From: Candidatus Hermodarchaeota archaeon
GTDB taxonomy: Archaea > Asgardarchaeota > Lokiarchaeia > Sigyniarchaeales > SOKP01
NCBI GenBank assembly: GCA_048885925.1
Contig: JBHLLG010000003.1
Coordinates: 23,727 to 87,726 of the forward strand
Length of the DNA: 64,000 nt
Direction: 5' to 3'
Part shown: piece after piece, positions 1-64,000 of the stretch
Layout: the number at the start of each line of letters is the position of its first letter
Numbering within the stretch: the first letter of the stretch is position 1
Notes under the pieces: generated by a model
What the model was told of the DNA's origin: nothing
Seen by the model: only the letters and a program-made list of their open reading frames with translations
The model's database searches: none
Translations under genes and position numbers: made by a program

Positions 1-207
1 TTCTTTTATTTGTTCATGGTCTAATTCTGATTTTTGTTTGATTTGTTCAAACGTTAATGATGGTTTCTTGAAAACTAAAAGAAATTTGGCTTGTTCTTCA
101 TTTATGACTAACTGAAGAAATTGTATAAGAGTATCAGTAATAGGAAATGGAAATGCTCCTGCTTTAACAATTTTTCTTGCTACTTTATACCATAATCTAT
201 CAATCAT
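1..207 (-). CDS. hypothetical protein, N-terminal fragment (gene runs off the window start)
   Basis: A reverse-strand ATG at 205-207 opens a frame that stays open to position 1. Hand translation: MIDRLWYKVARKIVKAGAFPFPITDTLIQFLQLVINEEQAKFLLVFKKPSLTFEQIKQKSELDHEQIKE... No family recognised. Confidence 0.35.
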   Translation of the reverse strand, partial: MIDRLWYKVARKIVKAGAFPFPITDTLIQFLQLVINEEQAKFLLVFKKPSLTFEQIKQKSELDHEQIKE

Positions 208-427
208 TTTATTAATATCCCCTCTTAATTTTTTTGAAATTAATTTTTAACTTATAAAAAAATCCATGATTTAATTACATTATTAGAATAGTCCATAATG
301 AAATTAAATTAGAGGATATCAATAGCTATAAATTAGAATCCATAAATTCTAATGACTCTTTATTATTTTTAATCAATAGCTCTTCTATTCCCATTAACCC
401 ACAAATGGGTTGAGGTAAAATAAAGAT

Positions 428-601
428 ATGATGAGAGAAGTCCAAGAACGAATAAATAAATTGGAGCTCACTATAAATCTTTTAGAAGAACATTTAAAAA
501 AGTATGAACACCTCATAGAATCCCTCCCTCTTAAGTTTATTAAAAGACAGATTAAGTTCTATAAACGCGAACTCAAAATAAGGAAAGATTATCCTCTATA
601 A
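428..601 (+). CDS. small hypothetical ORF (57 aa, charged and helical)
   Basis: Hand-translated ATG..TAA ORF below the ORF-track length cut-off: MMREVQERINKLELTINLLEEHLKKYEHLIESLPLKFIKRQIKFYKRELKIRKDYPL. Heptad-like L/I spacing. No homology recognised. Confidence 0.2.
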   Translation: MMREVQERINKLELTINLLEEHLKKYEHLIESLPLKFIKRQIKFYKRELKIRKDYPL

Positions 602-794
602 AATGCTAAAATTCCTCTTTTTATTCCAATTTTCATACTCAAAAGTATAATCTTGTTATTATCTTTAATTTCAGTTATCAATTATGGAATTAAACCTTTC
701 TAATTTGGAATCTGAATATTATTAAATATAAAAACAATAGTACCTTTTAAGATGCAATTATAAGATATTATCACAGAACATTCTTTTTTTTATT

Positions 795-2108
795 ATGATA
801 GAAAATAAAGTTCGGTTTAAAAACAGTTATATAGGAATATTTTCACTTAATTATTTTATTCAGGGAATGAATCAGAGTATGTTTACTGTTGTTATTCCTA
901 TTTATTTAATTTTAGAGTTAGGTTCAATAGGAGGGGAAAATATTGCATTTTTAACATCAATTGTTTTGTTACCTTTTGCTATTAAATTTATTTACGGAAT
1001 GTTAAGCGATAAAATTGCATTAAAAAAGCTAGGGAGACGAAAACCTTGGATTATTGCGTTCATGATTATTTCTGGTTTCATTTGGATATTTATTCCTTTT
1101 ATTATTGAAGCTGAAAAAGCATTTATTATATTTACCTTAGGGGGTATATTTATTGCTCTTGGAGTTGCCATTGCGGATACAGCTATCGATGGTTTAATTC
1201 TTGATATTTGCCCTAAAGAGAAACTTGGAAGGGTACAAGGAATATGTTGGGGAGTAAGATCACTAGGAATTATTATAGGAGGGCCTTTAATTGTAGTTCT
1301 ATATCTCTTAATTGGAGGGAGTATTGATTTAATCTTTATCATATTGGGAATTTTGATGATAATATCACCCCTAACGATTTTTCTAGTAAAAGAAATTGCT
1401 ATAATTACAAAAATAAAAATTATTCCCAATTTAAAATTAATTTTTGGAAAAAGAAAGAATTGGAAAGTCTATATGTTTTCATTGTTTAATTCATTTGTTG
1501 ATGGAGTAATTTTTGTTTTCTTATCTCTCTATATTATTATTCAAACCCCATTACTTGAAGCTGAGGGTGCAACAATAGGAATTCTAGAGACTGATGCTGA
1601 TTTATATGGACCTAATGCATTTATATCATTCATAATTGGTATAGGTGTAATTTTAGGATCATTAATAGGAGGTCATATTGCAGATTTAAAATCTCGAAGA
1701 ATGAGTGTCTATTCATCACTTTTGGTCACAACCATCTTTATACTTCTATTTTTAATACCTGCTCCTGTTCCAATTTTGATAGTTTTTGCATTTTTAATTG
1801 GATCTTCATCAGGATGGAGACAAGCTGGCTTTTCTGCTGTAATTGGTCAGATATCAACACAATACCCAGAAGTTGATTGTACTTATTTTGCTACATGTAA
1901 TTCATTTATCAATTTTGGAGCTGTTTTAGGATTGCAAATTACCGGATTATTGTTTATTAGTTTAACAGGATTAAGTACATATGCGATTTATGCAATAGTA
2001 TTTATCTTTATGATATTTATGTCAAATCTTGGATTTATACCTTTTTTGACAATAGACTCTAATGAATATGAATTAATATCAAAAAGAAAAGAACCTAAAA
2101 ATATGTAA
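795..2108 (+). CDS. MFS-type transporter (BT1/folate-biopterin-transporter-like)
   Basis: 437 aa with about 12 hydrophobic segments. The loop 'GMLSDKIALKKLGRRKPW' after TM2 resembles MFS motif A. The N-terminal 'LNYFIQG' is reminiscent of the BT1 family. Confidence 0.6.
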   Translation: MIENKVRFKNSYIGIFSLNYFIQGMNQSMFTVVIPIYLILELGSIGGENIAFLTSIVLLPFAIKFIYGMLSDKIALKKLGRRKPWIIAFMIISGFIWIFIPFIIEAEKAFIIFTLGGIFIALGVAIADTAIDGLILDICPKEKLGRVQGICWGVRSLGIIIGGPLIVVLYLLIGGSIDLIFIILGILMIISPLTIFLVKEIAIITKIKIIPNLKLIFGKRKNWKVYMFSLFNSFVDGVIFVFLSLYIIIQTPLLEAEGATIGILETDADLYGPNAFISFIIGIGVILGSLIGGHIADLKSRRMSVYSSLLVTTIFILLFLIPAPVPILIVFAFLIGSSSGWRQAGFSAVIGQISTQYPEVDCTYFATCNSFINFGAVLGLQITGLLFISLTGLSTYAIYAIVFIFMIFMSNLGFIPFLTIDSNEYELISKRKEPKNM

Positions 2109-2114
2109 GATTTA

Positions 2115-3377
2115 TTGTTTCTAAAAAGGTTTATTCTTTTATTAATAATAAAATCATATAAAAATAAACCTAATTTTAAAGATAAGGTGATTCAAATTAG
2201 AATAGAATATTCTGAGAGGGTAAAAAGGCTTCCAACATATATATTTGTTGAAATAGAGCAACTTTTAGAGGAGAAGAGGAAAAAAGGTGTTGATCTTATA
2301 CCTTTAGGAATTGGAGATCCTGACTTAAAAACTCCTGATTTGATCATTAATGAATTGATTGAACAGGTTAAGAATCCAAGAAACCATAACTATCCTTCAA
2401 GTATGGGAGAAGAAGATTTTAGAGAAGCAGTGGCACGATGGTATAAAGTCAGATTTAATTTGAATTTAAATCCAAAAGATGAAATTTCTAACATAATTGG
2501 AGGAAAAGAAGGGGTGGCGAATATTGCACGAGCATTTGTAAATACGAAAGATGTTGTACTTTGTCCTAATCCCGGTTATCCTGTTTATGAGAATGGAGCA
2601 ACAAAATTATGTGATGCGGATCCCTATTTAATGCCTTTATTAAAAGAGAACCAATTTTTACCTGATTTAGACTCTATTGATGATGATGTTCTTAAAAAGA
2701 CAAAATTAATGTATTTAAATTATCCAAATAATCCAACAGGCGCAATAGCATCGAAAGAATTCCTGAAGAAAGCAGTTGATTATGCTGAAGATTATAATTT
2801 TTTCATTATTCACGATAATCCTTATTCAGAGTTTACGTTTGGAGATTATATAGCCCCCTCAATATTACAAATTGATCAAAACCATGTAGAGATCAATAGT
2901 GCATCAAAAATGTTTAATATGACTGGTTTTAGGTGTGGTTGGATAGCTGGTAATAAAGATGTTATAAAAGGATTAAGAAATATTAAATCTCAAATTGATT
3001 CAGGGTGTCCTAAGTTTATACAAAGAGCTGTAATTAAAGGTTTAAATGAATATAAATCAGAAAAGAAGCCAAACATTGTTGATAATATAGTTAAAGTTTA
3101 TGAAAAACGTAGAGATGTCCTTATAAAAGGTTTAAATGATATTGGGTGGATGACGAAAAAACCACAAGCAACTTTTTATGTCTGGACTCAAGTTCCAAAG
3201 AAATATCAAGAGATCAGTTGTATGGATTTTGTAAAAAAATTAATAGATGTTGGAGTTGTTATAACACCAGGAATTGGTTTTGGTCAATATGGGGAGGGTT
3301 TTGTAAGATTTGCATTAACACAACCTGAAGAAAGAATAATTGATGCATTACAACGAATAAAAAAAGTAATTAATTAA
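2115..3377 (+). CDS. dapL: class I/II PLP aminotransferase, LL-diaminopimelate aminotransferase (DapL)-like
   Basis: Motifs 'RLPTYIFVEIE', 'LGIGDPDLKTP', 'YLNYPNNPTG' and the PLP-lysine motif 'SASKMFNMTGFRCGW'. The first ~24 residues of the tracked ORF look non-native. The in-frame GTG at 2187 (VIQIRIEYSERVKRLP...) is a more plausible start. Confidence 0.65.
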   Translation: MFLKRFILLLIIKSYKNKPNFKDKVIQIRIEYSERVKRLPTYIFVEIEQLLEEKRKKGVDLIPLGIGDPDLKTPDLIINELIEQVKNPRNHNYPSSMGEEDFREAVARWYKVRFNLNLNPKDEISNIIGGKEGVANIARAFVNTKDVVLCPNPGYPVYENGATKLCDADPYLMPLLKENQFLPDLDSIDDDVLKKTKLMYLNYPNNPTGAIASKEFLKKAVDYAEDYNFFIIHDNPYSEFTFGDYIAPSILQIDQNHVEINSASKMFNMTGFRCGWIAGNKDVIKGLRNIKSQIDSGCPKFIQRAVIKGLNEYKSEKKPNIVDNIVKVYEKRRDVLIKGLNDIGWMTKKPQATFYVWTQVPKKYQEISCMDFVKKLIDVGVVITPGIGFGQYGEGFVRFALTQPEERIIDALQRIKKVIN

Positions 3378-4019
3378 GTAAGATTAAAGAATTAAAAAAA
3401 ATTATATCATTTTAAAATTTAGAATCAGATTATTTTTCATTTTGAAGAGTATTTCCTCCTAAGATACCCCAGCTTTTTCGCATCTTCAACCTCAAGATTT
3501 TCTATTAAATCATTTGGGCTATCAAATGCTAACATAACTGGAGCTTTAGAAGAATCCCAATTTTTATAATAATCTAATATTAGATCCAATTTATCGGATT
3601 CTTCTTCCAGTAGTTTTCACCTCCTTTTTCTTTATTTAGCTTCCACGTAGAAGAATCAATCCCTATTCTCCCTAGATTTTACAATTTTCAGAAATATTAT
3701 GTTAAGAGAACAAATCCTTCAAAGTTATAAAAAAGAGGGAGTAAATAAGGATTTATTCTCTTCATAATACTAACTTTAATGGGATAATAAAGGCTTTCTT
3801 ATAGCCTACCCATGTACAAGTAGTATTATGATGTGAAAAACTCATTAAATAAGAAATATTAGAATAACCTTATAAACTTTCCCATTTCCTTCCCATTTGT
3901 CAAATTATTCAGATATATTGAGTTGACAATTAAGTATAACGAGTGTTTGATTAAATATCATAAAAATCTATTAAATCAAGTACAATTTTAATTATCTAAG
4001 TCATTCACTTTCTAATATT

Positions 4020-5357
4020 ATGGTTTTAAAAAGCATGGATAAAAAAATTGTCTTAGTAGGCGCGGGAAGTACTAGTTTTGGACCTAAAATGTTTAATGAT
4101 ATTTTTTTAAGTGACATATTGGAAGGTTCAACTATAGTTCTTCATGATATCAATAAAGAGAAACTAGAGATGATTTATGAATTATTGACAGTTGAAAATG
4201 AAAAGCGTGGTAGTAAATTCAATCTTGAAAGTACGATTGACCGAGTGAAAGCTCTCAAAGGGGCTGACTTTATAATCAATTCTATAGAAGTTGGTGATAG
4301 AATGAAATTATGGCGACAAGATTATGAGATACCAAGAAAATATGGTTCAAAACAAATATTAGGAGAATGTGGAGGTCCTGGTGGCACTTTTCATGCGTGG
4401 AGAATAATTTCTCCAATTGTTGATATAGTTAGAGATGCTGATAAGATTTGTCCTAATGCATTTTTGATAAACTTCTCTAATCCTTTATCCCGAGTATCTT
4501 TGGCTATTAAACGAACTGTAAAAGATCTGAAATTTATTGGTTTATGTCATCAAATAGGCTTCCTTACAAAACACTTACCCTCTATGTTTAAATATTCAAT
4601 AAAAGAGCTTAAAATAAAAGTAGCAGGCCTCAATCATTTTGCTTTTCTTTTAGGATTAGAGGAGATGGCTAAAGGAAAGGATTTAATGCCAAAATTTAAC
4701 AAAAAAGCTATTAACTACTTCAAAGAAAATGAAGATCGGTTTGAATTTTCTAAATTAACTCTTGAAGTCTTCAAAAGATTTGGATATTTTTCTTATGTTG
4801 GAGATAATCATCTTGGAGAATACTTGATTTTTGGATCTGAGTTCACAAAAAAGCAGGACATGATAGATTGGATAAATTATATAGATAACCAAGGTCAAAT
4901 GGTATATGCAATGTTTGAGAATTATTATAAAAGATTTAAAAGAGGAAGATATCCGAATAAAGGGGTTTTATTAAAGAAACCTTCTGGTGAACGAGCGATT
5001 CCAATAATAGAGGCAATAATTAAAAATGAAAATTCTTATGAAATTGCCGTTAATATTCCTAATGATAATATAATCGATAATTTGCCAAATGATTTAATTT
5101 TAGAATGTTCAGCAATTGTGAATAGAGATGGTGTGCATGGTGTTAAAATAGGTTCCTTACCCACAAGTATAGCTGCTCTACTGCGTATTGAAGCTTCAAT
5201 CCAAGATTTTTGTGTCGAGGCAGTTTTAAAAAAATCTAAAGATATTGCAATCGCTTGTTTAGCAGTAGATCCGAATGTTGGAAGTTTCGAAATGGCAGAA
5301 AACATCTACAACGATATGATTGAAGTACAAAAAGCCTTTTTACCCAATTTTAAATAA
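4020..5357 (+). CDS. glycoside hydrolase family 4 (NAD+/metal-dependent alpha-glucosidase/galactosidase type)
   Basis: N-terminal Rossmann motif 'KIVLVGAGSTSFG', 'INFSNP', and the 'IGLCHQ' Cys-His site characteristic of GH4. The 445-aa length fits the family. Confidence 0.7.
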   Translation: MVLKSMDKKIVLVGAGSTSFGPKMFNDIFLSDILEGSTIVLHDINKEKLEMIYELLTVENEKRGSKFNLESTIDRVKALKGADFIINSIEVGDRMKLWRQDYEIPRKYGSKQILGECGGPGGTFHAWRIISPIVDIVRDADKICPNAFLINFSNPLSRVSLAIKRTVKDLKFIGLCHQIGFLTKHLPSMFKYSIKELKIKVAGLNHFAFLLGLEEMAKGKDLMPKFNKKAINYFKENEDRFEFSKLTLEVFKRFGYFSYVGDNHLGEYLIFGSEFTKKQDMIDWINYIDNQGQMVYAMFENYYKRFKRGRYPNKGVLLKKPSGERAIPIIEAIIKNENSYEIAVNIPNDNIIDNLPNDLILECSAIVNRDGVHGVKIGSLPTSIAALLRIEASIQDFCVEAVLKKSKDIAIACLAVDPNVGSFEMAENIYNDMIEVQKAFLPNFK

Positions 5358-5534
5358 TCTTGTCTTTTTTACATTTGTTAAATTTTACTACTAAAATAAG
5401 AGATTTAGTGGTATTTTCTTGACTTTTACTAGTAATAGTTTGAATTAATCTTTAAATATTCTAACAAATTAGTAAATTTACCTCTGATAGATTTATAAAC
5501 TTAAAATTACATTAAACTCACGATCCAATTAATT

Positions 5535-8500
5535 TTGCAATGGGCGATGAAAGCAGATAATAATAATTCGCAAGAAAAAATAAGAAAAGCCACTGAGTTG
5601 CTTCAAAAGTCCTGGTGGTTTTCATGGTTCTTAATAATTGCTCCTTTAACAACAGCGATAGTTGGCTTTTTTATTTTTCGTCTTTTCCGAATAGAGTTTT
5701 ATTTGGCACTTTCTTTCGCTGTTGTTGTTTTTATGTTTGCTTTACTACTTTTTTATAAAGCCTTCGATAAATACAGAAATAATCCATTTTTTCTTGATAA
5801 AACTAACAATCTCAAAGCAAGAATTCATATTATATTTTTAATTTCTACTTTAGCATTTATTGCAACTCCCATTTTTATTCTTATATCGCCAGTAGGATAC
5901 TCATTTATTACACTTCCATTAATCAGTTATGCTCTTCTCTATAATATTGTTTATTATTATTGTTATTTCCAACCATTAGACTTTTATGATTTAAATAAAG
6001 GAGAATTCAAGCATGCTCAGGATTTTAAATTAATATTAAAACAACCATATAATTTCTTACTTTTCCTAAATTATATTATTCATATAATTTTTTTATCCAT
6101 TACTGCTTCCACTAATTTCTCTTGGCTTTATTCTCTTATAACAAACCTATTCATATATTTCATTACTATAACAAGTACTAAGAAACAAATTAATGAAATA
6201 GATGTTCTAATATTAGAAAAGAAATCATTCTTGAAAGAATTAACGTTATATAAATTAAAATTAACGATTTCTTTGATTAACCTCATTTTTATTTTATTAA
6301 TTCAACTACCCTTTATAGTATTAATAACTTCAATTCTTTCAGGTACCCATTATTCAAATATAGAGCTTGTAAATAGCTTTTTTTTATCTCTAATATTTAT
6401 CTTGTTTTATTTTAAATCTAGGTTTTATATTAGTTTTTACTATACTTCCAGGCTTACTGTCTACGAAGAAGCTGAAAAATTAAAAGACGTTCAAGAGAGA
6501 CCACCATTTTTAAGTAATAAGTATCAAAAGTACAATTCTTATTTTTCTGGACTATTAATTCTTTTGATAATGCTTTTCTCATTTCTAATTAATATTCCAG
6601 TATTGATATTATTTATTCTTCCTTTTCTTTATATACTCTTTCATTATGAACAGAAGTCAGATCTTTGTTCTAAAAAATACAACAAATATATTATCCTACT
6701 AAACTCTTTTGTTATTTTAATTTCTATTTGTTTTGGGCTTTTACCACAAATTTCGGAAATATTTTACATAAATATTCAATTTATTTCATTTTTATTTTTG
6801 TCATATTTTGCATTACAATTATTTGCGAAATTTGGGTATTTTAACAAAGATAATATTATTATTTATCAAAATATAATTGGAGTTTCTTGTTTTTCTATAA
6901 TATTATATTCTTTTTTTCCCATTGTTATTTTTGAATATATTTCATTTACATCTGATCCATTTATTATATTCATTTCAAATTTTTTAGTCCATTCAATATT
7001 AATTTTGATAATTTTATTAATTTCTTTTTATGTATTATATATTCGTTTCTTTTATGCCAAACGTCCAAAATTATTTAAAGTCAGCGTAGTTGCTAATATT
7101 TTTGTAATTGAATTAATTCTATTTATTTTAATTAATCTGAGAATATTTTATTTAGTTGAACTTTTTACATTTTTCCAAATTTTAATTTTGTCAACTATTT
7201 TATTTCCTTTAATTTTTATAATCTTTGTATCAATAAACTATTTCATGGGTATCCTCCCCCTAAAAAACTTTCTGCTACTCACATATTATTCTTTTTGGAT
7301 GTTAATTTTAACTGTTTTTCTATCAATCTCTTTAACTTTTTTTAACAATTATATTATAATAACTCTCGATCTTTTATTGTTATCTATTTTACTTCATTAT
7401 AACATAAAATTTGGATTAAATTTGGATAAAATAACCGCTAAAACTTTTAAAAAATTTGTAAAAGTCAATTCCTATTTATTAACTTTTGAGCTTTTCTTTT
7501 TATTTTACAATATTTTTTTCGTAGCTTTTCAGGCGTTATTATTATTTGATAACATAATATATTCAACTTATTTATCCTTAGCGATAATTTGCACTTTAAT
7601 TAATCTATTTTCTAAAAGGGAGATCTTTTCAGAAGCGCTTTATATAAAAATAAACGTCTTTATTTTACTATACAGCTCAATTATAACATTTTATTTTTTT
7701 TTATTGTTAACACTCAATACATTTTATGTCTTAATTATTCCTATTTTAACCTCAAGCATTGTTCTTTACATTCCAATTTTATATTTAAGAAAAAAGAAAT
7801 TATGCTCAAATTTAACTCCCAAATTACTCACATTTAATAGTATTTTATTATCAATAACGTTAGCATTAATTCCCACTATTATAGGCTTAGATTTATTCTA
7901 TTTGGGCATATATTTTGACTTGACTTTTTTAATAATAACAATAATCAATTTTACATTGTATATTCTGTTCTTGATTTTTGCGATAATCAACTATTTATCA
8001 CGTAAAATTAAGATTAGAGAGGAAAGATTAAAATTTTTCTTGAAATTTCAATTGCTTACTGTATTCTGTACAAGTGCTACGACTATATTTTATTATCCCT
8101 ATTTCTTATTAAGCGAGACTTTATATGCAATTGTCTTCCCTTTGATTTTTGTTTGCTGTTTCCTATATTTTCCTCTCTATTACTCTTATAAGAAATCGTT
8201 TTTCAATATAGAGGATGTTAAAAGAATAATAATTCTTAATACAATAATTTTATCTTGTTTATTAACAACAATACCAACTCTAGTTGGCATAAATTTCATT
8301 TATCTTGGAGTTATTTTTGATTTCAATATGTTTTTGTTAAACATATTAAATTTTTCAATCTATATATTCTATTTATTCCTTTTAATCATCAGCAGCTTAT
8401 TAAAAAAATTCAAAATTAAAGAAAATTTCATCTTAATTGTTAATCAAGTACATATTATATTCTTATTTATAATATCTATTACAACAGTTTTCTTTTATCC

Positions 8501-11500
8501 TTTTCTAGTGTTATTAGAATCTTATTATGGCATAATTTTGCCACTAATTGCATTACTTTTTTCATGGTTCTTCCTTTTTTATTATTCTTATAAAAAAGAG
8601 TACTTTAATTTAGAGAGGGTCAAGAAATTGACAATATATAATTTTATTATCTTTTCTTGTTTAATTATTTCTTTACCTACAATTGTAAGTTTGGAATTTA
8701 TTAGAATTGGATTAGAAGTAAATTTAATATTTATATTAACTAGCTCTCTATTCCTACTATTTGTTTTTCTAAAGATTTCTGAGAGTTTAAGTGTAAAAAT
8801 TAAATTAAAAGAGAAATTTATCAAAAATTTTAAGTTATTTGCATTTATTTCTTGGTTTTCGTTTACTTTACTAATATCTTATTATATTGCATCGACATTT
8901 ATAGCTGAAATAGAGTTAACTCCAATAACTTTATTAATATTGAGTTGTAGCTTTTTTACATTTTTTACATTAAGTATTTACAGTTTATTTCTATTTTCTA
9001 GCTATTCAGCGGGATTATCGTATTTAAAATATTTCCAGGATCTTATCATTTATGGGATTATAATTTCAATATCATTTATATTCTTTTTTTTAATACTCTC
9101 AGTAGAGTTTTTCGTATTTCTTTTTATAGGTCCACTGCTATTTAATGTATCAATTTTAATTGGTTCTTTTTTTACAATTTTTCTTTTAATTCTAATAATA
9201 ATTGATAAAATAATAGAAATAAGATTATCTCAATTAAAAATTATAATTGAGCTAATATCATGGCTAATTATAAAGATATTAATATGTTTATCAACCTTTT
9301 CTCTATTTGATTTTTTTACATATCAGTTCTTTGCATATCAGTTCTTTATGATTAATAAGATACTTTTATTTTCACTAATATTTTTGTTTCTTACTCCAAT
9401 AAGTCTGTTTATTTTAAAGAGTTTAAAATATTTAACTACTGAAAATCAATTTTTAATAAAAAAGATCGCTGTTATAATCTTTATCATTTCAATATTAAGT
9501 ATTTATTCTGAAATTTTGTTTAATACTATGAATTTATTACCTATCTTTTATCAGAATTTCCTATTTCATATAACAGTCTTTATGGTAAATTTAATTTTAT
9601 TTGGTTATTATTTTATTTTGATTTTTAATATAACCGTTGAAGAACGTTCTGTTTTAAAATTATTTAGATTTTACATTTTATCATTTATATTATTTATAAG
9701 TCTTCTTTATTTTGGTACAATTTTATCAATTTTTCTTTTATTAATATCCTTTGTTATAATTCTCTCTCAGAGGAGTTCTATTCCAATTTTTCGATTTTTC
9801 TCATATTTCCTACTAAGTTTTTTTACCTTTATTGAAACTATTGTTATTCTAAATACTTATGCTATTATACCCGGATTTGATATACTAATGATGAATATTT
9901 TTATTATTCTTTATCTATTATCCATCAGTGGAGTTTTAGTATTTTCTATTTTATTAAATATAAAAAGAAATAATAATCTGGAGAAAATTTCACTATATTC
10001 TCTCATTTCACTATTATCTTTTGTCTATCTTAATTCATTTACTAAAATATTAATTCTTTACAACATAACAATTTCAGCTTTTATTTTATTGTTATTTATT
10101 GGAATTAACTTGTATCGCCAAAAAGATGAACGATATAAATGGTTTATTAACCCGTGTGTACTTTTATTTATTTTTGATTTTATTAGCTTTTTATCATATT
10201 CATGGTTCTTTAATAATCCAATTTTTAAATTGTATAATCCGATTTTAACTTTTACATTAACTTTAAGTATGACTGGATTTGGATTTATCCTTTTGTATAA
10301 TAAAGCGCCAGCTAGATTTAGGAAGAAGTCTTTTCTTTATGTAATTCTTCCATCAATAGTTTTTTCTTTTCCAACCTTTTTATATTTTCTTATCATCGCT
10401 GCTTTATCTATGCCATTATGGTCTGTAGTCCCTTTTATCGTCGCAATTAATTTTGGAGTTTTTCTTTTTTATTTTTCAATTGGAATTTATCAATGGAGGA
10501 TCTCATGGACAATTTGGAAATCTGGGTGGTATGCTTGGAATATTCTACCTTTTGTTAATTTCTATATAATTTATCAAAATTTTACAGGAATAGATGTATT
10601 AACCAATTCATTACAATTTGGAATGTTTTCCGTTGAAGGATCATTAATTATATCGATAATAATTTGTTCTTTATTTTTTTTACCAGTTGTATACTCTAAA
10701 ATTAAGAAATACTTTTCTCAAATTTTTTTTATTATTTGGGGTGAAAGTCTATTTTTACTCTATTGGATTAGTCAAAATTTGTTTGTTGATGATATATTAC
10801 TGAGAAATTTATCTTTCGTTTTATTCTCTGCGATTTTATTGATGCCTATTTTAGTAGGTTTAAAATTTTGGAAAATTTTGTCAATACTTTGGGTATTTCC
10901 TCTAACATTTATTAACATATGGTTTATATCATCTTATTTGATATCTATAGGAATATCTTTTGAACTTGCATTTTCAATTGATGTTTTGGTTATAGGGTTG
11001 TTATTAATAGTATATTCATTTTTTCCAAATATTAGATCAGTAGTTGTTGTTTTAATAACTGCGTATTTCATAACTTTATTAGGTATTTTCTTAACAATTT
11101 ATTTTGTTCTATATTCTCTAATATTGAACCCATATTTTGCTATAAATATGAGTTTTATTACGGTTGGTTTTAGTCTTTTTTCCTCAAAATATGTAAAGTT
11201 ATCCAAAAGAATTATTGATATATGTCTTTCTTGGATTCTAATAATAAATTTTGCATGGTTAACTTTTAATACATTAAGTTTAATTCCAGGCTTAATAATG
11301 GTTGCTTTTTCATTAGCATTAACTGTTTTAGGTTTTTCCTTCTTCATATTTAATCGTTATAAAATGAAAATTCCTATCAATAAAGCGATTCCATATTTAA
11401 TTTTGACAATTGGAGCGTCATTATCAGCCTCATCTTTAATTTCTATTATCTTTAAAGCATCTCCAGGTATTCTGATTTCTGTCTCTTTTTCAGTATTCAT

Positions 11501-14500
11501 TCTATTTTTATATTTTTTAATTACGGAATATAGGTTCATTATTTGGCTTCTTATTCCAATTCCTATAACTTCACCAATACTTGAGCAAATAATGAGAATA
11601 AATTTTATTAAACCATTTTGGCTTTTAACGTGGTCGATGTTATATCTTATATCTTTTCAGGTATTGATAAATTTATTTAAAAATTTGGTAACGGAAGAAA
11701 AACCGGAAATAAAAAATAGTATTTTAAAAATTTTCACGGATAAAAATCAAGTGAAACAGCTTAACTTTACCTGTTTTCTATTAAACTCAATAAGTATATC
11801 TCTATTTATCGCAATTTTTTTACCAAATTTATTGAAACAAATCATATTTACTGAATTACTATTAATTTACCAGATTTGCGATTTTCTAATAATTTGGTCG
11901 TTCTCATTTTTAATTTGTATGAAATATGTTGAAAAATCAGAATTGAATATAAGAATAAAAAATCTAATGCATTATTTCGCAAAAATTAGTTTCATTTTAT
12001 ATCTTTTAATACCCTTTGCACTAGGAATTAATCTTTATTTATATCTGGTATTTATGAAAGCAGAATTTTTGATATCTCTTTATCTAGTTTTATTATTATT
12101 CAGTGCAGTAATGTTTATAGAAAATTTCTTCTTAGATAAAAATTATTTTTATCTTCTTTTCAATTCAACAAGAAATCAATTTACTTTAGGTTCATGGCTA
12201 ATTTTTAGTAATATTTTGGCTCTATTCTTATATTTATTTCATTTAAACGTTTTTCTTTTAATTTTAACTATTTCACTATTGAATATCGTATCTATTTACT
12301 TTTTATCTCATTTAGATATTTCAAAAACCAAAATTTCTACTTCTTATTTAATTCTTATTTATAATTCATTTATTTGGAGTTCTTTTTATATTGCATCGTT
12401 AATTTCTGATGGGTTGGTTTTTATATTTGAAGAATTAAGGGGTTTTACTTATTACTCATTATTATTTCAAAATGCATTTTTACTATTATTCGTTTTTAGT
12501 TATTTTTTCATTAAATTTGAAAAGAATTTAAAAAATTGGATTGAATTCATTTTTTTCATCATATTTCAAGGATTATTAGTAGTAAATTTGATTTTAATAC
12601 TTGTGATTTATAATTATTTAAATGTACTTACAATTAACATAATTATTTTGATTGAGACTTGTTTGTCATTTAAACCAATTAATAGTGTTAATATTATATT
12701 ACCTGAACAAAAATATCCAAACTTCTTAACAAAAATCTCTTCAATTTTAGTATTGTTATTATATATTGAAGTAAGTATGACGATTTATGGATTATTAATT
12801 GGATTCATAGGAATGCTTGAGAGTATTCTAATTTCTCTATCATTATTATTCTTCCTAACTTTTGCAGATATTTATTCTATCAAAAAAGTAAGAAAAAGTT
12901 ATGCTTCACTTGTTCATAGTGTTAGTTTCTTTACGATTTCATTTATGTTGTTTTTAATTATAAATCGGTTGGTATCTCAATATCCACTCTTACTTAGTGT
13001 AGAAATTTTTATCTTTTTAATAATGCAATTTTACACTAATTATTCTTTATTTGCCTCTTTAAAGAATTTTAGTCCAAATAAAAAAGAGGATCTTAAAAAA
13101 GTTCAATTATATATTCAACATCTTCTAGGTATAGGTTTCTATCTCACTCTATGTAGTTTTATATTACAGTCTTTAATCTTACAAAGGTTTGAATTGCAAT
13201 TAATTCTTTTAATCCTAAGCGTTGTAGTCCATGCTTTAATGATTATAGACAATTTTCTTTTGAAATTTATAGGCAAAACGTCTAATTACATTAAAGTCAT
13301 TTCCTGGATATTTATTATGACGTTTACGGCTACATACTTAATCTGGCTTTATAGTACTTATTTTATTACCTCCTTTTTTACTGTTATACCAATTATTATA
13401 ATTATTCTTATCCTCGAAGTAGCTTATCTCTTCAGATTATTGATTTTTTGGCCAATAATTATTTCGAAAAAAGAAAAAATTCGTTTTTTTCTAATTAATT
13501 TAACCTATCTTAATTTTATTACATGGCCTTTGTATTTTGCGAGATTAAATGCTTTTCTTATGCTAAATTTAATACTATTTTCCTTTCTAATTACTGTTAT
13601 AATTACTTATATTGATGAAACTATAGGAGTTTTAAGAGAAAAAACAAGAAAATCCTTGAAGTCTTATTCATTCTTGATTTTTGGTAGCTTATTAACTATT
13701 GACGTTTTCATTCTCTTAGGATTTATTCCCCATTTCGATATTCTATTAAATGTTAGTATTTCTTCTTTATTATTTATTACATTTATTGTAATCAAAGTGA
13801 AGCCATTTAAAGAACATTCATTTATAGCTTTCGGTTTTTGGATGGCCATTTTTTTATTATTAAGCTTATTTATATATCGGATTTCATTATCTTGGATTTT
13901 TGGAGTAGTAGTTTTGGGTTTAACTATTTTAATTTATCCATTCGTATTCCTTTTAGAAGAATTAAGAGAATTATTTAACAGATTTATTGATAATTTAATA
14001 AATTTATTTAGAATGATAAAAACTATTGTTAGGAATTTAGTTATTAATATCGTCAATTTCATAAAGCTATATTTCAAATCAATTTTGATTATTGTTAATA
14101 TGTTTCTTTCAATATTTCTTGGTATTCTTCTATCACCCGCAATATTGAATATATTAAATTGGATTCATTCAATACTCCTAATATTTCCATTTTTTGGATT
14201 ACTCTATTCATTCATCCCCACTAAAAAATCAAAAGATGTGGATATAACTTTTAAACGTCATATGTATCGTCTAATTATCAGTTGGGGTAGTATTATTGTG
14301 GTTTTGTTTGCGTTTATAACACCTATTTGGTATATATTCACTATTTGGATATCAATTTGGATTGTTGGAGCAATTTTATTACCTTATATAAGTTTTAAAG
14401 AAAAAAGTGAGAATATATCAATTAAGTGGAGATTTTATACACTAATACTTTTAATAATTTTGCTTATTTTATTTGGAATATTATTTGGTACTCAGATTTA

Positions 14501-14522
14501 TATGAATTTTTTTCTAAATTAA
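5535..14522 (+). CDS. giant polytopic integral membrane protein (2,995 aa); no recognisable soluble or catalytic domain
   Basis: 8,988-nt uninterrupted ORF in ~20% GC DNA. The tracked start is TTG 5535, with an alternative ATG at 5547. The ORF track lists only four antisense ORFs (60-82 aa) inside it. The translation is F/I/L/Y/S/N-rich hydrophobic stretches separated by short K/R/E/N loops. Confidence 0.8.
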   Translation: MQWAMKADNNNSQEKIRKATELLQKSWWFSWFLIIAPLTTAIVGFFIFRLFRIEFYLALSFAVVVFMFALLLFYKAFDKYRNNPFFLDKTNNLKARIHIIFLISTLAFIATPIFILISPVGYSFITLPLISYALLYNIVYYYCYFQPLDFYDLNKGEFKHAQDFKLILKQPYNFLLFLNYIIHIIFLSITASTNFSWLYSLITNLFIYFITITSTKKQINEIDVLILEKKSFLKELTLYKLKLTISLINLIFILLIQLPFIVLITSILSGTHYSNIELVNSFFLSLIFILFYFKSRFYISFYYTSRLTVYEEAEKLKDVQERPPFLSNKYQKYNSYFSGLLILLIMLFSFLINIPVLILFILPFLYILFHYEQKSDLCSKKYNKYIILLNSFVILISICFGLLPQISEIFYINIQFISFLFLSYFALQLFAKFGYFNKDNIIIYQNIIGVSCFSIILYSFFPIVIFEYISFTSDPFIIFISNFLVHSILILIILLISFYVLYIRFFYAKRPKLFKVSVVANIFVIELILFILINLRIFYLVELFTFFQILILSTILFPLIFIIFVSINYFMGILPLKNFLLLTYYSFWMLILTVFLSISLTFFNNYIIITLDLLLLSILLHYNIKFGLNLDKITAKTFKKFVKVNSYLLTFELFFLFYNIFFVAFQALLLFDNIIYSTYLSLAIICTLINLFSKREIFSEALYIKINVFILLYSSIITFYFFLLLTLNTFYVLIIPILTSSIVLYIPILYLRKKKLCSNLTPKLLTFNSILLSITLALIPTIIGLDLFYLGIYFDLTFLIITIINFTLYILFLIFAIINYLSRKIKIREERLKFFLKFQLLTVFCTSATTIFYYPYFLLSETLYAIVFPLIFVCCFLYFPLYYSYKKSFFNIEDVKRIIILNTIILSCLLTTIPTLVGINFIYLGVIFDFNMFLLNILNFSIYIFYLFLLIISSLLKKFKIKENFILIVNQVHIIFLFIISITTVFFYPFLVLLESYYGIILPLIALLFSWFFLFYYSYKKEYFNLERVKKLTIYNFIIFSCLIISLPTIVSLEFIRIGLEVNLIFILTSSLFLLFVFLKISESLSVKIKLKEKFIKNFKLFAFISWFSFTLLISYYIASTFIAEIELTPITLLILSCSFFTFFTLSIYSLFLFSSYSAGLSYLKYFQDLIIYGIIISISFIFFFLILSVEFFVFLFIGPLLFNVSILIGSFFTIFLLILIIIDKIIEIRLSQLKIIIELISWLIIKILICLSTFSLFDFFTYQFFAYQFFMINKILLFSLIFLFLTPISLFILKSLKYLTTENQFLIKKIAVIIFIISILSIYSEILFNTMNLLPIFYQNFLFHITVFMVNLILFGYYFILIFNITVEERSVLKLFRFYILSFILFISLLYFGTILSIFLLLISFVIILSQRSSIPIFRFFSYFLLSFFTFIETIVILNTYAIIPGFDILMMNIFIILYLLSISGVLVFSILLNIKRNNNLEKISLYSLISLLSFVYLNSFTKILILYNITISAFILLLFIGINLYRQKDERYKWFINPCVLLFIFDFISFLSYSWFFNNPIFKLYNPILTFTLTLSMTGFGFILLYNKAPARFRKKSFLYVILPSIVFSFPTFLYFLIIAALSMPLWSVVPFIVAINFGVFLFYFSIGIYQWRISWTIWKSGWYAWNILPFVNFYIIYQNFTGIDVLTNSLQFGMFSVEGSLIISIIICSLFFLPVVYSKIKKYFSQIFFIIWGESLFLLYWISQNLFVDDILLRNLSFVLFSAILLMPILVGLKFWKILSILWVFPLTFINIWFISSYLISIGISFELAFSIDVLVIGLLLIVYSFFPNIRSVVVVLITAYFITLLGIFLTIYFVLYSLILNPYFAINMSFITVGFSLFSSKYVKLSKRIIDICLSWILIINFAWLTFNTLSLIPGLIMVAFSLALTVLGFSFFIFNRYKMKIPINKAIPYLILTIGASLSASSLISIIFKASPGILISVSFSVFILFLYFLITEYRFIIWLLIPIPITSPILEQIMRINFIKPFWLLTWSMLYLISFQVLINLFKNLVTEEKPEIKNSILKIFTDKNQVKQLNFTCFLLNSISISLFIAIFLPNLLKQIIFTELLLIYQICDFLIIWSFSFLICMKYVEKSELNIRIKNLMHYFAKISFILYLLIPFALGINLYLYLVFMKAEFLISLYLVLLLFSAVMFIENFFLDKNYFYLLFNSTRNQFTLGSWLIFSNILALFLYLFHLNVFLLILTISLLNIVSIYFLSHLDISKTKISTSYLILIYNSFIWSSFYIASLISDGLVFIFEELRGFTYYSLLFQNAFLLLFVFSYFFIKFEKNLKNWIEFIFFIIFQGLLVVNLILILVIYNYLNVLTINIIILIETCLSFKPINSVNIILPEQKYPNFLTKISSILVLLLYIEVSMTIYGLLIGFIGMLESILISLSLLFFLTFADIYSIKKVRKSYASLVHSVSFFTISFMLFLIINRLVSQYPLLLSVEIFIFLIMQFYTNYSLFASLKNFSPNKKEDLKKVQLYIQHLLGIGFYLTLCSFILQSLILQRFELQLILLILSVVVHALMIIDNFLLKFIGKTSNYIKVISWIFIMTFTATYLIWLYSTYFITSFFTVIPIIIIILILEVAYLFRLLIFWPIIISKKEKIRFFLINLTYLNFITWPLYFARLNAFLMLNLILFSFLITVIITYIDETIGVLREKTRKSLKSYSFLIFGSLLTIDVFILLGFIPHFDILLNVSISSLLFITFIVIKVKPFKEHSFIAFGFWMAIFLLLSLFIYRISLSWIFGVVVLGLTILIYPFVFLLEELRELFNRFIDNLINLFRMIKTIVRNLVINIVNFIKLYFKSILIIVNMFLSIFLGILLSPAILNILNWIHSILLIFPFFGLLYSFIPTKKSKDVDITFKRHMYRLIISWGSIIVVLFAFITPIWYIFTIWISIWIVGAILLPYISFKEKSENISIKWRFYTLILLIILLILFGILFGTQIYMNFFLN
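7821..9035 (+). repeat. three tandem ~135-aa (about 405-nt) four-helix modules inside the giant membrane gene
   Basis: Copies start at aa 763, 898 and 1032. They share the skeleton '..LS..L..IPT..G...YLG..FD....NF..YI..L' followed by 'TT.FYYP..LL.E..Y.I..PLI' and then 'YYSYKK..FN.E.VK+'. Copies 1 and 2 align clearly. Copy 3 is decayed. Confidence 0.7.
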
Positions 14523-14720
14523 TGATGAAATTTTAAATTTGATAATTTTTAAAATCAGTAATTTTTGAAATCAATAATTATTATATTTGTTTTTATAGAG
14601 TACTATAGTAATTTTATAAACATGTGTATAAAAAGTTGAAAACTTTAAATATATGTTAAAATGAACTATTATTTGAAAATCTAAAATAAAATATAAAAGT
14701 TTAAAAAAATAAATTAAGAA

Positions 14721-16211
14721 GTGATCAAAAATATGGAAGCACTAACTAAAAGAATTATAGCTATTGTCCTTATTGTTGCCATTGGAGCAGGTGTTGGCGT
14801 GACCGCATGGATTTTTCTTGCGGCACCAGGCGCTGGTGAATATTCTTGGGGTGCAAAAGATTGTCCAGGCTTACCTGAAGGAGCTACTGTTACTTCAGAG
14901 AATATAATCAAGTTCGGAGTGGCCGGTGATGTTGGTGAAATAACAGGTGATGGCGCTTGGGAAGGTACAAGGTTCGCGGCAAAAGAAATAAATGCAGCAG
15001 GTGGTATTGTAATTAACGGTACTACATATTATATTGGGGTCACAAAAGAAGATACAGATGAGGCAAATCCTAATTTAGTAACATCAAGAGGTGTTAATGC
15101 CGCAGAAAGGTTGGTGTATAATAAAAAGGTTCATTTTGGAATTGGTGGATTCAGATCAGAGGCATTGTTAGCATACCGAGAAGTATTTATGGAAAACGAG
15201 ATTATATTTATTGATACTGGAGCCGCTACAGATGTATTTTGTGCATCAGTCGGATCATGGTATACTAGATATAAATATTTCTGGAGATCCATGCCAATAA
15301 ACTCATCTTCATTAGGCGCTCAAATCTTTGGCTATCTCTTCTATATGGTAGGTTTGTTAAATTACACCTATCATCCTGCTACAAGTCCAATTGGAGGAAC
15401 TGAACCAATTGATAAAATTGGAATAATTTATGAAGATTTAACTTGGACAAAGGATTTAGTAAATGGCGTGAAGACATATTTCGGAACTCCAGGAATCCCT
15501 GTTCCTCCCTATAATAAATACGCAGGAATGCTTGTAGAAGATATCCCATATGATGTTACCTTAACCTCGGCAGATATGCTCACTCATGTAAATGCATTAA
15601 TAGCTGCTGGATGTGATATTGTTATCCCTGTAATATCTGCTCAAGGTGGAGTATTCTTAACACAACATTATGCTGATCTTACGCCAAATTTCATTTTAAT
15701 AGGAATAGATGTTCAATCACAGTTGGACACATATTGGACTCAAACTGGCGGAGATTGTGTGTACGAGACTATAATGCAAAGTATACATTATACCAATAAA
15801 ACTGCAACCACAAAATCATTTTGGACAGATTTTCGCACAGAATATGGTCATGATCCACTTTATACTGCATCGGGTAGCTACGATGCTGTAAACTTCCTTG
15901 TGTGGGCAATCGAAGAGACTCAATCATTAGATCCAGATGTTATAACAGTTCAAATGGAGACAGCTACAAAATCCAATGTAATAAATAATCCTGGGGATTT
16001 CCCTTCTAGTGTTGGTGGACTTGGAGCCTACAATAGTAATCACGATCTGATTGCAGGTTATCCATTTGGATATACTTTGTGGTGCCAGTGGCAAGCTAAC
16101 GCAACGAAAATAATTTGTCCAACCGGAGGTTATGTATACCCTGACACCGCTCTTGAGAATATTGGAACGTATCAAGTGTCACCTTGGGTTCATACAGCAT
16201 GGACAACTTAA
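14721..16211 (+). CDS. ABC transporter substrate-binding protein, Leu/Ile/Val-binding-protein (type I PBP) family
   Basis: N-terminal hydrophobic anchor (IIAIVLIVAIGAGVGVTAWIFLAA). Then 'KFGVAGDVGEITGDGAWEGTRFAAKEINAAGGI' and 'VHFGIGGFRSEA', typical of LivK-like binding proteins. First gene ahead of livHMGF. Tracked start GTG 14721, alternative ATG 14733. Confidence 0.75.
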   Translation: MIKNMEALTKRIIAIVLIVAIGAGVGVTAWIFLAAPGAGEYSWGAKDCPGLPEGATVTSENIIKFGVAGDVGEITGDGAWEGTRFAAKEINAAGGIVINGTTYYIGVTKEDTDEANPNLVTSRGVNAAERLVYNKKVHFGIGGFRSEALLAYREVFMENEIIFIDTGAATDVFCASVGSWYTRYKYFWRSMPINSSSLGAQIFGYLFYMVGLLNYTYHPATSPIGGTEPIDKIGIIYEDLTWTKDLVNGVKTYFGTPGIPVPPYNKYAGMLVEDIPYDVTLTSADMLTHVNALIAAGCDIVIPVISAQGGVFLTQHYADLTPNFILIGIDVQSQLDTYWTQTGGDCVYETIMQSIHYTNKTATTKSFWTDFRTEYGHDPLYTASGSYDAVNFLVWAIEETQSLDPDVITVQMETATKSNVINNPGDFPSSVGGLGAYNSNHDLIAGYPFGYTLWCQWQANATKIICPTGGYVYPDTALENIGTYQVSPWVHTAWTT

Positions 16212-16272
16212 AACAACTAAGAAGATTGACTAGAAAATTAAATTGAATTAACTATTTAATAAATACAAATAA

Positions 16273-16288
16273 TTTTTTTTTTTTTTTT
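16273..16288 (+). terminator. oligo-T tract (16 consecutive T) between the binding-protein gene and the permease genes
   Basis: The T16 run is seen directly, 62 nt after the stop at 16211. Archaeal RNA polymerase terminates or pauses at oligo-T tracts. The position would give excess binding-protein transcript relative to the permeases. Confidence 0.45.
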
Positions 16289-16445
16289 AAGAAATATAAC
16301 GTAGTAGAGAATAGATTTATAATTTTATAAAGTAGGTTGTTATTGTATTATTTTGTCAAAAAATAATTGAAAGATTAGCTTTATAAAAGATGGGATAAAA
16401 GTATAATATAAGTATTTTAATAAAAACACCTAGGAACAATTAAAA

Positions 16446-17336
16446 ATGATTGAAGATATAATAAATTTCATATTCAATGGTACTTTAAATGGTGCTGTAT
16501 ATGCTCTAGTTGCTATGGGATACTCCTTAACTTATGGAGTAGGAGGAATTATGAATCTATCTCATGGAGCATATTTTATGTTAACAGGTTATTTAATGTT
16601 ATGGTTGGTTGGATCTCCTTTTTTTGAAGGGCTCGAGTGGTTAACTGTAGTCCTTGCATTGCTTATTATAACGATAATAGGAGGACTTACGTATATCTTA
16701 CTTATTAATCCTTTACAAGAGTCTCATGTTGCCGTTGTCCTAATAACCTTCGGATTAGCGTTCTTTTTAGAACAAGTAGTATTAATATCTCCTTCTGGTA
16801 CTGAATCCTGGTCTATTAGTAATTTGAGATTAGTTCAGGGTGCTACACAATTTCTAGGATATAGTATTATTAATCAATTTTTAGCACTCATAATTATATC
16901 TTTGATAATTGTTTCTTTATTCGCACTTTTTATCAGCAAATCCAAGCTTGGAAAATCTATTCGAGCAGTCTCCCAAGACAGAGAAGCAGCTATGTTAATG
17001 GGGATAAATGCTGATAAAATTCTCCTATACACTGTCATGATTTCAGCATTTTTAGCAGCCGTGGCAGCATTTCTATATCTGCCGGGAGCTGCCTTAAGTG
17101 GTCCCTCTATGGGATGGGAATTTTTAACGAATTCATTTGCTATCGTAATTCTTGGAGGGATGGGAAGTCTTGTAGGAAGTGTAGTTGGGGCTTACATTGT
17201 GGGATATACTATCCAATTTACAAATATTTTTATTCCTAATGGTCCATCTTGGGCGCATTTAGTTCCTATAATAGTTATTGTTATAATGCTCTTAATTAGA
17301 CCTCAGGGATTGTTTGGAAAAAAAGAACTAAAATAA
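16446..17336 (+). CDS. livH: branched-chain-amino-acid-type ABC transporter permease (LivH family)
   Basis: 296 aa, polytopic. N-terminal 'NGAVYALVAMGYSLTYGVGGIMNLSHGA' and C-terminal 'ILGGMGSLVGSVVGA' are typical LivH signatures. Confidence 0.85.
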   Translation: MIEDIINFIFNGTLNGAVYALVAMGYSLTYGVGGIMNLSHGAYFMLTGYLMLWLVGSPFFEGLEWLTVVLALLIITIIGGLTYILLINPLQESHVAVVLITFGLAFFLEQVVLISPSGTESWSISNLRLVQGATQFLGYSIINQFLALIIISLIIVSLFALFISKSKLGKSIRAVSQDREAAMLMGINADKILLYTVMISAFLAAVAAFLYLPGAALSGPSMGWEFLTNSFAIVILGGMGSLVGSVVGAYIVGYTIQFTNIFIPNGPSWAHLVPIIVIVIMLLIRPQGLFGKKELK

Positions 17337-17356
17337 TAAATTGAGGAATTTAAAAT

Positions 17357-18391
17357 ATGTTTACAAAAAGAGTTCAGGAAAAAGTATCCGATTTTCCAAG
17401 TTATTTTAAGACATGGGCTAAAACATTTAGTGGAGGCTTAACCCTTTTTTGCGTACTTAGTCTTGCATTGCTTCCTTTTCTTTCACAAAATGTGAATTTT
17501 ACATATTTATTCTTACGCCAATTCACACTTGCTATGATTTTTTCAATCTTTGCTGCAAGTTGGGATCTTTTAACTGGAATTGCCGGACAAATTAGTTTTG
17601 GGCACGCTATTTTTTTTGGAATATCAAGTTATGTTTGTGCTTACCTTATTAAATACCAAAGCTTCAATGTTTTCTTAGCAATGTTATGTGGCGCAATTGC
17701 AGCAGTTTTATTTGGCTTAACCATTGGAATACCATGCTTAAGACTGAGAGGCCCGTATTTAGCATTAGGAACTCTTGCATTAAGCTTAATTTTATTAAAA
17801 TTATTTTTAATGGGTTCACTTGCTGATATATTCTTTGGTTCAGAAGGAATATTCGGTCTTAAAGGATTGTATCCTGCACTTTCTAGAAACCCTGTTTTAG
17901 AATATTTTATAATATTCATTTCAATGGTAATAGTATTTATAATTATAATTCAAATTACTAAATCTAGATTTGGAACTATTTTGAAATCAATTCGTGATGA
18001 CGAGTTGGGAGCAGATGCTTCAGGAATTAATACAACAAGATATAAAATTTATGCATTTATGTTAAGTGCTCTATTTGCTGGAATTGCTGGTTCCTTTTAT
18101 ACCATGTATATCGGAGCTGTAAACCCTACTGGGAACTTTGGTACGGTTATTTCATTTTTTGCTATTCTCATGGCCTCTTTAGGGGGAATTGCCACAATTT
18201 CAGGATCAGCATTAGGAGCTTTTTTCTTCATTTTTCTTGAATATGCTCTTATACAAGCAGGGGTTGAAATTTACGTTCATTTGATTTTTGCCATTACGTT
18301 AATTATCGTTGTTCGATTTGCAGAACACGGTATTTTAAGACCTTTAGTTGAGCGTTTAAAAGATTTATGGGATGTTTTATTAGGAAGATAA
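17357..18391 (+). CDS. livM: branched-chain-amino-acid-type ABC transporter permease (LivM family)
   Basis: 'GQISFGHAIFFGISSY', 'LRLRGPYLALGTLAL' and 'IRDDELGADASGIN' are LivM-like. A GAGG Shine-Dalgarno-like motif lies ~9 nt upstream. Confidence 0.85.
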   Translation: MFTKRVQEKVSDFPSYFKTWAKTFSGGLTLFCVLSLALLPFLSQNVNFTYLFLRQFTLAMIFSIFAASWDLLTGIAGQISFGHAIFFGISSYVCAYLIKYQSFNVFLAMLCGAIAAVLFGLTIGIPCLRLRGPYLALGTLALSLILLKLFLMGSLADIFFGSEGIFGLKGLYPALSRNPVLEYFIIFISMVIVFIIIIQITKSRFGTILKSIRDDELGADASGINTTRYKIYAFMLSALFAGIAGSFYTMYIGAVNPTGNFGTVISFFAILMASLGGIATISGSALGAFFFIFLEYALIQAGVEIYVHLIFAITLIIVVRFAEHGILRPLVERLKDLWDVLLGR

Positions 18392-18432
18392 AAATTAATA
18401 TTTTAATGAATTAAATTAAGGTGAATTAAATA

Positions 18433-19173
18433 ATGGGAGTTCTTTTAGAAGTTAAAAATTTAACAAAAAAGTTTGGTGGATTAACAGCAGTTAATGATTT
18501 TAGTTTTGAAATCATGCAAGGAGAATTTGTTGGTTTAATTGGACCAAATGGCGCAGGTAAAACTACTGTGTTTAATCTAATATCTGGGTTTGAAAAACCT
18601 ACATCAGGAAAAATTCGGTTTGATGGAATTGATATTATTGGAATGCGACCATATAAAATTGTAAATTTAGGACTTGCGAGAACCTTTCAGTTGGTAAGAT
18701 CTTTTAAATTTCTCAGTCTTCTTGATAATGTGACTGTCGCTTGTTTATCGCATAGAGGAAAGCAAGTTTCAAAAGATATAGGCACGGATGAATATGCAAG
18801 TTCAATTCTTGCTGCTGTAGGTCTTGTGGATAAAGCAAGAATACCACCTATTATAGTACCTCATGGTGATTTGAGAAAATTACAAATTGGAAAAGCGATT
18901 GCTACCAATCCAAAATTACTTCTTCTTGATGAACCATTTAGTGGCCTTAGTTTTGAGGAAACAGTAGGTATTATTGATTTAATAAAGAAGTTACATAGCG
19001 ATGGAGTTACTATTTTGATGACGGGTCATGTATTACGTGAACTTATGGCTTTAGTACCAAGAGTAATTGCGATGCATCAAGGTAAATTCATTATGGAGGG
19101 GACTCCTAAAGAAGTTGCGAATAATAAAATTGTGCTTGAAGCATATTTAGGAAGAGGTGAAGGTTATGCTTGA
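18433..19173 (+). CDS. livG: ABC transporter ATP-binding protein (LivG family), atypical signature motif
   Basis: Walker A 'GPNGAGKTT', Q-loop 'RTFQ', Walker B 'LLLLDEP' and an H-loop His. The position of the LSGGQ signature reads 'VPHGDL'. AGGTGA lies upstream of the ATG. Confidence 0.85.
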   Translation: MGVLLEVKNLTKKFGGLTAVNDFSFEIMQGEFVGLIGPNGAGKTTVFNLISGFEKPTSGKIRFDGIDIIGMRPYKIVNLGLARTFQLVRSFKFLSLLDNVTVACLSHRGKQVSKDIGTDEYASSILAAVGLVDKARIPPIIVPHGDLRKLQIGKAIATNPKLLLLDEPFSGLSFEETVGIIDLIKKLHSDGVTILMTGHVLRELMALVPRVIAMHQGKFIMEGTPKEVANNKIVLEAYLGRGEGYA

Positions 19174-19870
19174 AATAAAGAAATTATATCATTATTATGG
19201 GAAAGCAAGAGCTCTTGAAGAAATCAATTTAAAAATTGAAGAGAAAGTTTTAGATGCTGTTATTGGTCCAAATGGAGCGGGAAAATCTACTCTTCTCAGA
19301 GTAATATCTGGTTTAGAAGAACCAGATAGAGGAAAAATTGAATTCTTAGGAGAGAGAATAGATGAGTTAAAAGCTCATAAAATAGCCAAAAAAGGAATTT
19401 CTCATTGTCCAGAACGTCGAAGGTTGTTTCCTGACATGAATGTTGCCGATAATCTCAAAATGGGAGCATTCTTAAATAAAGATAAAGAAAAATACAAAAT
19501 ATTAAGAGATTTTGTTTTTGAAATTTTTCCACGTCTTAAAGAAAGAAGAAAGCAACGGGCAGGGACATTAAGTGGAGGAGAACAACAAATGCTTGCTATT
19601 GCACGTTCTCTTATGGCTAACCCAAAATTGCTTTTATTAGATGAACCATCATTAGGTTTAGCTCCAAAAGTTAAGAAAAAAATTTTTGAAGCAATTGAAA
19701 TGATCAAAAAAGAAGGTACAACTACATTATTAGTTGAACAAGATGCCGCATTAGCTATGGATGTATCTGAATATCTCCATGTTTTAGAGGAAGGAAAAAT
19801 TGAAATGCGTGGTACAAGCGAAGAATTAAAGAGAGAACCTCGAATTAAAAAAATATATTTAGGTATATAG
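19157..19870 (+). CDS. livF: ABC transporter ATP-binding protein (LivF family)
   Basis: Walker A 'GPNGAGKST', canonical signature 'LSGGEQQ' and Walker B 'LLLLDEP'. Overlaps the livG 3' end (tracked GTG 19157, or ATG 19166 inside ATGCTTGA). Confidence 0.85.
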   Translation: MKVMLEIKKLYHYYGKARALEEINLKIEEKVLDAVIGPNGAGKSTLLRVISGLEEPDRGKIEFLGERIDELKAHKIAKKGISHCPERRRLFPDMNVADNLKMGAFLNKDKEKYKILRDFVFEIFPRLKERRKQRAGTLSGGEQQMLAIARSLMANPKLLLLDEPSLGLAPKVKKKIFEAIEMIKKEGTTTLLVEQDAALAMDVSEYLHVLEEGKIEMRGTSEELKREPRIKKIYLGI

Positions 19871-19881
19871 GGTGATTTTGA

Positions 19882-21342
19882 ATGTCAGCTCCTTTAGAAA
19901 TATTATTGAGAGATGCTCGAATTGATCTCGTTTTAGCTCGAATCGAGAAAGATGAATCTATTATAAATGAGATAATAAACCATATAGATAACAATATTAG
20001 ATCGATTAAATTCAATGCGATTCATGTATTAGGAGAATTAGGCCAAAAATCTAAAAACAGTATCTCAAAATTGAGGAAATGTTTAGAAGATGATGATTGG
20101 AGTATTAGACGTGAAGCTGTTAGATCCTTAGGAAAGATTGGAGAAATTGCTAAAGATACAATTCCACAGGTATCGATAATGCTAAAAGATAAAGAAGAAT
20201 CTATTAGAAGTGAAGCAGCAATTTCACTTGGTAAGATTAAGAATCCGACTAATGAAGCAATTTCAAGTTTAATTGAAGTATTAAATGATAATTCTGAAAT
20301 TGTCCGAACTGAAGTTGCTAAAGCTCTCGGTGAAATAGGGGCAGATGCATATGAAGCAATTCCATTTCTTATGAAAAGCCTTAAAGATGTAAGTTGGACT
20401 GTTAGAACTTCCTCAGCTCAATCAATTAGTCAGATTGGGAAAGGATCTACCAAAGCCATACCAAGTTTAATAAAAGCACTTGAAGATAAAGATTGGAGAG
20501 TAAGATTCAGAGTCTCGAATACTTTAGCAGAATTAGGAAAGGAAGTAATTCCAAATCTTGTATCTATATTACACCATAAAGATAAATTTGTAAGAAAGTG
20601 CGTAGTAGATATATTGGGAGAAATGAAACTAACAGATCAAAATATAATGGACAATATCTCAAAACTATTACATGATAAAGCCGAAATCGTTAGAGGGAAA
20701 GCTGCTGATGCTCTTAGGAGTATTGGCAAAGACGCTGTTCCCATTTTAAATAGAGAAATTGAATCAGCATCTTTAAAAATGAAAAAAATCATAATTTCTG
20801 CACTTGGAGGTATTGGTACAGACGCTAAAGAAGCGATTCCAACTCTTATCAGTTTATTAAAAGTGCCTGAACAATTATATATTGAACATATGCTTGGAAT
20901 GGGTTTATGGAAGGTTATTTCTTATAAGTCTAAACATTCAATTTTAACTTTTATAAACGATCCCTTTAGAAGAAATGTATCAGTTAGAGTAGAAGTAGCA
21001 AGAGCATTAGGAAAAATTGGAGTAGATTCAGAAGATGCTATCCGTGCTCTTGAATTTGCTTTGTATGATCCCAGAAGTATTGTACGACGTGAAGCTGCAC
21101 TTTCTTTAGGAAAATTAGGATTATTAGCAAAAAATGCAGTTCCCAGTTTAATTAAAAGTTTACAAGATAAAAATCCAGATGTAAGATGGAGATCATCTGA
21201 AGCATTGGGAGTATTAGGCGTTAATACCGAAGAAGTTATATCAAGTTTGAATGAATTAATCCATGATGAATGTGATTTCGTATGTGAATCTGCTATTAAT
21301 GCATTAGATGCATTAACCGAAGAAGAACAAAAATATTATTAG
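19882..21342 (+). CDS. HEAT-repeat protein (PBS-lyase/HEAT-like repeats, about 13 copies)
   Basis: Repeated ~31-aa units ending in '..VR..A..ALG.IG', for example DWSIRREAVRSLGKIG, SEIVRTEVAKALGEIG and NPDVRWRSSEALGVLG. Starts 11 nt after livF with GGGTGAT upstream. Confidence 0.8.
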   Translation: MSAPLEILLRDARIDLVLARIEKDESIINEIINHIDNNIRSIKFNAIHVLGELGQKSKNSISKLRKCLEDDDWSIRREAVRSLGKIGEIAKDTIPQVSIMLKDKEESIRSEAAISLGKIKNPTNEAISSLIEVLNDNSEIVRTEVAKALGEIGADAYEAIPFLMKSLKDVSWTVRTSSAQSISQIGKGSTKAIPSLIKALEDKDWRVRFRVSNTLAELGKEVIPNLVSILHHKDKFVRKCVVDILGEMKLTDQNIMDNISKLLHDKAEIVRGKAADALRSIGKDAVPILNREIESASLKMKKIIISALGGIGTDAKEAIPTLISLLKVPEQLYIEHMLGMGLWKVISYKSKHSILTFINDPFRRNVSVRVEVARALGKIGVDSEDAIRALEFALYDPRSIVRREAALSLGKLGLLAKNAVPSLIKSLQDKNPDVRWRSSEALGVLGVNTEEVISSLNELIHDECDFVCESAINALDALTEEEQKYY

Positions 21343-21431
21343 AGATCCATATTTTTCTTAATAATGATCTATATTTTTCTTAATAATAATTATTATAAAA
21401 GGAAGTATTTTAAAAAGGAGGAAGTTAAAAA

Positions 21432-23129
21432 TTGAGTGATAATCCGTATGCAGCAAAACCATGGTTACAACATTATGATGATGGTGTTGCAGCCGAAGTA
21501 AATATCCCTGAAATGAATATTTCAGAGTTTCTTGACAATTCAACTAAGGAATTTGGGAGTAGAACTGCTATTTGGTTCCTAAAAAACAAAATATCGTATA
21601 AAAAGTTCAAGGATGTAGCTGATAGGCTTGCTACTGCTCTTGTTGATTTAGGTGTGAAAAAAGGTGATGTCGTGGCAATCATGTTGCCAAATATGCCTCA
21701 ATTTATGTTTAGTTTTTATGGTATCTTGAAGGCAGGGGGCATTGTAACCGCAAATAGTATACTCCACACAGAACATGAGCTAGCTTATCAATTAAATGAC
21801 TCTGGTGCAGAAATAATAATTGCATGGGACAATCAGTTAGAAAAAATTATGAATATTAAGGATAGAACACGTCTTAGACACATAATTATTACTAATGTAT
21901 TTGATTATGCTCCGATGGCTGATCAATTAAGGGTAAGAGAACCTCCAGAAATAGCGGGAACGATTCAATTTCTAAATTTAATTAATAAAACAAAACCTAA
22001 TCCTCCTAAATTTGAGACTAACGCAAAAGAGGATGTAGCAGTCCTACAATATACAGGAGGAACAACAGGTTTACCTAAAGGAGCAATGCTGACTCATTAT
22101 GGTTTAGTTGCCAATTGTGTTCAGATGCATGAATGGACAAAATCCTTAGTACAGAGAGGGAAACAGACTGCGCTTACAACATTACCTTTATTTCATATCT
22201 ACGGAATGCAAGTGTGTATGAATAGTTTCATATATAGTGGAACAACTATCGCTCTACATCCTGATCCTCGAGATCAAAAAGGTTTATTTGAGGTGATTAA
22301 AGCAACTCATCCTGCAATGTTTCCTGGTGTACCAACGATGTACATGCGCCTATTAGAGCGTGATGATCTCGAAGATTATGCTAAAGATCTCAGGTCAATC
22401 AAGGTTTGTAATAGTGGTGCTGCTCCAATGCCACCTGAAGTTCTAAAAGAATTTGAGGAAAGAACGGGGGCTGTAATAATCGAAGGATATGGAATGACAG
22501 AATGTGGACCCGCAACTCATGTTAATCCATTAAACGGAACAAGAAAAATTGGTTCTGTAGGATTGGCAATATCAAGTACTGAATTTAAAATCGTTGATAT
22601 TGAAGATTATACTAAAATTGTTCCCCAAGGTGAAGCAGGAGAAATAATGGTTAAAGGGCCTCAAGTTATGAGAGGATATTGGAATAAACCAGAAGAAACA
22701 GCAAATCAATTGAAAGGCGATTGGTTATTAACTGGAGATATTGGAAGAATGGATGAAGATGGGTATTTATATATAGTCGATAGGAAAAAAGATATGATAA
22801 ATATCAGCGGGTTTAAAGTGTACCCAAGAGAAGTTGAAGATGTATTATTTGAACATGAGGCTATTGAAAATGCATCAATAATAGGAGTGCCTGATCCTAA
22901 TGTTCCTGGTAATGAATATGTTAAAGCATTCATAGTACTAAAAGATGGATATAGAGAAACTGAGGAAATTAAAGCAGACATTAAAGAGTTCTTAAGGAAA
23001 AATGTTGCTCCTTATAAAGTTCCAAAAGAAATGGAGTTCAGAAAGGAATTGCCTGAAACTTTTGTCGGAAAAGTGCTCCGTAAAGATCTAAAGGAAATAG
23101 AAGCCAAAAGACGCGGAGAAGAAGTATAG
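21432..23129 (+). CDS. AMP-forming acyl-CoA synthetase / fatty-acid-CoA ligase (ANL superfamily)
   Basis: AMP-binding motif 'LQYTGGTTGLPKGAMLTH', plus 'GYGMTE', 'TGDIGRMDEDGYLYIVDRKKD' and the C-terminal 'GKVLRKDL'. TTG start preceded by AGGAGG. Confidence 0.85.
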   Translation: MSDNPYAAKPWLQHYDDGVAAEVNIPEMNISEFLDNSTKEFGSRTAIWFLKNKISYKKFKDVADRLATALVDLGVKKGDVVAIMLPNMPQFMFSFYGILKAGGIVTANSILHTEHELAYQLNDSGAEIIIAWDNQLEKIMNIKDRTRLRHIIITNVFDYAPMADQLRVREPPEIAGTIQFLNLINKTKPNPPKFETNAKEDVAVLQYTGGTTGLPKGAMLTHYGLVANCVQMHEWTKSLVQRGKQTALTTLPLFHIYGMQVCMNSFIYSGTTIALHPDPRDQKGLFEVIKATHPAMFPGVPTMYMRLLERDDLEDYAKDLRSIKVCNSGAAPMPPEVLKEFEERTGAVIIEGYGMTECGPATHVNPLNGTRKIGSVGLAISSTEFKIVDIEDYTKIVPQGEAGEIMVKGPQVMRGYWNKPEETANQLKGDWLLTGDIGRMDEDGYLYIVDRKKDMINISGFKVYPREVEDVLFEHEAIENASIIGVPDPNVPGNEYVKAFIVLKDGYRETEEIKADIKEFLRKNVAPYKVPKEMEFRKELPETFVGKVLRKDLKEIEAKRRGEEV

Positions 23130-23217
23130 TTTAAAACTTTTTTATTTTAAATTTTCCTTTTTCCATTTTTTCATAAAATCTGTAAAATCATAACTAGAGA
23201 TTCCGAGAGAATTAAAA

Positions 23218-23237
23218 TTTTTTTTTTTTATTTTTTT
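23218..23237 (+). terminator. T-rich tract (T12-A-T7) downstream of the CoA-ligase gene
   Basis: Seen directly. More oligo-T runs follow immediately after the stop at 23129. The region lies between convergent genes. Confidence 0.3.
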
Positions 23238-23533
23238 ATCAGATTCAGATTTATCTCTTAAAGACTCCTGCCAATCATAATAACTTATAGCTTTTGACAT
23301 GATCTTATAACCATAATTATAATAAATAAACTAATACAGAGTACCAGTTTTCTAATAGTCAAAGAAATAATACAAATTTGTCTATTTAGATTTAAGCATT
23401 ATATTCCATAATACGTACCAAAAGAACAAAAAATTGAAATTAGTAAATAAATTTAAGGGAAAACTTTCATAGGTTATTTAGAAGGGAGATATACGACAAA
23501 AATATTCAGATTTTACATTTTTCAAAATATATT

Positions 23534-24538
23534 TTATTCACTTATAATAGAATATACGTGTTTAGGTCGTCCTGCTTTTTCGCGTTTAATTATTTCCTCT
23601 TTTATTACCCGTTCTTTGACTAAAAATTCAAGGATCTCTCTTAACTTTGCACCAGATATTTTAGATTTAATAACCAATTCACGAGTTTTAACTTTTTCTT
23701 GGTTTTTAATGATGTCTAAAATGTTCTGAATAGGATCTGGATTAATCTCAATTGATTTAATACAAGTTTTTGCATCAAACATTTTTCTCACACTAATTGC
23801 CATATTCGGCATATAGAATCCGTTAAAATGAAAATATGAATCATCAATGAATAAAACCGAATTAAAGTAATAATCTATTAGAATTACTCCCTCATTGACG
23901 ATTAAATCATTGAATCTTACTAATCGACATGCTTTTTCATTTGTTTCAATGATTTCTACTTTAATATTTTTTAAAATATCTGTTATATATCCAAAATAGT
24001 TATCAATTGATTCAAAATCTAATTTTGAATAATAAAGTTTAATTTTAATTCCGTTCAAAAAAGCTCTGTTTAATCCTCGCTCTAACTTTTTCAAAAGGGA
24101 TGGTGGAAGAGAAGAAAGGATGATCTCACTTTCTGCTTTATCAATTAATTCATATATATATTCAAGACCAATATTTATATCAGAATGATGATAGAACGTG
24201 ATATTTCGGGTACAAATCCCTTTTACACTTTCTAATGCTTGAATACCTTCCTCAAGTTTATGTATTCTTTCCAGAATAGTATTATTTTTCTTCTTTAATA
24301 TTTCTGTTAATATGATTTTTGGGTTACTTCTAAAATACATTTTTGGTTTTCCATCTGAAGCAGTTATGAATCCATTATTTTCTAGATATCTTAAATTATC
24401 CCTTACCACAGCATAGGAATAGTCTAAATCATTTTTGATTTGACCAATACTTCCAAAATGATTATTTAACAAATAATCATAAATTTTAATTTGTATATCA
24501 GATAATCCAAATTCATTAAGAAAGTCTAAATTATGCAT
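23534..24538 (-). CDS. TrmB-family-like transcriptional regulator
   Basis: N-terminal winged-HTH 'LSDIQIKIYDYLLNNHFGSIGQIKNDLDYSYAVVRDNLRYLENNGFI', followed by a helix (ILERIHKLEEGIQALE) and a ~200-aa effector-like domain, as in full-length TrmB. The last ~60 aa look like a second wHTH (GAKLREILEFLVKERVI...GRPKHVYSI). Confidence 0.5.
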   Translation of the reverse strand: MHNLDFLNEFGLSDIQIKIYDYLLNNHFGSIGQIKNDLDYSYAVVRDNLRYLENNGFITASDGKPKMYFRSNPKIILTEILKKKNNTILERIHKLEEGIQALESVKGICTRNITFYHHSDINIGLEYIYELIDKAESEIILSSLPPSLLKKLERGLNRAFLNGIKIKLYYSKLDFESIDNYFGYITDILKNIKVEIIETNEKACRLVRFNDLIVNEGVILIDYYFNSVLFIDDSYFHFNGFYMPNMAISVRKMFDAKTCIKSIEINPDPIQNILDIIKNQEKVKTRELVIKSKISGAKLREILEFLVKERVIKEEIIKREKAGRPKHVYSIISE

Positions 24539-24686
24539 ATTTATTATTTCCTCTAATATTATATTAGAATGATTTGTGACAGTTTATATTCGTATTGAAG
24601 GAAATCATCATTTATATAAACTCACAAATAATTATAAATCGTAATGATTAATAAATTTAAATTAAATAAAAAATGGAGTGATTAAT

Positions 24687-24818
24687 ATGGCTCAATGTAA
24701 AGACTGTAAATTTTATAAACCAATTGATGAAACCAAAGGAGATTGCTTTGGACATGAAGTTCCGGCAACTTTAAACGTGGAACAATGTCCTGCTAATGCA
24801 TTTCAACCTAGGGAATGA
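24687..24818 (+). CDS. small Cys-containing protein (43 aa), putative metal-binding ribbon
   Basis: Hand-translated: MAQCKDCKFYKPIDETKGDCFGHEVPATLNVEQCPANAFQPRE. It has C-x2-C plus two further Cys. GGAGTG lies 7 nt upstream of the ATG. Below the ORF-track cut-off. Confidence 0.4.
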   Translation: MAQCKDCKFYKPIDETKGDCFGHEVPATLNVEQCPANAFQPRE

Positions 24819-25470
24819 ATTTAAACTTTTATTTTGGTGGTATAAAGTGCAAGCAAAAGTTGATTTTAAAAAATCAATGAATGATTTTTACCAACCCAAT
24901 TCGAAAGAAGTAGTAGTCATTAATGTTCCAGAAATGCAATTCTTGATGATTGATGGAATTGGATCTCCTGGAGACTCTGAAGAATATTTAGACGCTCTTG
25001 CTGTACTATATCCTGTGGCTTTTAAAATAAAGTTTTTGAGCAAAACAAAAGGTAAAGATTATGTTGTTCCTCCATTGGAAGGTCTTTGGTGGGCTGATAA
25101 AATGGAAGATTTTATAGAAGGAAATAGAGATAAATGGAAGTGGACAATGATGATTATGCAACCAGATTGGATTACTCTAGATATGATTAATGAAGCTATT
25201 GAAATTTCAAAAGAAAAAAAACCAGAGCTGAAAGATAAATTATCTAAACTTCGTCTTGAAAAATATAAAGAAGGAAAAGCTGCACAAATAATGCATATAG
25301 GTCCTTATTCTGAAGAAGGTCCAACGATTGAAAAAATACATAATTTTATCAAATATAATGGTGGAAGTTTTAACGGATGCAAACAAAAGCATCATGAAAT
25401 ATATTTAAGTGATCCAAGAAAAGCAAATCCAGCTACCATGAAAACGGTTATAAGGCAGCCCTTTATCTAA
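24796..25470 (+). CDS. GyrI-like small-molecule-binding domain protein
   Basis: 'KVDFKKSMNDFYQP...VVVINVPEMQFLMIDGIGSPGDSEEYLDALAVLYPVAFKIKF' and 'AAQIMHIGPYSEEGPTIEKIHNFI' match the GyrI-like/SOUL-type fold family pattern. The likely true start is the in-frame GTG at 24847, which removes the overlap with the preceding small ORF. Confidence 0.6.
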   Translation: MHFNLGNEFKLLFWWYKVQAKVDFKKSMNDFYQPNSKEVVVINVPEMQFLMIDGIGSPGDSEEYLDALAVLYPVAFKIKFLSKTKGKDYVVPPLEGLWWADKMEDFIEGNRDKWKWTMMIMQPDWITLDMINEAIEISKEKKPELKDKLSKLRLEKYKEGKAAQIMHIGPYSEEGPTIEKIHNFIKYNGGSFNGCKQKHHEIYLSDPRKANPATMKTVIRQPFI

Positions 25471-25576
25471 ATGTTTTTCTAAATTTCATTTAAATATAAT
25501 GAGTGCTTTTTTTTATAAAATGGATTTTAGAATGTTAGCTAAACTTCTTTTATTTAATTATATTTAAATTAATATC

Positions 25577-28165
25577 ATGTTTATCTATTTAGAGAATTTA
25601 CACTTATCAGAAGATAAAGAAAAGGGTATATTTTTAATTCCTCAACCATACTATCTAAAAGTTAAAAATTTGAAAAAGTTGAAGATAACAGAACAATCTC
25701 GACTATTTTCAGATATAAAAAAGGATTATTTATTTATAATTGAAGATTTTCAAAAAAAATTGGTAGATTTTGGATTAAAAAAAAAGTTAGAAATTCATGA
25801 TATTAACAATAGCAACAAATTTCCAAAAGTTAAATCAATTTTAAAAATTGGTAAAAATAGTTTTCCAGAAAACCTTTATGATAATATTGTAAAACAAAAT
25901 AATTATATTGAACAGGGATATATTTTAGTTTCAGAAGATTCTTCAATAGTAATTGAAGCTTCTTCATTTCGAGGGTTATTTTATGGAATTCAAACACTGA
26001 TTCAATTGTTAAATTCAAGTAATAATAAGTTATCTATTAATGAATTGAGAATAATAGATTATCCTACATTAGAAATCAGAGGTGTATCAGACAATATATC
26101 AAGGGGACAAGCACCTACCATTGAAAATTTAAAGAAATTTATCAAAGAATTGAGTCATTATAAAATAAATCAATATTATCTGGTGCATATACATGACATA
26201 TTTAATTTTTCTAATCATCCAGAAATTGGAAAAGAGAGAGGGGCATATTTAAAAGAAGAATTAGTAGAATTGCGAGATTTCGCAAAAAAATATTTTGTAG
26301 ATTTAATTCCAATTTTTCAAACTATAGGCCATTGGGAGAATATTTTAATTAATCCTAAATACTGGGAAAATGGAGAATTCCCTGGTTCAAATAGTTTAAA
26401 TATTGCTAATCAAAACATTTATATGCTTTTAGATGAAATGATTGGTGAATTAAGACAAGTTTTTAATTCCGATTATTTTCATATTGGAGCAGATGAAAGT
26501 TGGGATGTTGGAAAAGTAACATCAAAAAACTATGTAGAAAATATTGGTCTCGGAAAAGCTTATCTGAACCATTACAAACGCGTGTATCAAATTGTAAAAA
26601 AGCATGGGTTTAAGAAACTTATAATTTATCATGACATTCTCCATAATTATAAAGAAGTACTAGAAAATTTACCTAAAGATATAATAATAATGTACTGGAA
26701 GTATAGTGTACAAAAGAATCATCCTATTTTAAAGAAAATCAAAAGCTATGGCTTTCCATTAATTGTAAGTCCATCTATTATGGATTTTAATCGTATTTTT
26801 CCCTCATTTGATAAATATGAAAAAAATATTGTTAATTTAATCAAATTTGGATATGAAAATGGAATTCTTGGAGAAATTACATCAAGTTGGGGAGATTATA
26901 GAAATAGAGAGCTCAGAGAAAATCGAATTTATGGTTTTATCTTTTCTGCTATGATTGGATGGAATCCAATAAAAGAGGTTAACGTTTTATATTTTTGGAA
27001 GAGTTTATTTATACATTTCTTCGGAATAATAAATCCTAAATTAATTCAAATTTTTAGTACTCTTAGATCGATCCAAGATAAAAGATTATTGCATATAAGA
27101 TCTTCAGCTTACTATAATCATTTCTTTGCTCACCCATATTCTAATAATACCAAAAGGTATAGAAAAAATATAAGGACCTCTGGATTTGCTAAATTAACAC
27201 TAAGGTTAAATGAAATCATTAAAATTTGCAAAGAATTAGAAAATGAGGTAATTAGGAATAGAATAAATATAAGAAATCTTGCTTTTGTCGCAAAACATAT
27301 TAACTTTTTCTGCAAAAAAAAATTAAACTCAAAATCTTTAGTACAAATTACGCTTATCAATGAAAAATATAGGAATCAAAAAATTCAGGAGATTAGAGAT
27401 TTAATAGAAGAATTAATCCATCTATTAGATGAATATGAATTTCTATGGTTAAAGTGTGCAAAGAAAGAAGGTTTTAATGCAATAAAAAATCAATATTGGT
27501 GGTTAATTAGGTTTTATAATGATAAAATTGAACAATTGCAAAATAATATAAGATGGGAAAACCCTAATATCCCTAGTGAGCTAATATATTTAGATAAGGA
27601 AGCCCTACATACTTACCATACAACTTTTTATAAAAAGGTAATAAACTTTGAAGGAGAAATAGAAAATGCATACTTACAGGTTATTGCGGGTACTTTTGCT
27701 AAAATTTTTATTAATGATTCGTATATAGGTTATACAATTACAAGACATTCACTTGAATTTAATATCTTAGAAAATAATATTCAAATTTTTAATATAAAAA
27801 AATATTTAAAACAAGAAGAAAATGTAATTAAGATTGAAAATAATGATTTTATTGGAGGGATAAGCCCCATAAGCGTTTATGGCGAAATAGATATACTTCC
27901 TAAAAAGCAAATTCTAATAAAAACAGATAGAACATGGGAAGCAACAAGAGAATTTAATAAAAATTGGAGAAATGTTAAAAGTTTTGGAAGTCCTCCTAAA
28001 GCAACAGGAGGATTGTATTATCCTGACTTCAAAAATGCTCTACATTCGAAAGAAACTGATTTACTAGCATTCTTAAATACTATTATTAGTAGAAAATCTA
28101 CAAGATCTTTTTGGTTTTTAAAGTTAATATTCAAGCTTTTTTACCGACTTAATATTTTAGAATAA
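25577..28165 (+). CDS. GH20-like glycoside hydrolase (beta-N-acetylhexosaminidase family) with a C-terminal beta-sandwich-like region
   Basis: '[19 protein letters not shown]', '[14 protein letters not shown]', 'PIFQTIGHW' and 'FHIGADES' (Asp-Glu catalytic pair) parallel the GH20 motifs RG.M.D..R / K.N..H.H..D / PE.D.PGH / HIGGDE. No N-terminal signal sequence is visible. Confidence 0.55.
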
Positions 28166-28316
28166 ATACAATATTTTACTTTAGTTATTTCTATTTCAAG
28201 AGTTTTTTGGTTATTATCTTTTTAAAAGGATTTAACCCACTTAAGAATAACATTAAAATTTATATATTCTGACCTTATAGTTATTTTAATAAATTTGTAA
28301 TTTACAGGTTTAGAAA

Positions 28317-28868
28317 ATGAGTAATGAAGAACTTAATCAAACTAAAAAAATAAACGTAAGAGATTGGATCGTACTTAGTACGGTTATGATTGGTGCGGTT
28401 CTCACGATCCTTGCTCTAATTTGGCAGGTTCCACCTCCTAATGGGATAGTTACCGCAACATTTTCACTAATGATATCTTTTATTTTTTTTGTTAATTCTG
28501 TCTCTGCTAATTCTAAAGCTCAATTCGAAGCTAATCTAGGGAAAGTATCTGAAGAAAGAATTAACCGATTTGTAACTTTTGCAGAATATTCATTTGGATT
28601 TGGATTTACATTAGTCATCACTGGATTTACAATACTAGGTTATGAATATTTATTAGGTTATGTTGGTCGGGAATTAATTAGTCTATTGCTCCCAATTACT
28701 TTTTTATTTACTGCGTGGGTAATTATCTTCATATATAATATAATAAACTATTTTGGGAAACCTCTAGGAGCCTTAAGAAACTTAAAACGTAACCTCTGGA
28801 TATTTTTAGAACTAATCTGCCTGGTAATAATCATATTCGATTTTTTCGAGATATTATCTATTCCCTAA
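28317..28868 (+). CDS. hypothetical membrane protein (about 5 TM)
   Basis: 183 aa with alternating hydrophobic segments. No family recognised. Confidence 0.45.
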   Translation: MSNEELNQTKKINVRDWIVLSTVMIGAVLTILALIWQVPPPNGIVTATFSLMISFIFFVNSVSANSKAQFEANLGKVSEERINRFVTFAEYSFGFGFTLVITGFTILGYEYLLGYVGRELISLLLPITFLFTAWVIIFIYNIINYFGKPLGALRNLKRNLWIFLELICLVIIIFDFFEILSIP

Positions 28869-28880
28869 ATTTTTTTTTCT

Positions 28881-31289
28881 TTAAATGAAGCATGATAAAT
28901 CTGTTTGAAGCGATTTCTTATTATAATCTAAAGTTAATAATTCTTCAAGCTCAGGGAACTTAAAAGGAAAGATGTTTTCAAAAGCTCTTTTTAGAAGTTC
29001 AATGTACTTTCTTTTATCATACTGGTGCTTTTTTGGATTATACAAATCTGAAAGGATAACTTTCTTTTCAGGAAAATTCGGATCCGCATCAGCGTTAAGA
29101 ATAATATATCTCACATTCTTTCCAGCAGACGCTACAATACCTGAGCGTTCTAACTGTCTTGCGGCTACAGCTTGATAAGAATTTACTTTGTATGCTGATG
29201 GCTTTCGGGATATTTTTTGACGGATAGAAAGTTCATCTCTGGATACTTTCCCCGAACAAATTCGTTCTACATATTCATAGAGCTTTTCCATTGCTTGTGG
29301 AATTCTTTCTATAAATTCATTGACGGTTTTTGCACCTTGAAAGACATCAATAAAGGCATATTGAGCATCTTTTACAATTTTGGGTATATCTCTGCGTCTC
29401 ACTTCAATACCTCTCACCTTGACCTCGCCATTGCTTTTTATCCCCCAGTAATGACTAAGGGCTGGTACCTCTGGTTCTGCTCGAGAAGGCAAGAAAACGA
29501 TAACATTGAATCTTCCCTCCCAACTCATAGGAATACTTGTGCTTTTAGATATTTCTTCAGCAATTTTTCTTGTTAATTTCTCAAATTCTTCTGGATTTCT
29601 TCCTTTTTTGTCTTGGATCCACATGGAATCAACAATTCCATGGACAATTTTACAATCATAATTTTTAGCAATCTCGACGGATCTCAATAAAAATTCACGA
29701 GCGAAGGCACAAACTGTTTGATGAGCCTCAATTTTTCCAAAACGGGCGTTTTTAAATCCTAAATATCCAAAACTTACAACAAGTACCCATTTTAATGCAA
29801 TATCGGTAAATTTGTATCGAAGATCGTCATGAGTCTTATTATATGCTTTACACTCTAAACGCTTTCTTAATGGTAAACTAATTGATTTCGAAATAATCCC
29901 CTCTCTTTTCGAACAAATATGAAAATCTAGACCAGGTACTTTAATCCCTGTACCATCATCTTTACAGCATTTGCAATTAATCGTTTCTGAAGAAATATTA
30001 AAGTTAGCCATTAGGGAGGGATACATTGAGGAAAAGTCTAACTCTATCACTTGATCAAAAACACCTATTAATGGTTCAAATATATGCCCACCTCGGTCAT
30101 TTTTGATCAAATCCATTCCACTTCGAAAACCTTCTGGGCTCTTCTTGAAAGGTGGGATAAGGTGATTTAGTTTATAGGCATTATAGTATTGTATCGATTG
30201 AAGAGCGCCCCCGATTGTTACTCTACATAATCTTTGCAATGGAACTCGAGATACTCTTGCAACCTCAATAACACCTGGTATATTTCCCTCGCTAAAGTGT
30301 AAGCTACCGTAAGTTGTTGTGTCTAAATGAAAGCGTCCTGTAAAATAAACTTGTGTTTTGGAACGTCGCATTATTATTCCGTAAGACATATAATGATCAG
30401 AGTTTCCTGAAAGATTGAAGATACACTTTCCGAGTGGCGTTTTTGTGCGAGAAAAATAGAGATCGCTTGATACACGATTCACTGATGCTCGAGCTGCCAA
30501 GTAAGGAAACACAAATTCATCTCCTCCATGTGTTAAAATAATGTCTGGATCTAAACGCTCAATCACTTTACTAATTGATTTGATGGTTTCTGCTTCATCA
30601 GCTTTGTCAATTAGAACTTTTCTTTTTCTCTGTCCATCAGCTCTCGGTATGTTGGCTTTTTCGTCTTTTTCAACAATACTAACTTCCGCACATATCAGCG
30701 GGTCGTTGAAATATGATCTCATTCCATGTTGCTGTATTTTAATATCCAGCCACACAGCTTTTAAAGGTGGTAACTCGTAAAACAATTCTTCGTTGTTGTC
30801 TTTTAGCTCTAATGAAATTAAACGCATTAATTGCCCGTCACCCTTTTTATTCTTTTCAGAATTAACCTTGAAACAACATAAAGACATTGGAAATAAATCA
30901 TTTACATAGAAATACATTTGCGAGATTGGAAGATCCGTATTATATAGAGTAAAAAGACCGATTTCATCTATTTCCTTAATTGTTTTCTTAAATACAGAAG
31001 GTTTTACTACAGAAACTCCTAATATTTTTACTTTTTCATGATCCTCTAACTTCACATATTTTTCACAGATTCGGACATCCTTTACATTGGGGTGTGATTT
31101 GAGAATTTGTCTTAATCTCTTGAAATCGTTACCCGTATGTCTTTTTGGTACTGCAAAAAATTCTGGACAGAATTCATGAAAGATTTTTAAAACCTTTTGT
31201 TCCTTTAAAGTTTTTACCCAAAGGATAACTCCCTTATGATAAGTTGAAACATCTAAAAGCCAGCCATCAAATTGATCTTGATAATCCAA
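28881..31289 (-). CDS. polB: family-B DNA polymerase, divergent (exonuclease and palm motifs degenerate; PolB2/Dpo2-like?)
   Basis: Archaeal PolB N-terminus 'GWLLDV', 'ERLDPDIILTHGGDEFVFPYLAARA', motif A 'DFSSMYPS', 'NISSET' and 'VRGIEVRRRD'. Four canonical motifs are altered. Exo I is 'LDIKI' instead of FDIET. Exo II is 'GGDEFVF' instead of NGDNFDF. Motif B is 'KWVLVVSFGYLG' instead of K...NS.YG. Motif C is 'VHGIVDS' instead of YGDTDS. TTG start. Confidence 0.8.
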   Translation of the reverse strand: MDYQDQFDGWLLDVSTYHKGVILWVKTLKEQKVLKIFHEFCPEFFAVPKRHTGNDFKRLRQILKSHPNVKDVRICEKYVKLEDHEKVKILGVSVVKPSVFKKTIKEIDEIGLFTLYNTDLPISQMYFYVNDLFPMSLCCFKVNSEKNKKGDGQLMRLISLELKDNNEELFYELPPLKAVWLDIKIQQHGMRSYFNDPLICAEVSIVEKDEKANIPRADGQRKRKVLIDKADEAETIKSISKVIERLDPDIILTHGGDEFVFPYLAARASVNRVSSDLYFSRTKTPLGKCIFNLSGNSDHYMSYGIIMRRSKTQVYFTGRFHLDTTTYGSLHFSEGNIPGVIEVARVSRVPLQRLCRVTIGGALQSIQYYNAYKLNHLIPPFKKSPEGFRSGMDLIKNDRGGHIFEPLIGVFDQVIELDFSSMYPSLMANFNISSETINCKCCKDDGTGIKVPGLDFHICSKREGIISKSISLPLRKRLECKAYNKTHDDLRYKFTDIALKWVLVVSFGYLGFKNARFGKIEAHQTVCAFAREFLLRSVEIAKNYDCKIVHGIVDSMWIQDKKGRNPEEFEKLTRKIAEEISKSTSIPMSWEGRFNVIVFLPSRAEPEVPALSHYWGIKSNGEVKVRGIEVRRRDIPKIVKDAQYAFIDVFQGAKTVNEFIERIPQAMEKLYEYVERICSGKVSRDELSIRQKISRKPSAYKVNSYQAVAARQLERSGIVASAGKNVRYIILNADADPNFPEKKVILSDLYNPKKHQYDKRKYIELLKRAFENIFPFKFPELEELLTLDYNKKSLQTDLSCFI

Positions 31290-31292
31290 TCT

Positions 31293-31574
31293 CTAACCTT
31301 TTTCTTCTATCAATTCTTCTAACTTTTTTACCTTCTCCTCTAACTCCTCAATTCTTTTTTCTTGTTCAACTGCAAAGGAGATAAATAAGACTTCTGACAG
31401 CACCGGACGGGCACTCATACTACCTGCATCAGCATGAATTCGAGCGAAGTTCATTAATTTATCAAAAATTTTCTGTTCTTCAGGGCGTAGAGCTCTTTTG
31501 AAGTCTTTCCAGCTTTCGATCTCATGCTCCAAGGCAGGTCGAAAAGAGGGTACCGTTCTTCCCATATCTTTCAC
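31293..31574 (-). CDS. hypothetical 93-aa protein with a C-terminal coiled coil, closely spaced upstream of polB
   Basis: MKDMGRTVPSFRPALEHEIESWKDFKRALRPEEQKIFDKLMNFARIHADAGS..., ending in EELEEKVKKLEELIEEKG. Its TAG stop (31293-31295) lies 3 nt before the polB TTG start. Confidence 0.6.
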   Translation of the reverse strand: MKDMGRTVPSFRPALEHEIESWKDFKRALRPEEQKIFDKLMNFARIHADAGSMSARPVLSEVLFISFAVEQEKRIEELEEKVKKLEELIEEKG

Positions 31575-31688
31575 TTTAATTTAAGGTAAAATCCAAAAAA
31601 GAGAGTATTGCAGTAAATTAAAAAAAAAATACAATACCAGTTTTCTGATTTTTAAATCTAATCATCGTTTAATAGATGATTTTAAAGA

Positions 31689-31829
31689 TTAATTTTCTTT
31701 TCCTTGGCATTCCGGACAAACAATCTCATCAAAATCTTCTAAATCACTTCTCCAGAAAAAAACTTTGCCTTTCCCTTTGCAAATTTTACATTTTTCCACA
31801 TCTCCTTTTGGATATGCGAAATAGCTCAA
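31689..31829 (-). CDS. small zinc-ribbon ORF (46 aa)
   Basis: Hand-translated: (L/M)SYFAYPKGDVEKCKICKGKGKVFFWRSDLEDFDEIVCPECQGKEN. It has a CxxCxGxG...CxxC pattern. Possible starts are TTG or an internal GTG only. Below the ORF-track cut-off. Confidence 0.3.
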   Translation of the reverse strand: MSYFAYPKGDVEKCKICKGKGKVFFWRSDLEDFDEIVCPECQGKEN

Positions 31830-32006
31830 GTTTTAAATTCACCTTCTAAGGGTAATTATTGGAAAAGATTAATTCCAACAAAATATGGTTAATCTACCTA
31901 TTTAAATGTTTTCATAAAATATGAAACTTGGAAAAATAAATAGAAAGGTTAATAATATCTAAAAATAATACATTAATACTAAAAGAATGAAGAATAGAGA
32001 ACAATT

Positions 32007-32417
32007 ATGAGTAAAGATTTGAAAAAATGGCATGCACCCTGTGGAATTTTCTGCAAAAGATGTCCGGGAGTAAAATCTTTTGGATGTAGGGGATGCAGAG
32101 AGCAAGAAGGTCAAATACGTAAGTTTCCAGTTTGTAAAACCTATAAATGTTGTATAAATAATAGATATGAATTTTGCTATGAATGTGAAGATTTTCCATG
32201 TGAAATGTTAGAACCTATTGTAAATTTTGAAATTTTCACACCACATAATTCCAAAGTATATAATTTGATTATGATAGAAAAGTTAGGGTTAGAAGAATGG
32301 AATAAAATATGTGATGCCAAAACTAATCTTTACTATAATGGTCGCAAGATTCAATACGGTGGAGATCAATTAACTTTAGAAGAAAAAGATCCGAATATGT
32401 ATAAAAAAAAGAATTAA
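32007..32417 (+). CDS. Cys-rich DUF3795-like protein
   Basis: 'PCGIFCKRCPGVKSFGCRGCREQEG....PVCKTYKCCINNRYEFCYECEDFPCEML' matches the DUF3795 cysteine spacing as I recall it. Confidence 0.55.
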   Translation: MSKDLKKWHAPCGIFCKRCPGVKSFGCRGCREQEGQIRKFPVCKTYKCCINNRYEFCYECEDFPCEMLEPIVNFEIFTPHNSKVYNLIMIEKLGLEEWNKICDAKTNLYYNGRKIQYGGDQLTLEEKDPNMYKKKN

Positions 32418-32743
32418 TAACTGAAATACTGAGTGAACGATAAATATTTTGATTTCTATACTTAAGATAGTTCTTTAAATTTAGGAATAAATTAGAAATT
32501 AAGTTAAGAATTTTTAAAAAATAAAGTCTATTTTAAAATTTCGTTATTTCTTTAGATTGGTTAGAACTTATCGAACAAAAATTCTTCTTAGTTCTTGTTA
32601 TTATGCCCAAAGAATCCTTATGATAGTTGTTCTCTCACTCTTAAGGAAAAGATCCTAAATTTGTGCAAAAAAGAAGAAGATTAAGTGTATTATGTTCCTT
32701 TCAATAAAATTTTATATGGATAGATTTTCATATATAATATATT

Positions 32744-33481
32744 ATGGTAGCACCTATTACTTTTCTAAATTTTATAGGTATGGTCTTCGAGATCTTCATA
32801 ATAATCATTGCTGCGGTTTTACTAATACTCATTCTAAAAAAATACTTAATTAAACGCCATAAACTTACTCGATTGCTTTTATTTATTTTTATAAATTATT
32901 TTATTGCAATTGTTTTTTCTTGGATCTCAAAAGTTTTTGTAGTTTTTCAGATAAATATAACTCAAGATGGCTCTATAACTGCTTCGATATATAATTTAAT
33001 ATCAGATTTTAGATTAAGTGAATTTTTTGTTGTAATTGCCATCTTTCTATCGTATATATTAAAGGTAAATGTTTTTGAAAAGGGATATATTAAGTTACAA
33101 AAATATATCGTGATAATTTATGGGATATTTAGTTGCGCTTACGTATTATTCATCTATGAAGACGGTAATACATTATTAGACATTATTGCCTTCTTGATTG
33201 TCTTTATATACATGGTTATGGTATATGCCCCTTTTCTACGAAGATCAATAGAATCTTATCGTGCTGTGGAGGAGAAAACTTATAAACAAGCATTTTTATC
33301 CTTAGCAATCATGTCAGTCAGCTTTATGTTGATATTTCTTAATTTTGCTGTCGATCGATTATTAATCTTTTTAGGAAGCCTTGGATTTACCGTCTTTTAT
33401 TTTCTAGCGTGGAGTTTTGCTATTGTAGGTATTTTTGGATCATACTATGGTTATGTTAGACCAAAGGCTAGTAAGGAGTAA
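32744..33481 (+). CDS. hypothetical seven-TM membrane protein
   Basis: 245 aa. By eye there are 7 hydrophobic segments with K/R-rich loops (KKYLIKRHK, RRSIESYR). No family recognised. Confidence 0.5.
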   Translation: MVAPITFLNFIGMVFEIFIIIIAAVLLILILKKYLIKRHKLTRLLLFIFINYFIAIVFSWISKVFVVFQINITQDGSITASIYNLISDFRLSEFFVVIAIFLSYILKVNVFEKGYIKLQKYIVIIYGIFSCAYVLFIYEDGNTLLDIIAFLIVFIYMVMVYAPFLRRSIESYRAVEEKTYKQAFLSLAIMSVSFMLIFLNFAVDRLLIFLGSLGFTVFYFLAWSFAIVGIFGSYYGYVRPKASKE

Positions 33482-33573
33482 TCATTAAATTTTTAAAAAC
33501 TAAACATTAAATATTTTATAAATATTTTTATTTATTCACTAGAACATTAGAAATATGTTAAGCTGTGATTTAG

Positions 33574-33987
33574 ATGGAAAAGATAATACAAGATATATGG
33601 ATACTAAATGATGCTGGTGCGGTTCTATTTAACCGTGTTTTTGAAAAAAAAATTGATGAACAATTAATTGGAGCTTTGATGTCAGCATTGAATCTATTAG
33701 CAGAAGAATTAGAAAGAGGAGGCTTATCTAATTTTCAGCTTAAAGAAAAAAAATATTTTATTATGAAACAACATGGAATATCTTTTATAGTTAATTCCTC
33801 AAAAAAGACTAAAGAGAAAAAAGTTAATGAAGAATTGAAAAGTATAGTAAATAAGTTCTTCAATTTATATCCAAAAGAGATGCTTAATACTTGGGACAAT
33901 GATATAAGTATATTTTCTGATTTCGAAAAGCATATTGAAGATAGTTTACAAGATACTATAGATAAATTTGAAAAAGCTTTTTGGTAA
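33574..33987 (+). CDS. small cytosolic protein with a longin/roadblock-like pattern
   Basis: The inferred secondary-structure order is beta-beta-alpha-beta-beta-alpha. The segments are IQDIWILND / GAVLFNRVF / DEQLIGALMSALNLLAEELE / LSNFQLKEKKYFIMKQ / GISFIVNS / helix. This is fold-level inference only. Confidence 0.35.
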   Translation: MEKIIQDIWILNDAGAVLFNRVFEKKIDEQLIGALMSALNLLAEELERGGLSNFQLKEKKYFIMKQHGISFIVNSSKKTKEKKVNEELKSIVNKFFNLYPKEMLNTWDNDISIFSDFEKHIEDSLQDTIDKFEKAFW

Positions 33988-33991
33988 TATT

Positions 33992-34741
33992 TTAAAACCA
34001 CACGTCAAGAGTCATATTTCGTAAGGGTACCTTTTTCTTAGGTTTACGAAGTTTCCACTTTTTCAGCCTATTTTCTGGTAAGTAAGGATGTTGAACAAGC
34101 GTATATTCGACATATCTCTCATCATCATTTATCATTACCAGCACATTTCCAAAATGAGAAAGAATTTTACCTCCTTTTGGTCTGAAGAGGGAATGTTCAT
34201 GTAAGGGTGCCGTTATTATAATGAGAGGTTTTGTTTTCCAGAGCATCTGTTTAATTCCATCTATCGCCCTTAGCAATTCTTCGAAAGTTTGCTTTTCATA
34301 GCCTTCAAATAGAGTTGTAATCCCAGAGATAAGTACAACTTTCACATCTTCAAGCATTGAAAGCTTATTCTCCAGAATCTCAATTATTTGGTCAAAAGTA
34401 AAGGCTCGTGAAATAAGGATGTTTTCTAACGCCATACGAGGGGACAGGTTTTGAGTGACTGCAAATTTGCTTACGTTGTAAGGGTTAAAATGATTATTTC
34501 CATCGATAAAGGCAACTCTAATACCCTCTCCAAGTCCTCCATTGTCAAACGCTTTTTGAACGATAACTGCCGTTGTTAATAAGATATTAGTTGTTAATTT
34601 CTTATCTCCATAAAGTAAATAGACTAAATCTCTGTGGAATCCGCCAGAAAGCAACTTATTGAGAGTCTTATCTCCGCTAGAAATGAGGTGCGAATGATTG
34701 TTTCTTTCATGTACCGTGAATCCAGAATCAAACGTCATCAT
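33992..34741 (-). CDS. RecA/RadA-superfamily paralog with a degenerate Walker A motif
   Basis: It is collinear with the RadA/RadB core. Matching motifs are 'SSGDKTLNKLLSGGF', 'GGLGEGIRVAFIDGNNHFNP', 'LENILISRAFTFDQ', 'VKVVLISGITTLF', 'PKGGKILSHFGNV' and 'HPYLPE'. The P-loop position reads 'LLYGDKKLTTN' instead of G..G.GKT. Confidence 0.5.
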   Translation of the reverse strand: MMTFDSGFTVHERNNHSHLISSGDKTLNKLLSGGFHRDLVYLLYGDKKLTTNILLTTAVIVQKAFDNGGLGEGIRVAFIDGNNHFNPYNVSKFAVTQNLSPRMALENILISRAFTFDQIIEILENKLSMLEDVKVVLISGITTLFEGYEKQTFEELLRAIDGIKQMLWKTKPLIIITAPLHEHSLFRPKGGKILSHFGNVLVMINDDERYVEYTLVQHPYLPENRLKKWKLRKPKKKVPLRNMTLDVWF

Positions 34742-34822
34742 ATGAAGTAACTATTCTTCAAAATAAAACAAAGATACACCGACAATTTTCTGAAATAAAT
34801 CCAATTTCTCCATAAGACAATT

Positions 34823-34877
34823 AGATAGTTTCATTTTTCAAGAATAAATGTTCTTTTAAAAGTAAGATAGTTTCATT
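34823..34877. promoter_or_regulatory. pair of 13-nt direct repeats (AGATAGTTTCATT) in a divergent intergenic region
   Basis: Exact copies at 34823-34835 and 34865-34877 (42-nt period). They lie between the RadA-paralog start (34741, minus strand) and the CoA-ligase start (35077, plus strand). Confidence 0.3.
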
Positions 34878-35076
34878 GAGACAGAGAGGTAATTGAAAGT
34901 AAAAATGAAGAAGAAAAAGATTCAGTTAAGAATGAATTAACTTTAAAAATGATATTACTTTTGATTTAAAATTATTCAACATGGTTTATAAGCAAAATTA
35001 AACTTTATAATAAATCGCACCTAATAAAGTATAATCATCTTGAAAATTTAATCAAATAATAAACCAATGCGAGAAA

Positions 35077-36792
35077 ATGTCAAAACGATATAAAGAAAGG
35101 TTCTGGAAAGCAAAGTATGATCCAGGAATAGGTGATTTGGATCCGAAAGAGTTTGAAACTTCTTTTACTGAAACTATAAGAAAAACTTTCAATGAGCTTC
35201 CTGAAAAATTAGCTCTTGGATTTTACGGAACAGAAATTCCATATGGAGAATTAGACAAGTTATCAAACGAATTTTCCCATATGTTGATAGAAAATGGATT
35301 TAAAAAAGGAGATGTATTAGGAATAGCATTGGTAAATATTCCTGAATACGTGATCGGATTTCTAGGAGCAATGAAGGCTGGAGTCATCGTTTCAGGAGTT
35401 TCCCCACTTCTTTCAGCTGTGCAACTTGAATATCAGTTGAATGATTTAGGAACTGGTGGAAAACAAGTTGCACTTCTTACTTTAGATGCAGTCTTTGCGG
35501 GTCATATTACCAAAATTTATACGAAAATTCCATCATTAAAGCTTGTTATAACAACCTCGGTTGGTGGATTCATGCCGAAGATGTTAGCAAAACTGGGAAA
35601 ATTGGCTGGAAAAATACCAAAAGGGAAGGTTACTCCATTAGAAGGTATTACCGTACTTGAATATCATAAGCATATTAAAGGAAAATATTCTGATAAATTA
35701 CCTGATGTTAAAATAGATCCGAAGGATATAGCATTTATTCAATATACTGGTGGTACAACGGGTCCTCCAAAAGGAGCAATGCTGAGTCATCGAAATTTCG
35801 TTGCAGATATAAAAATATTTCAACATTGGCTTAGTTGGGAGTTTGGAACGGGTTTTGGATTATCAGGATTTCCATTTTTTCATATAGCAGGATTATTTAC
35901 ATGTTCAAATGTTATAATGCTAGGGTGGAGTCAAGTTTTAATCCCAAATCCAAGAGATACAGGTCATATAATTAAAGAAATGTTAAAATATAGACCAACA
36001 GTTTTAGCAAACGTTCCCACATTGTATCAAATGATAATTAAGGATCCAAAATTCAAAAAAATTGATAAAGATATGATAGATTATGCCATTTCTGCAGCAG
36101 CTCCTTTCCCAAAAGAATCACAGGAAATTTTTGAAGGAGTCATCGGTAAAGGAAAAATAATTGAGCTCTACGGGATGACTGAAACTTCTCCATTAACAGT
36201 TGGCAATCCATCAAGAGGAAAGAAAAAATTAGGACATGTTGGTTTACCATTCCCTAATGTAGAGTTCAAATTAGTAGAACCTGACAGTGGTAAAACAGTA
36301 GATTTAGGTGAACCAGGAGAAATCTGTGTGAAAGGTCCGATGGTTATGGTAGGTTATCATAATAAACCAGAAGAAACGAAAAAAGCAATTGATTCTGATG
36401 GATTTATGCATACTGGAGATATTGGAATAATGGATGAAGAAGGGTATGTAAGAATCGCAGATCGAACCAAAGATATGATTATTGTAGGAGGTTATAAAGT
36501 ATTCTCAACAAAAGTAGAAGATACATTGACTAAACATCCTGCAATTGGAATGGTTGCAATAATCGGGTTACCAAATCCTGAAAGACCAGGATCTGAACTT
36601 GTCAAAGCTGTCATACAACTTGATCCAGATTATCAATATGATGGAAATGAAGAAGCATTAAAGGAAGATATAACCGCGTTTGCTAAAAAAGAATGTGCCC
36701 CATATGAAGTACCAAAGATTATAGAAATAGCGGCCGAGTTGCCACTTACAACAGTAGGTAAAGTAGATAAGAAGCTCTTGAGGGATCGTTAA
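35077..36792 (+). CDS. AMP-forming acyl-CoA synthetase (ANL superfamily), second paralog
   Basis: 'IQYTGGTTGPPKGAMLSH', 'LYGMTE', 'TGDIGIMDEEGYVRIADRTKD' and the C-terminal 'GKVDKKLL'. Confidence 0.85.
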   Translation: MSKRYKERFWKAKYDPGIGDLDPKEFETSFTETIRKTFNELPEKLALGFYGTEIPYGELDKLSNEFSHMLIENGFKKGDVLGIALVNIPEYVIGFLGAMKAGVIVSGVSPLLSAVQLEYQLNDLGTGGKQVALLTLDAVFAGHITKIYTKIPSLKLVITTSVGGFMPKMLAKLGKLAGKIPKGKVTPLEGITVLEYHKHIKGKYSDKLPDVKIDPKDIAFIQYTGGTTGPPKGAMLSHRNFVADIKIFQHWLSWEFGTGFGLSGFPFFHIAGLFTCSNVIMLGWSQVLIPNPRDTGHIIKEMLKYRPTVLANVPTLYQMIIKDPKFKKIDKDMIDYAISAAAPFPKESQEIFEGVIGKGKIIELYGMTETSPLTVGNPSRGKKKLGHVGLPFPNVEFKLVEPDSGKTVDLGEPGEICVKGPMVMVGYHNKPEETKKAIDSDGFMHTGDIGIMDEEGYVRIADRTKDMIIVGGYKVFSTKVEDTLTKHPAIGMVAIIGLPNPERPGSELVKAVIQLDPDYQYDGNEEALKEDITAFAKKECAPYEVPKIIEIAAELPLTTVGKVDKKLLRDR

Positions 36793-36906
36793 ATAAATCA
36801 GTCCGAAATATTTATAAACTTGAAAAGAGAAAAGGTCAAATAAATTTATTAAAATTTAATCTCTTATTATTTTTTTTTATTTATATAATAATGTATAGTT
36901 TATTCT

Positions 36907-37368
36907 TTAACTTAATTTTACAACTTCAATATTGGAACTTTTTAAAAGATCTACTTTTACGATATTTTCCATGTCGTATCCTTCCTTGTAAATTAAACGC
37001 TTAATTTTAGCATTAATAATTAGTTTTAAACAACTCATACAGGGAAATGTTGTAGTATAAAGGGAAGTATTACCATCTATTGCTGTTCCGTGAAGTGCTG
37101 CTTGAATAACGCAATTAATTTCTGCATGGACACCTCTACATAATTCTGGTTTGTCACCAGGCTTAAGATGCTTCCGAACACAAGTATCTAAAGTACAATG
37201 AGATATACCCGATGGAGCACCATTGTATCCCGTTGATAAAATATGATTATCTTTAACAAGTACAGCTCCAACATTCCTTCTAATGCAAGTTGATCTCATG
37301 GAGATCACTTCTGCTATTTTCATAAAGTAATCATCCTTTGAAATTCTTTTTCTCATAGATTTACCCAT
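36907..37368 (-). CDS. dCMP / cytidine-deoxycytidylate deaminase family protein
   Basis: Zinc-binding motifs 'HAEINCV' and 'PCMSCLKLI', with 'GYNGAP' upstream. The 153-aa size is typical of ComEB/dCMP deaminase. Confidence 0.85.
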   Translation of the reverse strand: MGKSMRKRISKDDYFMKIAEVISMRSTCIRRNVGAVLVKDNHILSTGYNGAPSGISHCTLDTCVRKHLKPGDKPELCRGVHAEINCVIQAALHGTAIDGNTSLYTTTFPCMSCLKLIINAKIKRLIYKEGYDMENIVKVDLLKSSNIEVVKLS

Positions 37369-37409
37369 TTCTAATAATCACTCTATATAAGTTAAAAGAT
37401 TTTAGAATA

Positions 37410-38186
37410 TTAACTTCTTTTTATTTTCTCTTCCACAATAGTGACTACCCTTGGAAATACATCTCCTATTTTTTCATGAATAATAACTTCAGCCATCAAA
37501 TCCATATCAGTTTCCTGAATATTTATAATTGCTAATTTCGCTCCAATTGCTAAAGCTTTTTGGGGATAAAACGCAACGGGATAAACCACAAGGGAAGATC
37601 CAAGCACCAATAACAAATCACAAGTGGAGATCATATCATCTGCGGCTTCGAGTGTCTTAGATTCGAGAGGTTCACCGAAAAAGATCGCATTCGGTTTCAA
37701 TAAACCTCTACAACTTTCACAGGAAGGGCTAAAATTTCCCTTCAGTACTTGATTTACCATAGTACTGATTTGATATATTTGCCCACAGGTCATGCATTTA
37801 GCTTCATACGCATTTCCATGGAACTCAACGATATTTTTGGTCTTAGCTTTATGATGCAATCTGTCTATATTTTGAGTAAGAATTCCTTTCAATTTTCCAA
37901 GTTTTTGGAGCTTAGTTAGGGCTTTGTGTCCTTTATTTGGCCTTGCTTTAAAAATTTGCAAACCTGTTTCTAACATGAATTCTAAATTCTTTCCTTTATT
38001 CGCCACATAAGAATTTATTGAAGCAAATTCATACGGATCTACTTTTTCCCATAATCCAGTACCCGGTGACCGGAAATCAGCAATTCCGCTTTCAGTAGAC
38101 ATCCCTGCACCTGTTAATGCTACTATGTTTTTTGAATCAAGGATTAAGTTAGCTAATTTTTCAACTTTTTGTTCTAACAACTTCAT
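37410..38186 (-). CDS. NAD-dependent protein deacylase, Sir2 (sirtuin) family
   Basis: 'GAGMSTESGIADFRS', 'TQNIDRLH', catalytic 'HG', Zn ribbon 'CMTCG...CESC' and 'VLGSSLVVYP'. Confidence 0.9.
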   Translation of the reverse strand: MKLLEQKVEKLANLILDSKNIVALTGAGMSTESGIADFRSPGTGLWEKVDPYEFASINSYVANKGKNLEFMLETGLQIFKARPNKGHKALTKLQKLGKLKGILTQNIDRLHHKAKTKNIVEFHGNAYEAKCMTCGQIYQISTMVNQVLKGNFSPSCESCRGLLKPNAIFFGEPLESKTLEAADDMISTCDLLLVLGSSLVVYPVAFYPQKALAIGAKLAIINIQETDMDLMAEVIIHEKIGDVFPRVVTIVEEKIKRS

Positions 38187-38277
38187 TTATTTATAATTTT
38201 AATTTTATCAGATAAAAAGTAATAATAATTATATTGCCTTATAAAATGTTTTATAGTTTTATGATTTTATTGTATTA

Positions 38278-39099
38278 ATGAATATAGAAGAATTTAAACA
38301 GATTAAATATAAAAAAGAAGAGAATGGAATTTTAACCGTTACCTTAAACTGGCCTGAAAAGAAAAATGCACTTTCACCATTAGGACTCCTAGAACTCTAC
38401 TATGCTGTAGATCATGCTGAAAAAGATGATCAAGTAAAAGTTATGATACTGACTGGATGTGAGGAAGCAGGAGCTTTTTCTTCAGGAGGTTACTTTTCAA
38501 ATGAAATGTTAAAGGAAGTACCAGAGAAGTATAGGAATGAAATTAATTTAAGAGATATGGCATCAAAAAGGCTGTGTCTTAAGTTTTGGGATTTACCAAA
38601 ACCTGTAATATCAGTAATTAATGGTTTTGCAGTGGGTGGTGGATTTACACTTCCTGTAATTTGTTCAGATTTAATTTATATGGCGGAAGATGCATGGTGG
38701 GCACTATTTTTTGTAAAAAGAGCGGTAATGCCTGATTTTGCCACTAGCATTCTTTTACCTTTCATGATAGGATTTCATAAAGCTAAAGAACTGTTTTATT
38801 TTGGGGATCGGATGACAGCACAAGACGCGGAGAGATTAGGACTTGTCAATAAGATATTAGCTAAAGATAAATTAATGTCTTATGCAAGAAACCAAGCCTT
38901 AAGACTTATTCCTCCTAAGGGTCCCTCTCTTTCAATCAAATTAATGAAAAAGACCATTCATACGTATTTTAGGGAAATTATAGAAACCCAATTAAATTTA
39001 GAAAATAAGATGTGGACTAAAGCTATTCAAAGTAAGGATTTTTCAGAATCTTTAAAAGCTTTGAAGGAGAAAAAAGATCCTTCCTTTATTGGAAAGTAA
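38278..39099 (+). CDS. crotonase-superfamily protein (enoyl-CoA hydratase/isomerase family)
   Basis: 'LNWPEKKNAL', 'ILTGCEEAGAFSSGGYF', 'INGFAVGGGFTLPVICSDLIY' and 'FGDRMTAQDAERLGLVNKI'. The first catalytic Glu position appears substituted (see findings). Confidence 0.75.
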   Translation: MNIEEFKQIKYKKEENGILTVTLNWPEKKNALSPLGLLELYYAVDHAEKDDQVKVMILTGCEEAGAFSSGGYFSNEMLKEVPEKYRNEINLRDMASKRLCLKFWDLPKPVISVINGFAVGGGFTLPVICSDLIYMAEDAWWALFFVKRAVMPDFATSILLPFMIGFHKAKELFYFGDRMTAQDAERLGLVNKILAKDKLMSYARNQALRLIPPKGPSLSIKLMKKTIHTYFREIIETQLNLENKMWTKAIQSKDFSESLKALKEKKDPSFIGK

Positions 39100-39379
39100 C
39101 TTCATACTTATTTAAAGTGCAAAGGAACTATCAGTATTGATTTTTGATTTTGGATTAAGTCTATAAAAATTTTGATTTTTTGATCTAAGTTTTTTATTAA
39201 GTGAATAATCTCTGATAAATGAAATAAAAAAAATTAATAACGATTATTATTATTTATTGAATATTATATAATAATAATTAATAATTCTTAAATAAGTCAT
39301 CATTCTTAGCTAAGTTTAAACATTAGAAATGATGGATGATTGTTAATATTGGGGAAAATCCTTTAACCAAAATGGTGGG

Positions 39380-39942
39380 ATGGTAAAATTACGGAGAAAG
39401 TTACTAAATCATTTATTTATAAAGTTTGTATAGTAGGAGACGGTGGAGTAGGTAAAACCAGTATGGTTTTGAGATATTGTGAGAACACCTTTAAAGAAAA
39501 TTATATAATGACTATTGGTTCTAATTTTTCGACAAAACAAATAGAATTAGAAGATTATCCAAACTATCTCATTCGCCTACAATTATGGGATCTTGCTGGA
39601 CAAAAACATTTCAGCTTTGTTCGCCCACCATTTTATCGTGGTGCTAGTGCGATTGTATATACATTTGACATTACGCGAAGAAGTTCATTTCAGAATATTT
39701 TAAACTGGAAGAGTGAAGTGGAAAAAGTAATCGGTGATGGTAAACCAAGTATTTTAGTTGGAAATAAATTCGATTTAGCAGAAAAGGGGAATAGGGAAGT
39801 AGGAGAAGGAGATGGAGAAGCATTGAAGGATGAGATTAATGCTTTAGCTTATTTTGAAACTAGTGCCAAGGATGATATTAAAGTTGAGCCTGTATTTAAA
39901 ACAATCACAATGGCAATTTTAGAACACACCAAAAAAATATAG
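39380..39942 (+). CDS. Rab/Ras-like small GTPase (N-terminus out of frame with its only nearby ATG)
   Basis: G1 'GDGGVGKTS', switch I 'TIG', G3 'WDLAGQ', G4 'GNKFD' and G5 'ETSAK'. G1 lies upstream of the tracked ATG (39463). The GTPase frame is open from 39367 but has no ATG, GTG or TTG before 39463. ATG 39380 joins the frame only by a -1 shift in the A4 run at 39385-39388. Confidence 0.8.
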
Positions 39943-40023
39943 CTTTTTATTTGTTATAAACAATAAATTAAAATTTATTTGTATATTTTAAACTATAAAA
40001 TCAAATAATAATAGGTAAATCAA

Positions 40024-40743
40024 ATGTTTGGAACAGCAGGTAGGGCTTATGATCGGGCACTTACTGTTTTTAGTCCCGAAGGTCGCCTTTTTCAAGTAGA
40101 ATATGCATTGGAAGCAGTAAGGCGTGGAACACTTGCGGTTGCTGTAAAATCTGAGCAGGATGTATGTTTAGCAGCTCAAATCAAAATACCTTCCATTTTA
40201 ATGGATTCTGATTCAATTGATAAAATTTTTCAAATAGATGAGCATATTGGAGTAGCAATTTCTGGATTACATGCTGACTCACGTGCTTTAATTAATTATG
40301 CAAGAGTTCAAGCCCAATCATTCAGATTGACATATGATGAGCCTGTTCGTTTGAATATGCTAACCAAGGCAATTGCAGATTTAAAGCAGATGTATACACA
40401 GTATGGTGGTATCCGTCCTTGGGGTTGTGCGCTTTTTTTCATCGGAATAGATGCAAGTGGTACACAAATTTATACAACCTCCCCCAGTGGAATCTATAGG
40501 TCATTCAAAGCTTATGCTCTCGGTAGCGGTGAAGCAACTGCGCGAGAGTATTTAATAGAACATTATAAAGAAGATATGACTTTTGATGAGTTAATTAATT
40601 TATCTTTACAGGCATTAAAGGAATCTATTGATGAAGAGGCAACGAAGGAAAATATTCGCCTAGCGTATATTAAAGGTGACATCAAAAAATTTTATGTATG
40701 TAATAAACAAGAAATTGAAGGCTTTTTAGCCAAATTAACATAA
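40024..40743 (+). CDS. psmA: proteasome subunit alpha
   Basis: N-terminal 'YDRALTVFSPEGRLFQVEYALEAVRRG', 'GLHADSRALINYARVQAQ' and 'YGGIRPWGCALFFIG'. Unmistakable alpha-subunit signature. Confidence 0.95.
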   Translation: MFGTAGRAYDRALTVFSPEGRLFQVEYALEAVRRGTLAVAVKSEQDVCLAAQIKIPSILMDSDSIDKIFQIDEHIGVAISGLHADSRALINYARVQAQSFRLTYDEPVRLNMLTKAIADLKQMYTQYGGIRPWGCALFFIGIDASGTQIYTTSPSGIYRSFKAYALGSGEATAREYLIEHYKEDMTFDELINLSLQALKESIDEEATKENIRLAYIKGDIKKFYVCNKQEIEGFLAKLT

Positions 40744-40852
40744 TTCTTATTTTTATACTTATTGTAAAATATTTTATTCTCTTAATCTATATAATAGATA
40801 TTAATATAATATCTAGAATTTTTCTTATATGATTAAATAATAGGCAATTTAT

Positions 40853-41248
40853 ATGGGGAAAAAGAAAAAGATTAGAGAGGACTTTGACGAGCTATTTAAA
40901 AAAGGCGATGAAAAGGGGATAAAAAAGATGTTAGATAAAAATCCGTGGTTACTCAATGAAGTTTCAACTACTTTAAATACAGGTATGGCTGAACAAAATG
41001 AAGTAATAGCAGCTTTAGGTGTAATGGAAGACGAGCTTGGAGGTCCTGTCCCAATTGATGAGATAGCATTTAGTTTAAGAGTTGATTTCAATATTCGTAA
41101 AAGTGATGATGAGATACATCAAATTCTTATGGGTATAGAAAAGTTAAATCTTGTAAAAAGAGATGCTAATGGATGGAGTTTGACTTATGAGGGGGGTAGA
41201 ATTTGCGATGATTATCTTAACAAAAGTCTTGGAAAATTTGATTTATAA
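40853..41248 (+). CDS. hypothetical protein (131 aa), possible winged-helix C-terminus
   Basis: Basic N-terminus (MGKKKKIRED), then 'PVPIDEIAFSLRV...DDEIHQILMGIEKLNLVKRDANGWSLTYEG', which looks like a helix-helix-wing arrangement. No family recognised. The antisense ORF 40849-41091 is judged spurious. Confidence 0.45.
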   Translation: MGKKKKIREDFDELFKKGDEKGIKKMLDKNPWLLNEVSTTLNTGMAEQNEVIAALGVMEDELGGPVPIDEIAFSLRVDFNIRKSDDEIHQILMGIEKLNLVKRDANGWSLTYEGGRICDDYLNKSLGKFDL

Positions 41249-41361
41249 TTGATTAAATATTTATTTTCAGTTAATGATTTTTAAAATAAAACTAAAATAT
41301 TATATTAAATTTAAATTGAGAATAAAAAATATTAAATTCATTCTTAATTCTATTTAAAAAA

Positions 41362-44300
41362 GTGTTGAGGCTAATGGAAGAGAGAAGGGAAGAAAATTTC
41401 GATAAAGAATTTGATGAGGATGAGTTCGATCCAACAAAGGAAGCATTCTTTTCGGATATGATAGAAATGGAAGAAGAAATTGCTTCTGAAGCATATGAAT
41501 TAGTTGAGCATGCTATCAATCTAATAGAATCACAATATTACAACGATAGTATTGAAATTTTACGTCAAGCAATTGGATTATATACTCAAATTAACAGAGA
41601 AGAAGAGATTAAAGCTATAAATGATAAAATAGCAGAAATATATGTACTTAAAGAAAAAGCATTCAGAGAAGTTGAAATTGAATCTGAAAAAGCTGCTGAA
41701 CCCGTAGAAGTACCTGAAGTAATTGATAAAAGTTCAATATTTGAAAAACAAGAGGTAATGAAAGAGTTTGAAGCAACTGAAGAGTCTAAAGCAATTGAAG
41801 AACATAAAGTGTTAAAAGATGCCATAAAGATTGCTGATTTAATGATCAATGCGGAAAATTTGTTAAAAGAAGCTCAAGAGTTAATTAACAACAATTATTT
41901 CGAAGAAGCGCTCAGTAAATATGATGAAGTGGAAACAATTTATACAGAATTAGGAAAATCAAGTGAGATAGATAATTTATACAAATTAATTGAAGATTGT
42001 TATAACCGAAAGGCTAAATTCTTACGAAGTATTAAAAAAGAAGAAATTAGAGAAGAAATAGACACGAGTGTAAAAGTGGAAGCACAATCAACAGAAGATC
42101 TTTTAAAGGAAAAAAGATTAAAGGAATATTTTGAAAATAAAAAGAGAGAAGAGGAGATCTCCTCTAAAGCTTACCAATTACTTGATAAAGCAGCTGAATT
42201 AACCACACAGCACAAATATGACAAAGCTTTAGAATTTTATGAAAAAGGAGCTAATTTATTTGGAGAATTAAATTGGACATATGAAGTTAGAAAAGTTCAA
42301 GATACGATTTTTCAATTAAAAATAGAAAAAGCAAGATATATACAAAGGCTAGAAGAGGAAAGAATGAAACCAGAGAAAGTGGTTGAAACTAAAGAAGAAA
42401 TTACTGCGCAACAGGTAACAGAAATTGAGGAGCAGGATAGAATTGCTCAAATAGAAAAGTTAAGAGAAATAGAATTTCAAAAAATGGAACAAGAATTTTT
42501 TAAAGCTCAAATTGATAATATGGCCACTGAAGCTGCTAGAATGGCACGTGAATATGAATTAGCTATGCAAAAAGCGATTAAGAAAGGAGAACTAGAAGAA
42601 GAATGTATTTACCCAAAAGTCATTGAAATTTATAAAAAAATAAGGGAATTACTTGTTGATAAGGGATGGAATAAAGAAGCAACGATCTATGATGATACGA
42701 TAGATATCTATATTCAAAAGTTTGAACAAGATAAAAGAATTAGGCAAATAGAAGCTGAAAAAATCAAAAAGCAACACGAAGCTGAAAAGATGCTGAAACT
42801 AAAAAAAGAGGACATTGAAATTCACCTCAGCGAAGAACAAATAAAAGCTAAAGAGATGCAACAACAAAAAGAGATAGAAATACAAAATGTTCGAAATCAA
42901 TTAAATGATATGTCAAAAAGAGCTGATCGGTTAGCAAGAGAGTATGAGCTTGCATTAAGAAAAGGTAAATTTGAGTTAAAATGTCCTTATCCTCAGATAA
43001 TTAATATATATAAGAAAGCTAAATATATGGCACAAGAGAGAGGATGGGATACAGATATAGCAATTTTTTCAAGTCAAATTTTTACATATAAAGAAAAGTT
43101 AGAAAAAGATAAAAAGTTAAGAGAAATAGAAGCGGAAAAAGCACGGAAACAAGAAGAAGTTGAGAAGGCTTTTAAAGTTAAAAGAGAAGAACCAAAAGTT
43201 TCTTTAGATATCGAGAAGTTAAAATTATTAGAAGAACAAAGAAAATTAGAAGAAGAAAAAGAAGATTTTGAGGATATGGTAAATGCAATGATAAATCGAG
43301 CAGAAAAAATTGCTCGAGAATATGATACAGATATGAAAAAAGCCATAAAGAAAGGTAGATTGGCACAAAATCCTCCATTCTTAAAGATCATAAATATTTA
43401 TGAGAAAGTAAAACAAATGTTCCTTGAAAGGGGTAGAAATGAAGAAGCAATTGCTTATGGGAATCAAATAAATTTTTATTCTCAAAAATTAGAACAAGAT
43501 AATAAATTACGAGAAGTGGAAGCCAAAAAAGCTGAAAGGGAAAAAGCACTAGAAGAAATGCATAAAGTTGATAGAAAAGTTGAAATAGATGACCAAAGAT
43601 TAAAAGCTTCAGAGAAAAAAAAGGAAGAAGAAGAATTTGAGAAATTTATTTCTGAAAATGTCAATATGGCAGAAAAGATGGTACGAGATTTTGAAATTGC
43701 TATGCGAAAAGCTTATAGAAAAGGGGAAATATTGGAAACTACACCATATTCTAAAGTTATCGACATTTATAAAAATCTTCAAGAGAAAGTCTATGCTAGG
43801 GGTTGGAGAGAGCAATCTGAAGTATACATAAATCAAATTAAAATTTATCAAGATAAATTAGAAAAACATGAAAAATTGTTAGAAGTTGAAGTTCAAAAAG
43901 CTCAAAAGGAAAAAGGATTAGAAGAAATGCATAAAGTAGAAAAGGAGAGTGAAGCTGATACAAAAAGATTGAGTAAAATTGAAAGAAAAAAAGAAGAAAA
44001 AGAATTTGAGAAAAATATTGCTGAAAATGTCAGTATAGCAGAAAAAATGGTGAGAGATCATGAAATTGCTATGAGAAAATCATATCGAGAAGGAAAAATT
44101 CTAGAAAGCACACCATATCCAAAAGTTATTGAAATATATAAAGAAATTAGAGAAAAAATTTATGCTAAAGGTTGGAAAGAACAAGCAAAAGTATTTGCAA
44201 ATCAAATAAAAATTTATCAGGAGAAGTTAGATAAACATAAAAATCTCCTTGAAATCGAAGCTCAGAAAGCACAAAAACAAAAAGAACTAGAAGAAATGCA

Positions 44301-46713
44301 TAAAGTAGAAAAGAAGAGTGAAGCTGATACAAAAAAATTGAGCATTATTGAAGAAAAAAAAAAAGAAGAAAAAGAATTTGAAAAGCATATTTTAGAACTG
44401 GTTAATAAAGCAGAAAAACTAGAACGAGAATTTGATTCATCTCTGAAAAAAGCGATAAAAAAAGGTAAGGTAATTGAGTTAACACCATATCCAGAAATAA
44501 TTGAGATATATAAACAAATTAAAGATGAATTGGATGAGAAGGGCTGGGTAGATCAATCGCAAATTTATTTAAACCAAATAAAAATCTATCAGGAGAAATT
44601 AGACAAGCATAAAATTTTGCTTGATAAAGAATCAGAAAAAGCAGAAAAAGTAAAAGAACTTGAAGAACTGAAGAAGGCAGGTAAAAAAGAAGTTAAACCA
44701 TTCAAACCAGAAAGAATTAAAGAACTTGAAGCTGAAAAAGAGGAGGACATATTATTAGACAAAGCGATGAGTCTTATTGATGAGACAGAAAAAGAAGTTA
44801 AAAGTTATGAATTAAGCATAAGGAAAGACATTTTGATGTATGTAAGTCCTTATGAGAAAGCAATCTTTAATTATGAAGAAGCAAGAAAATTATTCCAAAA
44901 AATTGGATGGATTGATGAGGCTAATCGATTAATTAAAACTATCAAATTTTACAAGGATAAGAAAGAAAAAGATGATAAATTAAGAGAGATTGAACAAAAG
45001 AAGTTAGAGAAACCAGAAGTTGAATTAGAAGCTGTAAAGATAGAACTTGATAAGGATTTTCTTGAAAGTCAGAAAAGATTAAGAGAATTTGAAAAAAAAG
45101 AAAAAGAAGCCGATGAAAAAGCAGTTAAAGTATTGTCTTTAATTCAAAATGCTGAAAAGATGGCTCAAGAATATGAATTAAAACTAAAATCGGGAATATT
45201 TGATTATGAAGCACCATATGAAAAAATTATTGAGATTTATCGTGTTGCTCGCAAAAAATTTGAAGAAATAAATTGGAAAGAAGAATCAGCGAAATTAATA
45301 GATACAATAAATTTTTATAAAGAAAAATTAGAGCAAGATAAGAAGATACGAGCTTTGGAGCTTGAAAAAGTAAAAAAGCGGGAAAAAGAATTACTCCTTC
45401 AACAAAAATTATTAGAACAGGCACGCCAAGAACAGGAAAGATTACTGCAAAAGCGAAAAGAATCTTTACAAGTAAAAAAAGAACGTATTGCACAATTTGA
45501 GACGGAGAAAGATAAAGCATTTCGTTTAATGGATCAAGCTAAACGTGAATTAAGACTTAATAATTTTGATGAAGCTATTGATATTTATAAGGAAAGTGAA
45601 AAAATGTTTATAGATATGAAGTGGGAAGAAGGAATTATGATGGTTAGAGATTCAATTACAATGATTATTAATAAGAAAAAAGCTTATGAGCTTGAACAAA
45701 AAGCAGTAGAAGAAAGAAAAGTTGAAGAGCTTGAGTTTGAAGAAAAATTAGAAGAGAAATTAGCTGAAGCGCGCGAAGTAAGAAAAAAGCAACAAGAAGA
45801 GAAACGAAGAGAATTTTTAAAAGTTCAGAGGGAAAAAGAGCGAGAAGAAAAAATCTCAGATGAGGCATATCAACTTTTAGAAGAAGGTACAAATTTTATG
45901 GACCGTAAAAAATTCTCTGAAGCATTCGAGAAATATATGGCAGCAAGAGACTTATTTGAAGAAATAGGGTGGCAAAGAGAGGTTTCAAGAATTAATAACG
46001 AGCTCCTATTTAAACTTAAAAGAGAAGAAAAACAAGCTGAGATTCTAGAAGAAATAAAGTTGAAAAAAATTGAAGAGGAGAAAGAATTAGAATTAATAAA
46101 AGAAGAAACGAAAAAAGAACATGAAGAAATGGAAAAGAAGAGAAAAGAAGAAAAAAGAAAGCTTGTAAAGGAAGAATATGACAGAAAAATAGCTGTTCAA
46201 CTCAATAAAGCAGAAAAATTAATAGAAAGTTATAGGTATAATGAAGGGATTGTAATAATCAAAGAAGAAATCCAAAAATTAAATATACCAGAAAAGGAAT
46301 CTGAAATTAAAGAACTTCATGAAAAAATTGAAAATTTAGGAACCCTTTCTCATATTCCATTAATTACTATTGAAATATCAGGTGAAGAAATTCAAAATGC
46401 GAATTTTAAAGCAGCTTATACTGCATTAGATGAAGCTCAAATATCTATAATCAATAAAAATTACAAGAAAGCTATATCTGAGTTAAACGAAGCAAAATAT
46501 AATCTTGAAAAGGTTAAAATTGGTAAAAGATTTGTAAAAGAGATTGACGAAAAAATTGATCAATACAGAGAAAAACTTGGAAGAAAACCAAAAGAACCAG
46601 AAATTGAAGTACTCACTGACGAAGAAACTCAAAAGATTAAAGCAAGAATCATTGCTAGAAGGGAATTGAGGAGAAATAAGGTTTTAGATCTTTTAAAAAA
46701 AAGTTCAAAATAA
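41362..46713 (+). CDS. giant (1,783 aa) helical repeat protein: about 15 TPR/MIT-like modules separated by E/K-rich helical linkers
   Basis: 5.35-kb ORF (GTG 41362 or ATG 41374) with a purine-rich coding strand. The recurring module is 'AE+.AREYE.A.+KA.KKG.....PYP.II.IYK.....L...GW..........QI..Y.EKLE.D+KLREIEAEK'. Shorter modules of the form 'A..LL..A......Y..A...Y..A..LF.E.GW' sit at both ends. Confidence 0.8.
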   Translation: MLRLMEERREENFDKEFDEDEFDPTKEAFFSDMIEMEEEIASEAYELVEHAINLIESQYYNDSIEILRQAIGLYTQINREEEIKAINDKIAEIYVLKEKAFREVEIESEKAAEPVEVPEVIDKSSIFEKQEVMKEFEATEESKAIEEHKVLKDAIKIADLMINAENLLKEAQELINNNYFEEALSKYDEVETIYTELGKSSEIDNLYKLIEDCYNRKAKFLRSIKKEEIREEIDTSVKVEAQSTEDLLKEKRLKEYFENKKREEEISSKAYQLLDKAAELTTQHKYDKALEFYEKGANLFGELNWTYEVRKVQDTIFQLKIEKARYIQRLEEERMKPEKVVETKEEITAQQVTEIEEQDRIAQIEKLREIEFQKMEQEFFKAQIDNMATEAARMAREYELAMQKAIKKGELEEECIYPKVIEIYKKIRELLVDKGWNKEATIYDDTIDIYIQKFEQDKRIRQIEAEKIKKQHEAEKMLKLKKEDIEIHLSEEQIKAKEMQQQKEIEIQNVRNQLNDMSKRADRLAREYELALRKGKFELKCPYPQIINIYKKAKYMAQERGWDTDIAIFSSQIFTYKEKLEKDKKLREIEAEKARKQEEVEKAFKVKREEPKVSLDIEKLKLLEEQRKLEEEKEDFEDMVNAMINRAEKIAREYDTDMKKAIKKGRLAQNPPFLKIINIYEKVKQMFLERGRNEEAIAYGNQINFYSQKLEQDNKLREVEAKKAEREKALEEMHKVDRKVEIDDQRLKASEKKKEEEEFEKFISENVNMAEKMVRDFEIAMRKAYRKGEILETTPYSKVIDIYKNLQEKVYARGWREQSEVYINQIKIYQDKLEKHEKLLEVEVQKAQKEKGLEEMHKVEKESEADTKRLSKIERKKEEKEFEKNIAENVSIAEKMVRDHEIAMRKSYREGKILESTPYPKVIEIYKEIREKIYAKGWKEQAKVFANQIKIYQEKLDKHKNLLEIEAQKAQKQKELEEMHKVEKKSEADTKKLSIIEEKKKEEKEFEKHILELVNKAEKLEREFDSSLKKAIKKGKVIELTPYPEIIEIYKQIKDELDEKGWVDQSQIYLNQIKIYQEKLDKHKILLDKESEKAEKVKELEELKKAGKKEVKPFKPERIKELEAEKEEDILLDKAMSLIDETEKEVKSYELSIRKDILMYVSPYEKAIFNYEEARKLFQKIGWIDEANRLIKTIKFYKDKKEKDDKLREIEQKKLEKPEVELEAVKIELDKDFLESQKRLREFEKKEKEADEKAVKVLSLIQNAEKMAQEYELKLKSGIFDYEAPYEKIIEIYRVARKKFEEINWKEESAKLIDTINFYKEKLEQDKKIRALELEKVKKREKELLLQQKLLEQARQEQERLLQKRKESLQVKKERIAQFETEKDKAFRLMDQAKRELRLNNFDEAIDIYKESEKMFIDMKWEEGIMMVRDSITMIINKKKAYELEQKAVEERKVEELEFEEKLEEKLAEAREVRKKQQEEKRREFLKVQREKEREEKISDEAYQLLEEGTNFMDRKKFSEAFEKYMAARDLFEEIGWQREVSRINNELLFKLKREEKQAEILEEIKLKKIEEEKELELIKEETKKEHEEMEKKRKEEKRKLVKEEYDRKIAVQLNKAEKLIESYRYNEGIVIIKEEIQKLNIPEKESEIKELHEKIENLGTLSHIPLITIEISGEEIQNANFKAAYTALDEAQISIINKNYKKAISELNEAKYNLEKVKIGKRFVKEIDEKIDQYREKLGRKPKEPEIEVLTDEETQKIKARIIARRELRRNKVLDLLKKSSK
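43552..44660 (+). repeat. three tandem 369-372-nt coding repeats with long near-identical stretches
   Basis: 'GAAGAAATGCATAAAGT' recurs at 43552, 43921 and 44290. 'GAATTTGA' recurs at 43633, 44002 and 44374. Copies 2 and 3 share 53 of 55 nt from 43921 and 44290. Confidence 0.85.
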
Positions 46714-46760
46714 GATTCTAATTTTTGAGTTAGATTTACTTTTCAAAATAAAAAAAAGTT

Positions 46761-46991
46761 TTATATTAATAGATTTTCTTGAAGTTCACTTTCTACTTCC
46801 GATTCTATTGCGCTGGGGGCAAGATTCCGGTTTACTGATTCCTCTATCAAATATTCTGTTTTAATTAGATCTCTTATTGCTACGCGAATAGCTTCTGACC
46901 TATTAGGGAATTTTCCGTCAACTACAAGTAATTCTAAGACTTTTAAATAAGACTCAGGTAAGTTTACTGATATTAATTTCATTAAAATCAT
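46761..46991 (-). CDS. ribbon-helix-helix (CopG/NikR-type) DNA-binding protein
   Basis: 'MKLISVNLPESYLKVLELLVVDGKFPNRSEAIRVAIRDLI' is a classic RHH pattern, followed by an acidic tail. I trimmed the tracked ORF (to 47078) to the internal ATG at 46989-46991. An ATG at 46980-46982 is also possible. Confidence 0.7.
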   Translation of the reverse strand: MILMKLISVNLPESYLKVLELLVVDGKFPNRSEAIRVAIRDLIKTEYLIEESVNRNLAPSAIESEVESELQENLLI

Positions 46992-47284
46992 GAATTTATT
47001 TGATTTATTGATGAATATACATATCACCTTAGTAATATTTAAAGATTTAGTGGAAAAAGACCCCAAGAAATCCGACAAAATGTTAAAATGCCTTTATATT
47101 TTAATCTAGGGTGATTCTTCACAATTATTTAGATAAAAAGTCTTGTTTTTAAACATTTAATAGATTATTGTATTTTTATTCAATCCAAAAATTTTTATAT
47201 ATGCCTTAGATGTAACACGTAACATCGACTAAAAATAATATAATCAAAAATAAATTCATAAAAATTAAATATATGTAGCGAGGA

Positions 47285-47608
47285 ATGAATATGTCTAGTA
47301 TTGATACCCAATTAAAAGAACATCTAAAGAGTGGGGGTGATTGGGAAAAAATGGAGACTCCCGTTCCGGGTGTTTTCGTAGTTAAAGTCCCTGCAACAAA
47401 AACAAAGCCAGCACTACTATTTCTAGAGATTAATCCTTTAAAAGATGATGGTAAACCACTAAAAAAGAGAGGGTTATTTGTTGGCTCTAAAGAAATGTTA
47501 TTGAAATTTAGTGAAGCATTGAATGATGACAAGACTTTTCAGTTGATTGGAGAACTAGAGAAAATTAATCCTGAAATTAAAACAAGAGCTAAAAAATTGA
47601 AAATGTAA
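47285..47608 (+). CDS. hypothetical protein (107 aa)
   Basis: ATG preceded by GAGG. The composition is soluble and mixed (…DWEKMETPVPGVFVVKVPATKTKPALLFLEINPLKDDGKPLKKRGLFVGS…). Preferred over the overlapping antisense ORF 47206-47532, which is low-complexity. Confidence 0.5.
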   Translation: MNMSSIDTQLKEHLKSGGDWEKMETPVPGVFVVKVPATKTKPALLFLEINPLKDDGKPLKKRGLFVGSKEMLLKFSEALNDDKTFQLIGELEKINPEIKTRAKKLKM

Positions 47609-47815
47609 GGAAGAAATAAATTTTGTTATTTCTTTAAGCTATTATTTGTTTTATGATTAGTTTTCACTTATAAGAAAATATTTAATTTCTAATTTTATTA
47701 TTTATTTAATATTACTACTAAGTAAAAGTATAAAATTCAAATAGATTAAACCAATATTATAATAAAAGTTATAGAATTAAAAAAAAGTAATAAATTTAAG
47801 AGCTGAATTAGAGAA

Positions 47816-48100
47816 ATGTCTGAAGAGGATGGAGTTCATTGCATTGTTTGTGGAAAAGATCAGTTCTCTTTAGCCCACGATGAATGGATGAGAAGAGCTT
47901 TTCCTTTTGTAGAACAAGGACAACTAAAAATGTGTTCTGGTTGCGGAGCCAAATATCTTATATGTGAGAGTTGCGGAGGTCTATACTGCCGTATACACCC
48001 TGCTCTTGAAAGTTGGGAGCTTCCAGACAAATGTCCTAAGTGTGGATGGTTAAATGAAAGCGTTAGAGCTTGGGATGGAACCTCTGCTCGCCATTTTTAA
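47816..48100 (+). CDS. zinc-ribbon protein (94 aa, four CxxC pairs)
   Basis: 'CIVCG', 'CSGCG', 'CESCG' and 'CPKCG' are spaced as two rubredoxin-like knuckle pairs. Confidence 0.55.
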   Translation: MSEEDGVHCIVCGKDQFSLAHDEWMRRAFPFVEQGQLKMCSGCGAKYLICESCGGLYCRIHPALESWELPDKCPKCGWLNESVRAWDGTSARHF

Positions 48101-48282
48101 TACTTATGTTTATAAATGCTTATTTAATTTTAATTTTTTTAAAATACTATTATTTTAATTGAAAGTAGTATTAATTAACATCTCATTTGTAATTTTATAA
48201 ATTTAAGGTCAAGAAAATTTAAATTTTAAAATAGCAATAATTATTTTAATAAAAAAGTATATGAAATTGACGATGGTTTTAT

Positions 48283-48750
48283 ATGAGTTCAAATATTAAA
48301 GTCGAAGTTGCAAATCCTGAACATATAGAAAGCTTAAGAGATTTAACTAAAGAATTGGTTGAAGGATTGGGGCAAGAATTTGATCAAAAGCGATTTGACT
48401 GGGGAATTCGACGTCGTCTTTACGATCCGCTTCAACGGCATGGTATTTTAATAGCTCTTGACGAAGATTCTAATGAAGTGATTGGAATGATTATTGCAGA
48501 ACTACGGATTGATCCATTCGGCTCATCTGAAGGATATATTAAACAATTTTTTCTGAAAGAGCCATATCGTAAACAAGGTGTAGGGAGTTCTTTATTAGAA
48601 AAAGCATTAGAGCATTTGAAAAAGATAAAAGTAGAAAAAGTGAAAGTTAATATTAAAGAAAAAGCGTTAGAAGCAACTAAACTCTATGAAAAAATGAATT
48701 TCAAGAAGGTGTATGAGGTTCTAGAATTAGATTTAACAGATAAGAGCTAA
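48283..48750 (+). CDS. GNAT-family N-acetyltransferase
   Basis: Acetyl-CoA-binding motif 'YRKQGVGSSLLEKALEHLKK' (R/Q-x-x-G-x-G/A). The C-terminal 'KLYEKMNFK' is typical of GNAT. Confidence 0.8.
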   Translation: MSSNIKVEVANPEHIESLRDLTKELVEGLGQEFDQKRFDWGIRRRLYDPLQRHGILIALDEDSNEVIGMIIAELRIDPFGSSEGYIKQFFLKEPYRKQGVGSSLLEKALEHLKKIKVEKVKVNIKEKALEATKLYEKMNFKKVYEVLELDLTDKS

Positions 48751-48774
48751 AAGAATTAAAAGTAATTTGAAAAA

Positions 48775-49746
48775 ATGAGTTTAGAAACACCTTGGGTTGA
48801 AAAATATCGGCCTGAAACATTTGATGATATTGTAAGTCAGAGTATTGCGATTAATAACCTAAAAGAATTTGTAAAAACTACGGATATACCTCATCTGATT
48901 TTTACGGGTCCTGCAGGAACTGGAAAAACTAGTACCGCCTTAATAATCGCAAAAAGTTTTCTTAATGAAGAAGAATTTGATACAAACCTACTAGAATTGA
49001 ATGCTTCTGACACCGTACGGATAGATTTTGTAAGAAATGTTCTTAAGAGTTTTGTAAATCAACATTTAGTTAAAAATGGGTCTTTAAAGTTTGTGATTTT
49101 AGATGAAGCTGATAATATTCCTTCACAAGTTCAGCAAGCTCTTAGGAGAATTATTGAAAAAGCATCAACTAATATAAAGTTCATACTTTTATGTAATTAT
49201 ATTAATAGGATTATAGATCCAATAGTATCTCGATGCGCTGTATTTAGATTTGTAACTTTACCTAAAGAAAAAATAGTAGAAAGATTAAGATATATAGCAA
49301 AAAAGGAGAAATTAAAAATACCGTCTAATCAATCAGAAGAATTCTTCAGTCAATTATATTTCATTTCTGGAGGAGATTTAAGGAAAGCAATCAATAGTCT
49401 CCAAATGGCTGTTGCACTTGAACTTTTAGATAATTTAGACATTAACGAGATATTAAGAATTTCTGGATTCTTAGACAAAGAAACATTGAAAAGTTTAATT
49501 TTTTCTCTTAAGAGCAAAGATTATAGGAAATCAAGAGAAATTCTTAGTTCGATTGAAACTTTTGATAGTCGAAATTTCATAAGACAAATATCAGAGTACA
49601 TACCTTCATTAAATATTTCACCTGAAAATATTATTAGTTTAAAAGCCTTTATTGGAGATATAGATTATCGAATAAGCCAAGGTGCTGATGAACAGGTTCA
49701 GATTTCAGCTCTGTTATCGGCAATCATTGAGAATATTCAATCTTGA
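48775..49746 (+). CDS. rfcS: replication factor C small subunit
   Basis: RFC box II 'PWVEKYRPETFDDIV', Walker A 'GPAGTGKTS', Walker B 'ILDEADNI', 'SRCAVFRF' and 'GGDLRKAIN'. Confidence 0.9.
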   Translation: MSLETPWVEKYRPETFDDIVSQSIAINNLKEFVKTTDIPHLIFTGPAGTGKTSTALIIAKSFLNEEEFDTNLLELNASDTVRIDFVRNVLKSFVNQHLVKNGSLKFVILDEADNIPSQVQQALRRIIEKASTNIKFILLCNYINRIIDPIVSRCAVFRFVTLPKEKIVERLRYIAKKEKLKIPSNQSEEFFSQLYFISGGDLRKAINSLQMAVALELLDNLDINEILRISGFLDKETLKSLIFSLKSKDYRKSREILSSIETFDSRNFIRQISEYIPSLNISPENIISLKAFIGDIDYRISQGADEQVQISALLSAIIENIQS

Positions 49747-49788
49747 TTATTTATTAGAAAATTTAAAGAGAGAAAGAGATAGTTAAAT

Positions 49789-50835
49789 ATGATTGAACAA
49801 ATTCCGATTTGGCGAATTAAGTATCATCCAAAAAGTTTAGACGAAGTTTGCGGCAGAGATGAGGTAAAAGAGACTTTAAAACGTATGATTCACCAAAGAA
49901 ACTTTCCACATTTATTATTTATTGGTTCAAAAGGTATAGGAAAAACTTCAATTGCTCAATTATTCTCAAAGGAGTTTCTTGGTAATAATTATAATGCAAA
50001 TTTTAAATTAGTTTATGCTGATGTTCCTTTAAGCGAAGAAGAGAGAACTGAAGCAAGATCTGATGCATATGTTTCTACAAGTAAAATTGGAAGTATAGCA
50101 GGAAAAAGGATAACAACACCCGCGTTTATTCAGGCTAGAGTTAAACCCTTTGTACAATTGAAAGTGTTAGGAGATGCCCCATTTAAAATTCTAATTGTAA
50201 AAAATTTTGAAGCTTTAGGTGGGGATCAACAAGGCTTTAGAAGACTAATGGAAAAGTATGGCACAAATTGCAGAATGATATTGATTAGCACGAAAATTTC
50301 AAGTATCATTGATCCTATTGTTAGTAGATGCCAAATTTTCTTAATTTCTAGAATTAAGTTTAACAATTTCAACGAATTAATTAAAAAAATCGCTAAAAAG
50401 GAATCTTTAGAAATTTCTAATGAGGTAAGTGAAATTTTGTACAAAATATCTGATGGAAAAATATCTCGAGCAATTGATATTTTACAATTATGTAGTATTT
50501 CAGAAAACAAAATAGATTCTGAAAAGATTTATGAAACATCTCAATTTTTTCATAATGAACTTATACAAAGTCTTTTAATGATTGCTTTCAAAGGAGATTT
50601 CCCTAAAGCTCGAGAATTATCACGCAAAATCCTTTCTAATTATAAATTTGATCTGAGCGAGTTCTTTAAACTTTTAATCAATGAATTAAACAAATTGCCT
50701 TTAAGTAAATTTGCACGGATTAAATTAATAAATTTTATTGCAGATTCTGATTTTAGAGCAATTGATGGGAGAGATAATGATATTCAAATATCTGGTCTTT
50801 TATCAAAAATATGTTTATTTTCGGATTATATGTGA
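49789..50835 (+). CDS. replication factor C small-subunit paralog, divergent (Walker B lost, ~30-aa insertion)
   Basis: 'IWRIKYHPKSLDEVCG', Walker A 'GSKGIGKTS', 'SRCQIFL' and 'DGKISRAID' are retained. The Walker B position reads 'ILIVKNFEAL' (nt 50185-50214). An extra segment (YADVPLSEEERTEARSDAYVSTSKIGSIAGKR...) lies between Walker A and B. Confidence 0.75.
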   Translation: MIEQIPIWRIKYHPKSLDEVCGRDEVKETLKRMIHQRNFPHLLFIGSKGIGKTSIAQLFSKEFLGNNYNANFKLVYADVPLSEEERTEARSDAYVSTSKIGSIAGKRITTPAFIQARVKPFVQLKVLGDAPFKILIVKNFEALGGDQQGFRRLMEKYGTNCRMILISTKISSIIDPIVSRCQIFLISRIKFNNFNELIKKIAKKESLEISNEVSEILYKISDGKISRAIDILQLCSISENKIDSEKIYETSQFFHNELIQSLLMIAFKGDFPKARELSRKILSNYKFDLSEFFKLLINELNKLPLSKFARIKLINFIADSDFRAIDGRDNDIQISGLLSKICLFSDYM

Positions 50836-50846
50836 GGATTTAAATC

Positions 50847-52202
50847 ATGTCAAAAAAGAAAGTTGAGATTCCGTGGGTGGAGAAATATCGTCCAAAAAGT
50901 ATAAAAGACATGGCTTTACCTTCAGCACGGATGGGTGGTCAAAGGGTTAAATTAGCTGAGCAATTAATGAACTTTATTGAAAACTTTTTCCTAGAAAGAA
51001 GAAGAATTAATAAAGAAAACAGAGAGATTCGCGAATTTAATAGAACCGTTATTGAAAAAGACCAAAAAGAAGAATTGAAAATTCCCTCTGAAAAAGCAGC
51101 AATTTTATTAGAAGGACCTCCCGGGATTGGAAAAACTTCTATTGTTTATGCTCTTGCGAATGACTTAAATATGGAAGTAATAGAAACTAACGCATCAGAT
51201 ACGCGAACAAGAGCTACTTTAGAAAGAAGGTTGAAAGAAACTGTTAAATCTCGTGGAATTATGGATTATATAACAGAATCAAAAGAGAAACTTATACTTA
51301 TTGATGAAATTGATGGGATATATGGTGTTCAAGACAGAGGTGCTATTCCTACCGTAATCGATTTAATTGAGAATACTCAGTTTCCTATTATAATGTGTTC
51401 AAATGAATATAAAACAAATCTACAACCACTCTATAATAAAATATTGAGATATGAAGTTCATCCTTTAGCTAAGAAAGAAGTAATTAAAATTACACAAAAC
51501 ATTCTCAAGAAAGAAAAAATCACAAATCTGAAAGATGATGATTTGGAATTAATAATTGAAAAGAATAATGGAGATTTGAGAGGAGTGATAAATGATGTTC
51601 AAGGAATATGTCAAGGCGGAATAGAAGAAGATACTAAGGAATTGATTCTGAGTCTCCACCGTGATAATATTGAAGAAATTTTCTCATTAATTAGAGATTT
51701 GTTTAAAATATCCACATTAAGGGAAGCTCGAAACTTAACTGATAAATCTGATGTTGATTATAACTTTCTATACAAATGGATAAATGAAAATCTAGTTTTA
51801 TTCATGAAATCTAACAGAGAACTTTCTGATGCTTTTGAAAATCTTTCATTAGCAGATGAAATATTTGGAAGAATTCGTATTAACCAATATTGGGGATTAT
51901 TACCTTATTTTTTTGACCTTTTTGCAGGAGGTGTTGCATTATCACGAAAAGAGACACCTATTGCCAAGGGATTTCAAAGAGTTGTTTTTCCTCGATATTC
52001 TTCTGGAACTTATTTTTCTTTAAGTAATAATGAAAAAGAATTTATTGGGAAACTCAAAAGAAAATTTGAAATTTCTCAAGTTGATTTTATTCAAGAATTC
52101 CTTCCATTTTTAAAAATTTTATGTGGAGCTTCGCGAAAACAATTAAAATCTGTGAGTGATTGGTTAGATTTAGATGCAAAAGAAAAGAAAATATTGAAAT
52201 AA
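50847..52202 (+). CDS. rfcL: replication factor C large subunit
   Basis: 'IPWVEKYRPKSIKDM', Walker A 'GPPGIGKTS', Walker B 'LILIDEIDGI' and 'NGDLRGVIND'. The 451-aa length and its position after the small subunits fit. TGAGGAT lies upstream of the ATG. Confidence 0.85.
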   Translation: MSKKKVEIPWVEKYRPKSIKDMALPSARMGGQRVKLAEQLMNFIENFFLERRRINKENREIREFNRTVIEKDQKEELKIPSEKAAILLEGPPGIGKTSIVYALANDLNMEVIETNASDTRTRATLERRLKETVKSRGIMDYITESKEKLILIDEIDGIYGVQDRGAIPTVIDLIENTQFPIIMCSNEYKTNLQPLYNKILRYEVHPLAKKEVIKITQNILKKEKITNLKDDDLELIIEKNNGDLRGVINDVQGICQGGIEEDTKELILSLHRDNIEEIFSLIRDLFKISTLREARNLTDKSDVDYNFLYKWINENLVLFMKSNRELSDAFENLSLADEIFGRIRINQYWGLLPYFFDLFAGGVALSRKETPIAKGFQRVVFPRYSSGTYFSLSNNEKEFIGKLKRKFEISQVDFIQEFLPFLKILCGASRKQLKSVSDWLDLDAKEKKILK

Positions 52203-52444
52203 ATTTAGATCTCCAAAAGTGAGTTGATCCATAATTCAAAATAGTAATGAGATATTTAGAATGTATTAAAAAAAATTATTAGAATAATGAAATACTCAAT
52301 TATTCTTACCAATTTTCAATTATCTCTAAAAGTTTTTATTTATAGCTTTTTGTTTAATTCAATTTTGTGGATTATATTTTACCCAAAATTTTAAATTCTA
52401 ACTAATTAAGAAATAAATTAAAAAACAAAATCTAAAAAACAAAA

Positions 52445-53062
52445 ATGTCTGATACAGAAGTTGTTAAAGAAGTTGAAAGTGTTTTATCAAAAAATATCCA
52501 ATTAACAATACAAATTGTTGGAGCTGCTATTTTTGGAGCCTTATCTTTAGTTTTATCATTATATGTAGTACCGTACTTACCTAGAACTCCAGAAGGTTTT
52601 GCTTATTTTGATCCTGTCTCAATAATTTGGGTTACTTGTTTTTTAATATTCGGTCCTTTAGCAGGGATTTTATGTTGTATAATTGGAATGGTGGTATTAT
52701 TTCCATTTGATCCTTTTGCACCAATCGGTCCTCTAATGAAATTTTCTGCTACTTTTTCTTTAATAATTGTTCCTATATTATTGTTATATTTGCTTAAACG
52801 CAAAGAAGGTAAGAGAATGAGCCAACAATTAAAAGAGCTTAAAACTTATGTTTTATACGGAGTATTAGGAATAGGCTTTAGAATTGTAATAATGGTAATT
52901 TTAAATATTTTAGTTTATTTGTATTACTACGGTTCAGAAGGATTGGAATATTGGGTAATTTTAGTTATTTTGCTTAATACTCTAACAAGTTTATGGGATT
53001 TATTATTTCCATACTTGTTAGTTTTTACAACTAAGCTGGACGAAAAATTTGAAATTTGGTAA
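52445..53062 (+). CDS. hypothetical membrane protein (ECF S-component-like?)
   Basis: 205 aa with about 5-6 TM. 'AAIFGALSLVLS' and 'LIFGPLAGILCCIIG' vaguely resemble ECF transporter substrate-capture components. Weak call. Confidence 0.35.
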   Translation: MSDTEVVKEVESVLSKNIQLTIQIVGAAIFGALSLVLSLYVVPYLPRTPEGFAYFDPVSIIWVTCFLIFGPLAGILCCIIGMVVLFPFDPFAPIGPLMKFSATFSLIIVPILLLYLLKRKEGKRMSQQLKELKTYVLYGVLGIGFRIVIMVILNILVYLYYYGSEGLEYWVILVILLNTLTSLWDLLFPYLLVFTTKLDEKFEIW

Positions 53063-53177
53063 TTAAGCTAAATTTCTTAATTTTTTTTATATTTTTAAAC
53101 AGATAATAAGATTTTTTTTGAGTAATTTATGTATTAAATTACAGTAAATTTTTAATATCAAGTTAAATAAAGAGCAG

Positions 53178-53981
53178 ATGATTATTTTGAAGAGAGAATA
53201 TGAATTTATTTTATTTGATGTTAATAATGGGATTAGTACTATTTCTTTAAACAGACCTGAAAAGTTTAATGCTCTGCAATATCCATTATTGATGGAAATT
53301 GTGAAAGTATTAGAATCAATCAAGAAAGATAAATCAATTCGGGTAATAGTATTTGAAGGTCGTGGAAAGAATTTTTGTTCTGGCGACGACATGACTAGTA
53401 TGGGTTCAGAAGGGGTAAAATTCACACCATTAGAAGATGGTTCAAGAATGCCACACCATAAAGTAGTGCGATTAATACGAGAAATTCAAAAGCCTGTTAT
53501 AGCATTGCTTCATGGATATTGTCTAGGAGCAGGATTTGATCTTGCACTTGCCTGTGATTTCAGATTAGCGGCAGATAATCTAAAAATGGGAGATCATCGT
53601 ACTACTAGAGCTCATTGCATACTAAGTGGAACAAGTTGGTTTCTCCCAAGAATCGTGGGTTTTGGAAGAGCAACTGAAATAATTATGACAGGGAGGCATC
53701 TTGATGCAAAGGAAGCGCTAAAGATTGGTTTAGTAAATGATGTTTACCCACTTGATAACTTTAAGCAAAAATCTTTAGAATTTATAGAAAAGATAGCGAA
53801 TATGCCAACAAAATGTCTAGGGTATAATAAATCTATGTTGAATTTTTCACAATTTAATGAATTATTTCCATCATTACAGCATGAATTTCGATTATATTGC
53901 AAAAATATAAGAACTTATGATTTTGGAGAAGGAATGAAATCGTTTAGAAAGAAACGAGATCCCAAATTTAAAGGACGATAG
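53178..53981 (+). CDS. crotonase-superfamily protein (enoyl-CoA hydratase/isomerase family)
   Basis: 'ISLNRPEKFNAL', 'VFEGRGKNFCSGDD', 'HGYCLGAGFDLALACDFRLA' and 'MTGRHLDAKEALKIGLVNDV'. Confidence 0.75.
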   Translation: MIILKREYEFILFDVNNGISTISLNRPEKFNALQYPLLMEIVKVLESIKKDKSIRVIVFEGRGKNFCSGDDMTSMGSEGVKFTPLEDGSRMPHHKVVRLIREIQKPVIALLHGYCLGAGFDLALACDFRLAADNLKMGDHRTTRAHCILSGTSWFLPRIVGFGRATEIIMTGRHLDAKEALKIGLVNDVYPLDNFKQKSLEFIEKIANMPTKCLGYNKSMLNFSQFNELFPSLQHEFRLYCKNIRTYDFGEGMKSFRKKRDPKFKGR

Positions 53982-54012
53982 ATCTTTTTTATAATTCAAA
54001 TATGAATAATAA

Positions 54013-55287
54013 TTGATTGAGATGAATTTATCAAAGGAAATTCAGGAATTTTTATTAAATGATGCTTTAGAACGTTTTTTAAGATATGTAACGGTTTGGA
54101 CGACTTCTAGCATAGAATCTGATACAATTCCCTCAACTAAAAATCAACTTGAGTTAGCTAAAATCTTAACTAAAGAACTGAAGGAGCTAGAATTAAAAGA
54201 TGTCGTTCAAGATGAGTTGGGTTTTGTTTATGGGTATTTACCACCTAGTAAAGGAAACGAAAAAACAAGACCAATTGGTTTTATGGCACATTTAGATACA
54301 TCAGAATCTGTTAGTGGAAAAGATGTAAAACCTGTAATTCATAAGAATTATGATGGACGTAAAATAAAGTATTCTCAAAATAAGGATTTAACGTTATCTA
54401 TTGAAGATTCTCCCAATTTAGAACAATACATTGGTCTGGATATTATTACTTCACAAGGAGATACTCTATTAGGATCTGATGATAAGGCAGGCATTGCTGA
54501 AATTATGACTGCTTTAGCAGCATGGAAGATATATCCTCAATTAAAACATGGTCCAATTTTTGTTTGTTTTACCCCTGATGAAGAAACTGGAAAAGGAGTA
54601 ATAAATAAAGTTGATAAGAAGAAACTTCCAAAAGTATGTTATACTTTAGATGGTGGAGAAATAGGTGAGTTAGAAGTTGAATGTTTTGATGCATGGCGTG
54701 TAGATATAAATTTTAAGGGTTTAAATGTACATACAGGATATGCAAAAAATTTGTTGATTAATGCAGGACATATTGCCTGTAGATTCTTAAGTGAATTACC
54801 TGAAGCAGAGTCTCCAGAACATACAGAAGAAAGGGAAGGTTTCTTTCATTTAACTAAGTTAAAAGGAACAACAGAAGAAGCTTATGTTCGACTTTTAATA
54901 AGAGATTATGAAGTAAAAAATAATGAAAAGCGAATGGAATATATTAAAAAGTTAAAAGATTTGTATGAATTTCATTATCCAGGATTACAAATTGAATTAA
55001 ATTTTCATAATCAATACAAAAATATGCTTAATTATATTGAGAAAGATAAAGTTATAATTGATTTAGCCAAAAAAGCAATAGAACAAGCGGGATTAGAGTT
55101 AAAAATAAAATCTATTAGAGGAGGTACTGATGGGTCACAGCTCAGTGAAATCGGGATTCCTACTCCAAATCTTTTTACTGGAGGATTATTATTTCACTCC
55201 AGGAAAGAGTATATCCCTACGCTAGCTTTACAAAAAGCAGCTGAAGTTTTAATATATTTAGCTCACCTATGGACTCAACAAGAATAG
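54013..55287 (+). CDS. pepT: peptidase T (M20B tripeptide aminopeptidase)
   Basis: 'LERFLRYVTVWTTS', 'IGFMAHLDT', 'LGSDDKAGIAEIM', 'FTPDEETG' and 'GGTDGSQLS'. Tracked TTG start at 54013, with an ATG at 54022. Confidence 0.8.
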   Translation: MIEMNLSKEIQEFLLNDALERFLRYVTVWTTSSIESDTIPSTKNQLELAKILTKELKELELKDVVQDELGFVYGYLPPSKGNEKTRPIGFMAHLDTSESVSGKDVKPVIHKNYDGRKIKYSQNKDLTLSIEDSPNLEQYIGLDIITSQGDTLLGSDDKAGIAEIMTALAAWKIYPQLKHGPIFVCFTPDEETGKGVINKVDKKKLPKVCYTLDGGEIGELEVECFDAWRVDINFKGLNVHTGYAKNLLINAGHIACRFLSELPEAESPEHTEEREGFFHLTKLKGTTEEAYVRLLIRDYEVKNNEKRMEYIKKLKDLYEFHYPGLQIELNFHNQYKNMLNYIEKDKVIIDLAKKAIEQAGLELKIKSIRGGTDGSQLSEIGIPTPNLFTGGLLFHSRKEYIPTLALQKAAEVLIYLAHLWTQQE

Positions 55288-55301
55288 CATCTTAATATAA
55301 T

Positions 55302-56090
55302 TTATAATATATTTAATCTTGACAATGCAGCTAAAGCAATTTCACCCTCCAGACTTACACATTCTTTATATTCTTCTTCCCTCCAAGGAATTTTCCATCT
55401 ATTAAGAGGATTATAATAGCTATAGAAAAAAGCGCCAAAATTTACATTATTTTGCTTACAAATTGTTCCTAAGACATTAAGCTCCCCATTTTCCATCGAA
55501 ATACAACCTTTTTTCTGCAATTCATATATTTCTTGTCTTTTAATTTGATAAAATGCTTCTTTACAATAATTCTTCCCAATGTGATAATCAACAGTCCTTT
55601 TTTTTGTTTCTTCTATAAATATATTAATAACTTGTTTATCTAATTCAATTTCTTCATCCTGTTTTCTTCCATAATGTATAGATGTTCCATCTATCCCCAA
55701 ACCATGCGTAGGAATAAGATAATCAAGTAATTTTACGTTTTCACCCATTCCCCAAGACCCGCAAACTAAGAAAATAGTTTTAGCTCCACAAAAGATCAAA
55801 TCTTCTGCAATTGATGCTATTGGCGATGCACCCATAGGTGGTATCAAAACTGTGATAGGTATTTCTTTAAATTTCCCTCGATATATATAATCTGGTGCAA
55901 TGTAGGGGTGAAATGGCATCAACCATTCTACTTGTTCTATTTTAACTTTATCTTTTAAAAAATTCAAAAGAAATCTAGAAAAAATGATCATAACATTTGA
56001 ATCAACATTGAAATCTTTTTCATCTTTATTTGAAGATTCTATCGCTGCTTGAATTACATCTTTTGAGGTACAGCATAACTCATCTTTCAT
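55302..56090 (-). CDS. nucleoside phosphorylase superfamily (PNP/UDP-like) protein
   Basis: 'IPITVLIPPMGASPIASIAEDLIFCGAKTIFLVCGSWG...LLDYLIPTHGLGIDGTSIHYG' and 'SMENGELNVLG' parallel the PNP_UDP pattern G.G.p.aa...eeL...G.k..i..G..G...gD..i......dG.s..y...ME. Confidence 0.45.
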   Translation of the reverse strand: MKDELCCTSKDVIQAAIESSNKDEKDFNVDSNVMIIFSRFLLNFLKDKVKIEQVEWLMPFHPYIAPDYIYRGKFKEIPITVLIPPMGASPIASIAEDLIFCGAKTIFLVCGSWGMGENVKLLDYLIPTHGLGIDGTSIHYGRKQDEEIELDKQVINIFIEETKKRTVDYHIGKNYCKEAFYQIKRQEIYELQKKGCISMENGELNVLGTICKQNNVNFGAFFYSYYNPLNRWKIPWREEEYKECVSLEGEIALAALSRLNIL

Positions 56091-56152
56091 TTTTTGAATT
56101 AACCCAAAATATTAAATATTAATAAATCTGAAATTGATGTTATTTAAAAGAA

Positions 56153-57376
56153 TTATTCCTTTTTTTGAATTATTTTTGAAAAATCAGTCACCGAGAATAT
56201 TAGGATACAAATGAGTAATAGAATTGAAGTATAAATAAATGCCCAGGTATATGAAAATAAATCATATATTAAGCCAAAAATTAATGATTCTCCCATGGAT
56301 ATAAGCCCCACTGACAAGTAATAGTAGCCATAAGCCCGACCTCTTTTTCTTTTACCTGCTAAATCAGCGATATAAGCCCGTGATATTGGATCAACAGATG
56401 CCAAATAAAAGCCATACATTATAAAAATAATTATTATTAAAACAAAAGAAAATATTGAAATATTAATAGGAAATGATAAAAGAATACAGGAAACTAAAAG
56501 AACTAATAATCCAATATCTATTATTATTTTTCTTCCAAATTTATCAGACATGCTTCCAGTAATAGGCGAAAATAATGTGTATACAATATTACTTACCATG
56601 TAGAAGATTGGGATAAAATAAATTAACTCAACGTAATCTCCCGCCCTGATTTGAAGAAAAGCAATATCCAAACTAGCAAATTCGATAACTCCCAAAATAA
56701 TTATTAATTTTATGAAATTTTTATCTAATTTTTTATATATTGGTTTTTCTTCTTGAAATCCTAATTTATCATCAATCTTATTTGGATCTACATCTTTAAT
56801 TGTTAAAATTAAAATTATAGCAATAAAACCAGGAAAAATTGAGAAAAAGATTATCTGTGAGTACGTCCAAGTTAAAAATAGGAATAAAAAAGCTAGTAAT
56901 GAACCAATAACCGCACCGAATGTATCCATCGCTCTATGTAGTCCAAAAGCTTTTCCCTTTTCAGTGGCATAATAAGATATAAGAGTATCTCTTGAGGAAG
57001 TTCTTAATCCTTTACCAAAGCGATCAATACTTTTCATTCCTAATATATATTCCCAAGAAGGACTAAATGCCATAAATGGTTTAGAAAGATTTGATAGAGC
57101 ATAACCTCCTACTACAAATGGCTTCCTTTTATTTATTCTATCACTCATCCAACCAGAGATACCTTTTAAAATATTCGCAATGGCAGTTGTCAATCCTGTA
57201 ATTAATCCTAAAATTAATCCGGTTCCGCCTACTTCAAAAATGAAATAAGGTAATATACTTTGTATCATTTCGCTTGATATATCAGTAAAGAAAGAAACTA
57301 ATCCCATTATGAAGATTGGAACGGAGACTCCAAAGATGAATTTAACTCTCCTTGCTTTTTTTTCTTTTTTATCCAT
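56153..57376 (-). CDS. MFS transporter
   Basis: 407 aa with about 12 TM. Motif A-like 'GWMSDRINKRKPF' and a second-half repeat 'GSMSDKFGRKIII'. Confidence 0.7.
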   Translation of the reverse strand: MDKKEKKARRVKFIFGVSVPIFIMGLVSFFTDISSEMIQSILPYFIFEVGGTGLILGLITGLTTAIANILKGISGWMSDRINKRKPFVVGGYALSNLSKPFMAFSPSWEYILGMKSIDRFGKGLRTSSRDTLISYYATEKGKAFGLHRAMDTFGAVIGSLLAFLFLFLTWTYSQIIFFSIFPGFIAIILILTIKDVDPNKIDDKLGFQEEKPIYKKLDKNFIKLIIILGVIEFASLDIAFLQIRAGDYVELIYFIPIFYMVSNIVYTLFSPITGSMSDKFGRKIIIDIGLLVLLVSCILLSFPINISIFSFVLIIIIFIMYGFYLASVDPISRAYIADLAGKRKRGRAYGYYYLSVGLISMGESLIFGLIYDLFSYTWAFIYTSILLLICILIFSVTDFSKIIQKKE

Positions 57377-57587
57377 AATTATTAGAGAATTCTTAGAATG
57401 TTATATAAAAGGTAAATTTATAAATAAGGATAATCAAATTCAAATTTATTAAAATTATTTTATACCAAAATCATAGATTAATAAAATTGCTATTCAATAC
57501 TCTGTATATTTTCCATGACTTTTATGAAACTTTATAAATCTCGAATAAATTTTTATTATTATATAAATCGTTTTTAAAGTAATTCCA

Positions 57588-58274
57588 ATGTCAGATGAAA
57601 AAAAGACTTTAAATGTTATTGATGAAACTATTCAAGCAGCAGAGTCAAGTTTTAAAGAATTCATTGATGTATTAGAAACATCCAGAACTGCATTATTAAA
57701 ACTTGAAAATGATAAAATAGAGCTAAGTAATGTTAAAGAACAACTTGAAACAGAAAAAATACAACTAGAAGAGGAAAAAAATAAGCTGGAAAACGTAAAA
57801 CGACAATTAGAGGCTGATAAGAAAAAATTAGAAGAAGAAACTAGAAAACTTGAAATTGAAAAACAAGAACGAGACCAAAAGATAGGTTCTTTGACAGAAG
57901 AACAAATGAAACTATTAGATGAATATAGAAAAGTAAAAGTGGAATTAGAGAAATTTATGAAAGCTGCTGAGGAAGCTGAAGAAGCAGAATATAATTTTGA
58001 GAGAGTTCGTGCTCTATTATCGATTTATACAGTCTTAGTTTCTGAGATTTGGCAAGGCCAACCTCATTATAGAATTCTCATGACTCTTCATGGTGAAACT
58101 GACGAAATGTCAAGAGATCAAATAAAGAATACAACTGGAATAGGTGGTGCATTTGTCTTACATTCAGTACAAGAATTAGCGAAAGTTGGGCTTGTAGACT
58201 ATGATATGGATACGGGTATGGTGAAATTGAAAAAACGTCTATTTCCTAAAAAAGCATTAGAAGAAAAGAAATAA
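57588..58274 (+). CDS. coiled-coil protein with a C-terminal winged-helix-like domain
   Basis: N-terminal ~130 aa of heptad-rich E/K/L sequence (LETEKIQLEEEKNKLENVKRQLEADKKKLEEE...). Then 'HYRILMTLHGETDEMSRDQIKNTTGIGGAFVLHSVQELAKVGLVDYD', which is MarR/ArsR-like wHTH. Confidence 0.5.
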   Translation: MSDEKKTLNVIDETIQAAESSFKEFIDVLETSRTALLKLENDKIELSNVKEQLETEKIQLEEEKNKLENVKRQLEADKKKLEEETRKLEIEKQERDQKIGSLTEEQMKLLDEYRKVKVELEKFMKAAEEAEEAEYNFERVRALLSIYTVLVSEIWQGQPHYRILMTLHGETDEMSRDQIKNTTGIGGAFVLHSVQELAKVGLVDYDMDTGMVKLKKRLFPKKALEEKK

Positions 58275-58286
58275 ATCTTTTAATTA

Positions 58287-59270
58287 TTATTTTTTTGGTT
58301 TTAGAACTTCAGGATCTTTAATTTCTAAACCAGCGTTTATACCTAAATCATCAATGATCAAAATCTCTTTCCTTTTATCAAATAGTTTTAATCTAATTTT
58401 TGAGTTAATACTTTCAGCAATATGACCTGACATAACTCCAACTTTTGGAGCTTTTAAAAGACCAGAACCAATCCCTTTTTTAGCCACCTGAAAATCAAGA
58501 GTATATTTTTTATCCTCAACAATAACATGAAGAATATCAGGTAAAATATCTAAAGATTTAATTTTTGCACTAGTATAGGTTGCAAATTTATAGAAATCTC
58601 CTTCATACCAAAGTGCACTTAAAAATCCATTAAATTTCATTCCTAAGAAAGGAATTTTTGCAATTGAGAACATAAATGAGAGATTAGGATTCGAAAAATG
58701 ATTTGATTGTGTCCAAACCCATGCACTTGGAAAGGATTTACCCCAATCTTTTTCAATATATCCTTTTCCATTATCAAAATTGATAAATTCTCCGTCAATT
58801 GTGAGAGTACCTCGAATTTCATGATTCATACTCACCATTCCATGGTAAGTTTCCATAAATGGCACATAAGAAAACCAACCCATCACCCCCGGCTGTAAGA
58901 ATTTTTTAGGCCAAAGAATTGGATTTATATATTCAAGATCTCCTTTAATTTTATGGTTTTGTTGATCTATATCAATATGTATTCGCTCTAAGGAAAAATA
59001 ATTTTTCCCAATTTGAATTTTATATTTCTTATTTGAGAGATTTTCGAAATCTTCTAAACGATATTTAAAGTATTCAACAGATGCGTTAATTCCATCCAAA
59101 TATTGTATAAATGCATGCGAAGTTTTTTCCTTTTTATTCAATGCTATAGTTGGAATAATAGCATATATATGATTTGCCGATGAATCTACAATTTTATTAT
59201 ACCAACCTTCGAAATAAAATTTCTTTTTTAAACTACCCTGAAATACATTAGGTCTACTTCTTTTTCCCAT
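58287..59270 (-). CDS. tocopherol-cyclase-family-like protein
   Basis: N-terminal 'FYFEGWYNKI' and 'GKGYIEKDWGKSFPSAWVWTQSNHF' parallel the plant/cyanobacterial tocopherol cyclase motifs (FFEGWYF.. / GKAY.EKNWG..FP..W.W.Q.N.F), recalled from memory. Confidence 0.55.
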   Translation of the reverse strand: MGKRSRPNVFQGSLKKKFYFEGWYNKIVDSSANHIYAIIPTIALNKKEKTSHAFIQYLDGINASVEYFKYRLEDFENLSNKKYKIQIGKNYFSLERIHIDIDQQNHKIKGDLEYINPILWPKKFLQPGVMGWFSYVPFMETYHGMVSMNHEIRGTLTIDGEFINFDNGKGYIEKDWGKSFPSAWVWTQSNHFSNPNLSFMFSIAKIPFLGMKFNGFLSALWYEGDFYKFATYTSAKIKSLDILPDILHVIVEDKKYTLDFQVAKKGIGSGLLKAPKVGVMSGHIAESINSKIRLKLFDKRKEILIIDDLGINAGLEIKDPEVLKPKK

Positions 59271-59335
59271 AATATCCCTAAATAATTATTCAATTCCAAT
59301 TTATTTATTGTTTATCGCTAAAATAATAAAAATAA

Positions 59336-59749
59336 TTAAGTTTCTTCTGTTAAAAATTTAAACATTTTCAATAAAAGGAGTAATTTCCTTATCCCTCGCA
59401 TTTTTATTTTTCTTTTAAGCCACATTTTAGCAACTCCAAGCATTGACAATCGACTCATAGCGATCGCAAGGAAAGTTTGTGTATCCATCTCTAAAAATGC
59501 GTGCCACCCTACTTTTTTCTTATTTAAGTTTGTTTTAGGTTTATTAGGAATACTCTTAACTTTCACAGATCCATGATCAATTACTATTAATGCAGCGTAT
59601 TTTAAATTAGAAGCATTCAAGAGAATTTTAGCATCAATATTTTTAAATTTATCTTGAAATGCCTTATTTTCATTTAAAGGAAGGAGAATACTATTAATTA
59701 AAGCAGCAAAACCCCTTATTTTGTTCTCATCTTTGTTTGTATCTATCAT
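59336..59749 (-). CDS. SCP2 (sterol-carrier-protein-2-like) lipid-binding domain protein
   Basis: 'DAKILLNASNLKYAALIVIDHGSVKV', 'MDTQTFLAIAMSRLSMLGVAKMWLKRKIKMRG' and 'LLLLKMF' follow the SCP2 pattern (....l.G.l.....f..Gklki.Gd......l..lf). Confidence 0.5.
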   Translation of the reverse strand: MIDTNKDENKIRGFAALINSILLPLNENKAFQDKFKNIDAKILLNASNLKYAALIVIDHGSVKVKSIPNKPKTNLNKKKVGWHAFLEMDTQTFLAIAMSRLSMLGVAKMWLKRKIKMRGIRKLLLLLKMFKFLTEET

Positions 59750-59758
59750 GACAATAAT

Positions 59759-61342
59759 TCATATATCTTGTTTTAATCTATTATTTGGTGAAATATAAAA
59801 TCCGGAATCAGAAATATCATTTGGATCAAATGCTTCTTTTATCTTTCTTAACCAGATATGATAATTCGACATATGAGGTCCAAAGAGATCATGCAAACGA
59901 TTTCCTTCTACAAAAAATGGAGCACCAAGATGTTTAAGTAAGTCTAATTGAAAACTTTTCCCTATATAGTCAGCCATTCCAGTGATGCTGTTTTTATCTG
60001 TTTGATCGAAAAAAGTTAGGGCTTCTAAATGAAAATAATGTCCTGATTCATAGGAACTCATCCATGCACCTTCTCCAAAATCATTGACAATTACACCTTT
60101 TTTAATATATTTTTTTTTTAATGGAATATTCACTGACGCACTGCGAAGGCATACTAATGCTGTATCGGCTCCTCCTTCTGCTGACTGCATACTTCCAGTT
60201 GCTAAAAAACCATGTAATCCTAAGTTAGATCGAAGTGCTTCGGCATAAAAAATTGGATTTGGAATATATAAAGTCCCTATTATATTTTTTAAATTTAATT
60301 TCTTCAATAAGAAATCCATTACTTTTTGTTTGTAATCAAATTCTCGCTTGGTTCTAGCAGCTATTAATACAACTAAAGGAGCTTGCATCCTTCCTAATGC
60401 TACTTTATCCAATAAACTTTCCGTTGAATTAGAAAATATAGCCATCACAGCATAATTACATAAATAACTACACATAAATGAGATTTCTTCCTCTTCTACT
60501 CTCAAGATAGCAGATTCAAGTTTTTTAAAATTTCCACAATCCATTATATATAATTTCATGAATTTGGGAATAATAAAATCATAATTAGGAGAAAATCCTT
60601 TAATATTATAATCACTACTACAAGGAAAAGGAAATAATTTTACAGCAACTTTTGTAAAAACACCTAGACCTGATTTTGTACCTGAATAACCTCTCATTAT
60701 TCCTCTTAGACTAGGACCTGGGCCATCTCCGTGATACCAATCAGGAGTGTTCTTTAATCCGTAAGATCCTAATTTCATTATTTCTCCATCAGGTAATACC
60801 CATTCAACACCTAGTACATTCCTAGCACTATAACCTGTAGAAGGAGACGTAAAGCCAGGACCATTCATTGATGTAGAGCTAGCAAGAGGAGAAACTTGAG
60901 GACCAGCACCAGGCATATGGCAATTGAGTCCATATTTCATAACTTCAACTTGTAATTGAGCTCCACTCACATATGGTTCAATTACAGCATAAAGATTTTT
61001 TTCATCAATTTTTACGATTTTATTCATTCTACGCATATCAAAAATAATGCAGTTATCAGTAGATGGTTGATTCCATGGTCCAAGACCAGTGGACTGAGCT
61101 TTAAATTGGAGTCCATATTTGTTACATAATTTTATAAGTTTTTGAACTTCTTCTGTTGTTGATGGTAATACAACTGCTCTAGGAACGGGAGAAAAAGGAA
61201 TTGGTTCTTTACCTTCCATATAGTTAAAAATTTCTGTACACCAATTGTAAGCATAGACATTTGTAATTACATCACCATCATCTATATTTCCTACGCCAAC
61301 TACTTTTTCAAATTCTCTAAAAATGTTTTTTTCCAAGGTCAT
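59759..61342 (-). CDS. FAD-linked oxidase (FAD_binding_4 / GlcD-like family)
   Basis: 'PRAVVLPSTTEEVQKLIKLCNKYGLQFKAQSTGLG', 'IIFDMRRMNKIVKIDEKNLYAVIEPYVSGAQLQ' and 'RNVLGVEWVLPDGEIMKLGS' are typical. The ATG (61340-61342) abuts the stop of the upstream Fe-S gene. Confidence 0.7.
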   Translation of the reverse strand: MTLEKNIFREFEKVVGVGNIDDGDVITNVYAYNWCTEIFNYMEGKEPIPFSPVPRAVVLPSTTEEVQKLIKLCNKYGLQFKAQSTGLGPWNQPSTDNCIIFDMRRMNKIVKIDEKNLYAVIEPYVSGAQLQVEVMKYGLNCHMPGAGPQVSPLASSTSMNGPGFTSPSTGYSARNVLGVEWVLPDGEIMKLGSYGLKNTPDWYHGDGPGPSLRGIMRGYSGTKSGLGVFTKVAVKLFPFPCSSDYNIKGFSPNYDFIIPKFMKLYIMDCGNFKKLESAILRVEEEEISFMCSYLCNYAVMAIFSNSTESLLDKVALGRMQAPLVVLIAARTKREFDYKQKVMDFLLKKLNLKNIIGTLYIPNPIFYAEALRSNLGLHGFLATGSMQSAEGGADTALVCLRSASVNIPLKKKYIKKGVIVNDFGEGAWMSSYESGHYFHLEALTFFDQTDKNSITGMADYIGKSFQLDLLKHLGAPFFVEGNRLHDLFGPHMSNYHIWLRKIKEAFDPNDISDSGFYISPNNRLKQDI

Positions 61343-62647
61343 TTAAGTTACCTCCACAGACGATTTTTTACCGAATTTATTTTGTGAATCGAGCGTTAAT
61401 AAAATTAACTCACTTATATCATAGAATCTCAAATTAGAACCTTTATCGTCAATTCCATCTTTTAAATTAGTAGAACAAAAAGGACATGCAGAGGAGATTA
61501 TTTCTGCTCCTGTATCTTCAGCTTCCTCGATCCTAGATTTAGCAGTTTTGAGAGCAAATTCTGGAAATGCGGATTTCACACCACCTCCCGCGCCACAACA
61601 ATATGCATATTCTTTAATCCTTTCCATCTCAATAAAATTAAGTCCTGGTATTTTTTCAAGTAATTTTCTTGGAGCTTCATAGATTCCATATGTACCACAT
61701 CTCTTTGGTCTTTCAGGTATATTAATTGATACAAGTGGCATCATTTGTAGTTCATCACCATCCCAATCTTCATAAAGTTCAGAATTACGCCCCAAATGGC
61801 AAGGATCGTGGTAGGTTACATTATAGGGGACTTCTCTAGTCAATTCTAATTTTGAATCCTCAATTAACTCATTAAACAATTGTGTTGTGTGAAGAACCTT
61901 AAAATTATAATCTTTTTCTAAGACATAGTCAACTTTAAATGTATCATAACATCCAGCACAGCTAAAAACAACAGTTTCAATACCCTCTTTTTCAATAATA
62001 TCAATATTTTTATGTACCTGATCCAAAAATGATTTTGTATCTCCGGTTCTTAGGATGGGACTTCCACAACAAAATTCATTCTCAGTAAGAATTCTAAACG
62101 AGTAGTTTGCTGCATTCATTATACGAGCAGTAGAAATTGCTATTTCTTTTCTCCTGTAAGATGAGGTGCATCCAACAAAATATAAAACCTTTGCATTAGG
62201 ATCTATCTTGATATCATGAGGTAGCCAATCCATCCTCTTTTCATGAGCTTCATTATATGGATTATTCATATTTTTTATGGATTGAATATAGCGTTGTTGC
62301 TCTGACATTGGTCCATATCCTAAAGAAACCAGTTTTTCTCTGAGTTTTACAATGATTTCAAGTGGCTCTAGAGTATTTAAAAATTTACAAGCAATAGCAC
62401 ATCCTCCACATTCAGTACATTTGTATACGATTTCAGTTAATTCTTCAGATGGTTTCAATCTTCCCATTTCTAGTGCTAAGGCTATTATTATTCGACCACC
62501 TCCACTATATGCATGAAAGTTATAAATATCTATTGAAGGACAAATTGTAGCATATTTTTGACTTTTTATTTGTAACTGTGGTATCCATTTACATATGGAG
62601 CATCGGAGACAGCTTTGAATCATTTGTTTATATTCTTGATCATTCAA
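61343..62647 (-). CDS. Fe-S oxidoreductase with two CCG domains (GlcF / HdrD-like)
   Basis: Ferredoxin-like 'CLRCSICKW' and 'CTECGGCAIAC'. CCG-type motifs 'FVGCTSSY...EFCCGSP' and 'HDPCHLGR...AYCCGAGGG'. TTG start. Confidence 0.75.
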   Translation of the reverse strand: MNDQEYKQMIQSCLRCSICKWIPQLQIKSQKYATICPSIDIYNFHAYSGGGRIIIALALEMGRLKPSEELTEIVYKCTECGGCAIACKFLNTLEPLEIIVKLREKLVSLGYGPMSEQQRYIQSIKNMNNPYNEAHEKRMDWLPHDIKIDPNAKVLYFVGCTSSYRRKEIAISTARIMNAANYSFRILTENEFCCGSPILRTGDTKSFLDQVHKNIDIIEKEGIETVVFSCAGCYDTFKVDYVLEKDYNFKVLHTTQLFNELIEDSKLELTREVPYNVTYHDPCHLGRNSELYEDWDGDELQMMPLVSINIPERPKRCGTYGIYEAPRKLLEKIPGLNFIEMERIKEYAYCCGAGGGVKSAFPEFALKTAKSRIEEAEDTGAEIISSACPFCSTNLKDGIDDKGSNLRFYDISELILLTLDSQNKFGKKSSVEVT

Positions 62648-62811
62648 TAATCTGATAAATCCCCTTTTTATTTGATTTAAAGAAATTGATCTTGACAGTG
62701 AAATAAATTAATTTTTAATCAAATAAAACGATAACTATTAAGAAATCTCTGGTTATTCGTTAAATTCTAAATAATTTTCTAAAAACAAGAATTTAAGTGA
62801 ACTGTAAAAAT

Positions 62812-63696
62812 TCACTTAATTTGTGAGAGTTTTTCCCAATATTCCTTTATATTCCATTCTTTTTTCGTTTTAATTTTAAAAGCGATTTTTGTAAGAATAT
62901 CTCTAATTCTTTTAGAATTTAGATAATGGAAATTTGGTGTTATTGCACATAACATAAAAGTTCCTCTTCCACTTTGAGCTACTACTTCTGTATTGTCATC
63001 TATTTTATCTATTAAAGCATAAGCATCTATTAAATCTTTTACAACTCTCATAGTAAATTGATTCTTATTAAAAATTTTTTCAAATTCATAAACCTTTATG
63101 AGAATGGAATATAATTGAGTTGTAAGTTCTTTAAGATTAAGTGAAGGAATTAAATTTTTAGGGAAATAATTCGATATTACAGGTCCAGAAGTTTCATTCC
63201 AAATCATATAAAAGATGTAGTTGAAATCAACTTTACTAAGCTTTTTAAGAGAGGGTTCTTCAAACTTTAAGATATCCTTAAGTTTTTCTTCAAAAATTTG
63301 TGCTTTTTCTCTAATTTCTCTACTTTCGTTAATTTTTTCTTCAATTTTTTCTAATAGTTCTTTTGGACTAAAAGGTTTTGTAATGTAATCATCAACACCA
63401 AGCATTTTACCAAATCTTACATCATCAGGTTCTGTTTTTCCCGATAAAAAAAAGAATGGAATTCTTGACCACTCTGAATTTTCCGAAACCTTCATATAAA
63501 AATCATACCCATCCATTTCTGGCATTAAAATATCACTGATTATAATATCGGGGGGATATTGGAGATTTGAGAGAACATCTAGAGCTTCTTTTCCATTTAA
63601 AGCGGATATTAAATTATGGTTATTCATTTCTAAGAATACTTTGAAATTTTCAACTAAAACTACATCATCTTCAACCAAAAAAACATGAAGTTTCAT
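62812..63696 (-). CDS. response regulator: REC domain plus an uncharacterised ~150-aa C-terminal domain
   Basis: REC hallmarks 'VFLVEDD', phospho-acceptor context 'IIISDILMPEMDG', 'FFFLSG' and 'DDYITKPF'. The C-terminal half has no DNA-binding motif. Its pattern is longin/roadblock-like (see findings). Confidence 0.75.
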   Translation of the reverse strand: MKLHVFLVEDDVVLVENFKVFLEMNNHNLISALNGKEALDVLSNLQYPPDIIISDILMPEMDGYDFYMKVSENSEWSRIPFFFLSGKTEPDDVRFGKMLGVDDYITKPFSPKELLEKIEEKINESREIREKAQIFEEKLKDILKFEEPSLKKLSKVDFNYIFYMIWNETSGPVISNYFPKNLIPSLNLKELTTQLYSILIKVYEFEKIFNKNQFTMRVVKDLIDAYALIDKIDDNTEVVAQSGRGTFMLCAITPNFHYLNSKRIRDILTKIAFKIKTKKEWNIKEYWEKLSQIK

Positions 63697-63864
63697 GATT
63701 AATATTTAAAATGCTTGGGAAAGTTATATTAATTCTCACTTATAATAAAAAAAGAAATATTTAACGTTTATGAAAACGAAATAATGGTTAATTTCATTTA
63801 AAAAATCTTATGATAAAAAATATGTAATTTAAATTCAGTAATTTATAAAATAAATTTTAATCAT

Positions 63865-64000
63865 TTAACCATCAAAGCACAATACACCTGGATTTAAAAT
63901 ATTATTTGGATCAAAAATTCTTTTCACTTTTTTTAAAGCTAGTTGGGTTGAATCTGCGTGTCTTTTATATACTTCTTTAGCCCAAAGCCCATAAGGTCGA
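63865..64000 (-). CDS. FAD-linked oxidase, C-terminal fragment (gene runs off the window end)
   Basis: Hand translation of the reverse strand: ...RPYGLWAKEVYKRHADSTQLALKKVKRIFDPNNILNPGVLCFDG*. The 'K.IFDP..ILNPG' tail is the characteristic C-terminus of GlcD/D-lactate-dehydrogenase-type flavoproteins. Confidence 0.6.
   Translation of the reverse strand, partial: RPYGLWAKEVYKRHADSTQLALKKVKRIFDPNNILNPGVLCFDG

Follow-up and report, generated by a model that had tools for sequence, protein, structure and literature searches.

The window, the whole 64,000-nt stretch of DNA that was analysed, contains an uninterrupted ORF at positions 5535-14522; this and all other coordinates below refer to the forward strand. 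The initial annotation described it as a 9-kb gene for a protein of 2,995 aa. The ORF is present as described, but the length was corrected, because the in-frame ATG at 5547 was aligned with the first methionine conserved among homologues. As judged from this alignment, ATG 5547 is almost certainly the start codon, which gives a gene for a giant polytopic membrane protein of 2,991 aa at 5547-14522, with the TAA stop codon at 14520-14522. A candidate archaeal TATA box, TTTATAAA, was recognized at 5492-5499, about 48 nt 5' of the ATG. The upstream neighbours are genes for GH4 and an aminotransferase, and an intergenic gap of 190 nt lies between the GH4 gene and the giant-protein gene.

The gene had a GC content of 22.8%, compared with 29% in the window. 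From the base composition, the probability of a stop was 0.074 per codon, so that the probability of finding none in 2,991 codons was about 1e-100. The five remaining frames contained 149-433 stops each, with a longest open run of 99 codons. Comparison with a relative (L011) gave a dN of 0.080 and a dS of 0.401, a ratio of about 0.2, and the gene is under purifying selection. When 88 homologous proteins and 60 species-level loci, the latter retrieved with the C-terminal motif as search pattern, were examined, the ORF was intact at each complete locus; the sole split locus (L017) was an assembly gap of 200 N. Stops or frameshifts in orthologous loci, which the initial annotation had named as signs of decay or misassembly, were thus not found, and its claim of a real gene in AT-rich DNA was borne out.

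The family is single-copy and confined to Promethearchaeota/Lokiarchaeia. About 100 full-length members of 2,408-4,356 aa were found. Distant homologs were present in the closed genomes of two cultured strains, P. syntrophicum MK-D1 (DSAG12_00898, 3,940 aa) and L. ossiferum (WKT22_03128, 3,144 aa), with profile E-values of 1e-64 to 1e-69. Each is annotated as a hypothetical protein, and no mention of either was found in the literature searched. Their HMM matches were colinear with the window protein in the N-terminal, core and C-terminal regions, and both share the all-TM build (81-103 TM segments by a crude count). They differ, however, in an overall identity of just 20-21%, in a length that is about 950 aa greater in the MK-D1 type, and in their chromosomal neighbourhoods. 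On the basis of the sequence matches, the window protein is assigned to the same superfamily as these two. The MK-D1 homolog is transcribed, with an RPKM of 152 (Imachi et al. 2020, Supplementary Table 3, PMC7015854).

The chromosomal position of the gene was conserved among relatives of this clade, including the GH4 and aminotransferase neighbours. This synteny is chromosomal and does not extend to the family's other branches. A flotillin/Band_7 gene was found immediately upstream on the same strand in MK-D1-like genomes, but only in one clade of close relatives whose synteny is general; neither L. ossiferum nor other branches nor this window show this adjacency. Comparison of the neighbourhoods revealed no ATPase or operon partner conserved across clades.

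The protein is rich in L (17.7%), I (16.9%), F (13.2%), S (8.6%) and Y (5.8%), and its GRAVY was +1.17. Windows with a mean hydropathy below 0 were all confined to stretches of at most about 50 aa. Compared with transporters encoded in the same window, Gly and Ala were depleted (4.7% vs 14.7-18.3%) and aromatic residues enriched (20.4% vs 12-16%). The low Gly/Ala content is partly a consequence of AT-rich genomes; it was higher, 17%, in Sigynarchaeum. TM segments were counted from hydropathy scans, AlphaFold2 (AF2) helices and the alternation of K/R in loops, none of which is a dedicated topology predictor. A greedy 19-aa Kyte-Doolittle scan gave 73-83 segments and the family-averaged hydropathy profile gave 79, with about 12 further segments concealed in long "loops" of that profile, as read by eye from the loop table. 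In the AF2 models, aa 741-2991 contained 62 strict TM helices, or about 70 with borderline ones, and the N-terminal 740 aa contributed about 20 more. These predictions indicated about 80-90 TM helices in the whole chain, which agrees in scale with the 80-100 estimated by eye beforehand and is far from the few helices that were named then as an argument against such a protein.

Loops rich in K/R strictly alternated with K/R-free loops along the whole chain, following the positive-inside rule, and the N-terminus is cytoplasmic. The outside loops were 1-20 aa long and lacked K/R, the longest being about 20 aa, whereas the K/R-rich cytoplasmic loops were 13-45 aa long. With loops of these lengths, practically the entire mass is within the bilayer, and the topology indicated that almost no part is exposed outside the cell.

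The protein consists of four parts: a separable N-terminal module, an array of 4-TM modules variable in copy number, an invariant central core, and a C-terminal third that includes another duplicated unit and, at its end, a conserved cytoplasmic motif. The N-terminal module (aa 1 to about 330, 5547-6536) has about 8 TM segments. In one subclade (L035, L036, L046, L047, L048, L053 and L056) it is a gene of its own, an upstream ORF of 314-351 codons that overlaps an ORF of 2,540-2,725 aa. GGAGG was found directly 5' of the downstream start in several of these split-gene loci, and the two ORFs are translationally coupled. The tandem array (aa 701-1132, 7647-8942) was revealed by self-similarity and hhalign. 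It consists of three modules of about 134 aa with four TM helices each, every one closing with a basic cytoplasmic loop, SYKK..F.....K. The modules shared 28-44% identity, with E-values down to 1e-29 and hhalign probabilities of 95-99.8%. Homologs had 4-5 copies, so that the family range is 3-5.

A second, cryptic repeat was formed by aa 2121-2290 (11907-12416) and aa 2371-2544 (12657-13178), matched by hhalign with a probability of 96-97% and an E-value of about 1e-9 to 1e-10. Of the 666 window pairs in the self-comparison, just 17 had a probability of at least 80%. The tandem modules of about 135 aa that had been noticed earlier are real, but they are confined to aa ~701-1132, and their extension to the whole protein was unsupported by the sequence. 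The related idea of a concatenation of small 4-TM units, each with a counterpart acting as a subunit in other systems, was not supported, since no free-standing 4-TM relatives were found by phmmer among 1.84 billion representatives.

The most conserved region of the close family was aa ~1490-1960 (10014-11426), with a mean column conservation of 0.6-0.66 compared with 0.4-0.55 elsewhere. Within the protein, aa 1645-1830 (10479-11036) form a signature, invariant across the superfamily, of residues kept in the homologs of MK-D1, L. ossiferum and Sigynarchaeum. From its N-terminal side it comprises Y1648, W1657, G1660, W1664, P1668, N1671, G1681, D1683, G1698, S1699 and P1713, followed by W1731, W1740, N1744, P1767, K1773, W1775, W1782, N1790, F1793, G1817 and P1827. 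When the window protein was compared with the MK-D1 and L. ossiferum homologs, W1657, W1664, P1668, N1671, P1713, W1731, P1767, W1782, F1793, D2568 and R2962 were found in all of them, and specific residues were still kept at 18-25% identity. The core also contains the longest of the conserved K/R-free (outside) loops, aa ~1678-1697, which carries D1683; a conserved outside Asp, as looked for in GT-C-type proteins, thus does occur once. The AF2 pLDDT was lowest at the core (43-60).

Outside the core, D2568 (13248-13250) is invariant across the superfamily; it belongs to the motif HxLMIxDxxxLKFLGK and is placed where a TM helix ends on the cytoplasmic side. The longest cytoplasmic element (aa 2802-2846, 13950-14084) is a K/R-rich amphipathic helix of 45 aa with 8 K/R and a conserved LEEL.ELF; AF2 modelled a helix of 36 aa here, with hydropathy under the TM threshold. 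A C-terminal motif, G2941 ... KEK.E.ISIKWRFYT (14367-14441), including E2952 and the invariant R2962, stands before the last TM helix. In the C-terminal third, acidic residues within hydrophobic helices (E2370, E2408, E2425, E2624 and D2719) were conserved in the close family, but the mid-membrane E2370, E2408 and E2624 were absent from the positions kept in the MK-D1/L. ossiferum branch. The conserved charged residues that were mapped to the loop table were all in or bordering cytoplasmic loops.

No match to the window protein was found in Pfam, including DUF2339, at E<=10 or in NCBIfam, nor any similarity in PDB sequences. When 1.84 billion representatives were searched exhaustively with phmmer, only family members and truncated fragments were returned. 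The placement in a characterised family that had been considered as an objection was thus not found, and the description of an exceptionally TM-rich, nearly purely hydrophobic protein of no known family was supported by all tests run. DUF2339 (PF10101), suggested in the initial annotation, resembles this protein in being long, repetitive and near-purely hydrophobic. DUF2339 proteins are bacterial repeat-containing polytopic proteins and far shorter. This identity was not supported by the Pfam search, and the three homologs examined did not match DUF2339 either.

Two AF2 models were all-helical, with pLDDT of 72.9 and 77.5. Their pTM of 0.44-0.47 means that helix packing, and hence the overall shape, was not reliably predicted. 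In Foldseek searches of the PDB with both models at this pTM, nothing was obtained at E<=0.001. The best rows for both were HEAT/TPR alpha-solenoid repeat proteins (for example SKI3, CTR9, CRM1 and designed alpha/alpha toroids), their sole neighbours among the matches listed. These matches were not meaningful, given E-values of at least 0.04, TM-scores of at most 0.16 and rmsd of 18-50 Å, and alpha-solenoid proteins are soluble and non-homologous to the window protein; serial up-down packing of helical hairpins would be consistent with such neighbours. No transporter, channel or enzyme fold was among the matches listed, the only membrane-protein row being complex I subunit M (E = 3.1). Membership in Proton_antipo_M (Mrp/complex I) did not hold, with no Pfam match, mid-membrane Glu not conserved in the superfamily and the above E-value for subunit M. 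Neither did membership in GT-C or O-antigen ligase-polymerase families, with no family HMM match and outside loops of at most 20 aa.

That the ORF is non-functional, arising by chance, misassembly, decay or low-complexity DNA, might be thought of from its T-rich, very-low-GC DNA, biased protein composition and lack of annotation. This explanation has practically no chance of being correct and was refuted by the stop statistics, the dN/dS ratio, the intact homologs in 60 species-level genomes including the two closed ones, the residues conserved at low identity, the positive-inside rule followed along the entire chain, and transcription in MK-D1. The ORF is a genuine single-copy gene for a giant integral membrane protein of Lokiarchaeia. 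Its function could be that of a Piezo-like mechanosensor or channel, in which the core would oligomerise into a pore or gate and the TM-module arrays would be long membrane-embedded blades, sensing or imposing curvature and tension in a cell that has no wall and forms protrusions. Piezo1 and Piezo2 have 38 TM per protomer, composed of nine 4-TM repeats and a pore module. The likeness lies in very large, mostly membrane-embedded chains of 2,500-3,000 aa, 4-TM units in tandem with basic cytoplasmic linkers, and one small, strongly conserved module beside long, poorly conserved helical arrays. Within the monomer, model confidence was also lowest at the core, as is expected if the core requires partners. 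Cultured Lokiarchaeia form protrusions. These and the lack of a rigid S-layer would fit a Piezo-like sensor; that lack in cultured strains is discussed in PMC11284389. However, there was no sequence similarity to Pfam Piezo models or solved Piezo chains, and no Piezo chain was among the best 50 of 95 and best 50 of 191 Foldseek matches of the two models (pTM 0.44-0.47). The window protein is archaeal, has more than twice the TM helices, lacks an extracellular cap-like domain and carries its conserved module centrally, not C-terminally; conserved pore-lining charged residues were not identified. We consider a Piezo-like function unlikely, though no rival reading is more plausible.

A transporter or translocator, such as a lipid scramblase or flippase, a polyprenyl-linked glycan translocase or an Mrp/complex I antiporter-like ion-translocating chain, is less probable still. 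The acids conserved in the C-terminal helices, the invariant D2568, and Asn, Ser and Pro conserved inside TM helices, typical for transport sites, point in this direction, but the mid-membrane Glu were not kept in the distant branch and D2568 is at a cytoplasmic helix end. The family and fold searches described above, the Gly/Ala content far below that of transporters of the same genome, and the missing conserved ATPase or operon partner also argue against it. For a membrane-embedded enzyme with its active site in the core (a polymerase, ligase or glycosyltransferase whose substrates would be surface polymers or polymers linked to lipid, with the remainder as anchor or processivity platform), one may cite the invariant Asn/Asp/Gly-Ser pattern, D1683 in the outside loop, and the sugar- and amino-related upstream neighbours. 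Those neighbours, however, reflect chromosomal synteny that other branches lack, outside loops this short could not form an extracytoplasmic active-site domain, and no similarity to GT-C, O-antigen ligase/polymerase or other enzyme families was found in Pfam, NCBIfam, PDB sequences or the Foldseek matches listed. About 75 additional helices would also be left unexplained, and we regard an enzyme as very improbable.

We tentatively favour, as a reading that may well be wrong, that the protein is a platform embedded in the membrane, with a structural or organising role, and not a solute transporter or enzyme. Successive helices, linked by very tight hairpins, would be packed serially into an extended array, a shape suggested with low confidence by the loop lengths and the very weak Foldseek matches. 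By our estimate, about 90 helices would occupy a membrane patch of about 100 nm2. Such a patch would take the place of lipid and might make the bilayer stiffer or more ordered. The basic cytoplasmic loops, the sole presented surface, might be in contact with lipid head groups or with partners in the cytoplasm, and the conserved core would be a site of self-association or specific interaction. Tolerance of 3-5 module copies and of a separable N-terminal gene suits a scaffold better than an active site. Other observations on the side of a platform are the location of conserved charges at cytoplasmic loops with loss of the mid-membrane Glu in the distant branch, the low Gly+Ala and high aromatic content, the one-clade flotillin adjacency, and a Foldseek outcome of weak alpha-solenoid matches, with no transporter, channel or enzyme fold among the matches listed. 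On the other side, the invariant core with its Asn, Asp, Pro, Trp and outside loop resembles a specific functional site, which might be a pore or might serve binding or catalysis, and AT-rich genomes account for part of the Gly/Ala depletion.

In a more specific and distinctly less probable form of the platform, the protein would be a single-chain "transmembrane solenoid" that defines the lineage, with about 90 helices and self-association through its core; it would shape, stiffen or sense the curvature of a wall-less membrane, for example in protrusions. The cultured protrusion-forming strains belong to Lokiarchaeia, the lineage bearing this protein. If the "transmembrane solenoid" reading is true, the family would represent a class of membrane protein architecture without a solved counterpart.

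The open reading frame at 5535-14522 (+) of the window runs uninterrupted in a single frame. An in-frame stop lies at 5502 and the earliest in-frame ATG at 5547. The methionine encoded at 5547 is where the homologues start, and it was kept in 90% or more of an alignment of 46 sequences, so the giant protein has 2,991 aa; the ORF described in the initial annotation was correct, but its length of 2,995 aa was not. GC makes up 22.8% of the gene, compared with 29% of the window, and T makes up 46%. Given the base composition of the gene, one stop per 13.5 codons would be expected, and the probability of 2,991 codons without a stop is about 1e-100. The remaining five frames contained 149-433 stops each, with no open stretch longer than 99 codons; the antisense ORFs previously listed inside the gene arose by chance.

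Conservation of the ORF was analyzed in 60 loci, which were found by scanning a single genome for each GTDB species. An intact single ORF of 2,540-3,335 codons was present in every locus that spanned the whole gene, and comparison with the nearest species (84% amino acid identity) gave dN = 0.080 and dS = 0.401, a ratio of about 0.2. This comparison of orthologues, which the initial annotation had suggested, spoke for a functional gene. One locus (L017; CP070831.1, the 'chromosome' of MAG bin108) carried only aa 1687-2987 of the homologue, adjoining a run of 200 N, and was ruled out as a pseudogene because the run marks a gap in the assembly of the 9-kb gene. In cultured Promethearchaeum syntrophicum MK-D1, the homologue DSAG12_00898 had an RPKM of 152 and its neighbouring genes had 203-317 (Imachi et al. 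2020, Supplementary Table 3, PMC7015854), indicating that it is transcribed. We therefore excluded a non-functional ORF, and the original interpretation of a real gene for an exceptionally TM-rich protein was confirmed.

The giant protein consists of 17.7% L, 16.9% I, 13.2% F, 8.6% S and 5.8% Y, with a GRAVY of +1.17, and no stretch holding windows of mean hydropathy below 0 extended beyond about 50 residues. TM segments were counted by three crude, independent approaches. Greedy 19-residue Kyte-Doolittle windows gave 83, 73 and 60 segments at thresholds of 1.6, 1.8 and 2.0, respectively. The family-averaged hydropathy profile gave 79, and we read its loop table as hiding roughly a dozen weaker segments in the long 'loops'. 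AlphaFold2 models of aa 741-1940 (pLDDT 72.9) and aa 1941-2991 (pLDDT 77.5) were both wholly helical, with 62 TM helices by a strict hydropathy test and about 70 by an inclusive one (median length 26 residues), and the N-terminal 740 aa would add about 20 further TM helices. The models were built from two alignments (A5 and A6) with the homologous proteins P0001 and P0007 as guides; an alignment lacking close homologues was discarded because the fragment's first ~300 residues came out smeared in it. Our best estimate from these crude predictors and medium-confidence models is about 80-90 TM helices, on the same scale as the 80-100 segments first estimated by eye.

The strongest evidence for a true membrane topology is the positive-inside rule. 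Along the entire chain, loops of 13-45 aa with 3-8 K/R alternate with loops of 1-20 aa that have essentially no K/R. This pattern indicates that the N-terminus is cytoplasmic and that almost nothing is exposed outside. A predicted cytoplasmic helix spans aa 2802-2846. The conserved charged residues that were mapped were located within cytoplasmic loops or at their edges. Among the helices of the C-terminal third, several contain Glu residues that were conserved in the close family only.

Whole-protein self-BLAST returned only the trivial self match, so repeats were detected with fragment BLAST and window-by-window hhalign. Together with a module HMM, these revealed a tandem array of three ~134-aa 4-TM modules at aa 701-1132, with 28-44% identity between copies and degenerate copies flanking it on both sides. 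Homologues carried three to five copies, which explains part of their length variation. (The first module HMM, of ~310 positions, was swollen by copy-number differences and was used for copy counts only.) A second, cryptic repeat was found by hhalign between aa 2121-2290 and aa 2371-2544, with a probability of 96-97%. Just 17 of 666 window pairs reached 80% probability, indicating that hydrophobic composition alone does not yield such matches, and hhalign detected no repetition elsewhere in the chain. The ~135-aa modules of four hydrophobic segments, from which the TM number had originally been extrapolated, are present at aa 701-1132, but the sequence does not support extending them to the rest of the protein.

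In one subclade of seven loci (L035, L036, L046, L047, L048, L053 and L056), the giant gene was present as two overlapping ORFs, in which the first 314-351 codons were separate and were followed by an ORF of 2,540-2,725 aa. The junction was near locus position ~10,900 (~9,620 in L053), and several of these loci had GGAGG immediately 5' of the downstream start. The split is a gene fission with translational coupling, and it falls in a cytoplasmic loop.

Searching 5.8 billion proteins through a word index yielded 88 homologues, each at E about 0. They were 27-68% identical to the giant protein, and none had a Pfam domain. Leaving aside a few partial entries, the full-length proteins measured about 2,400-3,750 aa; all homologues came from Lokiarchaeia/Promethearchaeota MAGs and were named 'hypothetical' or 'membrane protein of unknown function'. 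When aa 741-1940 were searched with phmmer against 1.84 billion representative proteins, just 57 matches were found at E <= 1e-3, all of them family members or contig-truncated fragments, the most divergent from Ca. Sigynarchaeum. Matches of 89-245 aa in this exhaustive search were rejected as stand-alone 4-TM proteins because they resembled truncated or frameshifted fragments, and the idea that such units act separately elsewhere found no support.

A family profile search retrieved a more distant, colinear branch with proteins of 3,144-4,356 aa, which included DSAG12_00898 of MK-D1 (closed genome CP042905.2) and WKT22_03128 of Ca. Lokiarchaeum ossiferum (CP163304.1). These proteins were equally hydrophobic, with 81-109 TM segments by a crude count, and the family HMM aligned to their N-terminus, core and C-terminus in this order. 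A further profile including the distant-branch proteins added only two proteins, and each of the two closed genomes returned a single homologue, which suggests that the family is closed, has one copy per genome and does not extend beyond Lokiarchaeia in the broad sense. A few loci were labelled Thor-, Hod-, Hermod- or Odinarchaeota, or even 'Nanopelagicaceae'. Their gene order was that of the window and their flanking genes were mostly 50-85% identical to those of the window, and we read these as loose labels or mis-binning. One of them (L034, DATKTW010000160.1), deposited as 'Candidatus Nanopelagicaceae bacterium', carried the archaeal giant gene with Lokiarchaeial PolB-region synteny and is probably a mis-binned contig.

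Column conservation was fairly even (0.4-0.55), with a maximum at aa ~1500-1950. Across the superfamily, comprising the close family and the distant branch, the invariant residues were W1657, W1664, P1668, N1671, P1713, W1731, P1767, W1782, F1793, D2568 and R2962, and many more positions were near-invariant between aa 1645 and 1830. Within this core lie an interfacial segment rich in Trp and, of the conserved outside loops, the longest (G1681-x-D1683 ... G1698-S1699). AlphaFold2 modelled the core with less confidence than any other part (pLDDT 43-60).

No known family or fold was matched. Searches gave no match in Pfam at E <= 10, none in NCBIfam, and none among all PDB chains by sequence and profile except one chance GPCR match (E = 0.07). 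Foldseek against the PDB with both AlphaFold2 models gave no match at E <= 0.001 (best E = 0.12 and 0.04). The matches listed, the best 50 of 95 and the best 50 of 191, consisted almost entirely of designed helical toroids and soluble solenoids of the HEAT/TPR type, at TM-scores of 0.06-0.16; neither a transporter nor a channel fold scored significantly among them, and no Piezo chain appeared. The protein is therefore of unknown family, as initially proposed; the DUF2339-type relationship also raised there was not borne out, since the Pfam library included the DUF2339 model, as well as the Piezo models. No description of the family turned up in the full-text papers searched.

In the window and about 38 relatives, the gene order was MFS, aminotransferase, GH4, giant gene, five genes for a Liv-type ABC transporter, then genes for a HEAT-repeat protein and an acyl-CoA-synthetase-like enzyme of the AMP-binding type. 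The transporter genes encode one binding protein, two permeases and two ATPases; the block downstream of the giant gene occupies 14721-23129 (+) and is syntenic in about 35-40 related genomes. Further along are a TrmB regulator (23534-24538, -), a GH20 hexosaminidase-like protein (25577-28165, +) and a family-B DNA polymerase (28881-31289, -); with these housekeeping and sugar-related genes, this part of the window is ordinary chromosome rather than a mobile element. A more divergent clade retained the upstream pair with different downstream genes, including PolB, and MK-D1, L. ossiferum, Sigynarchaeum-like and other branches had unrelated neighbours. Because these neighbours are lost in other branches, the context reflects vertical chromosomal conservation rather than an operon, and we rejected it as a functional clue. 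Directly upstream of the giant gene, on the same strand, MK-D1 and two close relatives have a gene for a Band_7/SPFH protein, or flotillin (L061 8496-9731; L064 3511-4734; L065 3479-4702). In MK-D1 this gene is DSAG12_00897, annotated as flotillin K07192 (Imachi 2020 Table S3, PMC7015854). The flotillin gene was absent in the other branches examined, and as the three genomes are syntenic overall, the adjacency counts as a single observation.

One family member (P0083) had a sub-threshold zinc-ribbon insert in an N-terminal cytoplasmic loop (aa 167-190), and faint zinc-ribbon proteins adjoin the giant gene at two unrelated loci (L067 13562-15100 and L068 4814-5374); these occurrences may be coincidence. 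Elsewhere in the window, a 1,783-aa ORF (41362-46713, +) falls in a stretch of very strong purine skew (GC skew 0.34-0.36, AT skew 0.35-0.36); it had a sub-threshold MIT-domain as its sole match, and may encode a large coiled-coil or ESCRT-associated protein.

Taken together, the giant protein is lineage-specific, single-copy, under selection, almost wholly membrane-buried and modular, with one invariant core and a transcribed homologue in MK-D1. We tentatively favour a structural or organising membrane platform as its function. This reading is favoured because no intramembrane charge network is conserved across the superfamily, because the protein lacks soluble and nucleotide-binding domains and has no conserved partner, and because the family tolerates module gain and loss as well as gene fission. 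The very tight hairpin loops would force sequential helix packing, and the chain is rich in bulky and aromatic residues but poor in Gly/Ala relative to transporters encoded in the same genome, although the Gly/Ala depletion is partly an effect of AT bias; both also point to a platform, as does the lack of a significant match to a transporter or channel fold among the Foldseek matches listed. By our estimate, some 90 helices would take up roughly 100 nm2 of the bilayer.

The invariant core points to a specific role, and other functions were also weighed. A Piezo-like sensor or channel, the main rival, is unlikely. Piezo has 38 TM segments, less than half the number estimated here. A translocator seems less probable still, and ion translocation via the mid-membrane Glu residues was rejected, as these are not conserved in the distant branch. 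An enzyme is very improbable.

To our knowledge, nothing comparable to about 90 TM helices in one chain, with no ectodomain and no known fold, has been characterised, with the TM number drawn from crude predictors and medium-confidence models. If that number is true, this would be by far the most TM-rich conserved and transcribed single polypeptide we know of. Having no detectable relative in sequence or fold, it would define a new membrane-protein architecture, and it raises the questions of how a 90-helix chain is inserted and folded by the archaeal Sec/YidC machinery and what role is played by a protein that is essentially all bilayer. The family is also larger and deeper than could be known from the one sequence. 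Lokiarchaeia are models for eukaryogenesis, and their membrane remodelling and protrusions are intensely studied; confined to this lineage and present in both cultured Asgard strains, the giant protein is a tractable, lineage-specific component of their membrane.

Follow-up and report, generated by a model that had tools for sequence, protein, structure and literature searches.

The window (the whole stretch of 64,000 nt that was analysed) carries on its reverse strand a gene for a family-B DNA polymerase with the signatures of the PolB2/Dpo2 group, a small gene, ppb2, immediately upstream of it, and a gene for a RadA-like protein, iRadA, further upstream. These genes, the short conserved elements attached to them, and a 52-aa ORF with the same upstream box are listed in Table 1. 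The polymerase has 802 aa and, as originally predicted, a TTG start 3 nt after the stop of the small ORF; the junction reads TAG-AGA-TTG.

Table 1 Features of the polB2 locus; positions are those of the window, and "clade" refers to relatives of the window proteins.
Feature	Position	Strand	Description
52-aa ORF	23142..23300	(-)	Lokiarchaeia-specific; same upstream box at 23334-23357
polB2	28881..31289	(-)	802-aa PolB2/Dpo2-type family-B DNA polymerase, TTG start; dead exonuclease site, HxxxD-type polymerase site
PolB2 C-terminal PCNA-binding-like motif	28884..28907	(-)	QTDLSCFI (aa 795-802); conserved as Q[KRT]D[LM]SCFI in clade
ppb2	31293..31565	(-)	90-aa PPB2 (arCOG07300/DUF8156, PF26485), probable ATG start, MGRTVPSFR...
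ppb2-polB2 upstream box	31629..31650	(-)	AATCAGAAAACTGGTATTGTAT; conserved; followed by T-rich TATA-like stretch at ~31625-31614
iRadA	33992..34738	(-)	248-aa inactivated RadA/Rad51-core protein; no N-terminal domain; Walker A and B lost; start at conserved second ATG
iRadA C-terminal PCNA-binding-like motif	33995..34018	(-)	NMTLDVWF; conserved as [KR]NxT[LI]DxW[FI] in clade
iRadA upstream box	34774..34795	(-)	TTTCAGAAAATTGTCGGTGTAT; conserved

Two Pfam domains were found in the polymerase, DNA_pol_B (PF00136; 1.3e-25) and DNA_pol_B_exo1 (PF03104; 3.2e-11). Its best matches among solved structures are Thermococcales PolB proteins (Pfu PolB, E 1.4e-39; phmmer against PDB). NF004416 and NF004418 are the top NCBIfam models, PolB1/B3-type models scoring far lower; the same two models are also top for published PolB2 fragments of Acidianus, Archaeoglobus, and Methanomassiliicoccus, with the Archaeoglobus fragment above the NF004416 cutoff. 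The best 150 representatives all score >306 bits, against ~140 bits for Pfu PolB. By BLASTP, the polymerase is 67% identical to Lokiarchaeota MBN1214924, 32% to the Methanomassiliicoccus PolB2, and 38% over 221 aa (palm and fingers) to the Acidianus PolB2, one of the Sulfolobales sequences given by Timinskas et al. 2025. The original assignment to a PolB2/Dpo2-like group is upheld by the NCBIfam models and the 67% identity, together with the HxxxD and D(K/R) motifs given below; within PolB2 it is placed by gaps in the scores, by its signatures, and by the gene context. The AF2 model of the polymerase was unusable (mean pLDDT 47.7; shallow alignment of 22 sequences, at least 79% identity).

All motif strings quoted in the original prediction were found at the residues assigned to them: GWLLDV at 9–14, DIK at 182–184, DPDIILTHGGDEFVFPYLAARA at 247–268, GGDEFVF at 255–261, DFSSMYPS at 418–425, NISSET at 431–436, KWVLVVSFG at 500–508, VHGIVDS at 549–555, SHYWG at 612–616, and RGIEVRRRD at 626–634. 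The phmmer alignment of Pfu PolB with PolB2 supports this register and confirms the predicted substitutions in Exo II (NGDSFD/GGDEFV, i.e., N..D to G..V), motif B (KLLANSFYG/KWVLVVSFG), motif C (YIDTDG/HGIVDS), and KKRY (KKRY/LSHY), with motif A (DF..LYPS) kept. Exo III is missing, as had been suspected, because the segment that would carry it is deleted, with a net loss of ~35–45 residues relative to Pfu/Pab PolB. For Exo I, the DIK string exists, but the residue register proposed for it is tentative: the clade profile aligns well with P. abyssi PolB at Exo II and in the polymerase domain and poorly around Exo I, and this position is variable across the 151 clade representatives. Intact DxE, NxxxFD, and DTD residues were not recovered in the alignment check set beforehand.

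Conservation of PolB2 residues was counted over the same 151 representatives. The motif A Asp (D418) and the motif B Lys (K500) are each kept in 150/151; in motif C, an HxxxD motif (H550-G-I-V-D554), H550 is present in 136 and D554 in all 151, and Asp at the first DxD position in none. Neither DxD nor the Exo II Asp pattern occurs in any of the 151 members. Ahead of motif A, D398 and G400 of the D(K/R)GG motif (D398-R-G-G in the window) occur in 151/151; E386 is present in 144/151 and followed by F388-K-[TS]-A/G, the clade consensus being E386-x-F-K/R-[TS]-A/G. The FxxA-like segment of the window protein reads FRSG, its G being common to 28/151. PolB2 keeps two metal-binding aspartates (D418, D554) and K500; its exonuclease catalytic residues are lost and the exonuclease site is dead. 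The catalytic residues had been described as not conserved, which is correct for the substitutions themselves and incorrect as far as random erosion is implied, given near-invariant motifs in the 151 and the retained D418, K500, and D554. The apparently eroded motifs are a signature conserved in the PolB2/Dpo2 clade and make up an alternative active site, in an enzyme known to be active in Sulfolobus.

A catalytically dead homologue, serving purely as a structural or regulatory scaffold, would agree with the dead exonuclease site, with the replacement of the first DxD Asp, of Asn/Ser/Tyr in motif B, and of the lysines in KKRY, and with the original hypothesis of an "inactivated PolB" put forward by Rogozin et al. 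2008 and Makarova et al. 2014 (PMC4104785). This reading is nevertheless considered unlikely: a pure scaffold would have no need for the three residues retained in 150–151 of the 151 representatives, namely the Asp of motif A, the second Asp of motif C, and the Lys of motif B, and the HxxxD site is shared by Sulfolobus Dpo2, a robust polymerase on which damage-induced mutagenesis depends (PMC8764526, PMC11791011).

The small upstream ORF, originally given as 93 aa, is a real small helical gene, for which length and start had to be revised. The mechanical ORF (31293..31574, reverse strand) opens with a GTG at 31574 and yields 93 aa; the start is most likely the ATG at 31565, since homologue conservation begins exactly there and annotated homologues have 90 aa. 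Residues 1–21 of PPB2, including the MGRTVPSFR arm with Arg3 and Arg9, are invariant in 21 homologues, and the arm is found as xG[RK][TS] in 17/19 loci of the clade and in 35/38 elsewhere. BLASTP identities are 78% to Lokiarchaeota MBN1214923 (1e-42), 46% to Methanomassiliicoccus (2e-19), and 41% to Halorubrum (3e-17); with Acidianus PPB2 the arm alone matches (0.002). The AF2 monomer (pLDDT 79.5) consists of a coil arm and helices at residues 8–17, 20–25, 28–46, and 52–89. A Foldseek search returned no significant PDB match, so that the sigma-factor-like fold reported earlier was not reproduced. PF26485 was assigned by the precomputed annotation of the identical protein P0121; scans against NCBIfam and a Pfam set without PF26485 gave sub-threshold noise only (Csx1_HEPN, 0.074; TatA, 0.019), and no mention of DUF8156 was found in the literature.

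PPB2 adjoins PolB2 directly upstream in 19/19 clade loci and in 38/53 loci of other archaea and bacteria; the PPB2-PolB2 operon association was reported in 2013–2014 (PMC4104785). In 16 of 18 clade loci the polymerase starts with a TTG 0–5 nt past the PPB2 stop. The two genes are probably co-transcribed, and the conserved weak TTG abutting the ppb2 stop suggests that polB2 translation is coupled to that of ppb2. Such coupling would tend to yield more PPB2 than PolB2, which agrees with the modelled 3:1 stoichiometry.

iRadA was not part of the original prediction. It matches Pfam Rad51 (2.9e-15) and the NCBIfam RadA/Dmc1/Rad51 models (1e-14 to 1e-16, far under the model cutoffs). Its alignment with P. 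furiosus RadA (1pzn) starts at RadA residue 113 of 349, past the N-terminal domain; Walker A reads YGDK-KLTTN where RadA has GEFGSGKTQ (GSGKT to K-KLTT), and Walker B reads VLISG where RadA has LIVDS (Asp to Ser). The protein is 67% identical to the published iRadA MBN1214925 (BLASTP), which shows its orthology despite the separate location. It shares the strand of ppb2-polB2 and lies 2.7 kb upstream of it, beyond three genes of the opposite strand; in the window it does not belong to the ppb2-polB2 operon, and its co-expression is therefore not guaranteed. Among clade loci iRadA is adjacent to PPB2 in 0/19, and elsewhere within 5 kb in 14/19; clade placements are 0.9–5 kb from PPB2 across mostly opposite-strand genes, or convergent downstream. 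All three genes (polB2, ppb2, iRadA) have a dN/dS of ~0.03–0.1 and are under strong purifying selection.

From sequence comparison, the locus is read as encoding, with a probability of about 0.88, three subunits of the archaeal PolB2 "mutasome": PolB2, PPB2, and the ATPase-dead RadA homologue iRadA. The three proteins are orthologues of published components. Because all of them have already been described as partners, the locus represents no new system: it is an ordinary Asgard-archaeal version of the PolB2 (Dpo2-type) DNA-damage polymerase system. The initial reading, that the polymerase is of PolB2/Dpo2 type and is expressed together with a small partner that may be obligate, is supported and was already in print. 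The main finding adds little, a complex from the same Lokiarchaeal clade having been modelled before; its value is an annotation correction, the NCBI names being "DNA polymerase domain-containing protein" and "hypothetical protein".

The possibility that the polymerase is mobile-element cargo (casposon, plasmid, or provirus) instead of a chromosomal repair gene was weighed against the gene neighbourhood. PolB2 has been transferred horizontally among archaea and into bacteria according to the literature, and bacterial PolB2 homologues were recovered in the homologue search, but the genes around it have housekeeping functions or are typical of Asgard archaea (acyl-CoA ligases, Sir2, proteasome alpha subunit, Ras-like GTPase, GH20), the flanking synteny is kept across many clade MAGs (TM183, GyrI-like, TrmB-like, acyl-CoA ligase, Sir2), the GC content resembles that of the surroundings, and no Cas1, integrase, or other mobile-element gene was found among the 16 flanking ORFs scanned. 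A casposon or other mobile origin was rejected on these grounds as very improbable. The same 16 ORFs hold no orc1/cdc6, SRAP, or DUF72 gene. That the gene encodes a canonical replicative PolB (PolB1 or PolB3) with motifs misread through a wrong alignment register, as its B-family architecture and its length, both resembling Thermococcales PolB, might suggest, was rejected as next to impossible in view of the Pfu PolB alignment, the conservation in 151 members, the NCBIfam scores, and the PolB2-specific partners PPB2 and iRadA.

The mutasome assignment agrees with what is known of the PolB2 mutasome of Sulfolobales, other archaea, and bacteria, which comprises the same three protein families (Makarova 2014; Feng 2022; Timinskas 2025). 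Shared are HxxxD, D(K/R)GG after an FxxA-like segment, the MGRT arm of PPB2, the Walker loss of iRadA, and the position of PPB2 immediately upstream of PolB2. The operon, the MGRT arm, and the D(K/R) motif before motif A with a preceding Rad51-oligomerisation-like (FxxA) segment have been described (PMC11791011); HxxxD in motif C is a PolB2 signature, and Sulfolobus Dpo2 is active and without exonuclease (PMC8764526). Three clade-specific traits set the window apart: an uncoupled iRadA, never adjacent to PPB2; PCNA-binding-like (PIP-like) C-termini on both PolB2 and iRadA, reported to be infrequent (PMC11791011); and an upstream box common to the promoters of iRadA, PPB2, and the 52-aa ORF. 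The window polymerase also differs in being full length; it has kept an N-terminal domain as well as most of the exonuclease fold. Sulfolobus Dpo2 has roughly 550–630 aa.

PolB2, iRadA, and three PPB2 have been modelled as a heteropentameric mutasome, including a complex of the same Lokiarchaeal clade (Timinskas et al. 2025, PMC11791011); the Lokiarchaeota complex MBN1214923-25 of that model set has a ranking score of 0.858, and complex formation at the present locus is predicted from this 67–78% identical counterpart. According to the published AlphaFold models, a PPB2 trimer would dock on PolB2 and one N-terminal MGRT arm (R3, R9) would insert between PolB2 and iRadA near the DNA. iRadA would bind the FxxA-like segment E386-G-F-R-S-G391 of PolB2, just before the invariant D398-R-G-G, and the PIP-like C-termini of PolB2 and iRadA would tether the complex to PCNA. 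PCNA binding by the two tails is suggested by their motifs, which are short, the iRadA motif having Asn where the canonical Gln stands. Among iRadA proteins of PolB2 operons, a clamp-binding C-terminus is frequent without being universal. PolB2 itself would be an active, proofreading-free polymerase extending mismatched or lesion-opposed primer ends in translesion synthesis. The basis for this activity is Sulfolobus Dpo2, a much shorter protein with, as far as the Acidianus comparison goes, only 38% identity over palm and fingers; proofreading-free activity, mismatch and lesion extension, and damage-inducible expression are known for Sulfolobus only (PMC8764526, PMC6061795).

The architecture of E. 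coli Pol V (UmuD'2C-RecA) is analogous to that of the PolB2 mutasome (Timinskas 2025, PMC11791011): both pair a TLS polymerase with a RecA/Rad51-family protein that it contacts by an oligomerisation-like motif, both attach to the sliding clamp, and in both a small subunit puts its N-terminal arm near the active site. Pol V, however, has a Y-family catalytic subunit, a dimeric small subunit of unrelated fold, and in RecA an active recombinase, homology being limited to RecA/RadA. Eukaryotic Pol zeta (Rev3-Rev7 dimer-Pol31-Pol32) is likewise a B-family, damage-induced, multisubunit "extender" polymerase without exonuclease activity, but its accessory subunits differ from PPB2 and iRadA, and no Pol zeta-specific sequence affinity of PolB2 was seen; among the eukaryotic PDB matches Pol alpha comes first, delta second, and epsilon third, and archaeal PolB ranks far above them. 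The PolB of Thermococcales (Pfu, Tgo, KOD), assigned to the PolB3 group in Makarova's nomenclature, shares the domain order with the window PolB2 and is alignable in motif A and fingers/thumb (E 1e-39). Unlike the window protein, it has an active DxE/NxxxFD/YxxxD exonuclease and canonical KxxxNSxYG, YxDTD, and KKRY motifs, and it is a replicative or gap-filling enzyme without PPB2 or iRadA partners.

In 14/14 loci a distance of 52–53 nt separates the iRadA box from the first in-frame ATG/NTG codon downstream of it (34741 in the window), which puts the box ~55 nt before the conserved ATG at 34738. The part common to the promoter boxes is a core of ~10 nt only. When 14-nt matrices from one promoter class were scanned on the other, 0/20 and 1/14 sites exceeded the 99th background percentile, which is not significant, and the AT-rich window shows no enrichment of the short core by itself. 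Identity of the box with the A(N)TTTC element of Sulfolobus was considered: GAAAAT, read as its reverse complement, matches the hexamer, though in a different orientation. Because of this difference, and because five specified bases are too few in a 29% GC genome, the likeness was kept as a lead only.

iRadA would form a separate transcription unit, possibly co-regulated with ppb2-polB2 through the common box, and the 52-aa ORF is a possible further member of this regulon. The uncoupled iRadA, the two PIP-like tails, the conserved TTG coupling, and the box shared with the 52-aa gene may offer a first handle on the wiring of the DNA-damage response in Asgard archaea. A tentative and rather doubtful proposal is that the mutasome genes are split into the units iRadA, ppb2-polB2, and 52-aa protein, and that the shared box, AT(C/T)AGAAAA(C/T)T..GTAT, ~20–25 nt upstream of a TATA-like element, is the cis-acting site of a DNA-damage regulon in Asgard archaea, positionally analogous to the Sulfolobales Orc1-2 A(N)TTTC element. 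The syntenic TrmB-family regulator (23534-24538) might then read the box, and the 52-aa protein might be a new damage-response factor.

The polymerase ORF matches family-B polymerase and exonuclease domains in Pfam, and its start is separated from the TAG stop of the small upstream ORF by AGA. Peptides quoted in the original prediction were each found once in this ORF, with the same residue numbers. Aligning the protein by phmmer with PolB of Pyrococcus furiosus supported the register proposed there for Exo II, motifs A, B, and C, and the KKRY region: motif A is retained, and NGDSFD (Exo II), KLLANSFYG (motif B), and YIDTDG (motif C) of P. furiosus correspond to GGDEFV, KWVLVVSFG, and HGIVDS, respectively. 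Because ORFs, peptides, domains, and alignment register all agree, the observation is confirmed.

Features of the polB2 locus and its surroundings (positions in the window)
Feature	Position	Strand	Remarks
2995-aa ORF	5535-14522	plus	giant ORF
HEAT-repeat protein	19882-21342	plus	
52-aa ORF	23142-23300	minus	MSKAISYYDW...NSLGI...FTDFMKKWKKENLK; ACFE9I_02630, annotated hypothetical
Box, 52-aa ORF	23334-23357	minus	matrix site 23344-23357
TrmB-family regulator	23534-24538	minus	extra C-terminal Lrs14-like winged helix
polB2	28881-31289	minus	802-aa ORF, TTG start
Small ORF (ppb2)	31293-31574	minus	mechanical ORF upstream of polB2, from GTG
Box, ppb2-polB2	31629-31650	minus	
36-aa zinc-ribbon ORF	31689-31799	minus	two CxxCxGK motifs, MEKCKICKGKGKVFFWRSDLEDFDEIVCPECQGKEN
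DUF3795 protein	32007-32417	plus	Cys-rich
Longin-like protein	33574-33987	plus	Fuz_longin_1 3.9e-5, under Pfam cutoff
iRadA ORF	33992-34741	minus	Pfam Rad51 2.9e-15
Box, iRadA	34774-34795	minus	
Ras-family small GTPase	39463-39942	plus	3e-39
1783-aa ORF	41362-46713	plus	giant ORF

The proposed likeness to PolB2/Dpo2 was borne out. PolC has an invariant YxDTD that is "mutated into HxxxD in PolB2" [according to Feng et al. 2022, PMC8764526]; PolB2 has a conserved D(K/R) motif [Timinskas et al. 2025, PMC11791011]; and polB2 is conservedly associated with genes for PPB2, a small helical protein formerly called arCOG07300, and for iRadA, a RadA that has been inactivated (PMC11791011), an association first recorded by Makarova et al. 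2014 (PMC4104785). All of these features are displayed by the window protein. Its top NCBIfam models, NF004416 and NF004418, also rank first for PolB2 fragments published from Acidianus, Archaeoglobus (above the NF004416 cutoff), and Methanomassiliicoccus. A heteropentamer of PolB2, iRadA, and three PPB2 has been modelled for 40 species [Timinskas et al. 2025, PMC11791011], including a Lokiarchaeota complex (MBN1214923-25) with a ranking score of 0.858 (PMC11791011). In BLASTP comparisons with sequences from the supplement of that study, PolB2, PPB2, and iRadA of the window were 67%, 78%, and 67% identical, respectively, to this complex; PolB2 was 38% identical to Acidianus (Sulfolobales) across a 221-aa stretch of palm and fingers (1e-43), and PPB2 46% to Methanomassiliicoccus and 41% to Halorubrum. 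The three proteins are orthologous to the published mutasome components. Observation and interpretation are correct and the system is already known; with the Lokiarchaeota complex published, the literature already covers this clade (the Lokiarchaeal relatives of the window PolB2) as well.

A full HMMER scan over 1.84 billion representatives yielded 3988 relatives, the best 150 of which each scored above 306 bits (P. furiosus PolB, ~140 bits) and were aligned with the window protein (n = 151). Consensus sequences were DFxSMYP for motif A (Asp 150/151), KW[ILV]LV[TVC][CS]FG for motif B (Lys 150/151), [LIV]H[GA][IL][VT]DS for motif C (His 136/151, Asp 151/151), N[RH]Y[YFW]G for the KKRY region, and D(R/K)GG for the segment before motif A (Asp and Gly both 151/151); none of the 151 aligned sequences has Asp at the first DxD position of motif C. 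Values of dN/dS for the window against 17 related Lokiarchaeal genomes were 0.03-0.1 for the polymerase, small ORF, and RadA-like gene, rough figures given saturated dS yet all far below 1, indicating strong purifying selection. The motifs had been described as eroded. Near-invariance and low dN/dS argue against this for the polymerase site, whose motifs, with metal-binding aspartates and motif B lysine retained, form a conserved alternative active site and show no decay. For the exonuclease the description stands, and the site is truly lost: Asn and Asp of Exo II are both substituted, the clade is variable at the Exo I position, and the segment expected to bear Exo III is deleted (net ~35-45 residues fewer than P. 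furiosus and Pab PolB). Size is another trait particular to the clade: the window polymerase is full length, retaining its N-terminal domain and the greater part of the exonuclease fold. Sulfolobus Dpo2 has been described as the smallest PolB2 (PMC8764526). A CxCC...C cluster at aa 439-459 (C439, C441, C442, C459) is kept in 143-149 of the 151 representatives and matched by P. furiosus PolB at the last two positions only; it may represent a metal site peculiar to PolB2, or an additional disulfide, at the junction of fingers and palm.

The small ORF is PPB2, and the partner is real. Among 585 homologues, Met4 of the mechanical ORF is exactly where conservation begins, and annotated homologues are 90 aa long, so the ppb2 start is placed at the ATG at 31565; an identical database protein bears PF26485/DUF8156. 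From this ATG the N-terminus reads MGRTVPSFR, an "MGRT" arm with Arg3 and Arg9, which in published models inserts between PolB2 and iRadA beside DNA (PMC11791011). In the AF2 monomer (pLDDT 79.5) a disordered arm is accompanied by three helices (8-17, 20-25, 28-46) and by a long one at the C-terminus (52-89), to which the coiled coil originally proposed corresponds; this predicted structure fits the published "pillar and capital" trimer. Among 80 loci fetched from species-representative genomes (Lokiarchaeia, Bathyarchaeia, Thorarchaeota, Hadarchaeota, Thaumarchaeota, several bacterial phyla), iterated HMM searches showed PPB2 to be the immediate upstream neighbour of PolB2 in 19/19 loci of the clade and in 38/53 others, almost always with an xG[RK][TS] arm; the small ORF is conserved next to homologs, contrary to the refuting condition set in the original prediction. 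Six clade loci conserve the 36-aa zinc-ribbon ORF (55-68% identity), which in the window immediately precedes the ppb2 promoter on the same strand; its distance from ppb2 varies.

A third partner, iRadA, had been overlooked. Its alignment with P. furiosus RadA covers the ATPase core, beginning past the RadA N-terminal domain, and the second ATG (34738) serves as its conserved start. Relative to that RadA, Walker A is changed from GSGKT to K-KLTT and the Walker B Asp to Ser; the ATPase site is lost. Most lineages have the order iRadA-PPB2-PolB2 with iRadA adjacent (38/53 loci); in the clade iRadA is adjacent in 0/19 loci and is either encoded 0.9-5 kb upstream in the same orientation, with opposite-strand genes between (in the window, those for the DUF3795, membrane, and longin-like proteins), or convergent and downstream (comparison loci L012, L016). 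In 13/19 clade loci an opposite-strand DUF3795 gene separates iRadA from ppb2, as the only gene between them in L013 and L017; this may simply be shared ancestry. In a variant order (L026, L029, L030, L044, Bathyarchaeia; L058, L075, bacteria), PPB2 lies ~2.5 kb upstream of PolB2; iRadA adjoins the polymerase in the Bathyarchaeia and L058, separated from PPB2 by a ~1.6-kb gene, and lies farther upstream than PPB2 in L075. A second Lokiarchaeial PolB2 lineage (L020, Promethearchaeum sp.; L021, Harpocratesius repetitus) is only 39% identical to the window PolB2, so at least two distinct PolB2 types exist in Lokiarchaeia; in L020 iRadA is directly upstream of PolB2 and PPB2 was not detected, and L021 yielded neither partner.

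Coupling of ppb2 and polB2 is tight: the polB2 TTG lies 0-5 nt past the ppb2 stop in 16/18 loci, a further trait particular to the clade. We infer translational coupling from a weak start, which would leave PolB2 scarcer than PPB2, in agreement with the 1:3 stoichiometry of the models. Conserved C-termini in the clade, Q[KRT]D[LM]SCFI in PolB2 and [KR]NxT[LI]DxW[FI] in iRadA, are PIP-like and putatively clamp-binding; motifs of this kind are reported to be infrequent in the two proteins (PMC11791011). Feng et al. 2022 show that Dpo2 of Sulfolobus, which lacks exonuclease activity, is a robust polymerase able to extend primers that are mismatched or lie opposite lesions (PMC8764526). Together with the published models, this biochemistry suggests that PolB2 would act as an "extender" polymerase in damage tolerance, within a PolB2-iRadA-(PPB2)3 assembly and probably on PCNA.

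The only possibly new elements are a promoter box, noticed while asking how uncoupled iRadA might be co-expressed, and a 52-aa protein. Upstream regions of ppb2 (20 loci) share aaaAT(C/T)AGAAAA(C/T)T..GTAT followed by T-rich TTTTAAT; those of iRadA (14 loci) share an almost invariant TT(C/T)AGAAAATTGTCGG.GTA and then TTTTATTTT; 52-53 nt, a constant distance, separate it from the first start-type codon in frame, which precedes the conserved ATG by one codon. The box, AT(C/T)AGAAAA(C/T)T..GTAT, is common to the ppb2-polB2, iRadA, and 52-aa ORF promoters, is conserved throughout the Lokiarchaeal clade, and sits ~20-25 nt upstream of the TATA-like T-rich element. The 10-mer TYAGAAAAYT occurs in 13/20 ppb2 and 13/14 iRadA regions vs ~4 of ~215 other upstream regions of the same loci. 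With a joint-set matrix, the top sites in the whole 64-kb window were those of iRadA (19.1), ppb2 (18.5), and a third ~45 nt upstream of the 52-aa ORF (15.6; next, 13.3). The composite AGAAAAY-N7-9-GTAT matches the window exactly three times, at these same sites (0.68 expected), and has 21 matches in clade loci vs 4 in 61 other loci. The core common to the promoter classes is only ~10 nt and orthologous promoters are non-independent samples; cross-matrix detection between the ppb2 and iRadA classes was not significant, and the core alone showed no enrichment in the AT-rich window (GC ~29%). Co-regulation of these separate units through the box is speculative. In position it is like A(N)TTTC, the Orc1-2 element of Sulfolobales, which precedes BRE/TATA and spans -44 to -39 (PMC5817253, PMC6061795); sequence resemblance is too weak for identity.

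Fourteen clade loci conserve the 52-aa ORF, in most cases together with the box; L012 and L016 have it divergent from ppb2, and L011 and L014 carry tandem duplicates. It matches no Pfam family, and every named one of its 59 homologue clusters bears an Asgard-type (Lokiarchaeia/Promethearchaeota-like) name. The adjoining TrmB-family regulator, syntenic with polB2 in ~11/19 clade loci, is a candidate reader of the box, synteny among close relatives being weak evidence. The nearby longin-like, Ras-family GTPase, and HEAT-repeat genes are Asgard-typical "eukaryotic signature" genes. Of the two giant ORFs, that of 2995 aa lies in a markedly AT-richer stretch (21-24% GC vs ~30% elsewhere) with GC and AT skew reversed.

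Follow-up and report, generated by a model that had tools for sequence, protein, structure and literature searches.

A giant modular protein of Lokiarchaeia with fifteen predicted three-helix modules at the boundary of MIT domains and TPR motifs

Positions 41362..46713 (+) of the 64-kb stretch of DNA analyzed here (the window) are open as one reading frame of 1783 codons when counted from GTG 41362. The 1,783-aa ORF described in the earlier note does exist, but the true start is probably ATG 41374, since the NCBI model (P0001, 1779 aa, 100% identical), the N-termini of the orthologs (all M-[ED]-E and aligned to M5 of the ORF) and a GAGG 5 nt upstream of this ATG agree. The coding sequence then spans 41374..46713 (+) and encodes a giant protein of 1779 aa. 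Its composition is dominated by glutamate (19.1%) and lysine (16.2%), together 35%, with a net charge of -38, and the purine skew of its DNA is strong. No transmembrane segment was detected (maximum 19-aa Kyte-Doolittle window 0.78) and no enzymatic domain was found by Pfam or NCBIfam, in line with what had been read from the sequence by eye.

The gene belongs to a four-gene core composed of p131, the giant gene, a convergent gene for a CdrS-like ribbon-helix-helix (RHH) regulator, and p107, which is retained across rearrangements and in the cultured Promethearchaeum syntrophicum MK-D1. The upstream partner p131 (40853..41248, +) encodes a winged-helix-like protein of 131 aa from no recognized family, with no Pfam or NCBIfam match and with the C-terminus of S19e as the best match of its profile in the PDB (E=0.19). 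In every locus read, the rearranged ones included, p131 is the gene immediately upstream of the giant gene, and 10 NCBI metagenome-assembled genomes (MAGs) have the two under neighboring locus tags. Of its 398 homologs, the 120 listed are 130-133 aa long and 72-100% identical, and the MK-D1 protein is 44% identical over the winged-helix-like part.

The RHH gene (46761..46991, -, 76 aa from ATG 46991) was recognized by Pfam RHH_1 (6.9e-7). In NCBIfam it matches CdrS, a cell-division regulator of haloarchaea (NF058555, E=5.8e-10), best, ahead of NikR, ParD, and aCcr1 (aCcr1 family, 0.004). The product is called only CdrS-like because its 39 bits fall below the cut-off of 100 and no FtsZ or tubulin gene was found in the 64-kb window. 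The gene is located downstream of the giant gene in every locus that reaches past the 3' end of the latter, including MK-D1, and its best 120 homologs are close Lokiarchaeial orthologs only. The fourth gene, p107 (47285..47608, +, 107 aa), had no Pfam or NCBIfam match; its position is conserved, including in MK-D1 (51% identity), where other neighbors differ. The core, with its CdrS-like regulator, may point to a setting in cell division or the cell cycle. In the window and in most loci, a proteasome alpha-subunit gene lies upstream at a distance of about 600 nt, and this adjacency is lost or inverted in three related loci (L003, L013, and L015) and in MK-D1, where the four-gene core persists. 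Functional links to the proteasome, Ras-family GTPase, GNAT, and RFC neighbors were rejected on the loss or rearrangement of these genes in the same four loci. No ESCRT genes were found in the window or in 16 related loci.

The giant protein consists of 15 homologous modules, in order three short, eight extended, and four short, and the earlier estimate of about 15 is thereby upheld. The short modules near the N-terminus, S1 (aa 36-105, nt 41467-41676), S2 (aa 152-226, nt 41815-42039), and S3 (aa 264-334, nt 42151-42363), occupy 41467..42363 (+) together with their linkers in the MAFFT alignment. The extended modules E1-E8 were found at 42514..45363 (+), where nt 42510-45370 had been given before; each is about 243 nt long and is followed by a linker of 40-46 aa, and they start at aa 385, 511, 637, 764, 887, 1011, 1132, and 1254 (nt 42514, 42892, 43270, 43651, 44020, 44392, 44755, and 45121). 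Near the C-terminus, S4 (aa 1380-1450, nt 45499-45711) and S5 (aa 1496-1566, nt 45847-46059) lie with their Pro-free, highly charged continuous helices at 45499..46179 (+; AF2, charge, and ortholog alignment). They are followed by the close pair S6 (aa 1607-1668, nt 46180-46365) and S7 (aa 1676-1746, nt 46387-46599) at 46180..46599 (+). Module starts are spaced 111-127 aa apart except from S6 to S7 (69 aa), the only module pair without a long linker between. The two short-module peptides quoted previously are those of S3 and S5.

Judged by alignment, the repeats are far beyond chance. E1-E8 align mutually over about 125 aa at 27-73% identity, and the short-module profile matches the extended-unit profile with an hhalign probability of 95.6% (E=1.3e-8), the extended type being the short type with an insertion of about 16 residues between helices 1 and 2. 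By its nucleotide repeat pattern, the stretch over E4-E6 is a recent tandem duplication at the DNA level (43486..44667, +; TRF period 369 nt, 3.2 copies, 75-79% matches, score 914-1030), and the proteins of E4 and E5 are 73% identical.

Structures were predicted with AF2 as monomers for E5 with its flanks and for the C-terminal aa 1370-1783. The E5 model (pLDDT 90.5) contains helices at 2-43, 53-69, and 73-142. In the C-terminal model (mean pLDDT 85), S4, S5, S6, and S7 have three helices each; a 93-residue helix at 53-145 (pLDDT >90) and an 85-residue helix at 169-253 precede the S6-S7 helices at 257-271, 274-293, 311-328, 332-347, and 350-369. The pTM of 0.38 is consistent with an elongated rather than globular chain. 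The predicted unit is a discrete helix-loop-helix-turn-helix arrangement (pLDDT 85-90) with a helix 2 of 15-17 residues, so that the helical bundles anticipated in the earlier note are borne out by structure prediction. By AF2 prediction alone, the modeled modules thus have the form expected of an MIT domain, an isolated antiparallel bundle of three helices with about 70-80 residues. In the models, one continuous helix of 85-93 residues spans helix 3, the linker, and the first helix of the following module, which matches the description of modules strung on helices.

The linkers measure 37-50 aa, shorter than the 40-60 aa originally proposed, with 42-72% charged and 17-30% bulky hydrophobic residues. 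The last two (aa 1451-1495 and 1567-1606) are 69-72% charged, compared to 42-63% in the others, have i/i+4 opposite-charge fractions of 0.17-0.33, and are predicted as helices with pLDDT >90 (aa 1451-1495) or 73-96 (aa 1567-1606). Proline occurs in the last three linkers in 0/29 orthologs. The S1 and S2 linkers carry proline in most orthologs, and several linkers outside the last two carry proline or glycine. In the linkers E6-E7 and E7-E8 flanking E7 (44695..45120, +; ortholog alignment), proline is kept at P1113, P1116, and P1218 in 24, 20, and 22 of 29 orthologs, respectively, and because of this conservation these prolines are probably hinges. The idea of uniform rigid single alpha-helix (SAH) spacers is therefore not supported as such; the last two linkers are putative SAH segments. 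A coiled coil, the second suggestion for the linkers, was rejected by the heptad test: the best a/d hydrophobic occupancy was 0.38-0.62, and no linker exceeded its own shuffles.

Both ends of the protein are conserved. The acidic N-terminal segment (41374..41466, +; ortholog alignment) with the motif DPTKEAFFSD has a mean column conservation of 0.69 in 29 same-architecture orthologs. At the other end, a disordered spacer is followed by a conserved basic helix (46621..46704, +; AF2 and alignments) with the consensus L[RK]x[RK]IAARREERRKKVLDLLKK; it corresponds to residues 385-412 of the C-terminal model, in which the preceding segment 373-383 has pLDDT <50. The MK-D1 ortholog terminates in the related tail IEERKKRRREARKKLLGD, despite 25% overall identity. 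The profile of this tail retrieved nothing relevant from the PDB and no ESCRT-III protein.

The giant protein is conserved at full length in >200 Asgard (Lokiarchaeia) proteins, among them DSAG12_01611 of MK-D1. All named family members come from Asgard MAGs, nearly all labeled Promethearchaeota or Lokiarchaeota and a few labeled Thor-, Hermod-, Hod-, or Odinarchaeota, and the Asgard origin presumed in the earlier note is thereby correct; named copies are annotated as hypothetical or, in a few JGI records, as TPR repeat protein. A scan of genomes with the giant protein alone gave nine close Promethearchaeota loci. The extended module is rare and matches 146 of 1.84 billion representative proteins. 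Comparison of the orthologs, as had been recommended, revealed 12-20 modules and lengths that step by whole units of about 125 aa. In the 29 same-architecture orthologs, module conservation reaches 0.58-0.83 versus 0.28-0.69 for the linkers, with S1 as the most conserved module (0.83) and E1 at 0.79.

On sequence evidence, the modules sit at the boundary of MIT and TPR, and the MIT identity is borderline. The Pfam MIT model (PF04212) scored 20 bits (E=7.5e-4) on the whole protein and 27.1 bits (E=4.5e-6) on S3 alone, just under the gathering cut-off of 30 bits in the latter case, and matched three of the 15 modules at E<1. The giant protein's own sequence is thus below the gathering score; a precomputed PF04212 match is present in 47 of the 120 orthologs listed, and two distant relatives exceed the threshold (P0256, 50.1 bits; P0236, 34.5 bits). 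In view of the subthreshold S3 match, the statement that no family is recognized was slightly too strong. The S3-ortholog profile retrieved the MIT domains of VPS4A (2.2e-5), MITD1 (5.7e-4), and VPS4B (1.8e-3) among solved structures. The best natural PDB match of the extended-unit profile was the Sulfolobus Vps4 MIT domain 2w2u (E=0.005, all three helices), with I..Y.EKLE aligned to INEYKRRIE of helix 3. The S1 and S5 ortholog profiles retrieved no MIT domain from the PDB; S5 gave weak TPR matches. A match of the S1 profile to FliS (7.5e-4) was taken as chance similarity among helical proteins, and P0249, which the unit profile matched weakly, is an unrelated TPR+CHAT protein.

For helices 1-2, the fit to a generic TPR is no worse than the fit to MIT. 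S3 scored 17.3 bits with TPR_1 (cut-off 27.8) and 13.4 bits with TPR_2, its profile matched consensus TPR designs at 4e-9 (a sum over the design repeats that extends to helices 1-2 only), the cut-offs for TPR_2 and TPR_12 are passed by distant relatives, and the best PDB match of the all-module profile is the Sgt2 TPR domain (2.7e-4). A stacked superhelix of at least three adjacent TPR repeats is absent: the modules have three helices and linker helices of 37-50 aa between them. Foldseek found no PDB match at E<1e-3 for either model, and its lists are used here solely as a guide to fold class. The E5 model was aligned over 70-96 columns to MIT structures (2v6y, 2w2u, and 5ow5_D) and BAG bundles at E>1. 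The C-terminal model was matched best by the TPR domains of P58(IPK) (E=5e-3, probability 0.91), with Hop, Sti1, and Cpr7 next in the list; rmsd values in these alignments exceed 60 Angstrom, so the similarity is local only. The tandem MIT structure of calpain-7 (8uc6_B) was weakly present (E=0.59). The fold classes in the lists were MIT, BAG, TPR, and no other, and the spectrin family was absent from the Pfam matches at E<=1 and from the top 50 Foldseek matches of both models. MIT domains and TPR motifs are the only consistent natural relatives of the module profiles. The TPR/MIT resemblance noticed at first sight is supported by the AF2 units and by profiles that reach both folds, and is qualified by the subthreshold Pfam MIT scores and by the S1 and S5 profiles.

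A multivalent peptide- or filament-binding scaffold is the most likely function. In full, the giant protein would be a soluble, strongly acidic, elongated scaffold, specific to Lokiarchaeial Asgard archaea, that binds peptides or filaments multivalently, a proposal for which we put the chances at about even. In the modeled architecture, the bundles would sit like beads on a rod, with helix 3 of each extended by a solitary charged helix into the first helix of its successor. The rod would have proline hinges at a few linkers and a stiff, Pro-free C-terminal third, and after the S6-S7 pair it would end in the disordered spacer and the basic terminal helix. Every bundle may accommodate a short peptide or helical motif in a groove, in the manner of MIT-MIM or TPR-C-terminal peptide binding. 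Through an array of such grooves, the protein would attach with high avidity to a polymer or to a ligand present in many copies, and its reach would be determined by the number of units, which is 12-20 across species. If the linkers are straight, the rod may be on the order of 100-150 nm long, as estimated from helices of 85-93 residues at 0.15 nm per residue less the back-tracking of helix 2. The scaffold, ruler, and tether ideas raised previously are plausible, and the whole-unit length variation among orthologs lends them some support.

Among possible ligands, ESCRT-III filaments lead as a single candidate, an assignment that must be regarded as tentative and rather doubtful. ESCRT is known from Asgard archaea generally, and since the named members of this family are almost all labeled Promethearchaeota or Lokiarchaeota, the giant protein cannot be a core ESCRT component. 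A speculative extension, unlikely as a whole, is a poly-MIT filament reader in which 12-20 bundles at fixed intervals of about 10 nm on a hinged rod would dock onto the MIM-bearing tails of successive subunits of ESCRT-III or of another Asgard cytoskeletal polymer. Such a reader would template, bundle, or measure the polymer in division or protrusion formation in Lokiarchaeia, with p131, the CdrS-like RHH regulator, and p107 as its dedicated module.

The bundles might instead be structural, perhaps unfoldable, beads of a spectrin- or Ebh-like mechanical spacer or cross-linker, which would link the cytoskeleton (lokiactin, tubulin-like, or ESCRT filaments) to the membrane or envelope through its termini only, DPTKEAFFSD and the basic C-terminal helix. 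Successive bundles joined by continuous helices in the fashion of a spectrin rod, length variation by whole units with a recent duplication, conserved hinges in some linkers, the conservation of both termini, and a basic amphipathic C-terminal helix that could bind membrane or nucleic acid are consistent with this explanation. We nevertheless consider it rather unlikely: neither sequence nor Foldseek gave similarity to spectrin, plakin, or Ebh repeats, the short bundles with their helix 2 of 15-17 residues are MIT-sized and not spectrin-sized, and the constraint extends beyond the termini to the modules (S1 0.83 and E1 0.79), which are more conserved than the linkers.

A TPR-type proteostasis adaptor or co-chaperone like P58IPK, Hop, or SGT, which would capture chaperones, ubiquitin-like conjugates, or proteasome subunits by their C-terminal tails, would explain the usual position beside the proteasome alpha-subunit gene, and would agree with P58(IPK), Hop, Sti1, and Cpr7 as leading Foldseek matches and with Sgt2 as top match of the all-module profile. 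The unstacked three-helix modules allow no TPR superhelical groove to form, the Foldseek similarity is local, and the four loci L003, L013, L015, and MK-D1 keep the four-gene core but have lost or inverted the proteasome adjacency, which makes such an adaptor improbable.

Self-assembly was considered as well, with a C-terminal helix that resembles MIM1 (core L-x-x-R-I-x-x-R-R) docking into the MIT-like bundles of neighboring molecules to form a head-to-tail or lattice-like cytoskeletal polymer. The terminal helix is strongly conserved, is separated from S7 by a disordered tether, and is retained in MK-D1 at 25% overall identity, and each chain has fifteen potential receptor bundles. The MIM1 consensus is (D/E)xxLxxRLxxL(K/R), whose third Leu is replaced by Arg in this tail, and the tail profile found no ESCRT-III or other protein in the PDB; we give this polymer a low probability, too. 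An SMC/Rad50-like or canonical two-stranded coiled coil, or a structureless low-complexity E/K-rich ORF, as 35% E+K and the purine skew might suggest, is extremely improbable, and SMC/Rad50 identity is refuted, given the absence of ATPase head domains (Pfam and NCBIfam), a/d positions not enriched over shuffles in any linker, the discrete AF2 bundles (pLDDT 85-90), and >200 full-length orthologs with modules conserved at 0.58-0.83.

Our literature search found no published description of this architecture. Lokiarchaeia offer access in culture to the archaeal relatives of eukaryotes, and the MK-D1 ortholog makes localization and interaction experiments on the proposed multivalent scaffold feasible. 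If 12-20 MIT/TPR-like bundles are indeed held at fixed spacing on a rod of perhaps at least 100 nm, this would be a new form of multivalent polymer engagement, and a filament reader would count as an accessory of the archaeal ESCRT or cytoskeleton, one without a eukaryotic counterpart. Even a passive spacer would be a clean natural case of a modular rod that is built from bundles and single helices and changes its length in evolution through duplication of whole units.

In comparison to spectrin, alpha-actinin, dystrophin, and Staphylococcus aureus Ebh, the giant protein shares, by prediction, serial three-helix bundles in which the last helix is continuous with the first helix of the next, and length evolution by whole-repeat duplication; its unit of about 125 aa resembles the Ebh repeat period of about 126 aa. 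It differs in that its bundles are much shorter, a solitary helix lies between them, and the protein is cytoplasmic and archaeal, with no sequence or Foldseek similarity. Of the spectrin repeat, a three-helix repeat of about 106 aa, the continuous inter-repeat helix is the one feature shared. The last two linkers, highly charged, Pro-free in 29 orthologs, and predicted as isolated helices, are similar in these respects to the ER/K SAH spacers of myosin VI/X and caldesmon; most other linkers, less charged, with 17-30% bulky hydrophobic residues and often with proline or glycine, differ.

As in TPR proteins (P58IPK and SHNi-TPR/NASP), helices 1-2 fit the TPR consensus, with the S3 profile at 4e-9. 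P58IPK is an elongated monomer in which TPR subdomains are linked by extended helices. Unlike P58IPK and NASP, the giant protein has a unit of 1.5 TPR-equivalents, no superhelix stacking, and charged helix spacers of 37-50 aa, and global superposition on P58IPK fails (rmsd above 60 Angstrom).

MIT domains are known as the universal adaptors that read ESCRT-III tails. With MIT proteins (VPS4/CdvC, Vta1/LIP5, calpain-7, ULK3, and MITD1), the giant protein shares the predicted isolated antiparallel three-helix bundle of about 70-80 aa, profile matches to VPS4A, VPS4B, MITD1, calpain-7, and Sulfolobus Vps4, and a helix-3 pattern, I..Y.EKLE, that aligns with the MIT helix-3 motif; its S6-S7 close pair is reminiscent of tandem-MIT proteins. 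The extended type is set apart by the helix 1-2 insertion of about 16 residues, and the Pfam MIT score of the giant protein itself is subthreshold. To our knowledge, MIT proteins carry one or two MIT domains, whereas the giant protein has 15 bundles and its relatives 12-20. Its bundles are predicted to be fused through continuous helices of 85-93 residues in place of flexible linkers, and it has no effector domain such as an ATPase, protease, or kinase.

The open reading frame at 41362..46713 (+) claimed in the earlier note was confirmed as real and opens with GTG. The true start is probably the ATG at 41374, giving a coding sequence at 41374..46713 (+) and a product of 1779 aa, hereafter the giant, as indicated by the length of its identical NCBI copy P0001 (1779 aa; [quoted passage not shown]), the M-[ED]-E with which all same-length orthologs start at this position of the alignment, and a GAGG 5 nt upstream. 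The protein is rich in Glu (19%) and Lys (16%) with a net charge of -38, its 19-aa Kyte-Doolittle window peaks at only 0.78, and no catalytic domain was found by Pfam or NCBIfam.

Fifteen modules were counted in the giant, and an HMM made from them likewise detected 15 in P0001. The short modules lie at aa 36-105 (S1), 152-226 (S2), 264-334 (S3), 1380-1450 (S4), 1496-1566 (S5), 1607-1668 (S6), and 1676-1746 (S7), and the extended modules start at aa 385 (E1), 511 (E2), 637 (E3), 764 (E4), 887 (E5), 1011 (E6), 1132 (E7), and 1254 (E8). The start-to-start spacing is 111-127 aa, with the exception of S6 to S7 (69 aa). E1-E8 can be aligned over the full ~125 aa including the linker, with 27-73% identity, and E4-E6 form a 369-nt tandem array at the DNA level (3.2 copies, 75-79% matches). 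The two types are homologous by profile comparison (hhalign probability 95.6%, E = 1.3e-8), the extended one carrying ~16 additional residues between helices 1 and 2. Given the module count, the alignments, the hhalign result, and the tandem array, the repeat pattern is beyond chance, and the description, coordinates, and consensus of the repeats proposed from the sequence were correct.

The structure of E5 with its flanks (aa 867-1010, alignment of 68 sequences) was predicted by AF2 as three helices, 2-43, 53-69, and 73-142 (pLDDT 90.5, pTM 0.69), helices 1 and 3 extending to the fragment ends. In the AF2 model of the C-terminal 414 aa (20 sequences, pLDDT 85, pTM 0.38), S4, S5, S6, and S7 have three helices apiece. 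A single helix of 93 residues (pLDDT >90) runs from S4 helix 3 through the linker into S5 helix 1, and a second, of 85 residues, from S5 helix 3 through the next linker into S6 helix 1. S6 adjoins S7, and a disordered segment (model residues 373-383) is followed by a terminal helix (385-412). With three-helix units and continuous inter-module helices predicted by AF2, the structural interpretation in the earlier note, three-helix modules strung on helical spacers, proved largely right.

The linkers are 37-50 aa long; charged residues make up 42-72% of them and bulky hydrophobic ones 17-30%. The coiled coil suggested for them as one option was contradicted, no linker having more hydrophobic residues at heptad a/d positions than its own shuffles. 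The other option, single alpha-helix (SAH) spacers, held only in part: the two most C-terminal linkers (aa 1451-1495 and 1567-1606), 69-72% charged, appear from their sequence to be the best candidate SAHs in the giant, whereas other linkers are down to 42% charged and several contain Pro. Pro is absent from these two linkers and from the less charged (49%) E8-S4 linker in 29/29 orthologs; prolines are kept in the E6-E7 and E7-E8 linkers in 20-24 of the 29 and are usually present in the S1-S2 and S2-S3 linkers. From this uneven distribution of charge and Pro, the rod is segmented: its N-terminal part is flexible and its centre mainly helical, two conserved hinges follow, and the C-terminal third is stiff. 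From helices of 85-93 residues, a rise of 0.15 nm per residue, and a deduction for the chain doubling back along helix 2, we infer ~10-11 nm of length per module, so that the rod would measure roughly 100-150 nm overall if straight.

Only 3/15 modules matched Pfam MIT at E<1, and S3 (E = 4.5e-6, 27.1 bits) was below the cut-off of 30. A precomputed PF04212 match was present in 47 of the 120 orthologs listed, and two distant relatives, P0256 (50.1 bits) and P0236 (34.5 bits), were above the Pfam cut-off. The S3-ortholog profile matched VPS4A MIT (2.2e-5), MITD1 (5.7e-4), and VPS4B/SKD1 (1.8e-3), as well as consensus TPR designs via helices 1-2 (4e-9 summed over repeats), and the mixed 15-module profile matched Sgt2 TPR, calpain-7 tandem MIT, MITD1, VPS4A, and NRBF2 MIT. 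The sole natural match of the extended-unit profile at E<0.1 was the Sulfolobus Vps4 (CdvC) MIT domain 2w2u (E = 5e-3), aligned across all three helices, and no MIT domain was among the matches of the S5- and S1-ortholog profiles. Because of the sub-cut-off Pfam score, the mixed MIT and TPR matches, and the S5 and S1 profiles, the modules are placed, as judged by profile similarity, at the MIT/TPR border and named "MIT/TPR-like", and we do not count the giant as a genuine member of the MIT family.

With the full-length sequence as query, at least 200 proteins of 1,066-2,175 aa (35-66% identity) were found. The named ones came from a marine sediment metagenome or from Asgard MAGs, which were almost always labelled as Promethearchaeota or Lokiarchaeota, with a few other labels, and all were annotated as hypothetical except for two JGI records ("tetratricopeptide (TPR) repeat protein"). 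Ortholog lengths change by whole units in module HMM counts, from 12 modules in ~1378 aa through 13 (1505 aa), 14 (1632 aa), 15 (1757 aa), 16 (1890 aa), and 17 (2010 aa) to 18 (2125-2175 aa). Among 1.84 billion representative proteins, the extended-unit profile had only 146 matches (E<=1e-3), including many fragments and, as the longest, a protein of 2910 aa with 20 matched stretches. In the species-representative genome scan, matches were confined to Promethearchaeota/-ia MAGs and two MAGs titled "uncultured archaeon". A relative with 25% identity to the giant, DSAG12_01611 (2547 aa, ~20 modules; CP042905.2, 8001-15644 of locus L016), is encoded by the cultured Promethearchaeum syntrophicum MK-D1.

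Upstream of the giant lie genes for a Ras-family GTPase, a proteasome alpha subunit, and p131 (40853-41248, +; 131 aa, winged-helix-like, no known family), and downstream the convergent ribbon-helix-helix (RHH) gene (46761-46991, -), p107 (47285-47608, +; 107 aa, no known family), a Zn-ribbon protein, a GNAT acetyltransferase, and three RFC genes. Most of this neighbourhood is plain synteny between close relatives. The related loci L003, L013, and L015 show either an inserted UPF0182 gene or an inversion of the proteasome and Ras genes, and in MK-D1 nearly all neighbours differ; the order and orientation of p131, the giant, and RHH are kept in all four, p131 being represented in MK-D1 by its winged-helix-like part only. 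The position and orientation of p107 are kept in each locus long enough to include it (L003, L015, and MK-D1). Consecutive locus tags for p131 and the giant were found in 10 NCBI MAGs. The p131 protein (72-93% identity across listed orthologs) changes far more slowly than the giant in the same loci (65-93% versus 41-75% identity), and in PDB its profile comes closest to ribosomal protein S19e, in the winged-helix-like C-terminus (E = 0.19).

The RHH protein (120 orthologs listed, 74-100% identity, variously annotated as ParD antitoxin or CopG) best matched NCBIfam CdrS (NF058555; 39 bits, E = 5.8e-10), below the 100-bit cut-off, and scored 0.004 against the aCcr1 family (NCBIfam). In haloarchaea, CdrS regulates ftsZ2 and cell division (PMC7439475, PMC8406309), and cdvA in Sulfolobales is under aCcr1 control (PMC9976878); the likeness to both hints at a possible cell-cycle context for the locus. 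No FtsZ or ESCRT genes were found within the 64-kb window.

The Zn-ribbon gene (47816-48100, +) encodes a 94-aa Cys-rich protein with several CxxC pairs and weak zinc-ribbon matches only; it is kept beside p107 in most related loci, with no tblastn match in the MK-D1 locus. The three consecutive RFC-type AAA+ genes (48775-52202, +), two of them resembling the small subunit and one the large subunit, come after the GNAT gene and are syntenic in most related loci. Several genes of eukaryote-signature type occur in the window, namely, the Ras-family small GTPase (39463-39942, +; Pfam Ras 3.1e-39), a longin-like protein (33574-33987, +; Fuz_longin_1 3.9e-5, below cut-off), and a 486-aa HEAT-repeat protein also matching Adaptin_N (19882-21342, +; 5.3e-18). 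A 228-aa ORF (57588-58274, +) had a sub-threshold Nuf2 DHR10-like match (24.8 bits, cut-off 28.4), which is probably generic coiled-coil similarity. A 2,995-aa ORF (5535-14522, +; Leu 17.7%, Ile 16.9%, Phe 13.2%) lies where the AT content of the window is highest (21-25% GC). It carries ~70 hydrophobic 19-aa segments along its entire length, had no Pfam match at 1e-4, and looks like a giant polytopic membrane protein of no recognised family.

The best-supported reading of the giant is a soluble, elongated, multivalent scaffold. Each MIT/TPR-like bundle would offer one peptide-binding groove, at regular intervals, and the number of units would tune the reach. The MIT similarity of the modules makes ESCRT-III filaments the most specific candidate for the ligand, one that we nevertheless regard as rather unlikely given the borderline MIT membership, the confinement of all named family members to Asgard MAGs, and the lack of a linked ESCRT gene.

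A rival explanation is a passive spectrin- or Ebh-like spacer anchored via its termini. The N-terminal motif DPTKEAFFSD is conserved in orthologs and S1 is the most conserved module; mean column conservation in the 29 same-architecture orthologs is 0.58-0.83 in modules versus 0.28-0.69 in linkers. A second rival is a TPR-type proteostasis adaptor. A third is self-assembly, which could proceed via the terminal helix. This helix spans aa 1754-1781, is conserved as L[RK]x[RK]IAARREERRKKVLDLLKK and has a counterpart in the similar basic tail of DSAG12_01611; as a lead, its core LxxRIxxRR recalls the MIM1 consensus, but without the third leucine, and the tail profile had no match in PDB. A coiled-coil or SMC-like protein was excluded by the missing heptad signal, the lack of a catalytic domain, and the AF2 three-helix units, and a low-complexity ORF was likewise excluded.

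The finding on the giant is real, and as a putative scaffold it has an experimental entry point: through DSAG12_01611 the family is open to experiment and the architecture testable in MK-D1. No description of the family or of this locus tag was found in the literature, nor, in the searchable literature, of 12-20 isolated MIT/TPR-like bundles joined by continuous helices; the same holds for the combination of bundles, hinges, tandem terminal pair, and conserved tail inside a conserved four-gene core. The module fold is already known, and the apparent novelty is the architecture.
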